The notes under the pieces were generated by a model. It was given only the letters and a program-made list of their open reading frames with translations, made no database searches and had not been told where the DNA came from. From positions 186,001-250,000 of the forward strand of contig JAAOMT010000531.1 in assembly GCA_016748015.1 (NCBI GenBank): a DNA stretch of 64,000 nucleotides. Reading direction: 5' to 3'. The DNA comes from Geosiphon pyriformis uo1 (taxonomy: Eukaryota > Fungi > Glomeromycota). Within the stretch, counting starts at the first letter, position 1. Every line of letters starts with the position of its first letter. The position numbers and the translations under genes were made by a program. Shown one piece after another: positions 1 through 64,000 of this stretch.

Positions 1-176
1 CTTGCATTTCATCTATATGTACTGTTTGAGATAAGCGAAAAGTTCACGAATATAAGAAAAATTGAGCAAAAGTTCACCATTTCGAGAGATACCGCTGCTG
101 TTCACTGATAATCAGGGAGGAATTGGTGATACCGCATGATTCATTTTGTCACTAATGATTAACAAGATGATGGGAC

Positions 177-179
<3 letters not shown>

Positions 180-226
<47 letters not shown>
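180..226. repeat. (GA)n microsatellite
   Basis: Direct reading. Confidence 0.95.
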
Positions 227-227
<1 letters not shown>

Positions 228-527
228 GAATTATTAAAAGACTTTTATGTTGTAATTAACATTTTATTGTTTGAACTTTGTTTTTTCAGGAATCAAAAAC
301 AGCTACCTACTGTATCTTTTTGCATCAAATAAATGATGCAAAAATTTTTCATGCACACCGAGGATCAAATATGTCATGATGTAATTTTTCGATTTTTATC
401 ACTATTTTTGGACAACATGAGCTTCATTGATGTATCCCCAGTCAAAAAAATTTATCAGTGAGTATATTTGCATGATTGATAAAATTTAACCACAAAATTT
501 TTTTGATTGATTTTGATTATTTTTTAT

Positions 528-561
528 TTAATTATTATTATTATTGATTATTTTTTATTTG

Positions 562-636
<75 letters not shown>

Positions 637-640
637 GTTG
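528..640. repeat. (ATT)n microsatellite
   Basis: Direct reading. Confidence 0.95.
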
Positions 641-1060
641 TTTTTCTTATTTTACACGTCAAAAATTTTGTGCTTGCTATGATTAAACTTTAAATCAAAA
701 AATACAACCCAAGATTGGGGCTTTCCTCGATCACTCCAATTTTTATGTTTTAGATATTGTTCTATTAAACTGTTCTATTACTTCTATCAGAATAGTTAAG
801 GCGAAAAAAATAATTTTCAATATTATCGCCATCACACAAGATCAAAATATATTTTTTTTAATCAAATAGCACATGCGTTCGATTAACACAAAATACAAAA
901 TTGACCGGATAAAAAGAAATCAAAATTCGTTTCTTTACGAGATTAGTTCATGCTGTTAATTTTTTTTCTTAAAAAAAAAGGGGTAAATCGAATAATATAC
1001 CGATATTCAGAATTTCAGACTCGGTGTGCCGATTGTTTGTATATCGTCTATCAGCTATCC

Positions 1061-1091
1061 CAGTAGCAGTGGCAGTAGTAGCAGCAACAGG

Positions 1092-1158
<67 letters not shown>

Positions 1159-1189
1159 GCAGCAGCAGCAGCATCATCACCACCACCAC
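1061..1189. repeat. Compound (GCAACA)n/(GCA)n/(CAC)n microsatellite
   Basis: Direct reading; no supporting coding context. Confidence 0.9.
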
Positions 1190-1860
1190 GATTTGAATAA
1201 TAATAAAAAACCTTTTTTTATTCATCTATTATTTAAATCCGTTTTGTAAAAAAAAGATTGGTTTAATTTTTTTTCTAGTAATCTAAGACAAATATTATCA
1301 TGTGTAGTGATGTTTTACATGTGTATGAAAAACTTTAAAATACCTTTTATTATCTGTTCAAAAGGGTGTGACACACACACACACACACACACACACTAGA
1401 AAAGGGAATAACCAAGTACAATTGATAATTGTTGGCGGGCAAAAAAAACAATTCAAATTTCGAGTAATTTCAAGATTCTGGATTTTTAATTTAAAAGATA
1501 TAAAAAATGTTTAAAAAACAAATATATCATTGTAATTTTATCTTTTGAAAGTGGTTTTTTTATATATGCATTTGATATAAACTTAATCTTAAATTTGTTA
1601 ATTACTTAATTACCTACTTGATTACTTACTTGATTACTTGTTTGCTTGCTTGCTTACCTACTTACTTAATTCCTTCCTTTTACTTACTTATTTTTTACTT
1701 ACTTTAACCTAGTTAATTTTTTTTTCTTTAGAGTGACAACTAAAAACCTAGTTGATAAAAATAAAACAGGTAAAGAAAAAAAAATTAAGAGATACGTAAA
1801 AAAAAAAAAATATTTTCGACAAACAACTATAACTTAATCATGTTATATTTTTCATTCAAC

Positions 1861-1908
<48 letters not shown>

Positions 1909-2565
1909 CTCTCTCTTTCTCTCTTTCTTTTTCTCTCTCTTTAAAGAAACAAAATATTTTATTGTTTGATCGAATTAAAAATTTAGAATTTTATCTTGAC
2001 CAGTTTAGTGTCCCACATTAAATAGTAACAGTTGGTGTCCAAGAATTGACAGATGATTGCCCATTTGGTATCATGAAAAAAAAGTTACAGATGTTGATAA
2101 TAGAACTGGAAAAGAAAAGAAACCAAGAATGCATGAAAATTCTTCGGTGTCACATGTACACAGTATGCACAATCTACTAAAGAATAAAATTATAAAAAAA
2201 GAACTTTAAGATAGAAGAGAGAATCAAGTTATTAATTCTAGTATTCACCGGAAAAGGTATATATAAAGATATGATGAATCGTTTGTATCCCACTCGTTCA
2301 TGATTAGGACTCTATCTATCTTAAAAAAATTGTGAAAGTAAAAGAGGAGTTACGCCAAAAGTAAAAAAAAAAAAAAACGTGAACCAAACGAAACTGGGGA
2401 ACAGGCGTTACGATCCGATATCCCTGATAGCTGCTTACGTTTTCATCACTCGCATTTACCTATATCATCATATTTATAATAATCGTAATTTCTTATCAAT
2501 TACCTCCCCCCCCCCCCGACGTTTTGATTTTGCAATTCAAGTTTTNNNNNNNNNNNNNNNNNNNN

Positions 2566-2617
<52 letters not shown>

Positions 2618-2760
2618 CTTTTTCTTCTTCTTCTTTTTCTTCTTCTTCTTCTTCTTCTTCTTCTTCTTCTTCTTCTTCTTCTTCTTCTTCTTCTTCTTCT
2701 TCTTCTTCTTCTTCTTCTTGAAAGACAACTTATGTGTGTGTGTGTGTGTGTGTGTATGTG
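2566..2760. repeat. poly(T)-(TTC)n-(TG)n compound tract next to N gap
   Basis: Direct reading. Confidence 0.95.
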
Positions 2761-4383
2761 CCCATATTAGAATATAATTTTAAACAGTTTTTGATTTAAA
2801 ATAAAAATACTGGTTTAAAGAAACTGCATGTATCACACAAACTTCCCCACACTTTTTTTCACGATTTTCAAAATTTAAAAAAAAAGTCTTGTTTTTTTGT
2901 CAAATCCAAAAAGGTAGAAACAAATTCTTGGTGATTTCTTTAAAGTAAATATTTTCTTTTGCTTTAAAAAATAATAATTAAAGTTAGACTCAAAACTTTC
3001 ACTCTTTCTCTTATTATTTTATATTTCTAATTTCATTTTTTATCCCCACTGAATATCATTTTCTTAATTTCCAAAATTGCTATTCTAGACATTAAAATAA
3101 ATTAAATTAAATTAAAATAATAATAATAATAATAATAATATTCAATACCTTCAATATATTCTATTAAACTTGTACTGCACGCAGATTTACTATCATTTTT
3201 CCCTTACCTATTCTATTCTATCGAATTTTGTTTCATTCATCCTTTTTTACATTCTAATCTTTTAACATTTTTTTCCACTACTTCTTTTTACCATCGCCCC
3301 TATGTGAACTCAAACACGAATTATTATTTTTACTTGGCCATTTTCACTCTCATCTCATCCCTTACGCTTGAAACTTTCTTTCTTCCCACGTTTTTTTCTT
3401 TTTTGAAAATCTTCCTACTTTGCTTCCTTTAGAAGCATCTGATTTTCCCTAATTTATTATTTAATTGGCAATTCACTAATTCTCTAATCTCATCTCCTCT
3501 CCTCTCCTCTCCTATCCTATCCTATCCTCTTACTTCCGATTTATATCAGAGCGTCAAATTCAGCCGTTTACAACCTATTCTTTCACTCAACAAAATCTGC
3601 AAAGTCACCCCTACCTCCTGATAATATAATCATCAAAGGTTAGCACTTTGACTTCATATTACTACGCAATATCTTTTTTTAATTTATCGGTCGTTGCATC
3701 AGTAGTCGTGACAGTTGAAAATGATTAGTACCCCGCATTATTACGCAATCTTCCCTTACCCTACATCCATACACCCCCCTCCCCTTTAGTCAAATCACAA
3801 AAAATTATATAGCATTGAGATACTTTTGTTGGTAATCCTGCTGCCGTTGCTGCTGATATTGATAACAAACAGCATCATCAGCAGCAGCAGCAAAAACCCA
3901 CCCAAGTAATATAAATATCACTATTACTCACGAGGCCCGGAGCGATCTTTTGATTTTCAGTTACTTATCATTCCAAAACCAACTTTTTCTGCTAATATCA
4001 TCAAAAAAAATAACAATAGGGTCCAGACATCGGTTAAAAACAAATATTTTAGAATAATTGATAATACTTGGTCATTTACCTCCAAATTTTTCCTCCTGGA
4101 AATCATACTTGTCATTTCCCATCGACGGTCTTGTATGTAGTGAACGTCAGCTCCGGCCTCTTCAGTCTTTTTCTTCACGTGTTTTCTCAGGTAGCTTTTA
4201 TTTCAGGTTTTCCGGGACTTGACCCCCCCCCCCCATGTCCATTGCTTAAAAAAAATATTAAATATATTTTCTAATATTCCTTCATTTTTTTTTCTTCTAT
4301 GCTACCCTCTCTACCTGTGTGTCACTTCAAATTTACCCCAAAGAAATTTTTGAAAAATTTCTTTTTAATCAAAAGAGGCAACT

Positions 4384-5000
4384 ATGGATATTGGGCAATT
4401 GATCAGGTACCATTATCATTCTTCCCTTTGAAAGGTTCTAGATAAAATGAATAAAATATCCATTCAAATCATGAATCTCGTATCTAACCAGACTCTAATC
4501 TCATGAAATAACCATATTTATCAAAAATTTTCATAATCAGTCATCCTAATCCAAACACCTCCTCGGCAAAACAATTAAAACGTCATTCAACGCCGAGTTT
4601 GCTAAATTATCGTCAATCTTCACCATACCATGAAACACATCAGGATAAATTATCATTTTATCTACAAACCCCACAATATCATTTATCAGAAAACAGTGTA
4701 TCACCTTCTTCCCTCTCAGATTCCCAACAAAAGCGTTCAAATAAATTAAATCATTTAAAAAATGATAACTCAACGCATAATAGACTTCCACCTTTGGGTC
4801 CTCTACCGACACCTCCACATCAACAGCATATCCAAGACCCTTTAATAACAAATGTGAATGGGATAAACTGTCAAACTCGAGCAAACATTGAAATCTCGAA
4901 AACTCCTCAGAATATTTCACCTAATTATCACCAAAATTCACATATAAATCATCTCGATCAATTTCCTAATCAATATCCAGAATCAGCAACTCCCCATAAC

Positions 5001-5039
<39 letters not shown>

Positions 5040-5233
5040 CACCATCATCATCATCATCATCACCATCCAACCACGACAACTCAGACGCCGAATCGTCGAC
5101 TAGCACATATTCTTTCGGAACAAAAACGACGCGAAAATATTAATTCGGGCTTCGAAGAATTAAAAAGTATAGTGCCTAGTTGTCGTGGATGTGCTGATTC
5201 TAAAGCCGTAATTTTACGAAAAGGTAATTATCA

Positions 5234-5284
<51 letters not shown>

Positions 5285-5481
5285 GTTTAAACCTGTTCGA
5301 GGTATCAAAGAAATCCATTTTCTTTTATGATAAAGACCAATCAATAATCATGAGAGAGAATGTGGGAGAAAGAAAATGTTTGAGAATCGCGGATTTAAAG
5401 CCTCGGCCTGCATCTGCTAATGTTTTGTGAATCACTATTCATTTGGAAGATCGCGTAATCCTCTTGATGATTGATTTATTA

Positions 5482-5540
<59 letters not shown>

Positions 5541-6788
5541 CAATAAATCAATAAATGAATGAATGCGTATTTATTAAAAATGTATGCAAGGCGCGATGCT
5601 AAATGATTATCAATTGTCACTAGAATGCTTTCCTTATTTCCCTTATTTTTATCATTCATGAGCAAAAAGATCTCAATTTATTAACTAAAGTAATATATCT
5701 ATTTTTCCATTTCTATTAAAGCTGTTCATTACATTCAGAGTCTGGAATCGGAGGTGGGAAGGTTAAAACAACAAGCGAATTCTTCGAATCAATCAGCAAC
5801 ACCATCAGCAGGTTCAAGTACTCCGGCATCATCACCTCCTTTGATCACACCTAAACCACTTCCCATTTGTGTGAACCGGAGCGTTGGTATTGTGAACTCG
5901 GCCAAGATCCCTCCAACCTCTTCGACTAACTCTGCTTATAATATTAGGGAATTGGATGTTGAACAAACTAATTCATCCCAAGAATATTATACTGGCGGTG
6001 ACTGCCCGAAGCAACAATCATTGCTTCACGGAAATACACAGTATAAACAACAACAACAACAACAACATTTGTGCATTACCGACCCATGGCCCACCCCTTC
6101 CTCGTCTATTCAATCGGAAGGACCCATGTTGTCACCAACGATTAATCACAACTCATATCATCGACAACGTTCAACTTATTCTCCCCCATCACCTCAACAC
6201 CATCATACAAATTGTAACCGTCACAATACCGCAAATTTTGAAACGCAGTATACGAATAATAATAAAAATAATAAAAATAATAACAATAACAATAATACTA
6301 ATCATAAAAATAAAAATAATAAAAATAATTTTAATAGCGGTACTAATTTGGAGAAACATTATAAGCGAAATCAAAACATGGAAACACCATCTCCTTTATT
6401 ATCAGAGGAATATAGTGAGGAGGAACATTTAAAGAACGAAGAGATGGATTGGCATCGGTCAATTTCTCCAACTCAATGTGCCGAAAATCGAGAATATTCT
6501 AAGCGGGCATCAACTTTGTCTGTTGGATCATTGTCGAAAGGCTACCACAAACGTAACAATGGATATTTCCATGATCCAAACGAATTTCCAGAGCAACCTG
6601 GGAAATATTTTTTTCAGCACCAAGAGCAAGAACATCATAGAATCGAACGACCAAATTACTATCTTGAGGGACATAAATTATCGCAACCACTACAAAATCA
6701 AATGCCCTCAACATCGTCCGACAAAGTCTTGGTTAAACAGGAAGAATTCATGGGAATTCAAGATTTTAGAATGACTGGTCAAAATTAA
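4384..6788 (+). CDS. Group-B bHLH transcription factor (Mlx/Max/Ino4-like), ~590 aa; exons 4384-4406, 4541-5223, 5722-6788
   Basis: Splicing GT..AG introns 4407-4540 and 5224-5721 joins the ORFs in frame (1773 nt). It restores a complete bHLH, RRLAHILSEQKRRENINSGFEELKSIVPSCRGCADSKAVILRK|AVHYIQSLESEVGRLK, with the H-E-R residues of CACGTG binders. Flanks are low-complexity N/H/Q/S/P. The short first exon (MDIGQLIS) is inferred from splice sites and frame. Confidence 0.88.
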
Positions 6789-7527
6789 CTACAAAATTTG
6801 ATCCTTTTCTCATCAATATTGCAAAAAAAAATATGTTCTTCTCATTATGCCTTTTTCTATGATTCACATGATTCAAACTCTGTTTTCACAGGAATAGACG
6901 ATAAAAGTAAATTGACCATTTCAGGATTTAATGTTCGGCATCATAAGCTTTTTTGTAGATAATCGAAATTTTCCTTTTGCTCAGATTCCCCTTCGCGTAC
7001 TTTCATAGTACATTCTTAGATAGTTTTCCCCTTTCCTAACCCCCGATATTTTTTCTCAGTAAAATATTTGTAAAAAAAACTTTTCAAAAAAAAAAAAAAA
7101 AAAAATAATTAATTGGAATGAATAAAAATAAGATTAAATTCGAAAGATTTGGTAATTTTCAAAGGTCAAAGCAACTTTTTTTTATGTTTACAATATTAAA
7201 ATATCATTGTAAGTTCTCTTTTTCTGAGTAGTAATTATGTGGTTCTGTTTGGTCAATATATCAGTACGACAAATATCCTTTTTTTATACCAAACACCAAT
7301 CCTTGCTTNNNNNNNNNNNNNNNNNNNNCACACAATGCACAACGAGGCTGTGTTTGTTTAGATAACTGGATTGTCTATTTGTAAGATGGGATGATCTTGT
7401 GATAACATGTGCTGCCCATGGTCTGTTTAATGATAGGAATATCCGGTGGTGGAAAACGATAAATCCGGTGTCGGTCCATCGGTTTTGTTTGGTGCGGGGT
7501 CTTTACAAATATTTTTCGGGTGTGGGG

Positions 7528-7585
7528 AACGAAAGGACGAACGAACGAACGAACGAACGAACGAACGAACGAACGAACGAACGAA
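7528..7585. repeat. (GAAC)n microsatellite
   Basis: Direct reading. Confidence 0.95.
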
Positions 7586-7817
7586 ATCAAACAAGATTTT
7601 TAAATATTAAAAGAAATAAGTGATGTAATGTCTACACATTTTGTTTTCTTTAAATTCCTGATTTCAAATATTATTAAATTTTAAAAATAAATTCTTTTGA
7701 ATAAAATTTCTATTATTTTCTTTATTATTATGGGTTAAAAATTTAAATTTAATGATAAATGAATGAAAATAAATGAAAATAATAAATATTTGTTTAATTT
7801 GTAATTTTATGATTTTA

Positions 7818-7878
<61 letters not shown>

Positions 7879-8049
7879 TATATACATATATGTATATATT
7901 TAAAAAAAATAATTTGATAACAATTTCAAAAAAAAAAAAATTTATTTTCAAATTAAATTTTTAATCATAATTATAATATATATAATTAGTAATAACATTA
8001 AATTGCAATTTAAAAAATGAAAATAATAATAAAAACTTAAAAAATAATA

Positions 8050-8089
<40 letters not shown>

Positions 8090-8360
8090 TTATATAAAAA
8101 CTTAAATAATAATAATAATAAAGGAAATAGAAATTTATTTTTCAAAAAAATGAAATTATATATTTAATCTTAATAAAAATTATTACTTTGAAAACAGTAT
8201 TATAAAATAATAATAATAACAACTATATATATATATATCATCAATTACACTCTTTTTAATTCGTTTGGAAAACAACAATTTACTAAATTTTGATTTAGAA
8301 AAAATTTCTTCATTTTTCTTTAAAAATTTAATTTTAAAAACCAATATAAATCCTTCTTTT

Positions 8361-8467
<107 letters not shown>

Positions 8468-9363
8468 TTCAATTAATTAATTAATTAAGGGGTAAATTTT
8501 AGATTTGGAGTTGGCATAACTGAAACACAATATTGAGGAAATAAAATTTTATTATATTGCTGTTACTTTGGAATATTTAATTATTATTATTATTATTATT
8601 ATTTTTCTTTGATAAGCTTCTGCAAAGAAAATTTGGTCAGTTGTCTAAACCATAATTTTAAAATTTTCAAAATTCAATATTATTGGATCGATTAAACATC
8701 AAGTTTTACATAATTATTGGGAGGGACACAGAATATTAAAAATTTACAAGTTTTTTAAATTCCAATTAATTATAAATAAATTTTAAAAAACTTTGTTCAT
8801 TCAAAATAATTTTTCAAGTTGAACAAACTATTCGTACGTAGGTACATACGTATACCTTTGGTAAAAAATATTCAAACATGAAAAATATTCAAACTCACTA
8901 CCAAAAAAAAAAACACGCACTGACCATCAAAACAATTCTGCCAAATAATTACCATATTCGTGTACACTTCCCGAGTCACAAATAAAGAAAACTATAAACT
9001 AATTCCTAGTTTTTAACACTTTCCGAAAATGTTTTAGAGTCCTGAGTTCGCTTCCAGACCTGCAATAATCTGTCATTCTCAGCAAAACATAGCGGTGGGC
9101 ATATAGAATTTTGGGTAACATCCGCACGGACTGTCTAAAGTACTAACCTATCAAAGATAAATCGAATGATGATCTCAACTAGGATATCAAAAAAAAAAAA
9201 AACCGTGGGTAAAAAAAGCTTTGATCACAATAAACCGGAATAAAGATATTTCAATTTTACCCGAAGCAAACACGGGTAGTGTCCCGTGCCCTTATTTTTT
9301 CCCAAATATTGATATAGCGCACTGACCACCTCCCTTTATTTCTTTATTTGTTGATCATCATAA

Positions 9364-9364
<1 letters not shown>

Positions 9365-9422
<58 letters not shown>

Positions 9423-9444
9423 ATAGTAGTAGTAGTAGTAATAG
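9365..9444. repeat. (AGT)n microsatellite
   Basis: Direct reading. Confidence 0.95.
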
Positions 9445-10799
9445 CAATAGGAGTAAAGGGGTAACAGTAATGGTAACGATAACTTGATTATATATTCAAA
9501 CAAACAATCAATGCCTTTTACTCTAAAATCATATGCATACATATGAATGATAACGAGGGGATTATATGGATAAATGGATGAACTTAAGAAAGAAAATTAG
9601 AAAAACAAGGTATATGAAACGCACTGTAAAATTAATCAGAAACCAATTCCCTCAGTCTGATGATATTCCACCGCTGCACCCCTTAACAAAATGTTGAGGT
9701 TGTAAAACGAACGAAATTTTTTTTCTTTTAACTTTCCATTTGGTTTTACTTTTACTTTTATTGCCCCATTTGACCTTGAAATGAAATGAAGTGAAATGTG
9801 ACTTCATTATTATAACCTTATTTTTTCAATCAATTGAAAAGATATACTTCTTAATCTATGAAATCTTTCAATTTTTTTTTTCTCCCCACTTTTTTATTTA
9901 ACCTTTGAACCAATCTTATTTTTGGTTTAGAAAAAATTATTTTTAATCAATGAAAATTTTTTCCATTTACCCCTCCCAGCAATGCGCGTTCAAATAAAAA
10001 TAAGACATCATGAGAACATCTTTACTACCAAAATTTTACCTCATTTAAATATGCTGTTGATCATTGTTTTATCTAATGATTACCCAAATCATACATAGAT
10101 CTGCTGTAAATGCATGCGTAAAAATATTGATTGATTTAGGTGAGATAGTCAAAGTTTGAGCGCCTGGCCCTAAAGTGCATATATATATGTATATACGCAT
10201 GAAAAAGCAGGTTTTTTTTTATGGATTAGGAAATTGGTGTTTAAAAAAAAAATTTCGGTCGGGAACTTGTAAATAACAAGAATACCGAAACTAGATTTAC
10301 TAGAGTCGTAACCACGATCCATTATAAATTTAAATTTTATTGTTGTACTTTTATCGCTTGGGGAATTTAAAATTAAAGGTATTACAGCATTATGATTATG
10401 ATTATGATGATGATAATGATGATTGGTTCATTTCAATATGTTAATATTGAAAATTTCTAAGCAATTTTAATATTTAAATTACGCTAATATTTATTTTTTC
10501 CTTTAAAAAACCAATAGACTAACTAAATGATTTCTTTTTAAAATATAATTATTCATCACATCCAGACTTTATTTATTTATTCTCGTCAAACTCCCGAAAA
10601 ATTTTATCACAGACAGAATAATTAGGGAGTCTCACATACCCTGATAAAATAGTAAGAATTATCATATTTTTGAGTATTGATAAATAGTAGGAATTTTTGC
10701 GATTCGTTAATTAATAAATAAACAAACAAACAAACAAGTTTCACTTTTTAAATGTGCAAATTTTTTAAAAAAAAAAATTGTTTTTATCATAATTATAAT

Positions 10800-12070
10800 T
10801 TATATCTATTTGAAAATAATATAAATAAACTTTTGATTTGAAAATAATATAAATAATTTCTTATATATTATATAATCTATTATAAAAAAAAAAATTTATA
10901 TAATACTAAATAAATTTTTAAAATTATTAATTTTATATATAAATTTTTACTTAAACTAATTAAACTTTATTCAAACTATATTTAAAATTTATCTAAAATA
11001 AATAAATTTTAATTTAAACTGTTTAAAAAAAGAATTTTATATTGTTTTAATTTTAGTCTAAACTACTTGAAATTGCTATTATTACAAATTTCAAGATTTT
11101 ATATATAAAGTAATTTTAAATTTAAAAAAAAAACATGTTTAATAATTAAATATTTAAAATATATGAAAAAAAAATTAATTAAACAAAAAATAAATCTATA
11201 AATTTTTTAACAAATATTAAAAAATTATTAAAATTTTGAAATAAATAAAAAAATTTATTAAAAAACATTATTACTTAAATATATAAATAAAAAATTTTTT
11301 ATAAAACTAATTAAAACTTACTTAAATTAAATAGATTAAAAAACTAGTTTTTTATATTTTAAATACTTTTTATAAATTAAATTTAATATTATTAATTAAT
11401 AACAATAATTTAATTAATTTTTTTTATTAATATATAATATTCAATTATTATCTAATATAATACAATTATTAAAAGTTTTAAATCAAATATAATTTATATA
11501 TTTTTTATATATAATTAAACATAATTTTAATTTATATTAAATTATGTTAAATTTATAAAAACAAACTTATTTAAAACAGTTATCTTATTTAAAATTAAAA
11601 TTAAAACTATTATTATTAAAAATTAAACCAAATATATATATATATATATATATATAATAATTTTATTTATATTAAATTTAATATTAAAAAATTACAATTT
11701 TCAAAGTATTATTATTTTAGTATAAATAAAATTATTAATAAATATTTTTAAATTATTATTAATTATATTATTTTTATTAATTACAAAAAAATTTTTATTA
11801 ATTTTAAATTTAAAAAAGAAAAAATATTAATAAATTTAATTATTATAACTAATTTAAACAACTTAAATTTTAAAACAGTTAATTTAAAACTAATTACAGA
11901 ATTAATAACAATAATAACAATTACAAATATTTTATTATTAAAAATACTATTAATCACTTTAAAAAATAAAAAAGTTATAACTTTTTTATTTTTTGCTTTA
12001 ATTATAATTATAAAAATACAAAAAAAAAATTTGTTTATTTAAATATAATTAATTAATTAATTAATTTAAA
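10800..12070. repeat. AT-eroded ghost repeat, same families as 19.3, 21-22 and 30.5 kb
   Basis: 11480-11580 resembles 21795-21895. 11970-12030 resembles 30460-30520 and the reverse complement of 19290-19350. Almost no G/C remains. Confidence 0.55.
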
Positions 12071-12189
12071 AAAAACTTTTTTCTCTCCTTCATTCCAAAT
12101 TCTTAAAAAAGAGTCTTAAGTTTTTTGAAAAAAGAAGTTTTTACAATTCAGTATGAAAAATCCAAACTGTTTCTGCTTGATTACAAGGT

Positions 12190-14004
12190 CATTGTTGGTC
12201 CCAGTGTTGCTGTAATAAAGAAGTCTGCTAAAAGCTTTAGTGCTGATACTGTTAATAAGAATGTTGCCTTTAAGAAAAAAAAAAGAGCGGTGTTTTAAAA
12301 AACGGTGTAGCTTAGAAAATGGTTTTGTCTAATAAAGCAGTTGGTAGTTCTTGGGGGTCTAAAGCTGGGGATACCACTGAATCCGACAGTGTGGACATAG
12401 AAGAGGAGTTTTTGATTAAAGAGATTAGTGTGGATTATGGAGAAAAAAATGTTTTAGAAGGAAAAAACATTAACTAAATACTTAAAAGGTCTAGGGTGGT
12501 TACTAAGCAAGCTTTGGGTAAACCTCTGGGCAAAATTGATTTTTTGGGCAACAATGATGATGATAATGTTCTGTTGGATGTTCCTTTAGAACTTTCTTCT
12601 TCTTTGAAAAATTTGGTTAATGTCTCTGTTCGGAAGTTATTTGCTTTAGATATTGGATTAGAAAAAGTGATTAGAAGATCCTCTCAAGAAAAACTTTCTG
12701 TGGTCAGGAAATTATTTTCAGGAATCAATGGTTTTGGAAGGGCCTCTACCCTCTCAAAATTTGCTGGGATTATCAAAGTGACATTCACTTCTGAATTAAG
12801 CTTGGCACAGACTTTAAAAAAGGCTGAGGATGCAAAAATCTTGGTTAACACCAATCTCAAGAAATCAACTGGTCAATTGGATTGGGCTGTAGTGGTGAAA
12901 AAAATCCCAGTTGAAACATTAGCTAAGGCTGTGTGTGCTGCGCTTTCTGAATTTGGTTCTATTGTGTCGATCAAAATGTAATTGGTAGGACTATGGCAAA
13001 AAACTGTGGTTAAATTCGCCCAATTGAATTAGGCTGATTTGGTCGCAGCTAAATGGTCTATCTTGATCGGGAAGGATGCCGTGAGAGTGGCTAAGGCTAA
13101 TTTGGACAAGGAATCATGGGACACAAGGGATCAGCATAGGGTTTTGCTCTATACACTGCTGATGGGCACTAATGCACATAATATCTGGAACTTCATTGGT
13201 TCTGTGAATGGGAAAACATGTGTCATCAATTGACACCCTGTTATGTATACCCGGGCCAGGTGTGCTATTGTTTGTTTTGACTCTGCTGCTTCAATTAATA
13301 CTGTTATGGAAACTACATTTGTCTTAAAGGGTGCCAATCTGTGTTGGGCTTACTTGGGTTCTGCTAAGTATGCTAAGTGTGAGAATTTGGGTTATACATC
13401 TCTGAATTGTTTTGTGAATATGAAAAATTCTCCTGGTGGACTGGCTCACAGGATATTGTCTGAGAATGATAAAAGCAAACTGGCTTTTATTTATGCAAGA
13501 TGCTCTGCTCTAATCTCTCACCCTGTGTCTTTTGGTGGTGTTTTATGGACCAATATTGTTGATGGGTCTTTTTTCCTTTCTTTCTCTGTAAGTATTGACT
13601 CAGGTTCTTCTGGTTTCTCTTCAGGAATAAAACCTATCCCAATGGTGTCTGTAGAATTAAACGATAGGTTTGCTGCTCTTAAGCATAGTCTTGCCAGCCT
13701 CGTAGAACACATTGATAAGTTGGCTAAGAGGTTGGACTTACTTGGGCCAATGGTTTCCCAGCCTAGCTCTGGATGTTAGCCATTGGTGACCTCTTCATCA
13801 CAGAATCAAGGGGCAGATATAGTGATAAGTGAGGGTTCAGGTGTGGCCACTGGTGGTGAGATTATTGTGAGAGTGGTGGTTTTTAACTCTTTGGTTATCT
13901 CTAAGTTGGAAAAAACTCTGAACAATCTTTCAGTCACAGTTATGGGCCTCTTGGCCAAAATTAACAATGCTGGTCTGGTTCCTGTAATTCATTCTTCTCA
14001 ATGA
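12190..14004 (+). pseudogene. LINE ORF1 (Gag-like, degenerate CCHC knuckle), premature stops
   Basis: Fragments 12496, 13039, 13243 and 13783 share one frame. The knuckle remnant YAKCENLGYTSLNC corresponds to YTKCEQFGHISNMC in copy 2. The 5' boundary is approximate. Confidence 0.8.
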
Positions 14005-17000
14005 TAAGTCTGGTTTGGAAAATTGCAACATGCAATGTTCATGGTATCAATGTTCTTGCCAAGCAGGAAGATGTTGTTTGTTGGCATATGGATTCTGGAA
14101 ATATGATTTCTATTATTATGGAGACAAAGTTGAGGTTTAATGCCAGGCCTTGAATTATAAACAAATTTAATGGTGTGAGAATATTCTCTTCTGGTTTAAA
14201 CAAAGAGTTTCTTGGTGCTGGGGTGGCAATTATTATGAACAACTTCTTTGTCCATCATGTGTCTAAAGTTGAGGAGATTCCTAGTCATTTGGTTTCAGTT
14301 CAGCTTCTTTTCAAGGGCAAATTGTCAGTAGTGATTTTGGGCTTATATGCAGGTGTTTTTGCTGAAACAAGGTTTGGCCAAGCTTGCAAAATCAACTCTA
14401 TTATTGCCAAGACTGCTAATTCTTCTACATTTGTGGTTTTGGGTGGTGATTTCAATAAGGATGGATCCAAAAAAAGTGCTAGTTTTAAGTTTTGTTCGAA
14501 TTTGGGGTTGGTTAACTCTTTTAGTGGACATTCTTTGGTCAAAGCTTCTACTTGGGACAATTCCTGGGGTTCCATGAAGATTATTGACTACATTTTTGTG
14601 AGCAAGAATTTGGCATCCATATTGGCTGGTCATGAAGTTTCTCCTGTCTCTGAATTCTTTAACACTGATTATAATGCTGTTCTGGTCTTGGTTGGTTTGG
14701 GTGGTCTCTTAGATGCTCAGCTCAATGATGAATGTAAGCAGGCCAATAAAGATAAGTGGAAATTCAAGATCAAGGATGCAGATGTTAGTAAATAGACACA
14801 CTTTAGGGAACATTCATTAAACAAGTTTCTGGAATATATGGATGAATTCAATGCTGCAAAGAACAATAAAAATCTGGATATTATGTGGAAGATTTTTAAG
14901 AAAGTGGTTATAAGCTTAGCTAATAATGTGTTTTTTAAACAATGGTTTAGCAAGTTCAATTGTCAAAAAAATAAGCAGTCTTCAAAATTTTTTAGCCTGA
15001 AATTGTTAGTAGCCAAGCTAATGAGGTGTTTGAGTTTAGATCAGAAATCAGAAGCTGTTCATCTTTTTAAGGTGTGGTCTACTCTTGATAGCAAGGGGGC
15101 CTCCAAAGCGTGCATGATGTTTGGTGATAATGAAAGCAGAAAGAGCATTCTTTAACACCTATCAAGAGTCAAGAAATTGTACAGAAAGTCCAAATACTAT
15201 AAGTCTAGGGTGGCCAGAAATACTTCAATCAGGAAGACAATAGACAAGTGCATAAAAAACTTCAGCTCCAATAAGAGGCTTATGATCAAAAGTGTTTTGG
15301 AAAGGCCATTCAGGAAGATAGTGTTGGACCATCTGATTGTAAATGATAAGTTAATTTTGAAACCCAAGGAAGTTTTATCTGCTGTTGATGGTATCATAGA
15401 AGATTGGACAAAAAAACGAATCACTTCTATCTCTGTGTCTGCTCAATAGTATAGCCAATATGCTCTCTTGGACTATGTCAGTGATAATGCATTTTCAAAT
15501 GTCATGGGTGTAATTGGATTAGATGAGTTTCTTTTGGTGGTCAATGAACTGCCTAATGGAAAAGCTGCTGGCATTTCTGGTATTCCTAATGAGCTTTGGA
15601 AGCATGGTAATGTGCAGGTTCTGAGTGGTTTGTTGGATATTCTCAATGTTTGTTTAGAGTTGGGTGTGGTTCTTCTGCAGTGGAAACAAGCCTGGATTTC
15701 TATGATACTGAAACCATATGACTGGAAGGGAACTCTTACCAATACCAGACCTATAGCCTTGGTTGAGACAGCCAGAAAAATACTGTTAAAGGTTCTTTCT
15801 AACAGGATATCTCTGGTGTGTAGTAAATTTGATGTTTTCCATGGTGATAATTTCTCAGTTTTGAAGGTTATGTCTACTCAAACCCTAATTTTTACCATTG
15901 GCTCTATTGTTGAGGATGCACTGGAAAAAAATAGAAAGCTGTGGCTGGTACTTTAGAATATGCAAAAGGCTTACGACTCAGTTGGATGGCCCCATTTGAG
16001 GAAAAGTTTAGTTAGAATCAAGATGTGTTCCTGTTTTATTAAGTTTTTTGGAAACATACACAATGGTCGGACCAACCAAGTGATGACAGACTTTGGGCTT
16101 ACTGGGAAGTACACTGTTCATGATGGGTTGGATCAAGAGGAAGTCTTTTCACTATTGCTGTGAAGAATCTTCTATGATCCTTTGCTTTGTGAGGTCAAAA
16201 AGCATAAACAATTGTGTGAATATAGATTGAATTCAGAATTTATTTCTAGGACTGGCAGAGCTAATTTCAAGAGTGGCAAAACATCCTTTTTTGCAGCTGG
16301 TGCTTTTGTGGATGATACTATTTGGGTTGAAAACTGTTTGGCAGCTACACAGCACATTTTAGACATTGTAAGTGATTTTTTCTTGATCAATGACATTGCT
16401 ATTAATACAGACAAAACAGTTGCTATCTCTATTAATCAAAGGACCAGAGAGGTTTCATTGTCTATCAGTGGTTCCAAAATCTCCATTGCCAAAAAGGGTG
16501 AATTTTACTATTACTTAGGGATTTTTATTTCTATGGATGGCATGTCTAAGCCAAGCTTGGCCAAAGCTCATTCAGACGTCAAGTTTTTCTCTAATGTGGT
16601 TTTAAGGAAAGCCATTACTAAGAAGCAATTTCTGTATTTGGTCTCTGCTGTTCTGCAGCCCATAATTGGATATAGGTTGCAGTTTAGCTGTGTTTCCTAG
16701 GGTGTGTGTGAAAAATGGGACAAAATGTTAAGAAAGAGTTTAAAGCTCAAGGCCAATCTGCCTAAGGATTTTCCAAATGAAACTTTGTATCATCCTGAAT
16801 TTTATGGCTTAAAAACTTTTGAGCAAGTGATGTCTGAGAATATGTTGGCTGGTCTGGTTAAATTCACTAATGCTAACAGAATCTTTGGTGAATTATTCGA
16901 ACACAAAGCATTGGAGTTATAGGCTGCTAGCTAGATACCTTGGCACCCACTCAAATTTCTGGTCAAGTTGTCAGTCAATTCTGCAAATTGCTTTTTGGCT

Positions 17001-18689
17001 GGCACTACATGTGCTCTCAAATTGTGCAATCTGTTATTGGGCAGTGACCTGCCTAATGTTTTTCAGGCCAGAAATTGGGTTGCTGTCTTGGATGTGCTTG
17101 GTTTTGAAGTCTATTTGGACATGGTAAAGTCTCTTAAAAGATATGGTGTGGTGTTTGTGAACCAGCTTTTGGATTGCCACGGCAAGTGTTTTATATGGAA
17201 CACTTTTCGCAGATCGAAGAAGCTGGATCCTAAAAGCCCAATTCCTGCCTAGTTTGCTTCTTTGGTCAAATTTATTGTTGGTGGCAGCTTGTCAAATAGT
17301 GAGTTGTTGTCTTCCTGTTCTGATCCCACTGGCTTTTCTTGTGACTTTAGTTATGTTGGTGAGTGTCTACTGAATTCTGAGTTGGACTCTATACTTGTCT
17401 ACACTGATGGTTCTGTAAAGAATTTGGGTTCATTACATGCTTGTGGTGGTGCCACCACCTATTTTCCAAATGTGGACACTGGTATTGGGATTAAGGTGGA
17501 TAGGTTGCTGTCGTCAACTTTGACAGAGATGCAGACCATTGCACTTGTTTTGAAGTGTGTGCCCATTTCTTGTTCAGTTGATTTATACATGGACAGCCAA
17601 ACTTCACTAAACATATGTATATCCGCCAGTAGTATGTCTGGTCCTGATTTCCATAACAAATGCTGGATTGAAAAAGAACATATTTGCCGTGTCATTGCAA
17701 GAAAAAATTTGTCGGTTATGTGGAATAAGATTAAAGGCCATTCTGGTGTGGTTGGAAATGAGTGTGCTGATTTCTATGCTAATACAGCTGTCACCTCTAA
17801 GTCCTTCCTACCTATTGCAATATCTTATTAATTTCTTGTTGTTGAAGGCAGATCTGTTTCTGAAAATGCTTGTTATTTTGCCAAAAAATTGTTCAATGCT
17901 GTTCACACCATTGGTTGGGAAGCCAGATGTGTTGGTAGCATTGTTGGTGTGGATCTCAATGACCATTTTGATAAGGCCAGGACATTTTGTGTTTGGCATC
18001 CCAATGGCAGGATCAAATCTGGTTACATGTGCACTGCATCGGCAACACTTTGGTCATAACTCATAAAAGTGTTCTACTATCGCTTGCCTATGACCAAGAG
18101 GAAAAAGATGTATAATCCAAGTTATCCAAGTATTAACTGCATTCAGTGTGGTTTGGTGGAGAACTCTGATTACGTTTTCTCTTATGATCATGATGTAGAT
18201 GTTAGAAATACTTTGTTATCTGATGCTAATTTGGAGTGGGATGTGTTGCTAAACACTTCTGCTGATGAGAATGCAATTGCTGGTTTGCTAAAAGAGACTG
18301 CTTTTTCTATGGACTTGTATATGTTGCTGGCTAAGGGTTTTATACTGAAGAGTTGGGTGGTTGACACGGTGGGCCAGTTGGGTGTTGGCTCTAATGGGGA
18401 TACATTGGTTATCAATTTCATTTGTCGTTTTGCTAAGAATTACAGATTTGCCATCTGGCTGCCTGCAACTAAGTTGAGAGCCTACTATGAGAAACATAAT
18501 CTCTTGCTAAGTGATAGGTTACCTATTCCTTCAGTGTTTGGTTTAGCTTTTTTGTGGACAGCTGGGATGATCCAAGATTTTGGTTTCAAGCTAGATATCC
18601 ATGTGTGTTTTGGATTGCATCTATGTTTAACCAGTTTGGATTTTGGTTTTCTCTGTGGCATCCCTGTAGTGGGGTGTTTAGATGTGTAG
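14001..18689 (+). pseudogene. LINE ORF2 (AP endonuclease, reverse transcriptase, RNase H, C-terminal Cys/His motif), ~1560 codons with >=12 in-frame stops
   Basis: APE motifs: WKIATCNV, ETK, GDFN, IDYIF. RT motifs: KAAGISGIPNE, RPIALVE, KAYDSV, GLDQ, GAFVDDT, YLG. RNase H motifs: VYTDGS, DSQ, KGHSGVVGNECAD. C-terminal motif: CIQCGLVENSDY. All listed fragments are in one frame from ATG 14001. Confidence 0.92.
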
Positions 18690-18829
18690 TGCTGCCTTGA
18701 TTGGCTTGAGTGGCTGGTCACATGTAGACAAGGCATGAGCCACACTTAATTTAGGTTAATTTTGATCTATGTACTTAGGTAGTGATTGGGCTGCAATCAT
18801 AAAAAGCTTAATAAAAAAAAAATTTAAAA

Positions 18830-19537
18830 TAATAATTAAATAATTATATTATTTTTTAATGTTTTTAAAACAAAACAAATTAAGTTTTAATAAAGAATTT
18901 TTTTAATTATAAGTATAAAATTATTAAAATTAAACTTGTTAAAAAAAAGTATTATTATATTTAAGATTATAATAATATTATAATTTATTGTTTTGTTTTT
19001 GATTTTATTATTGATATTTGTAAAATAATTTTTTTAATATATTTTTAATATTAAAAATGCTTTTAAAGTATTTAATAAAATTGTTATTATTAAGTTAAAA
19101 TTTATTAGTCTATAATAATATATTATTTTTAAATTTAAAAACTTTGAATTGCCAAATTTGTTTTTATTTATTAATTAATTTTAATAAAAAAAGAGTATTA
19201 AATTTTTTTTATAAATTAATCAATTTTTTTGATTATACAATCTTTAAAATTAAGAATATAATTATTTAAATACATAATAAACAATTTTAATTTTTTTTTA
19301 TTTATAATTATAATTAAAATAAAAAGTAAAAAAGTTGTAAATTTTACTTTTTTTTACATAAAAAGTTTTTTGTTGTAAAAACAATTAAACAAAATATTTT
19401 AATGCTATTTTTTTTAGATATTAATAATACAAAGTAATTTTTTTTAATTAAAACTTTTTTTAAAAAACATATTAAAATTAATTTTAATGTTGTTTTTGTT
19501 TTTTTTTAAAGTTTTAAAGTTTTAAATAACAAATTAG

Positions 19538-19569
<32 letters not shown>

Positions 19570-22500
19570 CTTTTACAAATAGCCAAAAAGAAATAATTAC
19601 TTTTTTTTGTTATTATTATACTAAATTTTTTATGGTTTTAAATAAAATTTTAAATAAAATCTTTGTTATAATAACCAGCTTTTTTTTTAATATAGATAAC
19701 AATAATAATAAAATTAATTACTAGTTGTATTACCAAAAATAATGTTTTTTAACAGATTTTTATTGGTTTTAAAAACAAAATAAAATATGTTTTTATATGT
19801 GTTTTTAACTAATTAAATTATTAAATTATCTAATTTTAAAAATTAAGCTAAAACAAAATCAATTTTTTTTTTGTTTTTTAATTATATTATATTTAATAAT
19901 TTAAAAAACAATTATTAGTTATTAAAATTTACCAAATAAATAATATTTATTTTAATGTTTAATGTTTTTTTTAAGATTAAATTGACTTATATTAAGACTG
20001 TTTTTTAATTTGTAAATTATTTTTTAACTTTTAAAATTTCTAAATTTTTAGTGGTTTTTGAGTTTATTTTTTTTTATTGGTATTATTTTGTATAATATGT
20101 TTAAAAGTATTATTATTGTTAATATTAAAAATATTTTTAATGTTTTTAGTAAAGTTTTTTAAATTATATTAAAATTTATTAATATTTATATTATTGTTTA
20201 TTTTAAGTTTTTTAATATAATTATAACTATTTTTAATTTTTAATTGGTTTTAATAACAAAAAATAACATTAAATTTTTTTTATTAATTAAAAAAAATTAT
20301 TATCTTTTATAATATATTTAAGATCAAGTTAATTAAATTTTTTTTTAACTGTACTGTCTTTAAAATTAATAATTTGATATTTTAGATTAATAGTTATATT
20401 TGTTTTATTTTCTGTTTTTTTAATTTTATTTTATAATTATAGTATATTATTATTACTTTTGAATTTAAAAAAATTTGAATATTATAATTATTAAAACTAA
20501 TACTTTAAAAAAATGTTATATTTAATAAAAGAGTTTTAATTGTTATTATTGCTTAAGTATTAAAATTTAGATTATTTAATTACAAATTATAAAATATTTT
20601 TTCTTTTTTTTTAAGTTTAATTTAAGTCTATAAGTAGTTTTAGGAATTTTAAATTATATTTTATTAATATTAAATTTTATTTTAAAACTTTTGTTTTATT
20701 AATTTTTTTGTTATTGTTCTTTTGGCTCTTTTTATTATTGTTGTTTTTATAAATTTTTTGTTTAATTTTTACTTATTTTTTTGAAATTTAAGTTGATTTC
20801 TTTGGTTTTATTAGTTAAATCTGTTGTTAAATTTATTAATATTTTGATTATTTTAATTACTAAATTGCTTGGTGTTTTTTTGTTTTATATATTAAGTTAA
20901 AAATAATTATATTATAATTAAAAAAAATATTAATACTTTTTTTGATAAATTAAATAGATTGTATAAATATATTAATAAGTTAAGAGCTAAGTATAATATT
21001 AATAATAATTTGGTTATTGATAAAACTTTTAATAAAATAAGAGCTTTTTAAGAGTTTAATTTTCTAAGATTAAAAAATATATACCAAATAATTAAGTAAA
21101 ATAGTTAAAAATATTAGTATTTTGATTATATATAAAAATAGATTTTTTTTAAATTTAATATAATTTAAATTTAATTAAATTTGTATATTTAATTATATAT
21201 AAAAATATATAAGTTATATCTAATTTAGAATTTTTTGGTAAATTTATTATTGCTATTTTTAAATTCAAAAATATTTTTAATACTATTATTATTAAAGCTA
21301 ATACTTTAAAAAAAATTATATTTAATAAAATATTTTTAAATAAATTATAAAATTATTTTTTTTAATTTATTAAATTATTTTTTAAATTATTTGTTATGTT
21401 TAAAGTTTTTATAAATTAATTTGTTAACTTGGTTTTTTATATGAAAATTATTATTTTATTTATTTTATTTTATTATGTTTAATAATAATTTCGAATTTAA
21501 ATTAAATTTTTTGAAATTTTGTTTACAAAAATTGATTTATTTAGTAAATTTGTAATTAAATCTATTAGGTTAATAATTTAAATATATATATTTTTTTTAA
21601 TTTTACGAGTGAGGCCCAAATGCAAGCTAGCACAATACATCAAACTAAGTGATCTAAACTAGGCGCAAATCATGCATTTTCTACACGTGACCAGCCACTC
21701 GGAATATTTATTAAAAATAAGCTTTTTTTAAAAATAAACTCAATTTTTTTCTTAAAACTTAAATTAAATTTTATTAAAACCAAATAAATTTTAAAGTTTA
21801 TATATTAAATTTTTTTATATGTAATTAGTTATCTAAATTATTTTAAATTATTTTAAATTAAATTTATAAAAACAGATATTCTATATATAATTACAATTAT
21901 TATATTATTATTAAAAATCAAATCAGTCAACTAAATAATAATACTATTTATATTAAACTTAATATTAGAAGTCTAAATTTCTTAAAATATTATTAAACTT
22001 TCAAAAAATTAAGTTTTTATTAATTATATTATTATTACTGTTTATATTCTTTTTTTAAGACTTATTATTTTTTTGCTTAAGTAATTAATGACTTTTTTAA
22101 AATTTTGACATTTTTTTACAGTTAAAATTTTATTTTTCATCTTAATAAATTAAAAATAAAAAAACACTAATTAGTTTGTAATCAAAAAAACCAAAATATT
22201 AATAAACTTAATAATAAATCTAATTAATAAAACCAATACAACCAACTGAAATTTCAAAAAAAACCAACTTAAAACCAATTATAAAATTAATAATAACAAT
22301 AATAACAATCAAAAAATCAAAAGTTTTAACATAAAACTTAATATTAACAAAATAAAATTCAAAATTTTTGGATTAATTACAAACTTAAATAAAAGTTTAA
22401 AAAAAAGATAAAAATATCTTGTAGTTTAAAACCAAATATTTTATGTTTTAATACTTAAAACAACACTAATAATTAAAGATTTTTTATTAAATACAACATT

Positions 22501-23250
22501 TTTTTAAAATATTAGTTTTAATAATTACAGTATTTAAAATTTTTAAAAAATTAAAAATAATAATAATATATTTTAAAAAAAATTTAAAAACTAAAGAATA
22601 AAACAAATATAGTCATAAATTAAAATACTAATTTGCTAATTTTAAAAACAATACAAGTAAAAAAAAATTTAATTTAGTTTTAAACATATTATTAAAGACA
22701 ATAGTTTTTTATTAATTAAAAAAAAATTTTTAACATTATTTTTTATCATTAAAACTAATCAATAAATAAAAGTTATTTAAATAGTTTTAAAACTTTTAAA
22801 ATATAAAACAACATATTATTATTAACTAATAGACTTTAAATTGATTTTAAAAACTTTATTAATAAATATATATAAAAAATATTATATAAAACAATAACAA
22901 AAACAAAAGCAAAAAATAAAAAATTAGCAAGTTAAATCTAAATAATAATATTTAAAAAAACTTAAAATATAAATTCTATATAAAACAATTTAAATTGTTT
23001 TTAAATACTAATTTTAAACCAATAAAATTATGTATAAACTGAAAAATAGTTTTAATATAAGCCAATTTAATCTTAAAAAAGACATTAAATATTAAAATAA
23101 AAATTATTTATTCAAAAAACTTTTAATGATTAATAATAATTTCTTAAGTATTATTAAAAAACAAAAAAAAATTAGCTTTAAGCTTTATTTAATTAGTTTA
23201 AACTTTAAGATTAAACATTTTAATAAGTTAATTAGCCAAAAAAAACAAAA
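18830..23250. repeat. AT-eroded ghost repeats, including an inverted pair (~20300-21250 minus vs ~21750-23200 plus)
   Basis: The reverse complement of 20481-20700 aligns by eye with 22321-22520. The reverse complement of 21120-21230 aligns with 21795-21895 and with 11480-11580. The family is unidentified. Confidence 0.6.
21591..21702 (-). mobile_element. Solo, 5'-truncated LINE 3' end (~110 bp) with poly(A)
   Basis: Reverse complement reads ccgagtggctggtcacgtgtagaaaatgcatg...ttgggcctcactcgtaaaattaaaaaaaa, homologous to the 3' UTRs of copies 1-3. Confidence 0.85.
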
Positions 23251-23252
23251 AC

Positions 23253-26200
23253 TTTTTTATTTATTTAATGAGTAAAGTCTAAATATGGCCTAATACTATA
23301 CATCACATAAATAATCTAAACTAGGTGTGAATTATGCATTTGCTATATGTGACCAGCCACTCAGACCAATCAAAACAACAATAAACACCTATACAAACAG
23401 AAACTATGTTTCTAATATCCAAGAAAAACAGACAAGACTTACAAAATACAAAACTAATATCAAACACATTAGCAATACCCAATAATCTAATTACACCAGT
23501 TGAGAGTACTACTAGAAGACCAGAAACTGAGATGGGAACAGAACTGTTCTGTAGGATCAAGCCACTTTTTTCTATAATAGCCCAGTATTTAGTATGTACT
23601 AGCCAAATATTATTCCGGAAAGCAAACCAAAATTTGTGCACAAAAAATACAATATTCTGAGCTGCAACCTTAAGGTTTTTAAAAATATAAACAGATTTAC
23701 AATACCAATTATTGAAAACAAAGCCTTTACACAAAGCAGTACCAACAACAATATCAGAAATGCAAGTACACAACAACTGTGATACACAAAAAGAAGAGCA
23801 AAATAAATCCAAGTATGTCTCTCAAGCAGATACATGAACTTTTATTAACTGTGCACAATCAGCAGTGTCAAAAGAGCAAGAAAAAACATGGTCCAAGACC
23901 TCAACATCTCCACAGAACAAACACACTATACTGAAGTAACACTTATTATAAAGTTACTTACATACTGTGACAGAAAGATAATAATACAGTGCCTTCATAA
24001 AATACAAACAAAAGCCAGCAGTGCGTGCACTAGTAAAACCAGCAGTCAAATAAGAATCAGAATGCCATACCAATAAAGATCTGGACCAATCAACATTAGC
24101 ATGCAGACCATCCATCAAGACATAGAAACCAGAACCAACCTCCCAATGCACACAATAAATAGATTGGAAAATATTATAAACAAAATGCTGAGAATTATTA
24201 GAAACTGCTGTGCCATCAGCTTGAAGAAAGTGTTTACTGACCACATGAAGTAGACACCTATCTGAGAAAGCAGCAGCCTTAGCAAAAGCATTAGCATGCT
24301 TATTGCTGAAGACACCAGAATGACTCTTAACTTTAATCCAATTAATGTCCAAATTCTTGTGATGAATAACATTAGCAATATAGTGATGCTTAATCCAACA
24401 CCAATTCTTAAAATCTGGACAAGCCAACATAAACTCTGATTTGCATGCATTCAGAGCAGCTTGGCTGTCCAAAAACAAGTCGACAGAATGAAAAGAAAGA
24501 ATACACTTAAGAGTCAGAGCAATGGCCTGCAATTCTGTTATCATAGAGAAAACCAAACCAGAGACTTCAACCCCCAGGCCCAAATCAATGTCTTCAAAAA
24601 AACAGTAGTACCAGCCATCACACCAGAAGTTCCCAGACTACTTAGAAATCCATCTGTGTACACAAAAAAACAAGCATTATTAACTTGCAATAAATTAACA
24701 CTAATGACACCAAAATTATGACATCCAAAAGTAAAGAACAAGCAGAAGAAAAAGCCTTACCACCAAGAAAATAAACAGCAAGCTCAAACCAGATGGGAAC
24801 AGGACCATGAGGGTCCAATCACTTTTACTACTTAAAAGTTGTCTAACTGAAAATGGCATCATGTTTGTTATACAGCTGGTTCACAAAAGTGACTTCATAA
24901 TGCCAAAGAGAGGAGACATACTTAAAATAACTAGGCTTACTAAGAACAAGAGACATAGGAATACCACTTCAAAAACAAAATGCACTGGCTGGAGATTCAC
25001 CCAAGAACAAATCACAACCAGAAAAAATGTGAATCATACCAGCCAAAAAATTGTTTAAGAAGTTGATTCTAACATGAGCCAGAAAATGTAAAAGGTGGTG
25101 AAAACACCAGCTAAAAACCTGAAAATCATAAGATTTGTGGAAAAATAACCAACCCAAAATACCCAATAAATTTGCAAAAGAAACAAGAGAGACCAATTTG
25201 CTTTCGGTCTAAATTTGTTCAAAAGTTTTTAAACCATACAATGAAGAATGATGAATTGCTTCAGTGGGGAAATTATGTGGGAGACCAGACCTAGACTTTA
25301 AGTCCTTGCAAATCATAGCATCCTATTTACTACAAACACTAATAAGAACAAAACTGAATTAAGTTTTATAATTGACAATAGAAAAAAGAACTGCTAAAAC
25401 CAAATATGCAAACTGTTTATTTAAGATTGCCTTTCTTAGAACAAGATTGACAAAAAACCGAACATTCAAATATGTCTTAGCCAAACTAGGTTTCAACAAG
25501 CCCTCAAAAGACAAAAAAATACCCAAATAATGATGAGGTTCCTTTTTTTTGGCGATAAAAATAGGTGAGCCACTAACAGTTAAATAAGGATTAGAAACCC
25601 AGCAGTTAATAGGGATGACTACAGTCTTGTTATTATTTATGGAAATGTTATTTAACTTAAAAAAATCATTAGCAACATTAAGAATGTGTTGTATAGCAGC
25701 CTGACTATTACCAACCTAAATTGTATCATTGACAAAAGCACCAGCAGCAAAAAATGATGTTATCCTGGCCTGAGATTCTGCCTGGCCAGACTTGAAAACA
25801 AAATGAGAGTTCAACTTGTAACCATATACACCCTCCTGTCTTTTAACTTTACATAGAAGCGAATCATAGAATATGCACCAAAGAAAAAATAAGAATACTT
25901 TCCCTTGGTCCAAACCATCATGAACACAATACCCATCAGTTAAGCCAAAGTTTGTCATCACTTTGTTAATGTAACTATTGTGAATACTACCAAAAAATCT
26001 AATGAACTTGTCACACATCTTGATTCTAACCAAATTCCTCTTAAGATGTTCCCAACCAACAGAGTCATAGGCCTTATGTATGTTTTGCAAAACCAGTCAC
26101 AGTTCACGGTTCTTTTCCAAAACATCCTCAACCACTGAGCCAATAGCAAAAATAGGTGATTGTGTCATCATCCTTTTTAAAACAGAGAAATTGTCTCTAT

Positions 26201-29200
26201 GTAAAACATTATAAGTACTGTAAGTTAAAGAAATTCTATCTAAAAGAATTTTGGAAAGAATTTTGCAAGCTGTTTCAATCAAAGCAATAGGACAGGTATT
26301 TGTAAGAACACCTTCCCATTCATATGGCTTAGGAATTATTGAAACTTATGCTTTCCTCCAAGATCCAGATACTAATTCATGAGTTAAACACAGATTCAAG
26401 AACACAGAAAACATATTCAAGACTGAGTTGTCACAGTGTTTCTACAATTCATTAAAGATGCCAAAAAGACCAGCTGCTTTTCTATTAGGCAGATTTAAGA
26501 CCACAGCAAATAATTTGTCAGAACCAATTAAACACATCACATTGAAAAATACACCATTAAAAACATAATCCAAAGGCTGATATTGGCAAATCCAATTATC
26601 AGAGATATCGAACACCACTCTATGTTTCCTAGTTCAACTCTCCATAATCTTATCTATTTTAGACTTAACCAAATCAGGCTCCAAAACCAACTCATTGTCT
26701 ACAACTAAGTGATCCAATACTACCTTGTGAAAAAGATGTTCCAATACACTTCTGATGATATGACCTTTATTTAATTCAAAACTTTTTATTCTACTGGTAA
26801 TGGTCTGTTTAATGTGAGATTCCTCAGCACACTTGAATTCCAGTAACTTGGAAGAATGGTAAAATTTCCTTGCTTTTGCCAATCCAGAACAAATAGCATC
26901 AAAAATAAAACCTGAAAGAAAAAAAGACTTTATTTCAGCTGCACCACTAGAGTCAAGCCTGTCCCATGTACCCAACAACAAAGCAAAATTTTCACTCGAA
27001 ACCAAATGAGAAGCTTTTACCAGCCTAAACACCAGCAACTTCAGTTTATGAAACTTAAAAGACACATTGGTAAAAACACTGTCATAATCTTTGAACCATT
27101 TTCTTTTAAATGTCCCATTGGTAGAAAAAACCATGACCCTATGAACAATATCCCATATTATATCCAGATCTAAAGACTTCTCAGCTGCTGTAAATGCACT
27201 TGAAAGCATAGCAGCATTAGCAGCTGTGGGATCCCTAAATTTACACCACTTCCTTTCATTGGCACTTTTAACATCAAATTTCCAATAATCTTTATTTACC
27301 TGCTTACACAGTGAAAACAGCTGAACATCTAACAAACTATCCAGACTCACAAAAACAGAAACAACTATGTGATCAGTATCAAAATAATCTACAACACTAG
27401 TTATATTGTAACCCACCATTGTATTGACCAAATTTAAGAAAATAAATACATAATCAATTGTCTTAGCAATTCCACAAGAATTGTACCACGTAGGTATCTT
27501 AGCAAATGAGCTTCTGGCCAAAAAATTGACCAGACCCAAATCAAAGCACTTTTTAAAGCTGGCATATTTATGAGATTCATTCTCATTGAAATCACCACTA
27601 AGAATAACAAAAAAAGATTTATTTATAGCCTTTGCAATAAGAAAATTGATGTCGCCAGCCTAAGAGAACCAAACTACCAAAGAAGCACCAGCATACAGCC
27701 CCAAAATTAACACAGAAAGCCTATTCTTAAAAAGCAACCTGACAGAAAGGATCCAACCAGGCACTTTAGAAACTTTGCACACATGACGAGCCAAAGAAAT
27801 GTCCATAATAATAGCAATGCCAGAATCTAGGTAATCAGAATTCACCTTAGAAGTGAAGACATGAACACCATCAAACTTGTTCATAATCCATAGATAAACC
27901 TTATCCTTCAATTTAGTCTCAGTAACAATAGAAATCAAATTGTTCATTCTTTTATGCCAATAAATTATATCACCCTGCTTTGCAGGATTGTTCATCTCTC
28001 TGACATTACATGTAGCAATTTTCCAAATTAAATCAATCATTGAAATAAAAGAGGAGCTAATAAACCTAAACTAAAACACAAAAAGTCTAATCTTGTTAAT
28101 ACTAAACTGACTGAAACTTCCAGAGCTATTATCTTCAATTCCAAACCACCTATCTTGGTAATAAGAATCTTTGAGCTGCTCAAACTTAGTTCAGAAATAG
28201 CATTTCCAACCACTAAAAGAGAAGGAGAAGAAAGCACCACCACACTATCCACAGCCATATTTGAATTTAAAGCTGAGTTCAAGAGAGAAACAGCAATAGG
28301 GGAGGGGACACAAGATGGAGATAACATTGGCATTAACTCCACAAAGTTCAATTTTCTCAAAATCTCAGAAACCTGATCTGACAAAAGCTCCATGGAGCAC
28401 TCCAAAGAAGCCATGCAGTCAGCCAAACTAGAATCATCGAGAGGATTGGAAGCCAACACTAAAAGTTTTGTACTTAAAAATAAACCAGTACCAGAAAAAA
28501 CTGATAAAGCCACACAGAAAAGAGAGCCACCTGCAATTTGAGCCCAAGTTTTTCCACCAAAAGATGCTGGACAAGCAACCAAAGTCTGTTTTCTCTTATA
28601 AATATTAACTAGACGGACCTAATCCTAAGAGAATACCATCCACTTATGATAAACTTCAGAAATCTTACCAACTGAACACATATTAGAAATATGACCAAAT
28701 TGTTCACACTTGGTGTAACAAGCCAAAGAAAAACCAGCCCAATGCAAATTCACACCCTTATAAACTGGAACAAAATCAATAGCAACCAATTTGGATGCTT
28801 CATTAGCAAAACACACTACTGCACATTTATTATACACATATGAACTGGGGTTATGACCAATAAAACAAGTTTTTCCACCATATAATTTTATCAAATCAGA
28901 AAGATCATGTGCCATAGTGCTTATTGGCAAGGTGTACAATAAAGTCTGATGGCAATCTTTTACTACTCATGATTCTTTGTCATTCACAACCAATGCAACA
29001 CAAACAGAATCTTTACTTATAAGAACTGACTATTTGAAAGCAACTGAGCTAGCCATATCTGATGACACAAATTTCACTAAAGCTTTTTGCCAAAGCCCAA
29101 TTAGTTGCATTCTAATCAAAATTACTTGACCAAATTTAAAGAACACTGACACAATTACTGATTTGGAAAGATCCACTGAGATCTTTTTGACTATCACTTT

Positions 29201-30110
29201 CTGATCTGAGTGGCTGTTTGGTTTCCTAACATTAATATTTACCAAAAAATTTTTACTGATTGCCATTTTCTTGGCTTTAATTAAACTTAATTCGAAATAA
29301 AAGAAGATCTAATGATGTCTGGGAGTTTTGAAGGAGCAAATGCCCCCAAAACCATCGACCTTATAAAAAAAATTTTTTACAGCAATTAACTTGTCACCAA
29401 TAGTCTTGTCAGGCAAGACAGAAATTCCAATATCCAATGCGAATAACTTAACTGAATCAAAAATATGCTTATCTGATGCATATGATCTGACAGAGTGTAA
29501 TTTTTTGGAGCCTGCAAACTTAGGAGATGGAAGAGCCATCATATCATCATTATCACTTAAAACATTGAATAAAAGAGTTTTCGGGGATTAACTTAATACG
29601 TATGTACAAATACATGTTTTCCTGGAAGTAATGTCATTTTCTATGTCATTGATTATAGAAGTGTCTGAGTTAGCATAACTAGTTTCCTCAGTGATGGTAT
29701 TTTTTATGTTCTCCAAGTCTGACAGATCACTCATACTACTTGCCTCACTTTCCATTTTGCTGCCCCAAGATCTCGAAAACTTACCATCAGTATCACTAAT
29801 ATTAGCCAGGCCCAGTGGACTAGCAGATGAATCAACCACTCTGATGCTGACTTTGAAATTCTTAGGCTTCTTATAAGATGTGCTACAAGAGTACACACTA
29901 TTAACTCTCTTTTTTTTGCATCAGGCTGGGTCCTCAAATCAGCAGAAGTAGATCCAGAGCTACCAGCAACAGGACTCGTCAGTTTCATGTTCATGAATAA
30001 AGATACATTTGAAGAAATAGTTGAAAGTATGAAGGGAGAAGGAAGTAGGAAAAACTTTTTTTTCAGCAATATCTTGCTCTCATTGTGATCCCAAAAACTT
30101 TATTTTTTAC
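23253..30110 (-). mobile_element. Near-full-length LINE copy 2 (diverged subfamily), inactivated by stops and a few frameshifts
   Basis: Minus-strand ORF2 starts at 28040 (MIDLIWKIATCNV; IDYVF; DTDH; KAYDSVGW; GAFVND; VYTDG; KSHSGVFSNKHAN). ORF1 fragments span 28037-30069. The 3' UTR (gaccagccactcagaccaatc at ~23351) and poly(T) at ~23253 mark the 3' end. Confidence 0.92.
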
Positions 30111-31531
30111 AAGAAGAAAAGTTGTATTTAAAACACTAAAAAAAAGTTTTAATATTTTAAAAAGTTAATATTAGATATAGCAAAGATTTAAAAGAGTTTT
30201 TTTAAATTAATTTGATTTTTCTAAGTATTTTAGTAACAATAAAAAAAAACAAAAGAAAATATAACTTAATTATTGGTTTTTTATCAAAAATTTTGGAGTT
30301 TTTTGAAAAACAAAAATTATATTAAATAGATTTTTTTAAAAAAAACTTTAAACCAATAAAAAAACAGTTTATTATTATATTATTTAAAAAAAAACTTTTA
30401 CAAAGTGCTGTCAAGTAGTTTTAACAGTTATAAGTGTATTATTGATAAACATTTTATTAAATACAATTTTTTTACTCTTTGCTTTAATTGTAATTATAAA
30501 AATATAAAAGAAAAAATTTATTTACTAATATTAAATTTAATATAAAAACCAGATTTTAAATAAGTAAAATTGTTTTTAATAATAAAAATTTAAATTACTG
30601 TATTTATAAAATAAATATATTAAACCTGTTTTTTAATTCTTTATTATTAACTTAATGTGTTCTTAATGTAAATTTAAGTAACTAGTTATATGTAAAAAAT
30701 ACATAAATTATATTTATAATTATTATTATTATGTAGTTATAGTAAATAGCAATTAAATTATATTTTAATAAAATTGTTGTTTAGAAAACTTATTCTTTAT
30801 AAGAAGAATATAAAAAAATATTGTTAAACTTAAATAAGTTGTTAAAAATAAGAAATTAAATAATGTAAATTTTAACCTAACTATTAATAAAAAACCAAAA
30901 TTTGAAATAATAAATTATTAAAAAAACAACAAACCAAGCAACATAATAAAAAATATACATAATAAAATCAATCAACTTAATATTTTATGTTTCAATTAGC
31001 AAAACCTAAAAGTAAAATAGATTTATTAGTGACCAAAAAAAATTATAAATTTTTAAAACAACTTTATATGTAGTGTATTTTTTAAAAGAATTAATAATTA
31101 AATTAATAATGAAGATAATAATAAAGACAAGAAATAAATCAAAAATCATATTATAAATAAATAAGTAATTAAAATTAATATGCTAAATTAATATAAATTA
31201 ACAAAATAAGCATTTTTAATGTTTAAAAATACATAAATATGTATTTATTTTATAAAATTTAATATCTTTTAAAGTTTAAAATAAAGGCACCAGAATCGAG
31301 TACAACTTTTATTGAAACGTGCTGCAACTATTTGCAACTATTTTTTTTAGAGGGGTTTCGGCCCCAAAATAATTCTATATTTGTTTACAAGTCAATTTTT
31401 TTATTTGACAATATGTTCTAAAAGGGAAAAAATTCTTTTTTACTGCTTTATGTTGTTTATTACATCCAAGACTTTGTAATGTTATTTGATAAAATAAGAA
31501 ATTAAAGATCGGAGTTTCGTATACTTTATTT

Positions 31532-32675
31532 TTGATATTTAACCCACTTTTATAGCCTCTTGAAATAAAATTGATAATCGGTATTTAAATTTAGAATTAA
31601 ATTCTTTCATAGATTTTTATAATTTATTTTGAAAATAGGCATTCCAATTGAGTAGTGATCTAATAAAAAGATATCAACCGAATATAGATAAATATTTCTA
31701 TTTTAAAAAGATGTCTAGTTTGTATTTTCTACCCTAAATTACTAGCTCTAAAATATATTTAAGTGGGACAAACAGAAGGAGAACTATTTGGATTAACAAT
31801 CCCGGTAAATTCCTCAGTAGGGAAAGTGCAAGTATCCCCGGCTGAGGTTAAAGCTGTAGTCAGGAAATGATAAGTTCCAGTTTTAGGCGATTCGCCTAGA
31901 TTCAACTGAAAATAGGGCGTATAGAAAGTATCTGCGGTCGAGATTGAACCACTGTATTGACTTTTTACTAGATTACCCGAAGAATCAACTAAATCAATAT
32001 TTGTGACAGTTTTAACATCACTTGATCCGACGTTAAAAGATACTTGGTAGCATTGACCTAGATTAAATGAAAGTGGAATAAATTAGAAACTGCCAAAGAA
32101 ATTTATGATAGATTATTGATATTTGAAAAATACCATTGGTGAAACTTAGATTAGGCTGAACCNNNNNNNNNNNNNNNNNNNNTGAAATTAGTTGTCAATC
32201 CTTAATATTATCAAAAATGATGAACCCACCGCTGCTTGAATTATTAATATCTATACCATAGAAATTATTTCGTCAATATTTTGATCTCCTTAAAAGGACT
32301 TCTTTGTTTCATGAATTCTTGTACTTTTTTCTAAGCCACATATATGTTTTGTCCATTTCTATTTAAAATTACATATTTTGATTCAAATCCAGCATTATGT
32401 TTGGAAGTTAAAATTAAATTTGGGAATTATCAAGAAAGAAGCCAAGAGAAAGTATTTTTTATTTATTATTAAAGACCAAATGTATCTATTGATAGTCAAC
32501 ACTGCCTGATTTCTTTTAAAGTTTGCAAAAAATCATTACTCTATCTATCTGTTTATCTATCTATTTATGATAATTTGAATGAGAGAACAGAAAATCATGA
32601 TATATTTCTAAACTTGGAAGAGATCGCGATAAATAGTGAAGTTACTAACTATTCTCAATTTATTTATGGAAATCA
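31532..32675 (-). repeat. Left arm of inverted segmental duplication (partner 41117-42989)
   Basis: Near-identical reverse complement covering the upstream region, gene and 3' flank. It differs by a handful of substitutions and a ~60-bp indel (42782-42842). Confidence 0.88.
31759..32162 (-). CDS. Small secreted Cys protein, inverted paralog (exon 2 32057-31759, intron 32133-32058, most of exon 1 hidden by N gap)
   Basis: Reverse complement of 41895-42274/42295-42698. The C-terminus is NSSPSVCPT* versus NSPPSVCPA* in the + copy. Confidence 0.78.
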
Positions 32676-32956
32676 TTGGAGATTAAATGTTCACATATTT
32701 TTTATCAAACACTAATTCATATTTACGTCAACTTGAATCTGTATGGTCTATGGTTTTTGAAATTCAACGACTAAATCTCAATATGTCTGAAAATCAGATT
32801 TGATGCTAATTATTAATTTCTGCCACTTAGATTATCGCGCGGAACATTTGCAAATTTTTGAAATTTGAAATTTTTTTTTACATATATTTCTCTTTCAAGT
32901 CTTTTTTAAGTTATTTAAGTTTTAAAAAAACAGCCAATTAAGTGAGACACAGAAAT

Positions 32957-33697
32957 NNNNNNNNNNNNNNNNNNNNNNNNNNNNNNNNNNNNNNNNNNNN
33001 NNNNNNNNNNNNNNNNNNNNNNNNNNNNNNNNNNNNNNNNNNNNNNNNNNNNNNNNNNNNNNNNNNNNNNNNNNNNNNNNNNNNNNNNNNNNNNNNNNNN
33101 NNNNNNNNNNNNNNNNNNNNNNNNNNNNNNNNNNNNNNNNNNNNNNNNNNNNNNNNNNNNNNNNNNNNNNNNNNNNNNNNNNNNNNNNNNNNNNNNNNNN
33201 NNNNNNNNNNNNNNNNNNNNNNNNNNNNNNNNNNNNNNNNNNNNNNNNNNNNNNNNNNNNNNNNNNNNNNNNNNNNNNNNNNNNNNNNNNNNNNNNNNNN
33301 NNNNNNNNNNNNNNNNNNNNNNNNNNNNNNNNNNNNNNNNNNNNNNNNNNNNNNNNNNNNNNNNNNNNNNNNNNNNNNNNNNNNNNNNNNNNNNNNNNNN
33401 NNNNNNNNNNNNNNNNNNNNNNNNNNNNNNNNNNNNNNNNNNNNNNNNNNNNNNNNNNNNNNNNNNNNNNNNNNNNNNNNNNNNNNNNNNNNNNNNNNNN
33501 NNNNNNNNNNNNNNNNNNNNNNNNNNNNNNNNNNNNNNNNNNNNNNNNNNNNNNNNNNNNNNNNNNNNNNNNNNNNNNNNNNNNNNNNNNNNNNNNNNNN
33601 NNNNNNNNNNNNNNNNNNNNNNNNNNNNNNNNNNNNNNNNNNNNNNNNNNNNNNNNNNNNNNNNNNNNNNNNNNNNNNNNNNNNNNNNNNNNNNNNA
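32957..33697. other. Assembly gap (N run); 20-N gaps also at 2546, 7309, 32163, 40088 and 42275
   Basis: Runs of n. Confidence 0.99.
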
Positions 33698-33957
33698 ATC
33701 AAACATACATGGCACTTTTTTAAAATAATATAATTTTCACTCAAAAAAACATACATAAGTCTTAAGTGAATAGACGAATGAAAAACATTTTGTGATTCTT
33801 AGATAATTAAATACTTAAAACTTTTTGTTTTAATTGGGCGGGTACAATTTTTTCTGCATTTAGTCAAGAATCTTTACAAAGAATTTTAAACTAGCATTAG
33901 TTTCTTATCAATCCTTTTTTTATTTGTTGTAACGTTTTCGTCATTGTCAAAATTCTG

Positions 33958-33974
33958 ATTATTATTATTATTAG

Positions 33975-34009
<35 letters not shown>

Positions 34010-34010
34010 G

Positions 34011-34100
<90 letters not shown>
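33958..34100. repeat. (ATT)n-(ATC)n compound microsatellite
   Basis: Direct reading. Confidence 0.95.
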
Positions 34101-35134
34101 TTTGAGAATTTTAGACATCATGAGATCAAAAATCCAATTAATTTTGTGATTCAAAAATCCCTGAATTCCCAAAGGTCATTTATGAGTTCCTTAAACCGTG
34201 GAAAGAATCACAGAAACCTTGGAATATCATTTCTTTTTGGTCTTGATTTCGATAGGATCATCTTTTTTGAAAATTCTAGTTAATTTAAAACGAAAATTGT
34301 GTCATTGAACATTAGGGAAAAATTTGGACCCTTCTTTCTTAATCAATATATAGGAATCTGAAAAGGGTCAGGGAAAATGACTCAAATGTCAATGCTAAAA
34401 TGGCGTGAATTGTATAATTTGGAAAAAAATATATGGTAAGGTTTAATAAACTTGAACAAGAAAACTGGACATGCACAAAACAACTTTAATTTATTTCGGA
34501 AAATAATAAACACCGTGATAAAACATTAATAACGCTTATCAAATCTCTTGTAATCCCATTTATCGGTACCTATCAATGCTACATGCTCTGACAATGATAT
34601 CAATAAGAAGCTTTCTTATTTCCCAATTTTAGGTTTCTAACAAAGCTCCTGGCAATGGATAAAATTTTTTACATTGTTCTTGAATTTTTACTAGTTACCC
34701 ATTGAAATTGTCACTAGTTGTCTTAATAAACCCATCAAAAAGACGTTTGTTGAAATGAAAATCACCACAATTAATTGTATTTGTTACTTGAAATTTTAAC
34801 TCAATTACAAACCATCTTCTGTTAAAACCCGTTCAACTTTAGGCAACAAAAAAATTTCCCAAGATTTTCAAGAAATGAAACCAAGTTTTTGTCACTTTAA
34901 TAGCCTATTTATTCTTCTTGCTACCAACATTTTTCTTTCCTGCTCTTTTCAAGGGATTACTTAAAATTATTCACAGCTTCTTACTATTTCCTCACGTTTG
35001 TTTCTATTCATTCATTCATTCATTCATTCATTCAAATCACATTTTAAAATTTTTAATTTTCAACTTTCCTTTATTTAAGTATCATATGTATGTAAAAAAT
35101 TTTCTCCCAATCCAACAACCAGTAGAAAACCCTG

Positions 35135-36916
35135 ATGAACAGACTTAACATACCACATTTTTATTACGTTGTTCTGCTGCTTTTATTTCTTTTTAAATGG
35201 GGAAATACCACAGACCCAAATTTTAGTCAGAGCATAACGTCAACAACTCTTTCTACACCATCAGAGACTATAACCGCATCACAATTGCCTTTAACAACTG
35301 AGTTAACTAATGTCATCAATGTTAACCCCCAATCAACGGTTACAGAAAAAAATTCGCCATCTTCAACAAAAACTTCACCAACATCTTTAAATGTAATTGA
35401 TAAAACCCTTTTTCAATGTCCCCCACCACTCATCGTAAGCAATTCTACCTCAGACAATTGTATGCAAGGCTGTTGTCTTCCTTGCCCGGCGGCACACATA
35501 TTTTACAAAGAAGGAGAAATCGAAAAGATCTATCAAATACTTATGATTTTTCGCTTGATTTCATTTGCATGTATGGGAATTATCGTGTTGAGCTATTTGT
35601 TACTTCCGAATAAACGTGACCATCCGGCGTTGACTGTCCTTGTATTTTCATTGAGCTTGTTGATATTTCTGGCGGTAACTTTTTTCTATGTGCCCAGTTC
35701 AAGACGCGTCCAATGCGCTGATGAGGTGACTCAATCTACTATGGAAAATAATCCATTCTTTTGTGGAGTACAAGGTAATTTGTTATCCATGAAATTGAGA
35801 TGATTTAAAATGAAAAATAATCAAGACGGTTACCATCTCCCGATTTTATTTTCAAATTCCCTTTCTGGAAATTTTTTCTAAAACCCTTTAACTTTTACAA
35901 TGTTTAGGAATCATATTGATTTTTTCGCTATGGAGTTTAGCTCTTTGGTGTTCTCTTTTGATTTTAAATTTACACTTGCAAAGTGTTTGGCGATCAAATT
36001 TCATTGAATACCATTACAAATTGTGCCACGTTTTTGTCTGGTCGCTTGTCACAATCTTTACAGTTCTCCCAGCCGTCACCAAGAAGATTAACTTCGAATT
36101 CGGGGCGGTATGTCGCGTTAGTGAAACTCATGCAAATTGGTTCTTTTGGAACCCATTGGGGTTCTTTGTTTTTCCTGGATTCTTATTACACATTTGGACT
36201 TTTATTCATATTGCGAAGGTAGCTATTTAGAAAATTCTTGAATTACGTGTTAAATTATTAAAATCTCAAACGATAATAAATATCTTTCTTTTACTTGTGT
36301 ACAGGTTCAACTACAAATGACCCCTACTAATCAAAGCATCACCACTTCACGCTCAATCACAAGATCGGACACAATTATCAGTAATCTTGAAGTAGTGAGG
36401 GCTTTCAAATTGCAATGGCGTGCTCTTTTACTCGCTCTTCTCTATATCTCAACTTTCATTATTTTCTGGGTAGGTATCTAAATAGCATTTATTCTTTACT
36501 TTTCAATTGAACTTTTAAATAGAAAACCTTAATCTTTTATTTCAATCAAATAGCTATTTATGAAATTCGAAGCATCCAAACTGGTACCACTCTTGCACAG
36601 ATCCCCTGCAGACCCTCTACCATTATGGTTCCAACAATGGTTAATGTGTCTTCAGTTACCAAATGGCAATCAAGATTTCTGTTCACAAATTTCAAAACCA
36701 CATATTCCTAGGACTCAATCGATCATAATAGCCGAGTTAATAACTGCTCTTCTTGGGATTAATGTGTTCATTGTATTTGGTACTCATAGAAATCTGTGGG
36801 CTGAGTGGCGAGAATTCTTTGTTAAATTGTCCGGAAGGGCTGGGCGTATACGAACATTGCCAAGCGAACATGAGCTTGAGGTAAATATTAAAGATACTTA
36901 CAAACATTACAAATAA
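35135..36916 (+). CDS. Frizzled/Smoothened-like 7TM receptor (GPCR), ~492 aa; exons 35135-35774, 35908-36218, 36305-36469, 36554-36916
   Basis: Three GT..AG introns give a continuous 1479-nt frame. The protein has an N-terminal hydrophobic signal, a Ser/Thr stalk, a Cys linker (CPPPL...CMQGCCLPCP), seven hydrophobic segments, extracellular-loop Cys residues and an FKLQWRALLL motif before TM6. Confidence 0.85.
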
Positions 36917-37432
36917 GCCTTATTAATGTATAGATTTTTCAAAAGATAATGTAGATTTGCCTAGATGTGAAAATGAATGTCTGATATTTTAGATTCCAAA
37001 ATCTTTTTGAAGAGTTATTTTAATCTATCTTCAAGGATTTCCTATTGAAGGATGAAAATTTTATTAATTGTAGATACATGAATGAAATATTAAAATAAAT
37101 AATTTTCTGAGTTGTATAATTTTTTAATGAGAAAATATATTTCAAGCAAAACCTAATATTCTTAAAAGAATCTCAAATAATATTTTTCGAAATAAACTAA
37201 TAGAATATTCTATCACATCGCCTTTGTTATATATTTTGATTAAGTATACATATAGATTTTTGTAATTCACTTTGGTTTTTGATTGATCATTAAAATTGCC
37301 GGCTGAAGCAAAAAATTTGATTCTTTAATTAACTCTTAAAACCTGATTTTTTTGCTTTTTTTTACTATTGTCTTTTAATCTGTCTTTCAAAGTTTACACA
37401 CTTGTTGGACTATAACAAACACGCAAAACACC

Positions 37433-39452
37433 ATGGCTGTTGTTGAAGATATTAAACGTCAATTAGAGGTGGCTACGACCCATTATGAGAGATGCGTGTA
37501 GGAGCTGAAGGAGTTTAGGAAGGGTGAGAAGGGAGATAGATTAGAAGAGTTGAAGAAGAGGCTGAGAGAAGAGGAGTATGTGAACGAAAAGGAAATGAAA
37601 AAGTGGATAAAAGAGAAGGAAGAGCTGGAAGAAGAAGTGAAGGAGCTAAAAGTAGACAAGAACAAGTGGATAGAGGAGATGCAAAAATGGGCAGAAAAAC
37701 TACGTGCAGCAACAGATGATACAGGTAACTTGAGACATAGAGTAGATTTGTAAATTCACTTTCCCATCCATACCATCTATATTACTATTCATTCATTTTG
37801 TAATCATATGCGTTTTATCGAAGGAATATCCATATTTAAGAGAATATTTGGTGTATAACGCTTATCTCTTTCTATTTCTATGGTTATTCTAGAACACCTT
37901 GCGAAGCGTGCTAGACTTGACATGCCTAACAACACCACACCATTTCTAAAACTTCTCTGTCGTCCCTTCGATGAACCAATTACACGCAGCAATCTTGAAC
38001 ACTGTTTTACCTCAAAGTTACTTCAAAAATTGCCAGCTGAACCCTGTCTTTGCCGGAGCCTTGAGGATTATCTTGTACCTAAATGTTCAGAAGCTCTCTA
38101 CAATGTTCCTAGATTGAGTGCAATCGTCAGTACCATTTTAAGCAAGTCCTTCACAGAGTGTGTCGGACAAGAAGAACGGACCACAGATGGTATCAATGAT
38201 CACATTTTGGACATGATTACATTTTTCAGCCAATATATCGCAACTCCATCGCTAAGATGGAATCGTAATGGAATAATAAAAGATACGAGTACCATCACAG
38301 AAAACAAAGCTCGGCTAGATATCACAGTTTATTCCAACGACTTGCTTGTAATGATTGGTGAAGAAAAAGATGTTAAGGGCAAGTTATTAATCACAGCAGA
38401 ACAACTGGATGATTATTTTCAATTTTGGAATCCACTTGCCTTCCGTAACTTACCATTTGTTATAGCGTTTGCAGCGGGGTGTACAAGTTTGCAATTTTAT
38501 TATCACTACGTGGACGATACAACGGGCTTGAAACCAAGACGTGAGGCAATTGGTGAACGTCTGATGCTTGAAAGTGTAAACCGAGGATTCAATTATCGAG
38601 CACTTCAGTACACAATCAATTTTATTCGGGTCCTTCAGACTTTGTCTCAAGATCAGTACATTGAAGCTTCAATATTAAAGCTATTCGATGAGGTCAAACG
38701 GTCAAATGGTAGTGTTATAATATTCCCCGAAAATATCATTAAAAAAATAAATAAGTCAAGCATTGTTAATCTAAAATTCCATAAAGAATTTTACGAAAAC
38801 ACGCTTCCATACTTAGGGCCAATCAGGGTTCTTGATTATAAAGTTTCAAGTTACTTAATGATAGTAAAATTGACTCCAGTTGGCACTACCGTAATTCCTA
38901 AACGTGAACCGAGCTGCGAGATGCTATATGGTATGTACTTGTAACACTAGAAAAACTTCATAAGATGAACGTCGTCCATCGGGATATTTGCTGGGATAAT
39001 GTTTTAAACTCCAGGATGTTAATTGACTTTGAAGAAGCTGCTCCCTTAGGAGGTTTAAGGTGCAGTGAGATAAAAGAATTTCGACTTACGGTTAGACATA
39101 TTTGCTAATTGTTACTTTATAAAGAACCCCATTGTTTCTAGGAGCTCCAGAATTTAAATCGGGGCGAGACTTGTGTAGCGCTGCAGGCGATATATGGATG
39201 GTTGGAAATCTTTTCAAACATTCTAGAATTTACAACCATATTCCACTTTCTTCATCCGCTCAAAAGTTTAGGAAAAAATTGATGAACGAAAATCCTAATA
39301 GTCGACCGACTGCAGATGATGCTCTAAAAGATGGGTGGTTTAATTTGCAAGAGGAACAATTATCTATAATGCAAACTTTGACTTTTAAACACCCCATATT
39401 AAATGCACTGATGTACAATTATGTTATAAAAGAATTTCAATACCAAAAGTAG
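37433..39452 (+). pseudogene. Crinkler/RHS-like protein: coiled-coil header + restriction-endonuclease-like domain + protein kinase; inactivated
   Basis: Exon 1 (37433-37724) has an in-frame TAG at 37499-37501, followed by intron 37725-37892. Exon 2 has AKRARL and the PD-(D/E)xK-like RLDITVYSNDLLVMIGEEK. After a frameshift at ~38905-38912 come VHRDICWDNVL..LIDFEEA, then GAPE, DIWMVG and NPNSRPTADDALKDGWF. Confidence 0.78.
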
Positions 39453-40107
39453 TAGATCCTAAATATGTGTGTTTTTTGAAAGTTCTTGAATTTAATAAAA
39501 TAAAGATTTTCAAATATTAAGAAATATTTTTCCCAATTTCACTCATAAATATAATTTTCGAACTGTTGTCATTAGGCAAAAGATTACAAAAATAAATTCA
39601 TTTTATTTTAAACTTGAAAGCATTTTTATAAATTATTTTAAAAACCCAAAATCTCTTTCAATTGATATTTTCATTGATATTTGGTGCACATCAATAGTAT
39701 ATCTACATGAAAATAACAAACATAAGAAATAATTTTTTAATTGTATGAATTAGACAATTTAATTAATTTAATTTTTGGTGGTAATTTAAACTATTTAAAA
39801 ATTTTATTATTAAATTAGATTCTTAATAGAAAATATAATTTTTTATGCAAACTCAAATTTAACAATTTAATAATTATATTTGAATTAAGAATATACCAAA
39901 AACTGGCAATTTTTTTATAAACACTTATAATAAAACTAATAACTAAAAGGAAACCTATTTTTTATTAATAATTCAATTTGTAACAATTTATAAATATAAT
40001 TAAATACAATAATTATATTATACAATATATTAATAACTTAAAAATTTGTGCTAAAATCTAAAATAATACTACATAAAAAATTTACTTNNNNNNNNNNNNN
40101 NNNNNNN

Positions 40108-40199
<92 letters not shown>

Positions 40200-40201
<2 letters not shown>

Positions 40202-40820
40202 GCGAAAAGTTTCGAAATTTTTAACAAAAAACCAGTAGTAAAGCTACTGTTTCTTCAAATTACTTTTATTACTATTTTTTAAATGGTCAAAAAGAAAGCA
40301 ACAAAAAAGCAATTACCAATTATAATGCTTAATTTTATTTTCACTATAAACAACAATTTTTTTTTAGTTTTAAATATAGTAATAACAACATATTTTTCAT
40401 AACAAACATGAATTAATATTTGGCTATATTGTTTAATACAAATAGTTTTAATTAGTTATTGCTAGTTTTAAAAACAAAACAAAAGCTGTTTTTTAGTTTT
40501 TGCCTGGTTTTATTAATACTAAATTAATTATAAAGCTCTTTTACATAAAACTGTATTTCAAAAATTCTTGAATATTGCTATTAAGATTAAGCTTGCTAAA
40601 TCTATTTTTTTTAATAACATCAATAAAATTACTGTTATTAAGTTAAAATTTACTTGGCTTATCTTAAAAAACTTTTGACACTGCTGTAATTAAAACTAGT
40701 ACTTTAAAAAAAGTTATATTTAATAAAAAACTTATAAATATTGCACTGCTATAGGTGTTAAAGTTTTAACTATTTGGCTTTAGTTTATAAAGGTTCTTTT
40801 TGGTTTATAAAAGTGTTTAC
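40200..40820. repeat. Less-eroded copy of the ghost repeat family
   Basis: 40681-40790 (taattaaaactagtactttaaaaaaagttatatttaataaaa) matches 20475-20580 and 21285-21330. Confidence 0.55.
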
Positions 40821-40824
40821 TCAA

Positions 40825-41110
40825 TGTTCGTGACCTGGCGGTTGCTGGCTCTGGAGCCTCTGCTCGCAAGGAGGGTTTTGATCATGGCTTGTCGGTGTGT
40901 TTTGGTCTAGCGGTAGGTTCGCAGTTCGTTTCGAATGAATTTTGTAGAGCTTTCAGGATGGTTAGTGCGTCGCGTTTGAATATTGTGTAGTGTAGCCTTG
41001 ATTGGCCTGAGTGGCTAGTCACATGTAGACAAGGCGTGAGTTACATCTATTTTTAGCTGTATTGTAGTAGGTAGTGGTTGGGCCGCACTCGTAAAATAAA
41101 AAAAATAAAG
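40825..41110 (+). mobile_element. 5'-truncated LINE (~290 bp: last ORF2 codons + 3' UTR + poly(A))
   Basis: gtgtagtgtagccttgattggcctgagtggctagtcacatgtagacaaggcgtgag...ttgggccgcactcgtaaaataaaaaaaa closely matches copy 1 at 18684-18810. It is a GC- and CpG-rich island in AT-rich flanks. Confidence 0.87.
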
Positions 41111-41766
41111 TTATTTGATTTCCATAAATAAATTGAGAATAGTTAGTAGCTTCACTATTTATCGCGATCTCTTCCAAGTTTAGAAATATATCATAATTTT
41201 CTGTTCTCTCATTCAAATTATCATAAATAGATAGATAAACAGATAGATAGAGTAATGATTTTTTGCAAACTTTAAAAGAAGTCAGGCAGTGTTGACTATC
41301 AATAGATACATTTGGTCTTTAATAATAAATAAAAAATACTTTCTCTTGGCTTCTTTCTTGATAATTCCCAAATTTAATTTTAACTTCCAAACATAATGTT
41401 GGATTTGAATCAAAATATGTAATTTTAAATAGAAATGGACAAAACATATATGTGGCTTAGAAAAAAGTACAAGAATTCATGAAACAAAGAAGTCCTTTTA
41501 AGGAGATCAAACTATTGACGAAATAATTTCTATGGTATAGATATTAATAATTCAAGCAGCGGTGGGTTCATCATTTTTGATAATATTAAGGATTGACAAC
41601 TAATTTCAAAATTTGGTTGAGTCTTCACACTTGTAAATTTTAACAAACTAGTCTTTAATTAATCAAGCCATTCCAATATGATTTATTATAAAGTCGTGAG
41701 GTGAAACGAAGTTGTCCACATAATTCAACCCATTCACCTTTAAATCTTTTCTAAAGAACTCCAAAA

Positions 41767-42698
41767 ATGAAACCTTTTTTCGCTTTATTGCTTATTATTG
41801 CTTCATCGACCGCTGTTTTTGCTATTCCTTATGTGTATAGACGTCAATCACAGGAAAATGGTCCTGGATGTGTTGGGTTCGCTATTACATCTCTGGTTCA
41901 GCCTAATCTAAGTTTCACCAATGGTATTTTTCAAATATCAATAATCTATCATAAATTTCTTTGGCAGTTTCTAATTTATTCCACTTTCATTTAATCTAGG
42001 TCAATGCTACCAAGTATCTTTTAACGTCGGATCAAGTGATGTTAAAACTGTCACAAATATTGATTTAGTTGATTCTTCGGGTAATCTAGTAAAAAGTCAA
42101 TACAGTGGTTCAATCTCGACCGCAGATACTTTCTATACGCCCTATTTTCAGTTGAATCTAGGCGAATCGCCTAAAACTGGAACTTATCATTTCCTGACTA
42201 CAGCTTTAACCTCAGCCGGGGATACTTGCACTTTCCCTACTGAGGAATTTACCGGGATTGTTAATCCAAATAGTNNNNNNNNNNNNNNNNNNNNGGTTCA
42301 GCCTAATCTAAGTTTCACCAATGGTATTTTTCAAATATCAATAATCTATCATAAATTTCTTTGGCAGTTTCTAATTTATTCCACTTTCATTTAATCTAGG
42401 TCAATGCTACCAAGTATCTTTTAACGTCGGATCAAGTGATGTTAAAACTGTCACAAATATTGATTTAGTTGATTCTTCGGGTAATCTAGTAAAAAGTCAA
42501 TACAGTGGTTCAATCTCGACCGCAGATACTTTCTATACGCCCTATTTTCAGTTGAATCTAGGCGAATCGCCTAAAACTGGAACTTATCATTTCCTGACTA
42601 CAGCTTTAACCTCAGCCGGGGATACTTGCACTTTCCCTACTGAGGAATTTACCGGGATTGTTAATCCAAATAGTCCTCCTTCTGTTTGTCCCGCTTAA
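41767..42698 (+). CDS. Small secreted Cys-containing protein, 151 aa (exon 1 41767-41923; exon 2 from 42000, complete copy 42400-42698 after gap-associated duplication)
   Basis: Signal peptide MKPFFALLLIIASSTAVFA and dibasic YRR|Q site. Intron 41924-41999. Exon 2 encodes GQCYQVSFNVGSSDVK...GDTCTFPTEEFTGIVNPNSPPSVCPA*. The protein has four Cys and a beta-strand-rich pattern. Confidence 0.85.
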
Positions 42699-44539
42699 AT
42701 ATATTTTAGAGCTAGTAATTTAGGGTAGAAAATACAAACTAGACATCTTTTTAAAATAGAAACATTTATCTATATTCGGTTAAGGTTAAATTAAATGAGA
42801 ACTTCTCATATCTCCTTTATATTACCCAACTTTTTTAAACTTTATCTTTTTATTAGATCACTACTCAATTAGAATGCCTATTTTCAAAATAAATTATAAA
42901 AATTTATGAAAGAATTTAATTCTAAATTTAAATACCGATTATCAATTTTATTTCAATAATAGAGGCTATAAAAGTGGGTTAAATATCAATTTTATTAGGA
43001 GGTAAATATCACAAGTAAAAACGATGAGAGAAATAAAAAAGTATAAAATAAAATATAAAAAACTTATTTTCAAACAATTTGGAAAGTTAATGATTTAATT
43101 ATTTTCTCAATTATAAATTTTATGTATCAATAAAAACACCTTTTTTTGTATTCAGATTTACATTTTGACCTTTTTTCAAATTATAACTCTGAAAATCAAA
43201 ATTTTGAAATTAGTATATTTAATTTTTCAACTTTTAAGTTATCAAATAATATCACAAAAGTTTTAAATGAAATAAATAAATAAAATTTAAAATTTAAAAT
43301 AGTAAGAGAATATGCTCCCATTTTTGGAAATATATTTTTAAAATAAAAAACTGTCTTATAAAAATTATTAAGACATAAAATATATGAAACGCACTCGCGC
43401 TTCTTTTTTGTTCTAAATTTCAAAAATAGTTTGCTGGTTAATTCAGAAATAATCGCTCAAACAAAATCTTAAGCTGAAAATTTTGAAATCATTCAAAGCT
43501 ATTTTTAACCAAATTTATACTATTGTTATATTTGGGTTTCTCATTTAATTATTATTTTATTTTATTTTATTTTTAATTATCTATTTAAACTTTTTTTTAA
43601 TTTATATAAATTTCATAAGTTAAATTAATTATTTTATTATACTTTATCAACTGCTATTTATTTACAATTAATATATAATAAATACAGCTTATGTAGTATT
43701 ACCAGAAAAATTTTTACTTTCTTTAATCTTTGTTTATTAATATGTTATAATGTTGCTAAAAATAGCCAATTTTTATTGTTACAAAATAACTTGAAATCCA
43801 AATAATTGTTGTGTAAATGCTGCAAACTTACTTTTAATAACCAAAATTTATTGGTATTAAACAATTGTTATCTATTGCTTTTTTAAACAGTTTTTAGCTA
43901 TAAAAATCTTTGTAATAATAACCGCAATTAAATCTCAATTTAAATAGAAATTTAAAGCTGAATTTTAATATTTAAAATTCTAAATTTATTTAAAGATTAA
44001 TTTTAATTATCTATTAATTTTGGGTTTTTAATATTATTAAAACTTAGAATTCAATAACAATTTTTAAGCAAAGAGAAAAAAATTTAATTTTAAAATTATT
44101 GTAAACTTAAAAATTTAGAACATTAAAAATTAATAAGTTTAATTTTAATGACTGTATTTAAAGATTTTTAAAATATAAATTTTATATAATACAGTTTTAT
44201 GTTTTTTTAATAATTAACAATATTATATAGTAATTAAAATACAGTTTTTAAAAACATTAAGCATTAAAACAAAATCATTTATTTAATAATCTTTAATAAA
44301 TAATATTATTATTAAAAAATATTTTTTTAATGTTTATAATGCTAATTTAACTTTTTAAAATTAGCAATAATAATATTTAATTAAAAAAAGTGCTTTTAAA
44401 CATAATTTAATTAACTTTTATAATTAATAAAAATTAACCAACAAAAATTATATTAAATAATACAGCTAAATATTAAATTGTATTTAACTTAATAGATATA
44501 TTATTAGTATTATTATTTAAATAAAAAAAAATATTGATA

Positions 44540-47500
44540 TTTTTTTTTTATGTTTTATAAATAAAATTCAAACACTACTTAATATAATACATCAAACTAA
44601 GTAATCTAAATTAGATATAAATCATGTATTTTCTATATATAATCAGCTATTTAGACCAATTAAAACAATATTATACATTCATATAAACAGAAATCATATT
44701 TTCAACATTTGAAAAAAATGAACATAACTTGTGTCAACCAAAACTAATTCTAAAAGCTTTAACAATTCCAAGCAACTTGACAATATTACATAATAATACA
44801 AATAAAAAACCAGCAAAATTCAATAGTATTATCTTATTATGTAAAATCAAACCATTTTTTTTTAAAAAAACTTGGTGTTTGGAATAAACAAACTAGATAT
44901 TAATCTTATAAGATAAACTACAGTTATACAATAAATTTACAATCTTATTAGCCACAACTTTAGAGTTTTAAAAACTAACAAAAATTTTTAAAGCCAATTT
45001 TTAAAAACAAAACTTTTATACAAAACAGTATACAAACTAACATTAAAAAAACATAAAAAAAACAGTTAAAATATATACAATAATAATTTATTCAAGCTAA
45101 ATATTGTTTTTTAGATAGCAATATATAAATTAAAAAAATTTTTGTACATATTTACATCTATTTTGCAAGAAAAAAAGTGATCTAAAAACTCAATTTTATT
45201 ATAATAGAGATATAATATACTTTAATAATATTTATTATACAAAAATTTATAAATAATTACAAAAAGTCTATAATATAAGACTTTTATAAAGTAAGAGCAT
45301 ATATCAGTTATTGTTTTACTTATAAAACTGGCAGCCATATAAAAATTAAAATACCAAACTAATAATAAAAAGACCCAAATCAATATTTTTAATTAAATTA
45401 CTACATAAAAATTTAATATCAAATCTGATTTCTTAATAAGCATAATAGACAGTTTGAAAAATTTTATAAACAAAATATTTTGTATTACTTAATACAATTA
45501 AACTATTAACTACAATAAATCTTTTTTGAATATGAATTAAAAGTACTATATTTGAAAAAAAGACAGTATTAATTATAACATTAGTTTTTTTATTGTTAAA
45601 AATACCAAAATGTCTTTTAACTTTGTTTTAAACAACTTTTTAATCTTTTTCTCTAATAATATTAATAATATGTTGCTATTTAATCTAACAGTAATTATAA
45701 AAGTTTGGAAAAAGCAAAGCCAATTTTAAAAAGCATATATTCAAAGCCACTTAGTTGTTAGATTTTATTTTGATTACACAAAAAAGAATATATACTTTAA
45801 AGCCAATATAATAATCTACAACTTAATTATTGTAAAAAAACTAGATTTAATAGTTTTACATTTATACTTAGACCCAAATTTTTTTAAAATACTATAGCAT
45901 TAACTTTTATGTTTAAAGTATTTAGATTACTTAAAGATTTATTAATGTAAACAGAAAGACAAATTGTATTAATACTAAATAACTAATTATAAATTAAACT
46001 AAACTTACATAATTTTAACATATCTAAAAACACAATATTAGAATTTAAAAAAAAACAGCACAATAAAAAGCAGAAACATTTAAAAACTCAATGACAAAAG
46101 TAAATTACTTAAAAGCTGAATTTTAAAAGTTCAGTCTTTTCTAATATTTGAATTAAAAATATAACTTTTTTTATTATATAATTTTTTGATAAAAGCAATA
46201 TCAAATTATTTAAAAGAGTAGAGCATCTTAAAAAATACTGAATTATTTAATACCACTAATATAAAAATTCTATCTAAAAATTTAAAAGCTAAAAATAGAG
46301 TATTTATTAAAAACAAGTTATAATCAAAAAGAGTTTTTACTATACCAATCAAAAAATTATTTATTGAACTGACTTTAAAATAAATTAAAAAACACAACAA
46401 ATAAAAAACCAGCTTAAAATTTATAAGTTGAAAATCTATGATTAATAATTTTTCTAAAATATTATTAGTATTAAAAAAACTCAATATAAAAGCCAACTTA
46501 TACTTAGTTTATATCTGTTTGAATGGTTTTAAGTCATATAAAAAAAATAATAAATTACAATTCTTGAAAAATTCAAAAAAAAACCAAATTTTAACTTTAA
46601 ATCTTTATAAACCAAAGTATTTTACTTATTATACACACTAATAAAAACAAAATTAAACTAAATTCTATAATTAATAATAAAATATAACATTATTAAAACC
46701 AAATATAAAAACTATATATTAAAAATAACTTTTTTTGAGACTTTATTTGCAAAAAATTTGATATTTAAATAAGTTTTCAATAAGCTAGATTTTGATAAAT
46801 TCTCAATTAATAAAAAAATATTTAGATATTTATAAAGTTTTTTTTTTGTAATTGAAATAAGTGAATTACTAATTATTAAATAAAAAACTGCAATTTTATA
46901 ATTAATAAAAATAGATATTGTCTTATTAATATAAAAAAACTTATTAACAGTATTTAATATATATTAAATTACAGTTTAATTATTATTTATTCAAATAATA
47001 TTATCAACAAAAGCACTAATAACAAGAAAAAATATTGTGTTAATTTGGCTTTTAATTTATTTTGTTTTAGCTACTAATCTTAAATTAATCTTATATTTAT
47101 ATATATGTTTTGTTTCTTAATTTTATAAAATAAAAAATTATAAAAAATGTGTCAAAAAAAAGAAGAGAACATTTTATTCTGATATAATTTATTATTTATA
47201 TAATAACTATTTATTAGACCAAAATTTGTTATAACTTAATTAATCTAATTATTGTGGATATTATTAAAAAATCTAACAAATTTGTCATACATTTTAATTT
47301 GAACTATGCTATTTTTTAAGTATTTTTAGCCTACTAAATTATATGTTTTGTACATATTTTGAAGAACAAACCAAAATTTTTAGTTTTTTTCCAAAATATT
47401 TTTTACTACTAATCTAAATATAAATATTAGAAATTATATTATTATGCTTTTTAGTACTGAAAAATTATTTTTATAAAGAATATTAAATTTGTTGCAGACC

Positions 47501-50332
47501 AAAAAAATCATGTTAGATAAGATTTTAAAAAGAATTTTTTAAGTAGTTTTTATTAAAACATAGATTTAATGTTTGTTAAATCTTATTTCAATTATATAAT
47601 TTAGGAATTATTAATATTTATGTCTCTTTTTAAGACTGAAAAACTAATTTACACATTAAACAAATGTTTAAAAAATCTAATAATATATTTAAAACTAAAA
47701 TATCATAATGCTTCCAAAGTTTATTTAAAATTTTAAATAGTTTAAAAGCTTTTTTATTAGACAATTTTATTATAATACATATTATTATATCAAAACCAAT
47801 TATGTTTATAACTTCAGAAAAAGTGTTATTAATTATAGAAGTTAAGAGCAAATATTATTAAAACTATTTTATAAAAACAACTTTTATTATTTTCTGTGTT
47901 TTTGTTTATTCTTTTATAACTAAATTTATCTTAAATTTAATCTTATTAAGCTTTAGCATCAGCTTACTATTATTTATTAAATAATTTAAAACAACTTTAT
48001 AAAAAAAAACACTTTAAAATATTTTTAATAGTGTGATTTTTATTAACTTCAAAATTTTTTATTTTTTTATTGATTTTAGAATTGATTTTTATAGTCTTGG
48101 TTTATTAAAATTTAAAAAACTTAAATGCATAATACATCTTCTGAATTTTGGCCAATTCAAATCTGATATCATTAAGATTGGCATCTAATACCAAAAAATT
48201 CTGAATACAAAGAGCATATATCTTATTAAGTAACAACCAACAATTTTATAAAGCATTAAACTTATAATTAAGATCTAAATAAGAAGTCTAAACAATCTTA
48301 GAAACCAGAATTTTCAATTTGTAAAAGCAGAATAAAGTTTTAATGAAAATGTTTTTAAAATTTTTGTTTTAAAATTTGAAAAAAATCTTGTTGACCAAAA
48401 AATACTCAAATTTTCAAATAATATTTTACATAAAATTTACATTAAAAAAAATTTTTAGACTAGAAAAACTCTTATTAAATACAGTAATATTAGTTAATAT
48501 AGATTTTTTAAAACATGCTTATTTGGGTATATTAGTGTTTTTAAAGTTGTATTTTTATTAGTTTTTGTTAATTTGTCTATAAAAAACACATAAATACACA
48601 TTCAAAAAACTGTTTAACCCAATAAAAACAAAAACAAACTGATAATTAATATTAAAAAATTTATTCATATTTAAAATTTAGTAAAACAAAACAAAATTAA
48701 TTGTTTTATTGATGCTTCTGAAATTTTTTCAAATAAAAATCTTAGCAAATAAATTTCTAATTAAAAAATTGACCAGACTTAAATTTAAATATTTCTTAAA
48801 ATTAGTATTGTATTTGGTATTATTCTTATTAAAATCATTTTTTAAGATAACAAAAGTACTTTTATTAAATGTTTTAACTATAAAAAAGTTAATAATAAAA
48901 GCTTAAACCAAATGTTTTTTCAAAAAAACACTTGTATATAAACCTAATACAGATATTAATTTCTTATTATTAAATAGTAAATAAATTATTAAAAGCTTAT
49001 TAAAAATTTTAGTTATATTTAATATATAACAAACCAAATATTTATTTACAATAATTATAATAACTGCATCCAAAAATTCTAATTTTAAATCAAAAGTAAA
49101 TATTTTTACTTTACTAAATTTATTAATGACTTAAAATCTAATATTAAAACAAAGCTTGATTTTTATAACAATTAAAATATTATTTTCAAGTTTTTTATAC
49201 TATCTAACAATATTATTTTTTTTGTAAAGATATTTATATTCCTAATATTACATGTAATAATTTTCTAAATAAGCTTAATTATTAAAAATATAAAAAAAAA
49301 ATGTATTTTAAATAAAAGCAAAGTTTTCAAATCTTATTATTAAATTCATAACAGATACAAAAAAATTATTTAGTTGGGTTTTTAATTTATTAATATTCTA
49401 ATATTTTAAAAAAACCAAAAACATAGCAGTTTTACTATTAGTAAATACATTCAAATTTTTTATTATTATTATATTACTTATTAAATTTTGTAATAGAAGA
49501 ATTATTAGTAATTAACATTTAAAACTAGGCTAAAAAACTACTAATATAAATATATTTAATTTTTTAATTAACTTATTAATTTGTTTTGCAAAATTGACAA
49601 GACTGTATTTAATATTAGTAAATTATAATTTCATATTACTCATAATTATCAAAAAAATTTAATTTTGCTAGAAATACTAGATTAAAAAAAAACATTAAAA
49701 AGCATTTGAAAGAAAGATCTACTAATCACAAATATTGTTATCAATTAAAATCTAAGATATCAAGTAGCATAAAATTATTTTTATAATTTTTATTATTAAT
49801 TAACATATATTATTGGTTCAATTTATTACTTACTATCTTATTAAATTATCCGAATTATTATTTAATTAATAATTTAATTTGTACAAAACACAAATATAAT
49901 CAAATTATAATAATTAAATTATGTAATATATTAAACTATATAACATTTAAAATTTGCAAAAATATGTAGTAATTTGACAAAATAATTAAAAATTCACTGA
50001 AATAATTCATAGTTTACAAAAATAACTTGTAGCTTGACAAAATATATTTTTAGTTTGCCAAAATATTAAAAAAAAAGTGTTAAATTATAAAATAATATTA
50101 CAACAAATTGTATAAAAGAAGAATTTTTTTTTTGAAAAATTATATTTTGTACCAAATATTTTTTTTAGAATAATCTTTTTTATAAATCAAATTAAATAAA
50201 AACTTATTTTAAAAAACATAAAATTTTCCAATTATTAGTGTTTTAAAAGTAACTATATTATATTAATATTTTGAAATTAATTAGTTATTAATTTTAGTAA
50301 TTGTTAATAATTTTTAAGTTTAGATTAAAAAC

Positions 50333-50370
<38 letters not shown>

Positions 50371-52180
50371 TATTAAATAGTTTATAGTTAAGATTTTTTG
50401 TAAAAAAATTGATTTTTACAATAAAGTAACTACATATTATTTGAAAAGTTTACAAATAAAATTTTTTTGTAAATGATTTAATTTTTACTGTAAAATAATT
50501 ATACAAATAATTGGCACAAAATTGGCTATTTTATTATAAATCCAACAATATATATAGTTCAAAGTATAGAAAAATACTTTAAAAAGAAATTAACTTATTA
50601 AAAGTTTATTAATTTCTATTAACAACAAAATTAACAATAAAATAGCATTAATAATATCAAAAAAAGTAGAAAAACCTCTAATAATAATGTTTAAAATTTG
50701 TTATCAAAGACTATTAGATAGACAACAAAGACAAATTTTTTTATATAAATTTTGTTTAGTCTGATTAAATTAAAAGTTAAAAAAAAGTTTTTTTCTTTCT
50801 TATTATTAATTTATTTTTACTTAAATTACAACCAAAAAAAGTGTAATCAAGTTTTTTATAACTTAAATAAATTATTAAAGTCAGATATGACCAATAAAGT
50901 ATATTATTTTTTATAATAAAAACTATAGTCATAGCTTTGATCAAATTTTTTTTGAATTAAAACACACAATAATATACTTAGCTTTAATATAACTAACAGA
51001 ATTGTATTTAATTAAATAAGTTTTTCTATTAATTAAGTTAATAAAATTTTATAAATTATAAGTATTTATTTTCATTAAAAGTATATAAAGTAAAGTAAAC
51101 TTATTTCTGAAATTCTATAATTGTTTATTAATATTAGCTTTGGTTACACAAACTGTGTCTTTTTTAATAAAAATAGACTATTTAAAAACTAAAAAATTAG
51201 CCTTATTTTGATTAACTAATTTTATAACTGTCTTTTATTACAGTTTTATTAATTATATTTTGATTAACTTAATAGTATTAAAACCAATAAGTGTAGTTTG
51301 CACAGTCTTTACTAATGTTTTTATAAAATTTTTTTTAATTATTATTGTTTAATTTGTTCAGTTGTTTATTAAGTATTTAAAATTGGTATTTATTATAATA
51401 TTTTTATTATTTGTCAAATTTGCTATTATTATTAATATTTTTTTAGAAGTAAAAAACACTCAAATTATTTTATTAAATTTTGAAAAAATAAAAGTTTTTC
51501 CAAAATCATTCATACCAAAAAAAAATTAAAATTTTTTTAAGATAACTTTCCAAATATTGCTAAGAGATTAATATCTAGAGCAAAAAACTTGTGAACCAAA
51601 ATATCTATTAAAAACTTTAAAAAAAGAGAAAAAAAGAAAGAAAAAAACTTATTTAAAGAATTATTCTTATTATTATTGTTAATATTAAAATTAATTCATT
51701 TAAGAAATTTACTAAATACATATTTTGTTATGGTTTTTTTTGGCTTTTTGGGAGTTATGTTTACATCTTTGTGCTTTAACTTTTTATTACTACCAAATTA
51801 AAACCTGATTTTTTTATAAAAAACTTCTTATTTATGTCCATATTTTTTGTATTAATGATGTTTCTAGTATTTGATCTAGATGTTTTATTAGATTTAAGTA
51901 TGTTTTGAAAAATGTTTGTGTTAGCTTTAACAACAGGTTTCTTTAGAATACTCTTTTTGTATTTTTTTCTAGTAAACAAATTTAAAGTTACAAAATTAGC
52001 ACCAGATTTTTTTTGGTATTCTTTATACTTAAACCACTGCCAAAGTTAGCAATATTGTATTTAAACAGAAAGAGTTTTAAGATATCTAACTAAATAGTAA
52101 AAAATAAACAAAGACAGAAAAAACATTTTTCAAATTTATTGCATTTTTTTAGAAATTTGGAACATAGAAAAGAAAGAAAT
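44540..52180 (-). mobile_element. Near-full-length LINE copy 3, extremely AT-eroded ghost (with ~1.1 kb non-LINE insert near 49770-50860)
   Basis: The 3' UTR at 44560-44665 aligns with the 21601 and 23270 copies. The ORF1/ORF2 junction remnant is at ~49245-49285 (rc TAATAATTAAGCTTATTTAGAAAATTATTACATGTAAT). The ORF1 N-terminal remnant at 51776-51979 (SNTRNIINTKNMDINKKFFIKKS) is the G>A version of copy 1 SKAGDTTESDSVDIEEEFLIKEI. The 5' end at ~52140-52180 matches copy 1. Confidence 0.82.
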
Positions 52181-55100
52181 ATATTTTTTATAATATGTTT
52201 AAAATCAAATTAATTTTATTGTTATTTATAAATAGATTAAAGTTTAAAAATTGATAAAAAATTTAAAATTGAATAATTAAACAATTAAACCGAACTATTT
52301 TTTTTAAAAAAAAACATATTTAAAAATACTTAATACAATATTAAAGTTTTTAAAAACGCCAAAATTTTTTTTTAAATTACAAGTGTTAAAAATTGTATTT
52401 TGGCTGTTTTTTTTTCTTTTAGTTATTTAAAAAAGTAGTAATAATAATAGTTATTGCAAAAAAACAAAAATTTTGGAATATTTGTTAACAGGAGAAAGAA
52501 TATTAGAACTGTTTTTAGTGTGTTTTTTTAAAGAAAATTTGACTAAAAAAAAGCTTTTAGTTAAAGAAAAAATTGGTTTAACAATTAAAAATTACTTTAA
52601 ATTTTTTTTTCTAACAAAAAAGTTTTTGAAATATATTATTTAACTATTTTTGTTACCAAAAGAATTTTTTGCTTATTGTTTTTTCAGTTATAATAACAGA
52701 AATAGTAATTGCATCTTTTTTTCTAGTTGTGAACATAAAATTTACAAGATTAGCAGTTTTCTTTAATTATTATTTATTACTTAATTTTTGATGTTTTTGT
52801 TTATTAGTTAAAAATTTTAAGTTAAAAAAAATCAATTTTTTGAAAGGTTTAAATTTTCAAGATTAATTATTTTTTATTTTGATCAAGATGTTTTTTTTAG
52901 AAAAGTAATTTTAATGTTTAAATTTATTTTTTTGGTTGAAATCTGACATATACAATCCATTTGTGATTGGATGAAATTATTATTATTTTTCAGTTACAAT
53001 TTTGATTTTGATCTTTGTATTATATCAAATTTTATATGAAACTTCGATTAAAGAATAGAAACATAGTCGATATGTTTAACTCATCTGTGAATAGAGGAAA
53101 CATGATTATTTTAAATAGTTTTTTATAAATGTTAGCACCAAAAAATCACACGCATCTTTACCAAATATGGTTTTTAGAGGCTTCCCTATTATTTGGACCT
53201 CATGTAATGAACGGTTTAAGAAATTTATCCTATTAAGTGAATTTTAATTCAAAATTTTTGACCAATAAATATAGAATCATATTCGGTCCAATTCAGAAAG
53301 CTTAAAAAATCTCATCGGCGTTTTAAACGAAGTTGACAATAGAAACAAAAGCATTGACCCAAAGTCTTTATTTCCTCAGCAGATTGATAATACATTTTTC
53401 AGTTTTTTGAATTGAAAATCTTGATGATCCCAGGTTACCTTCTCAATCTACCACATTACATAATCAATGGGACAAATATACAAGGTGAGTTGACAAAACA
53501 GAGAAGGTCTAATTAAGGAATTCGAAATTATATAAAAAGCAAGTTAGTGGCACATTAAGATTTTCATCATTGAGTTTATGACACTATTGTTCAAATCTTG
53601 GCAAATAAACCCAAATATCGAGATAATTTATTTTGGATTCAGAAAGGCGACAAATGTGTTGGTAAGTGTATCAATGATCGATTTATTATTGGATGAGTGT
53701 TTAAACTTATCTTTTGGCTTTCAACATGGTTACCGAGATATATTAATGGGAAACCTCTTCAAATTAATTGAAAATTTGTGACTTTTTAAGCTGAAGCTTA
53801 GTCTCTTACGTTGAAAGGTGGATCTCAAAAGTTGCTGGTTTATGACATTTCGGATTAGCCCTAGAAATTTATAATCATTTCAAGAAAAATTTCAGCTCAA
53901 GTAACAAACATTTGATTCGGTGCTGTTGAAGAAAAGAATTCTTTCAAGTGGTCGAGGTAAAAGATTTCAAAATTCGGAAAATTTCCAGAATACCCATTGA
54001 AAACTACGAAACTTCTTCAATGTGAATATGGTTAGGTGGTTGAAAGTTCAAGAAAGATGACAAGCTTACTGAAGAATGTTGTTGAAATTAAGAAAAATAA
54101 TAATCAAAATTTTTTCTTTAACAATATCCATGTAATTTTTTTAATAAAAATTTCATTTCTTGAAATTTACAATTTGTGTTTGGGATTTTATATCTGATAA
54201 ATTCAATTAGGTTTATATATTTTGAATTTGAATTAAGCATTTAAATTTAAATTTCAATAGTTAGGAAACAAGAGAAAATCAAATGAGAATTAATAATATC
54301 ATTATGATTCATTGAGATAGGACTTGACTGGAAGTATCGTTCTTTTTCTTCCTATAGGTTTGAAATTGATTTTTCCTAGCGACGAATATTTTGAAATCAT
54401 CTTTTACTTTTATTGGAAAAAGACTTAAAAATCTCATTTGATAATGTTATGAACATTAGCTTCCTTTTAAATTTGAAATTACTTTGAGTTACCATAAATT
54501 TGCCGAGCCAAATTACATCCACCTGTTTCTCATGAAAAAAAAGCAACCTTTCCATTTCTAGGAAAACTCTGACTACGGCCAAATTCAAAGGATGTATTTT
54601 ATAAAAAAGGTTTGTCATAAGAGTCATAATTGTAAAAGTTTGTTATCCAAAGCAGAAAATTAAAGAGAGAATAAAAATCTCGTTCTACATATAACTTTTT
54701 GTAAATGTTTGGTTTTCTGTTAAATCTTGAAAAATAGAGCGTTCAAAGAAACCTCAAATATATTTTACTATATTTAAATACCAATAACAATAAGCCATTA
54801 TTTCAATCTTCCAATCAACCAACAAACTTAGCTTTTTAAATTGCATAATGAAGACGCTCCGGGTTACAAGCTCAATGAATGAGAAGTCCTGGAACATTCT
54901 CTTTCATCCCCCTTCCCCTTTCCCTTTCCCTTCATCTCATCACCGAAGGGTACAGAATTCTCCAAAGGTTTGGCAAGTATTTTACTTGTATTAAATTATG
55001 ATTATGGACTAATCCAAGAAAATATTTCTACATCGTAGGCTTCCAACAAAACTTTCACGCTGACCAAGAAATAATTCTTTTCATAGTTTCTCTTTCTGAA

Positions 55101-55851
55101 ACAAATAAGTAAATTGTTGCTTAACATTTCCTCCGTAAACTTTTATAAACTCTATTCTTCACCAAGATTTTCTCATTTAAACAAGTCTTGACTCAAAATA
55201 TCATAATCCAAAAGAAATTTCCAGACCTGGTATTATAACCTGTTTTTATTGCAAATCATTAATAATAATTTTCCTGGAGGATTGTGTGTGGGAGGGTTCG
55301 CTCAAATCCGAGAATTCAGGAGTTAAATGTGTAGCCGATTAAGGTTTGAAAATATTCTTTCCAAATTCTCGAAATATGATCAAAATTTCGAATCTTTCAT
55401 TGTTAATTAATAGGGATAATTAAATATCAAAAAATAATCTTGAAAATAAATCTTTGCCAAGACTCAACTGAATTTTGAGCTTCCCTGAATGTTTTATTCT
55501 GGTCTTTCTCTGGTACTACCACTAATGCGAAGAATAATTTAGTAAGGTTCATTCTTCTTTTAAGCTTTCTTTGTATCCACGGTTCTGAAATTCTTGGTGT
55601 GACTGTGAATTATGCTTACATATATAGTAATAATCAGTTTGTACAATTTTTATAGAATAAACCCCACATGTTGCATTAGCGTGATTACCTGAAAAGTCGA
55701 TAAAGGAAATTTAATAAAGGCTTAGTGAAAAGGTTTTGTTTTTGCGATAAAAAAACTTAATGTGAGATGTTTTTTAGCTTAGCATATGCGTTGTCGTGAT
55801 TCTCGATCAAATTTAAAATCATTAGGTATATTAATTTAAATCTCTTAATCA

Positions 55852-55892
<41 letters not shown>

Positions 55893-57011
55893 GTCAAGAA
55901 TTCTAGCATTAACAGTTAAGAGGTACACGTACAACTTGAACCATCCATCATCTCTCTCCGTTTACAACCATCACCCCTTTTTTTCGCGTAGTACTTTACT
56001 CCTTCATCAATGATTCCTTAACATCCCACTCTTTAACCCCTTCTACTGAAAACCGTGCCACCACACTCACCTAAAATGATTAATTCGAAAATAAAAAATA
56101 TAACTGATCTTGATATTTTTAAAAAAATTACGAAGAAGAAAATTCATTAGGAATGAAATTAGTTTAATAGGGTGGTGTGGGCAATTTTAGTAATACGCGT
56201 CTATTTGTGCTTTTGTCATTTAAAGTTTGTCTTGAGAGGATTCCTCATTTATATATCTTTACCTGTAATTAGATGAATACGGATATTCTCTTTACGATAA
56301 TATTGAAGATTGCTGCTGCTGCTGCTGTTGTGAAATTTCAAAAAAAAAAAAGACTAGAGTGTACAAAAAGGTGACCCCGACTAAATTAATATTATAAATC
56401 TTTGCCATTGAACCAATTTGTTTTTTTATTTATCTATTTGTATGTTGAATCCTCTCGTCCCTGCTAGCTAATTAATTAAGAAGTTTGATAGTAGCAGCGC
56501 AGACATCACCTCTATTCACAACGACAAGGAAAACGACCTTTCTAATTGAATAACTTTTTCAATTTGGATCTATTGTCCTGTCTAGCTGTTATTGCTCTTG
56601 CTGCTGCTGCTATCGCAAACACTTTCTATCCCTCTTTAACGAATCCACAAAAAACAAATCTTTATTCTTTGGCCTTCTTTCTCAGTTTGCATTTTCGAAT
56701 AGCCTATTTACTATCGCAACCTATAACTGATAACAATTTTTGGTGGCCACGCTTTTCATTGTCTATTAAAACACAACAACGGACACACATACACACACAT
56801 TTCGACTTTTCACTTCGGACAGTTAAACTTTTCTTCATCGCTTTGGTAAAGCGTTCTCCACTCCACCCCATCTTAGTTTTTTTCTTCAACTCCTTTTTCC
56901 CCTTGCGAGAAGACTCTAGTTGTTCTTTTCCTTTTTCTCGAACAATACCCAAATTTACAGGACCATACAAAAGAACTGGACTTCTTAATTTATGCTCAGA
57001 GCGGCGGCACT

Positions 57012-60000
57012 ATGGGATCTAATTTCGTCGATCAACCCCTGAACAAACACGTAAGTCGAAAAAAACTACTTTTGAAGAAAGTATGTAAAGGTCTTGCTAA
57101 TAACGGCATTCTTTTCAGAAACTGCAACTTGGCGACTGCCTTGGTAAAGGTGCTTTTGGCTCCGTTTATCGAGCTTTGAACTTGGAGACTGGCGAAGCGT
57201 TTGCAGTAAAGCAGGTGAAGCTCAGTAATATCCGAAAATCGGAGCTCGATGTTATCATGGTATGTGCTTTTCTCTTGTTATTTGGACAAGTTTTTGGTCA
57301 AAAAAAAAATCTTCCTTTTCCGGTATACTTTTGCTTGTCACCCATGTCACCAATGTTAACAATCTTCGTCAATCTATATTTGTCCCCAACAGATGGAGAT
57401 CAACCTGTTGCGGAATCTTAACGTAAGTTTGTCGGACGAGTGATCGCTTAAATATTTGCTACAAACATTAATTTAAAATGTCTTTTGTGTCAATCACCGT
57501 GACGCCATTTCTTGTGATTAACCGGATTGTGATTTATTTCCTTAGCATGCAAATATTGTGAAATATATTGGATTTGAAAAGACCAAGGAATCCCTGTTCA
57601 TCATTTTGGAGTGAGTAATTTTATTTTTAGCAGTTAGTTGCGCTGGAGTTTTCGTTATACAAAATCAGAACAATAGCATTCTTGATTCTATTTTTTCTTT
57701 CATTTCTATTTCTATTCTTTTTTCCCATTACTTTTAAATACTCACCAAAGCTACCTTCTATATCACACACAGATATTGCGAGAATGGGTCACTGCATACG
57801 ATCTGTAAAAAGTTTGGAAAATTCCCGGAAAATCTTGTAGCAGTTTACATTAGCCAAGTGTTGGAAGGTTTATTATATCTCCACGAACAAGGTGTAATAC
57901 ATCGTGACATCAAAGGTGCAAATATTCTCACGACAAAACAAGGATTGGTAAAATTGGCTGATTTCGGTGTGGCTACGAAGACGAGCACGTTGAATGACGG
58001 TTCTGTAGTCGGGTCACCTTATTGGATGGCACCAGAAATCATTGAACTTTCAGGTGCTACCACAAAATCAGATGTATGGAGTGTCGGATGTGTGGTGATC
58101 GAATTATTGGAGGGAAAACCACCTTATTCACATCTTGATCCAATGCCAGCACTTTATGCTATTGTACAAGATGAACATCCACCATTACCTGAGAGTGCCT
58201 CACCTGCTGTAAAGAACTTTTTAATGCATTGCTTTCAAAAGGATCCAAATCTGCGAGTAACGGCTAAAAAATTACTCAAACATCCTTGGATCGCAAATTC
58301 ACGTAAAACAGCTTCGATCGATAGTTTGCAAAATAACATAGTAACAACAGAGTATGATGAGGTTGTTCAAAGTGTTAAAGAATGGAATAGGGCATTGAAC
58401 TATGATTCTAATACAAAATTAACTCCTCGAAAAATGAGACGTGATTCCATCTCAAATAAAACTCCTCCATCATCACCCCGAATTCAATACAAACCTTTAC
58501 TTGGCATAGCGAGCACATCATCAAATTATCTTGCACCAATCGAGACAAATTGGGCATTTTCTCCAACGGTGGTAGGCTCTACAATAACAAATGATAATCA
58601 AAGATCTTCAGCATTTTTGGAGGCTGATGCTGAGGGAGACAATTGGGACGATGATTTTGAAGATTCGATTCATGTTTCGAAAATTATCGCTCTACAAAAA
58701 GATCAACATCAACAACAAGGAGAACCTGCATCCAACGAACTTGATGATATCTCAACGATACGTCCCAACGAGTACCAATTAGAAAAAATTAAGGATCTAC
58801 ACGTCCCAACTTCAATATCTTCAATAAGATTGTCGGCCTCCCCAGGCAAGGAGCAGAAAAGTCCAAGAAAGTTATCATTAATTGCCATCCCTGACAAAAA
58901 ACCCTCTTCTATTTCAAAACCTTTAAACTCCAAGTTAAACGAGTCAAAGGGTAAACCGAGTAGGCCTAAAGGGCTGCGTCGCAATAGTGAGCCTCACCAC
59001 AGTTACAATTATTCGAAAAAAAATACGGTAAAACAGCCACACAGTCGATCAATCGATTTTACTAATAAGCCGCTTCCTCCTTTACCTGGAGAATTTCCAA
59101 AGTATAGATACCTTAGTCCGCCCACATCCCCGATATCTCCTACAACTTTAGTGAACCCACCCACAATGATATATACTCCGGTGACCGGTCGAAAACGATC
59201 TCAATCAACCTCATCAAATTTTTCACCCCGATTGAATCAAAATTACGAGAACGGTTTTCCCGAAAAATTTAGGCAATATGTTGAATCTAGCGAAGAAACA
59301 TATGATGATGCATTAGACAATGAAAATAATGACGGCCAAAATTTGAAGTTAAATTCGGTCCTATCTAGTAATAGTTGGCGCGGGGATGACAATAGTGACG
59401 AAGACGACCCATTCATAGAAATTGACGAGGGATTAAGCGAGATGGACTTGCAAGCAAATATTGCCCGAGATAAACATGTTCGGGCATGTGCACGTCTGGG
59501 TGATTTGCTAAATGCGTTACGGCCAAAAGAAACCGAAGACCGATTATTAAACACGTGTAACGAGCTTTCTCGATTGTTTAATGAACACAAAGAACTTAAA
59601 AATCATTTTCTGATTTTCCATGGTGTCATTCCCATCCTGGAACTTTTGGAATTGTGCTCATACGAAAAAGTTATCGGCAAATTGCTCGCCATCGTCAATA
59701 CAATAATCGAAGATAATCAGAACCTAAAAGAAAATTTTTGTCTTGTTGGTGGAATTCCTGTGATTAAAAGCTTCACCTCGAAACGATACTCTTACGATAC
59801 CCGGCTTAGAGCTGCCCATTTTATTCATCATGTGTGTAACCAGTCGACCATGACGCTCTTGATGTTTGTCTCGTGTCGTAGCTTCAAAGTCCTTGTTGAT
59901 TTTCTCGAAGAGGATTATCATGAACATAAGAAATTGGTCCAGATTGCGATTAATGCAATCTGGAACATTTTTGAGCTTACCTCCAAGCCAAAGAACGATT

Positions 60001-61424
60001 TTTGTCGTCAATTTGTAACGAGTGGACTTTTGGGTCCATTGTCGGTGACTTTACATCAAACAATTTTGGACCAAGATTCAGAGGCTGCGACATATGTGGA
60101 AAAGATTTGTAAAATATTCCAGATATTTTCTATGTCCGAGTCTTTCGTCAAAGAATCAATGGCCACCAGCCCAGTAATCGCCCGAATCCTTGACGATCTC
60201 GATAAGTTACCACACGATTTACTTGTGATTATGCTCAAGACGATCAAAAACCTCTCGATGAATTCCAAAACTTTGGAATCGTTGGAAAGTGCTGCTGCCA
60301 TTGAAATCTTGACGAGAATCTTGATTCAGCAAGATCCAACACATCACTTGGAGGTGGCCAATCAAGTTCTTAACACCATGTTTAATATGTGTAGACTCAA
60401 CAAATCGCGACAAGAAAAGGCGGCCCATGCAGGGATGATTGGGTATTTGCAGTTTTACGTCCATTCCAAGTCTCCTCTTAAACAATTCGCGTTGCCCATT
60501 TTATGTGAAATGGCCCACGCAAACCGAGCTTGCCGAGAACTGCTGAGAAAACAAGGGGGTCTGGAATTTTATATTTTATTGTTAAAGGATCCATATTGGC
60601 AAGTTAATGCATTGGATGCAATACTAGTATGGTTACAAGAAGATTTTGCTGAGGTTGAAGCTACCCTTTTGAAACCTAATAATCTGGACTGCATAGTTCA
60701 AACTTTCATCACAGCAAATGTAAATTCGTTCGAGAACATTCTTGAGCCTTTGCACATGATCACACGGTTATCACCTAAAGTGGCACGTGGTTTATCCCAG
60801 CCGTCCTTCTTTCAGCGTCTTACGTCCCGATTGAGACATTCTAAAGCTGTTGTACGCGTAAATATGCTGCGGATTTTGCGATCTTTATTTGACGCTGATT
60901 CGACGATCGTGGATAAGTATCAGAATCTTACCGAAATTAGTGATCAAATGAGCCGAGACGATCCCTCTATGTTGGTCCGAGAACTAGCAAGGGAACTTTT
61001 AGAGGGCTACTTCAAGAATTCGAAAGAACAATCCCCCAAAAAACCTCCCTCACCAATTAAAGAGGAGGATGAATTATTTCAGCAAACGAAACAAGAATCC
61101 ATTGCGGTACCCGTTTGTAATGAAAGAGAAAATGATCAAGTTAAGGGCTCAGGAGAAAATGAGGATCCGAAAACTTATTGTGATTCTTCGAATAGTAAAA
61201 ATAATATCGTGATTAGTGCTGGCATCGGCTTTAGAGAATATCTTCAAGAAAGCAACTTGAATTTAAAACCAATTCTCTCAAGTACTCATCGAAAACATAC
61301 AAGCGAACTACATTCCCACAAATTTGGTGGCCCTGAAACGAGTTCTCATCTTCGAAACACAAGCAGGATTGATAATCAAAATCTTTCTCAAGTGGGAATA
61401 GCAGTTCGAAGGGAGAGTAGTTGA
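57012..61424 (+). CDS. sepH: Septation initiation/mitotic exit kinase (SepH/Cdc7/Cdc15 family), 1308 aa; exons 57012-57050, 57119-57259, 57393-57422, 57546-57610, 57773-61424
   Basis: The spliced frame (3927 nt) gives LGDCLGKGAFGSVY, AVKQ, MEINLLRNLNHANIVKY, LEYCENGSL, KFGKFPENLVAVY, HRDIKGANIL, DFG and VVGSPYWMAPE. A C-terminal ARM-like region (ENFCLVGGIP, PKNDFCR, SPLKQFALPILC, DPYWQVNALDAI) is typical of SepH/Cdc7. Confidence 0.95.
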
Positions 61425-61458
61425 CTAGCGGCGGTTCGAGTGGGGAACCATTCGAACC
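61422..61458 (+). promoter_or_regulatory. Putative stop-codon readthrough signal: UGA-CUAG + 8-nt spacer + 11-bp GNRA hairpin
   Basis: TGA CTAGCGGC GGTTCGAGTGG GGAA CCATTCGAACC. The stem is 61433-61443/61448-61458 (10 Watson-Crick pairs + 1 G-U) with a GGAA loop. Confidence 0.75.
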
Positions 61459-62228
61459 AGAAAATTGGGCTATCAAGTCGTACAAAATCCCAACAGTATT
61501 CTTATTTTTTATCACCCCCAAGTCCGCCATCTTCACAAATTAGAACTCGACCACGAGCATTTACAACCCCAATAACTTCATCTCTTCGAAGGGTAGCTTC
61601 CAGCATTGATTTGACCCCACGACGGATATCCATCGAACCAAACTTAACTGATTTCTATCCTCCCGTTCCCACCTCTTCATCATTGCATCCCTCCCCCCCT
61701 CAAACATCACCACGTCCACTATCACATCCTCCATACACCGCTTTATCAAACTCTCACAGCCATACCACATCTTCAGCTTCCTCTTCAACCTCACCCAAAT
61801 TCGAGCACCAACTAGCACCAACCGTTGAGCTCAACGCTCCTGATACATCCAAAACATCGTTAACCAAGTCAATACAATTTCCATACCAAGATATCCGCAG
61901 ACGCTCGAAACCTGAGAAGTTTCGTTCTTTCTCTCTGCAGCCCCCTGAAACCAAATCAGAAACACAAGATAATGAGAGAGTTACTCCCGAACAACCTATC
62001 AAAGAAGAGATTGCCACATTCGTCTCCGTAGCAACAGTTGCGAGCCACAACAGCATCAAGAGTATCGAGTATTCTTGCAAATGTCCGCTTTGTGTGATGA
62101 GTTGGGTGAAAGCGCGGTTTCGTAGAGGGAAGAATAGAAAGAAAAAATATCGAAAGCAAAAAACAATTGTTACGTCTGTGATTTCGGAGCCAGAGCCAGA
62201 GCTGGAAATGGAACCTTTGGGAAAATGA
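61425..62228 (+). CDS. In-frame 267-aa C-terminal extension of SepH beyond the UGA (putative readthrough isoform, ~1576 aa total)
   Basis: An 804-nt open frame continues the sepH frame. It has exon-like GC content and no in-frame ATG until ~44 codons from its end. It is S/P/T-rich, then CKCPLC and a polybasic RFRRGKNRKKKYRKQK. Confidence 0.7.
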   Translation, partial: LAAVRVGNHSNQKIGLSSRTKSQQYSYFLSPPSPPSSQIRTRPRAFTTPITSSLRRVASSIDLTPRRISIEPNLTDFYPPVPTSSSLHPSPPQTSPRPLSHPPYTALSNSHSHTTSSASSSTSPKFEHQLAPTVELNAPDTSKTSLTKSIQFPYQDIRRRSKPEKFRSFSLQPPETKSETQDNERVTPEQPIKEEIATFVSVATVASHNSIKSIEYSCKCPLCVMSWVKARFRRGKNRKKKYRKQKTIVTSVISEPEPELEMEPLGK

Positions 62229-63765
62229 TTATTGGCTCTTATCGAATCAATGATATCAATTTTAATGACGAAGATAAATTTATATCCACCATTTAATTAA
62301 ACAATGTTCCTTCGAACTTTCCTCTTTGAGATTTTGAACCCAGACACATTCTTTTTTGTGTTCAAACAATTCCTATAATATGTATACCATTATATATAAC
62401 AAACTTTATTAATTTGTAAAACTCAACCTACTCTTATAAATAATTTCACGCAAATCGACAGATTCTTCTATTGTATTTTTTGTATATAATTCTATTCTGT
62501 CGGATTTCTCTTAATTTTTTCTTGTATACAACAAATATCCACTTTGCGCTTATCTAAACGGTTAGGAGAAGAGAAATTTCTACTTCCTTACATAATATGA
62601 TCACTTGGGGCATAATGCCACAAAAAATTTAGGGCTTTAATATTTTACATATCACATGTACTTTGTACCAATGCAATGTACTATTTAGGCTATTTAGTAT
62701 TAATTTGAACGGGTATGTAAGTTTCCAAAACCTGGTGTTTTCAAGTAAGTCTTTTTTTTGTTGAATTGATTTTTTGTCGGCCACAGGAATTTTGTTGTCT
62801 CCAAAACAAAATATGAATATATAATGTCAATTGGTAAGTTTCAAAATTAAAGTAATATTGTCAAATATAAAAGATGAAAAGTTTTTGTTTTTTTATGTAA
62901 ATATTTAATTAATTTGACATGAATAAATTTGAAATCAAAAATATTATTATAAATAAAAATATATAAAAATTAAAAAATGATTTTTATATATGAATTTTAT
63001 TTATATATTTTTAAAATTTTGAATATTTAAAAAAAAATTATTCATAACTGTAATTTTTCTGGTCAATAATTATTTAGCTCTGAAAAGGGTTATTTTAATG
63101 GTTTTAAAATCTTAAAGTTTTTTAATTAAGTTATTTTTAAGCTAATTGTTTTTTTAAAATAAATTTTGTTAAGTGCCTACAATATTTTAATTTTTTTAAT
63201 CATTTTATGCACATTTTGATGATAATAACTTTTTCAAATGACAAAAATAACATCTTAAAAAAATTTAATAACGATGGTGTTTTTTAAAATTTACCTAAAA
63301 ACAAGGGTGCAAGATTTTTAAAAAACAACAAAAGAGCAGAATCATTCAACATGACAGTATGATTATTTTCCAAATTAATCAACTTGGGAAGTAAGATAAT
63401 ACGAATGATTAGTCTTAATTCAAGAGTGAGTTAATTTATCTTTAATTTCAAAGAATTGCAAATTATTGACCATTCTAATTCGAATCCTGTACCTTTTACT
63501 CTTTAAATTAAGAATTTTTAAAATTCTAACAATGAGAAATGAATTCCAAGGATTTTAAGAAACCAATTATGTTTTGGTTATTGGCATAATTGAGGTCATT
63601 TTTTTTCAGAATATTTTTATTACTTTTCCGATGGATCATAAATTCCTTTTGAATATTGACTATAGGATAACATCATATTATATTAAGAAATTAAAATTTG
63701 GGATTCTAACCTGAATTGTTATCACAGAAATTTTTAATTAATTAAAATTATCTTTACAATAAATC

Positions 63766-63839
<74 letters not shown>

Positions 63840-64000
63840 CTTTCAATTTGTATTGTAAATATTTATTTTTTGCCAAAGTCTCTGTAAACTTGATATCTTA
63901 TTCTGGTACATGTATAACCTTTAGCATAACTAGAATCCCAAACATACAATATGAAAAAATAAAATTCCCGATCCTACTATTAATAAATTTACAAAAGAGT

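Follow-up and report, generated by a model that had tools for sequence, protein, structure and literature searches.

RIP, as known from Pezizomycotina such as Neurospora crassa, is an episodic, strand-coordinated form of mutation that hits near-identical duplicates above a length threshold of about 400 bp. It prefers CpA according to the cited passages of two studies (PMC12543289, 10.1101/115501). The Dim2-dependent mitotic mutator of Zymoseptoria tritici, as described in the cited part of its report, works gradually and on methylated repeats only, with >95% of changes being C>T, >98% of the transitions falling at CpA, and CpG spared (PMC8016269). Transposons of Basidiomycota undergo CpG and TpCpG hypermutation, and the passages cited report no elevated non-CpG rate (PMC3318451, PMC4352252). 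For Rhizophagus irregularis and Gigaspora margarita, the sections cited describe CG-methylated transposons and no RIP signature, with Gigaspora methylation called at CpG only (PMC8647823, PMC13443276).

We compared these systems with transposons in the window, i.e. the whole stretch of 64,000 nucleotides that was analysed, DNA of Geosiphon pyriformis, a glomeromycotinan fungus related to the arbuscular mycorrhizal fungi (AMF). With RIP they share C:G>T:A changes in repeats far above other changes, AT-rich end blocks and reading frames that are kept but filled with stops; unlike RIP, which favours CpA and proceeds in premeiotic episodes on paired repeats, they have CpG as leading target, equal rates at CpA, CpC and CpT, and no visible episodes. 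The Zymoseptoria tritici mutator, being gradual and repeat-bound, is the closest in working principle as far as its cited description goes, but it is bound to CpA, whereas Geosiphon transposons are hit in all contexts and at CpG most. Likeness to Basidiomycota, as portrayed in those sources, lies in CpG as the main target and in a rate raised by a 5' T; the difference is that non-CpG cytosines of Geosiphon change about 30 times more than T>C. Finally, Rhizophagus irregularis and Gigaspora margarita belong to the same subphylum and their CG methylation predicts the CpG loss observed here, but CG methylation as reported in the cited sections does not account for the non-CpG excess.

LINE copies of the window

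The original prediction described RIP-like hypermutation of LINEs, with many nonsense codons and no frameshift, from one element (copy 1). This element and the other LINE sequences of the window are as follows.

12215..14004, plus strand: copy 1 ORF1, gag-like (blastx to family models, contigs, translation)
14001..18689, plus strand: copy 1 LINE ORF2, with endonuclease-like N-terminus, RT, RNase H and C-terminal knuckle
15735..16430, plus strand: reverse transcriptase domain (Pfam RVT_1 PF00078, aa 579-810, E 1.8e-8)
17391..17789, plus strand: RNase H domain (Pfam RNase_H PF00075, aa 1131-1263, E 6.4e-11)
18690..18822, plus strand: copy 1 3' UTR and poly(A) tail (sequence; alignment of seven 3' ends)
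23250..30100, minus strand: copy 2, full-length LINE of a subfamily other than that of copy 1, two frameshifts in ORF2
about 44540..51900, minus strand: copy 3, full-length LINE sharing the subfamily of copy 2, GC 0.15-0.19
21575..21712, minus strand: LINE 3' end, about 130 bp, poly(A), CpGs kept
40975..41112, plus strand: LINE 3' end, about 140 bp, poly(A), CpGs kept
11415..11545, minus strand: LINE 3' end, 22/29 scored C/G sites now T/A
30645..30790, plus strand: LINE 3' end, 22/30 scored C/G sites now T/A

The RT, the ORF1/ORF2 layout, the 3' poly(A) (18813-18822 in copy 1) and 5'-truncated copies are features of a LINE; a target-site duplication was not identified for it. Pfam detected no endonuclease domain in copy 1 itself, and PF03372/PF14529 were found in look-alike clusters of a relative. 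ORF1 carries ATA at the start codon (Met in relatives), several stops and a 1-nt frameshift near 12274, where contigs have one more A, and its TGA overlaps the ATG of ORF2 in an ATGA junction.

ORF2 translated into 1562 codons with 12 internal stops and a terminal TAG, in agreement with the predicted single frame of about 1560 codons and at least 12 stops, and aligned with the subfamily majority protein as a single HSP with 0 gaps and no indel; extra residues in a relative occurred at 9 places, each in only 1/10 relatives. The claimed absence of frameshifts held for this ORF2; ORF1 of the same copy has one frameshift, ORF2 of copy 2 has two and copy 3 has many. Stops that had been read as former W codons indeed fell in six family W columns (14151, 14793, 15447, 16161, 16932 and 17250), and those assigned to Q in three family Q columns (15153, 15954 and 16920), while the stops at 16698 (K column) and 18057 (Y column) require transversions and that at 17829 sits in an Arg/CpG column. 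The missense changes named at the outset were also recovered: near 16137 GLDQ[G]E shows G>E, the stop at 15954 is followed by D>N, and near 18171 the C-terminal knuckle has H>Y. CpG was as scarce as stated (o/e 0.03-0.19 per kb in 14001-19000), and CpGs were lost from the 3' UTR region as well. Assembly error as the cause of the stops was rejected, since a short-read contig of depth 78 (from a run that may be the window's own source) matches 17128-17684 with zero differences; it includes the stop at 17250, which therefore did not arise when the window was assembled. As an element, this dead LINE is of an ordinary type, and its interest lies in the manner of its decay.

Copy 3 is near the end state of cytosine loss, and the seven LINE 3' ends form a non-coding decay series from intact CpG to 22/30 C/G sites lost; the 3' end at 21575..21712, which keeps its CpGs, is either young or too short for targeting. 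AT-rich blocks occupy much of the window, some of them at 7-15% GC. An origin of all these blocks in eroded LINEs was not borne out, as alignment by purine/pyrimidine class recovered copy 3 and short 3' ends and no others.

Substitution spectrum, sequence context and strand

The majority residue of the LINE family's gene models was taken as the ancestral state; errors in this majority inflate the reverse class, so that forward/reverse ratios are conservative. The searches returned 320 LINE and 824 Gypsy hits, and all 240 listed were named Geosiphon pyriformis. Among the 120 LINE models listed of the 320, 10 belonged to the copy 1 subfamily, 82 were ≥60% alike to a second majority sequence, of which the 70 at ≥66% were used, and 28 were left out of the spectrum. 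Models were compared by pairwise pile-ups, with diagnostic changes assigned to CpA (H>Y, C>Y, M>I), CpC (P>S, G>D/E), CpG (R>C/H/Q/W) or the reverse transition (D>G, E>G, K>E, I>T, W>R, Y>H, M>T); the family counts come from gene models that are spliced around stops and in which copies of one lineage share changes. Window copies were scored in DNA at codon positions 1 and 2, CpG being excluded by the purine/pyrimidine class of the neighbour. A representative homologue search gave only close copies, the 10/10 looked up among 150 listed being Geosiphon pyriformis, and scans of metagenome contigs for LINE relatives gave 32 and 94 pattern matches, none confirmed.

Over the 787 codons common to both majorities, copy 1 had C:G>T:A changes at 52/390 non-CpG C/G sites, T>C at 8/791 A/T sites and transversions at 7/1355, confirming a transition excess beyond chance (Fisher p = 1e-18 for the first two). 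Copy 2 had changed at 97/529 non-CpG C/G sites vs 29/1126 for T>C, and copy 3 at 239/400 vs 24/779. Among the matches listed, the 70 LINE models gave 923/9489 C>T-type vs 62/17600 reverse changes, and 516/6438 vs 25/13400 in stricter columns, i.e. a forward:reverse ratio of 28-43x; with one copy per lineage, the 21 LINE lineages among these matches still gave 129/1897 vs 9/4065, and the same C:G sites carried 7 transversions. Contigs of related copies aligned on 12100-18800 had 1722 variable places, comprising 1508 transitions and 5 indels, in a comparison that is depth-weighted and includes subfamily differences. C>T runs more than ten times faster than indels and other changes, which accounts for the many stops without frameshift.

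The same excess was present in a Gypsy gag-protease family unrelated to the LINE (120 models listed of 824 hits). Strict columns gave 476/4804 vs 38/14125 with one reference and 462/4727 vs 26/14190 with another, and the ratio was 19-20x in laxer columns, for a full range of 19-53x among the matches listed. Overall, non-CpG C>T was 14-53x T>C, the exception being copy 2 at 8x, whose T>C count is raised by subfamily differences. At CpG, Arg was kept in 1219 of about 3900 cells (31%) over 67 CGN columns of the LINE models listed, which corresponds to a hazard of about 0.58 per site vs 0.07-0.10 at non-CpG sites, about 6-8x. Thus, transposon C>T in every context runs at about 30x the reverse, with a spectrum of CpG > other C >> rest. 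Transitions were not confined to CpG in either the LINE or the Gypsy family, so CpG-only 5mC deamination was rejected. Missense diagnostics at CpC and CpT dispose of the caveat that stop codons are biased in origin.

Outside CpG the 3' neighbour had almost no effect (CpA 39/218, CpC 33/235, CpT 35/146; copy 3, CpA 51/80, CpC 64/103, CpT 27/47). The 5' neighbour mattered more, with 54/213 after T, 22/130 after C, 19/133 after A and 20/188 after G, a 5' pyrimidine preference of about 2-3x, and GG>AA doubles numbered 100 vs 59 expected. Both strands were hit alike (126/681 and 88/534). Among the LINE matches listed, the strand ratio was homogeneous across copies (chi2 58.5, df 69; non-CpG only 50.4, df 69), neighbouring events fell on the same strand at a frequency of 0.513 vs 0.516 +/- 0.006 by chance, and no clustering of C>T events was detected. 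Simulated whole-element single-strand episodes gave chi2 ≥97 when 30 episodes were assumed and 65 with 100, which, set against the observed 58.5, excludes ≤30 such episodes per copy. CpG loss scaled with non-CpG load across the LINE copies listed (rho 0.58), and the relation also held in 14 younger ones.

These data separate the two halves of the original interpretation: a C>T process that acts on repeats and is broader than CpG deamination is supported, but the RIP-like label, in its usual sense, is not. Neither outcome named beforehand as counting against that interpretation was seen, the excess reaching beyond CpG and the one host gene family examined having another spectrum. The transition excess of RIP was found; a CpA preference and strand-coordinated or clustered episodes were not, and the strongest target was CpG. 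CpA-type RIP was rejected on the similarity of CpA to CpC, on the CpG hazard and on the RIP composition indices, which were negative for the LINE ((CpA+TpG)/(ApC+GpT) 1.42-1.76, TpA/ApT 0.63-0.91). Likewise, reverse-transcript editing of the APOBEC type, which gives clustered G>A on one strand, is excluded by the equal strands and the lack of clusters.

Proposed methylated-cytosine decay and competing explanations

A slow loss of methylated cytosines would agree with the ranking of CpG > other C >> rest, the symmetry of the two strands and the clock-like scaling, and all contexts were hit as decay of 5mC in all contexts would predict. Our preferred explanation, which we judge slightly better than even, is that repeat chromatin is methylated at cytosines in all contexts and gradually loses them, the methylation and its enzymes being deduced from the mutations. 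Transposon copies lose C to T on both strands, in all contexts and at CpG most, and do so at a steady rate per site. Cytosine methylation restricted to repeat chromatin probably sets this rate, the methylated cytosines probably deaminating passively and escaping repair. This would entail dense CG methylation of DNMT1/DNMT5 type together with weaker all-context methylation of DIM-2 type, about a sixth as strong as that at CG, and old copies may run down to the 7-15% GC of the window's poorest blocks. The cited passages state that DIM-2 methylates all dinucleotide contexts (10.1101/115501), that the AMF clade holds DNMT1, DNMT5, DIM-2 and RID, and that 32.5-49.5% of Rhizophagus cytosines are methylated by LC-MS (PMC8298701); in an AT-rich genome, a 5mC share of 32-49% would be too large for CpG sites alone to accommodate. 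The 5' pyrimidine preference and the GG>AA excess are unexplained by methylation as such.

Conversion might instead be active. A repeat-directed mutator of Glomeromycotina's own, in which a DIM-2/RID-type methyltransferase or a partner deaminase would drive all-context C-to-T change continuously and asexually, is possible but unlikely.

Rather unlikely is an origin in cytosines of silent repeat chromatin that are unmethylated outside CpG and deaminate spontaneously, in part within UV dimers, uracil excision being absent or not reaching them. Geosiphon pyriformis inhabits the surface of soil together with a photosynthetic partner, a habitat that would agree with a part for UV, and the clock-like, two-strand, context-broad pattern, the 5' pyrimidine preference and the GG>AA excess point the same way. 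However, these doubles could also come from the spread of copy ages together with the 5' T effect, and if repair were lost across the genome, silent sites of host genes would be depleted as well. UV as sole cause was rejected, since purine-flanked cytosines in R-C-A still change (13/106 in copies 1-2, 20/35 in copy 3).

We also doubt that true RIP or an equivalent, triggered by pairing, dependent on RID or DIM-2, relaxed in its preference and weak over very many cycles, produced the pattern. The transition-only excess in two transposon classes and the stated presence of RID and DIM-2 in the AMF clade, in the cited part of that source (PMC8298701), are consistent with it, and the about 130-bp 3' ends keep CpG as a length threshold would predict. 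Most LINE copies among the matches listed are only 54-62% alike as proteins, which is in line with such a process and would at the same time make them poor pairing substrates. On the other hand, strand episodes are absent, and CpG is the strongest target with no CpA bias, which sets the pattern apart from RID-RIP, DIM-2-RIP and the mitotic mutator of Zymoseptoria. Moreover, a 1-kb duplicate in the window (31.5 and 41-43 kb, 9 kb apart) that is 99% identical, with 8 differences in 980 bp, keeps 15 CpGs, though it is perhaps very young.

A dedicated deaminase or 5mC-oxidising enzyme acting on repeat chromatin, turning C or 5mC into T with a mild TC preference, would suit the 5' ranking of TC > CC > AC, GC and the size of the C>T excess; with a preference of merely 2-3x, no clusters and the strands alike, we hold it to be very improbable.

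Host DNA and significance

Two host loci of the window served as controls.

57104..62228, plus strand: host kinase gene, first called sepH (Pfam: kinase domain and ARM-like repeats)
37859..39452, plus strand: member of a host kinase-like multigene family (100% identical to a Geosiphon pyriformis protein)

The kinase gene (GC4 0.36) keeps its silent CpG, and the CpG retention first ascribed to sepH was evident (o/e 0.74-1.29 per kb in 57001-62000); silent C before G (NNC|G) was found at 30/87 vs 5/126 in copy 1. Three gene-flanking stretches had GC 0.29-0.33 and CpG o/e 0.73-0.86, and five other non-repeat non-coding stretches had CpG o/e down to 0.34-0.63, which counts against the preferred explanation. 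In the kinase family, six paralogues carried 115 private changes (35 C>T-type, 20 T>C-type, 36 transversion-type and 24 other), with diagnostics of 2/211 C>T-type vs 5/475 reverse in these paralogues under selection. Their forward:reverse ratio was 24:11 vs 108:14 in matched LINE groups (p = 0.008). The transposon spectrum differs from that of this one host gene family. The family's spectrum is ordinary, yet this is a weak control, a small sample under selection in which C>T still exceeds the reverse.

This lean in the host family, which reaches 12:0 in one paralogue, and the AT-rich blocks over much of the window would agree with a genome-wide mutation bias, in which selection or GC-biased conversion would keep up the GC and CpG of genes and their flanks, dead transposons showing the raw spectrum. 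We regard such a bias as highly unlikely: a bias of 14-43x has a computed equilibrium of 2-7% GC, silent-site GC is 26-36% in all eight host stretches scored, with silent CpG at the expected level, non-coding GC beside genes is 0.29-0.33, and CpG boundaries are sharp, within about 250 bp. It would demand strong selection on every silent and flanking site. That the process is aimed at repeats and spares host DNA is thus likely, though not proven.

A full-text search, with the species' genome paper and the Gigaspora no-RIP paper outside its scope, found no report of the pattern in Geosiphon or other Glomeromycotina. RIP-like signatures were confined to Ascomycota in the cited portion of a 1,239-genome screen whose species table, as cited, lacks Geosiphon (PMC12543289), and RIP is reported absent from Gigaspora and Mucoromycotina in work cited in the relevant passage of PMC8647823. 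The pattern described here is real, general to the transposons of Geosiphon pyriformis, broader than CpG decay and not classical RIP.

Hundreds of annotated Geosiphon pyriformis hypothetical proteins are dead transposon copies, and transposon ages derived from divergence would be inflated. If cytosines methylated in all contexts are slowly lost, an all-context methylome should show repeats methylated at CHG/CHH about one sixth as heavily as at CG. The finding bears on the roles of DIM-2 and RID in fungi without observed sex, and nothing in its clock-like course speaks for sexual cycles. The 30-fold C>T excess outside CpG in two transposon classes of a glomeromycotinan fungus points to a mutational genome defence for which RIP indices built on CpA come out negative, and, if true, a repeat mutator of Glomeromycotina's own would be the first RIP-equivalent genome defence outside Dikarya.

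Block borders and the repeat between the LINE copies

Borders between AT-rich blocks and gene flanks were sharp, the transition taking place within ~250 bp at each of the three positions listed. An inverted repeat, with arms of 1.45 kb each (identity 77%, GC ~0.11), separated LINE copies 1 and 2.

10750, 31250 and 53000: CpG-free AT-rich block against CpG-keeping gene flank
19778-21239 and 21779-23262: arms of the inverted repeat between LINE copies 1 and 2

The spacer of this repeat contained a LINE 3' end, probably young, with its CpG kept.

Duplicated gene sequences

Beside N gaps, a small gene segment was present in three almost identical copies, of which one was inverted and two lay in tandem.

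31532-32675 (-) and 41116-42989 (+): small gene segment, three copies

These copies differed at 8 places in 980 bp; seven of the eight differences were transitions, none fell at CpG, and CpG was kept. They represent either a young duplication or, in part, an assembly effect. P0122, a host kinase paralogue of the window sequence at 37859-38941, carried 12 private changes of C>T type versus none of T>C type, as if the C-to-T process of the transposons had reached a host duplicate.

Annotated relics and a younger LINE subfamily

Dead LINE or Gypsy copies account for hundreds of Geosiphon pyriformis proteins annotated as hypothetical, whose models were apparently spliced around stops and some of which include host-gene fusions. 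The LINE protein models P0014, P0020 and P0008 form a younger subfamily (identity 83-90%) retaining about one-half to two-thirds of CpG arginines (CGN-encoded Arg columns), and this subfamily is the best material for dating the C-to-T process.

Follow-up and report, generated by a model that had tools for sequence, protein, structure and literature searches.

Readthrough at UGA followed by CU(A) is known to operate in a fungus. In Ustilago maydis, UGA-CU(A) suffices for readthrough, the +4 G being of importance, and the stop codons concerned in Ustilago PGK and TPI, as in human LDHB and MDH1, precede short peroxisomal PTS1 tails on metabolic enzymes (PMC4207609). RNA structure can reinforce such a signal. 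Stems located 8 to 9 nt after UGA raise alphavirus readthrough 3- to 14-fold, and an element of this type has been predicted for Drosophila kelch; in alphavirus nsP3/4 (VEEV, SINV) and kelch, the UGA is followed by an 8-nt spacer and an 11- to 17-bp stem whose loop length is flexible, i.e., 101 nt in VEEV and 268 nt in kelch (PMC3159437). In tombusviruses, readthrough is driven by long-range pairing (PRTE-DRTE) between the post-stop sequence, a large stem-loop, and the viral genome's far 3′ end, over ∼3.5 kb and tied to replication (PMC3234231). A different route is used in Fusarium graminearum, where Dbf2, the terminal NDR kinase of the SIN/MEN pathway, occurs in two isoforms encoded by the same gene, one short and one with a disordered C-terminal extension, the latter arising from sexual-stage A-to-I editing of a UAG and carrying a short, destabilizing tail (PMC13123824).

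The sepH gene of Geosiphon pyriformis shares features with each of these systems. It has the same stop codon and the same +1 to +4 context as the Ustilago and human enzymes, but its extension comprises some 260 codons with three conserved motifs, it belongs to a signaling kinase, and the C-termini of sepH tails (...PLGK/...DKKH) contain no PTS1. Like the alphavirus and kelch sites, it has an 8-nt spacer and a stem, with a loop of 4 nt in Geosiphon and of ∼990 nt in L001, a Paraglomus-like ortholog described below. Unlike them, the 3′ strand in L001 lies beyond the second stop codon, in the 3′UTR. The latter arrangement resembles that of tombusviruses, except that it is found in a cellular mRNA and that the long-range pairing itself forms the stop-proximal stem. 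As for Fusarium Dbf2, a SIN/MEN kinase appears to exist in two forms; sepH differs in that it codes for the upstream, Cdc7/Cdc15-type kinase, with a UGA-CUAG stop, a likely ribosomal mechanism, and a long tail with conserved motifs. The original prediction was aware of no reported readthrough in a SIN/MEN kinase. The published Dbf2 extension shows that stop codon bypass as such has a precedent in this pathway; in contrast, we found no report of readthrough for a SepH/Cdc7/Cdc15 kinase, or in Glomeromycotina, in the main texts of the open-access literature. The signal itself is of a known kind; the new elements are the target gene, a tail of this length and depth of conservation, and a helix that appears to have exchanged its partner, a local arm in one case and the 3′UTR in the other.

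We propose that programmed readthrough of the UGA-CUAG type, ancient in origin and likely enhanced by RNA structure, very probably takes place at the sepH stop codon, which would generate a 1576-aa kinase beside the 1308-aa form. If true, an entire fungal subphylum has retained a recoding event in the kinase that acts upstream in its septation network, and together with Dbf2 editing in Fusarium, this would suggest that stop codon bypass evolved twice in fungi to tune one pathway. A Glomeromycotina-wide event would be several hundred million years old. The hyphae of arbuscular mycorrhizal fungi are largely aseptate, and these fungi are not easily transformed.

A sepH gene with a long open frame after its stop codon

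The window, i.e., the whole 64,000-nt stretch of G. pyriformis DNA that was analyzed, carries on its + strand a SepH/Cdc7/Cdc15-type kinase coding sequence that extends from 57012 to the first stop codon at 61424. Its assignment is based on a Pfam Pkinase match at the N-terminus, an ARM-like region at ∼59430 to 61000, and its position in the tree; relatives annotated as sepH or MEN kinase share 44 to 63% identity with it across the ARM region. The gene model has five exons (57012-57050, 57119-57259, 57393-57422, 57546-57610, and from 57773), and three of the four introns coincide with GT..AG joints in a sequencing run, X2. This model yields 1308 aa, a stop, and 267 aa, for 1576 positions.

The kinase frame ends with AGT AGT TGA (61416-61424). 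The TGA at 61422-61424 is embedded in AGT-TGA-CTAG (61419-61428), and TGACTAG occurs only once on the + strand of the window. Past an 8-nt spacer, CTAGCGGC (61425-61432), a helix begins at +9, a spacing found in both Geosiphon and L001. The frame remains open from 61425 to 62225, i.e., for 267 codons, until a second TGA at 62226-62228, and the resulting extension (61425-62228 with its stop) is predicted to be mostly disordered. The GC content is 44 to 49% over the tail and 29% past the second stop. When the bases of the tail were shuffled 20,000 times, every shuffle contained stop codons (mean of 12.6 stops per shuffle), and sepH is the only 1 of the 28 stop-to-stop frames of at least 150 codons in the window, six of which span an N gap, to be followed by more than 119 open codons. 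The original prediction had described the end of the kinase frame, the 8-nt spacer, an 11-bp hairpin with a GGAA loop at 61433-61458, the 267 open codons of exon-like composition, and products of 1308 and 1576 aa; all of these were recovered.

The ARM region of the window is 100% identical to that of the G. pyriformis NCBI protein P0001. The latter is 1516 aa long and treats 61417-61596 (+ strand) as a 180-nt GT..AG intron, which lets it continue to the end of the tail. As P0001 skips the stop codon yet includes the tail, the annotator evidently considered the tail to be coding sequence and eliminated the stop.

The stop codon context and the tail are conserved

A scan of metagenomes for sepH loci returned at least four (L001 to L004), and scans of prokaryote genomes and viral contigs returned none. 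L001 and L002 cluster with Paraglomus brasilianum in a quick tree, L003 is Mortierellaceae-like by sequence and has a long tail without internal stop, and L004 is cut before the stop site. L001 and L002 both read AGT TGA CTA GTT GCG GTT CAA GTG GAA AAC at the end of the kinase frame, and they stay open for 262 and 259 codons past the stop, respectively. The run AGTTGACTAG..GCGGTTC.AGTGG..AAC is invariant among Geosiphon, L001, and L002, and yet Geosiphon and L001 agree at only 40% of the third codon positions of the ARM region. UGA followed by CUA(G) is thus present in all three Glomeromycotina DNA sequences that cover the stop, which represent one clade of the tree (Archaeosporales + Paraglomerales); for Glomerales, Diversisporales, and Entrophosporales, the stop was placed from the ends of protein models.

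The long form might be the only real protein, with the TGA having arisen through a sequencing error or as a nonsense allele of recent date, as could be suggested by the long uninterrupted tails of Mortierellaceae orthologs such as L003. One sequencing run that covers the site, X1, is possibly the source of the window and hence not independent. However, since TGA-CTAG is shared with L001 and L002, two independent contigs of another order, a wrong base call and a recently arisen nonsense allele are both refuted, and a Ser is the last residue, at the corresponding place, of all 14 short protein models that were compared. The likelihood of this explanation is next to negligible.

Selection on the tail was assessed by comparing L001 and L002. 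The two tails differ by 26.5 synonymous and 19.5 nonsynonymous changes (Fisher p 4e-6), which for this one close pair corresponds to a dS of 0.148, a dN of 0.034, and a dN/dS of 0.23. Their differences are distributed 6/11/29 over the three codon positions, the sole indel is of 3 codons, and the two remaining frames of the tail contain 7 to 27 stops. For the same pair, dN/dS is 0.07 in the ARM region and 0.68 in the linker just before the stop, so that the tail is more constrained than the adjacent, undisputed upstream coding sequence (p 0.001). The tail of L001 and L002 is under purifying selection.

Tail motifs are shared across Glomeromycotina

Alignment of the tails revealed three motifs, given here with their + strand positions in Geosiphon. 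The first, R-x-x-[ST]-[ST]-P (RAFTTP; 61554-61571), is a putative phosphosite of which R44 and P49 are invariant in the alignment. The second is FPYxxIR[KR]RxS (61878-61907). The third (62076-62156) is composed of CxCxxC, a basic amphipathic helix, (V/I)xxW(V/L)K, and a polybasic run. All 23 tail-bearing proteins contain FPYxxI, 22 contain the basic amphipathic helix, and 15 contain R-x-x-[ST]-[ST]-P; the latter is missing from P0001, which loses it to the predicted intron, from P0007, and from six pieces truncated at the N-terminus. The cysteines of the third motif are absent from Gigasporaceae, Paraglomus, and Entrophospora. AlphaFold predicts the tail to be disordered (mean pLDDT of 47.7) except for a single helix, that of the third motif, at residues 222 to 233 (pLDDT ∼60), and Pfam returned no family in the tail.

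The 26 Glomeromycotina matches comprise 15 proteins with the tail, as judged by FPYxxI, 7 short ones that close with ...[DN][GI]S, 68 to 86 residues past the ARM-end motif, and 4 members of a tail-less Gigasporaceae paralog that end directly after the ARM region. The tail-bearing proteins form one clade (SH-aLRT of 99) in a quick tree of 34 rows, with P0067 left out. FPYxxI was found in none of the 74 tails that could be extracted from 94 other fungal proteins. An HMM trained on 11 non-Archaeosporales tails, i.e., without Geosiphon or Ambispora, matched the Geosiphon tail with 33.4 bits (E 4e-9), compared with at most 3.1 bits for 2000 shuffles and 7.5 bits for the 74 other fungal tails; with this HMM, homology between Mortierellaceae tails and the Glomeromycotina tail was undetectable. 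A tail profile search of 1.84 billion proteins gave 8 matches, of which the named ones are all from Glomeromycotina, the Glomus cerebriforme and Acaulospora morrowiae proteins described below being among them. The tail alone matched none of 1408 candidate proteins of similar length, and a comparison of the tail alignment with longer proteins, a weak, word-limited search, gave only 4 matches, all near-copies of training sequences. Thus, the stop and its context are conserved in Geosiphon and the Paraglomus-like loci, the tail is open and under purifying selection, and its motifs are shared by all Glomeromycotina groups sampled.

Public models of this locus disagree with one another. Of the 19 members of a Rhizophagus cluster, 15 were listed; 6 of these end at IDDGS, and 9 bridge to the tail through four different junctions, one of which, KTSV|SRKRT, is common to 5 of the 9. 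In Glomus cerebriforme, the tail is annotated separately (C1645_274832) beside a short kinase (C1645_274831), and in Acaulospora morrowiae it is also a separate gene, 12720_t, consecutive in number with 12721_t on one 5034-nt contig. A leaky stop codon would account for these conflicting sepH models, which variously end early, come as two separate genes, or span the stop with spurious introns.

That some annotators call the tail a gene of its own could also mean that it is a separate small protein, translated after reinitiation or from a non-AUG start codon, or expressed from an internal promoter. A contig of run X3 covering 61647-62233 is deeper than the upstream pieces, as would fit a separate product, but contig depth cannot rank the parts of one gene. 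The early ATG that such a protein would call for was noted as lacking in the original prediction, and the earliest Met of the Geosiphon tail is indeed at codon 225 of 267, past two of the three motifs; furthermore, where the tail is annotated separately, the location of its Met differs from species to species. The tail is in the kinase frame in all three DNA sequences, and L001 carries the kinase and the tail on one transcript-like contig. We therefore regard a separate protein as highly improbable.

Transcript-like contigs retain the stop codon

Four sequencing runs (X1 to X4) were aligned to 56800-62600 as contigs, from which rare splice or edit variants are dropped. X1 covers the whole region. 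X2, from the same sample and labeled "DNA?", has three GT..AG joints precisely at introns 2 to 4, from which we infer that it is RNA derived. A single X2 contig, 61196-62600, crosses the TGA without gaps and with zero alternative letters, and the joints of this run do not include one at the 61417-61596 intron of the NCBI model. X3, from another study, covers 61647-62233, which lies downstream of the first stop codon, and X4 has zero coverage of the region. L001 is one 1241-codon ORF that spans all four Geosiphon intron positions with the TGA kept; given this uninterrupted ORF and its short flanks, it is probably an mRNA assembly. Both the X2 contig and the intron-free L001 thus point to a mature mRNA that keeps the stop, at the level of contigs, in which minor forms could hide. 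The original prediction of a longer, recoded isoform, to be examined through TGA-CTAG in orthologs, dN/dS<1 downstream of the stop, and unspliced coverage across it, hence gains support from a stop context shared with a second fungal order, from the dN/dS of 0.23, and from an unspliced contig in a run in which upstream introns are spliced.

The strongest rival to readthrough is alternative splicing, whereby the stop would be removed from part of the transcripts, e.g., through GTAGTT.. donors overlapping the last codons, and the long form would be a splice isoform. It owes this rank to the one Rhizophagus junction that recurs, and that could be a real splice, and to the minor isoforms that contigs can hide. 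Moreover, NCBI models join the kinase and the tail by GT..AG introns in Geosiphon, Ambispora, Gigasporaceae, Funneliformis, Rhizophagus, and Paraglomus. Several observations argue against it. The bridged models use four kinds of junctions within one species, the Geosiphon intron would remove the conserved RxxTTP motif, and the P. brasilianum model excises a second "intron" from open sequence that is near-invariant in L001 and L002. The skipped stretch is in frame and stop-free, and X2 has three joints elsewhere and none at the stop. Splicing also leaves the invariant TGACTAG and the helix at +9 unexplained. Several bridged models depart 1 or 2 residues before the end of the short form (IIDD|V, QEDI|T), and the GT of the GGT or AGT codon before the stop may have served as a false donor in them. 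We consider splicing unlikely and judge the 61417-61596 "intron" to be a gene-prediction artifact.

A second possibility is stage-specific A-to-I editing, which would convert UGA to UGI, read as Trp, akin to the stop-loss editing of Fusarium SIN/MEN genes. FgDBF2 is edited in this manner, and two further genes of the same pathway, FgMOB1 and FgCDC14, were likewise examined for stop-loss editing (PMC13123824); an RNA structure adjoins the sepH stop as well. As described in that article, editing of the Fusarium type occurs in Sordariomycetes and prefers a UAG in a hairpin loop (PMC13123824), whereas the Geosiphon codon is a UGA whose context is that of ribosomal readthrough and which is followed, after 8 nt, by a stem. 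The X2 contig has no other letter at the stop, and L001 and L002 read TGA, all of these being contigs. We found no report in the open-access literature of A-to-I editing in Mucoromycota, and we deem editing very unlikely at this site.

Last, the UGA might code for selenocysteine. Some early-branching fungi use this amino acid (bioRxiv 10.1101/314781), and certain selenoprotein mRNAs have a stem right after the UGA. However, the five Sec-using species named in the preprint include no Glomeromycotina, and the selenoproteins it describes are oxidoreductases (bioRxiv 10.1101/314781). The sepH site is in a disordered linker without a Cys homolog, and no SECIS element was matched in the two 3′UTRs by a crude pattern, or by Rfam in 61200-62900 of the window, making this explanation extremely improbable.

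Putative function of the extended kinase

Programmed readthrough thus appears to be the most probable origin of the long form. Termination at UGA-CUAG would be weak, such that a near-cognate tRNA is inserted part of the time, and a helix 9 nt past the stop, near the mRNA entrance of the ribosome, would raise the rate. The basophilic Ser/Thr sites of the tail and its Cys-flanked basic helix resemble, as we assume, phosphoregulation combined with a membrane anchor. If readthrough is real, we tentatively propose, at somewhat less than an even chance, that readthrough equips the kinase with a disordered tail of regulatory function, in which basophilic phosphosites are combined with a basic amphipathic helix at the end, often near cysteines. 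Through this tail, a constant share of the kinase may be held at the membrane or cortex, which would set the place and strength of septation signaling. The original prediction had raised a possible link to coenocytic growth, in that the long form could retune or relocalize this signaling. The main alternative is that the tail would lower kinase levels, by analogy with FgDbf2. Docking of Cbk1/NDR kinases, which use a [YF]xFP motif (PMC4428629), was also considered and dropped, as only 1 of the 23 tails has a fitting sequence (FDFP in Ambispora leptoticha).

A conserved strand is predicted to form a helix with different partners

The 5′ strand of the helix, GGTTCGAGTGG (61433-61443, + strand; GGTTC(G/A)AGTGG), is the same at 10 of 11 positions in L001 and L002. 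In Geosiphon, it is followed by a GGAA loop and a local 3′ strand, CCATTCGAACC (61448-61458), which together occupy 61444-61458 and are found in this species only. The Geosiphon hairpin (61433-61458) has 11 pairs, one of them G-U, and a predicted stability of −19.4 kcal/mol that none of 200 shuffles matched. Its z score is −3.9 in 49- and 91-nt windows and approximately −2 in 139- to 141-nt windows, and it is the most stable 40-nt window in the last exon. An Rfam scan of 61200-62900 returned a single chance match (E 0.77).

The local 3′ arm is missing from L001 and L002, where only the 5′ strand is kept, and the first 60 nt accordingly fold with −10.1 and −8.7 kcal/mol, versus −23.1 in Geosiphon. 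The hairpin of the original prediction is thus present in Geosiphon, with a predicted helix at +9, but this local GNRA structure is confined to that species. The strand of L001 from +9 to +25 can form a perfect 17-bp duplex (3996-4012:5006-5022) with a sequence in the 3′UTR, ∼230 nt beyond the second stop and ∼1 kb from the first. The best duplex was 12 bp in 1000 shuffles and 11 bp among 197 control probes. In a fold of the whole region, the L001 duplex has a predicted pair probability of at least 0.97 and is extended by flanking helices of 5 and 10 bp. This long-range duplex is predicted from the L001 contig alone, that of L002 ending earlier.

A helix at +9 is thus predicted in two cases, as a local hairpin in Geosiphon and through the same strand and the 3′UTR ∼1 kb away in L001; their 3′ strands are nonhomologous, and the two helices differ at pair 6, where a G-C takes the place of an A-U. 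This RNA element therefore appears to be one whose partner strand has moved between a local hairpin and a distant 3′UTR. In the Geosiphon 3′UTR, candidate distal partners were weak, at 62304-62319 (−15.1 kcal/mol) and 62537-62547 (−13.6 kcal/mol) versus −19.7 kcal/mol for the local arm, and they are not among the best duplexes.

A broader and more speculative model, which we rate as possible but rather doubtful, is that all arbuscular mycorrhizal fungi make two forms of the septation kinase by ancient readthrough with a modular helix. The conserved +9 strand would pair with the local arm in Geosiphon or with the 3′UTR element in Paraglomus, and the length of the 3′UTR, RNA-binding proteins, or readthrough ribosomes could switch it, thereby deciding the timing of septum formation. 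The first 144 nt of the 3′UTR are identical in L001 and L002 (probability of ∼1e-9 if neutral), which suggests that this region harbors further RNA elements or stems from chimeric assembly.

Downstream features of the sepH transcript

The two Paraglomus-like contigs with orthologous sepH genes are letter-for-letter identical over 144 nt encompassing the second stop codon and the start of the 3′UTR (L001:4774-4917 and L002:2828-2971). The final 24 codons of the tail, i.e., the in-frame extension past the first stop, are likewise invariant between them; outside the invariant stretch, synonymous divergence between the two contigs amounts to 15 to 25%. This identity suggests either that an RNA element here is under strong constraint or that the assembly is chimeric.

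The Geosiphon 3′UTR contains two stretches, at positions 62304-62319 and 62537-62547 of the window, that are weakly and only in part complementary to the conserved 5′ strand of the helix. The latter is preceded by a TTTTCT..GTAT stretch, as is, in similar form, the distal element of L001, the 3′UTR partner of the helix strand in that contig. The complement at 62537-62547 might be a relic.

Gene models and paralogs

Comparison of the public Paraglomus brasilianum model (P0140) with L002 revealed two apparent false introns around the stop and tail, the first of which spans the stop, while the second cuts out about 58 codons that are open and conserved. Gigasporaceae harbor a second sepH paralog (P0021-P0024) that has neither tail nor linker, the stretch before the first stop, and whose C terminus lies 16 to 26 residues past the motif ending the ARM-like region. 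This paralog is a genome-encoded short form that arose by duplication inside Diversisporales.

Other features of the window

A stop-free frame of 158 codons (56546-57022, + strand) lies 5′ of the sepH start and overlaps it in a different frame; it is probably not a uORF, because it contains no Met codon. For a 361-codon ORF (37859-38944, + strand), a search for Pfam matches at an E value of 0.01 returned none. An assembly gap, a run of N, occupies approximately 32950-33700. LINE-like retroelement copies at 12478-18689 (+ strand) and 23321-28618 (− strand) are fragmented and include endonuclease-like and RNase H pieces, and a bHLH transcription factor gene at 4512-6788 (+ strand) contains long Asn/His/Gln runs encoded by microsatellites.
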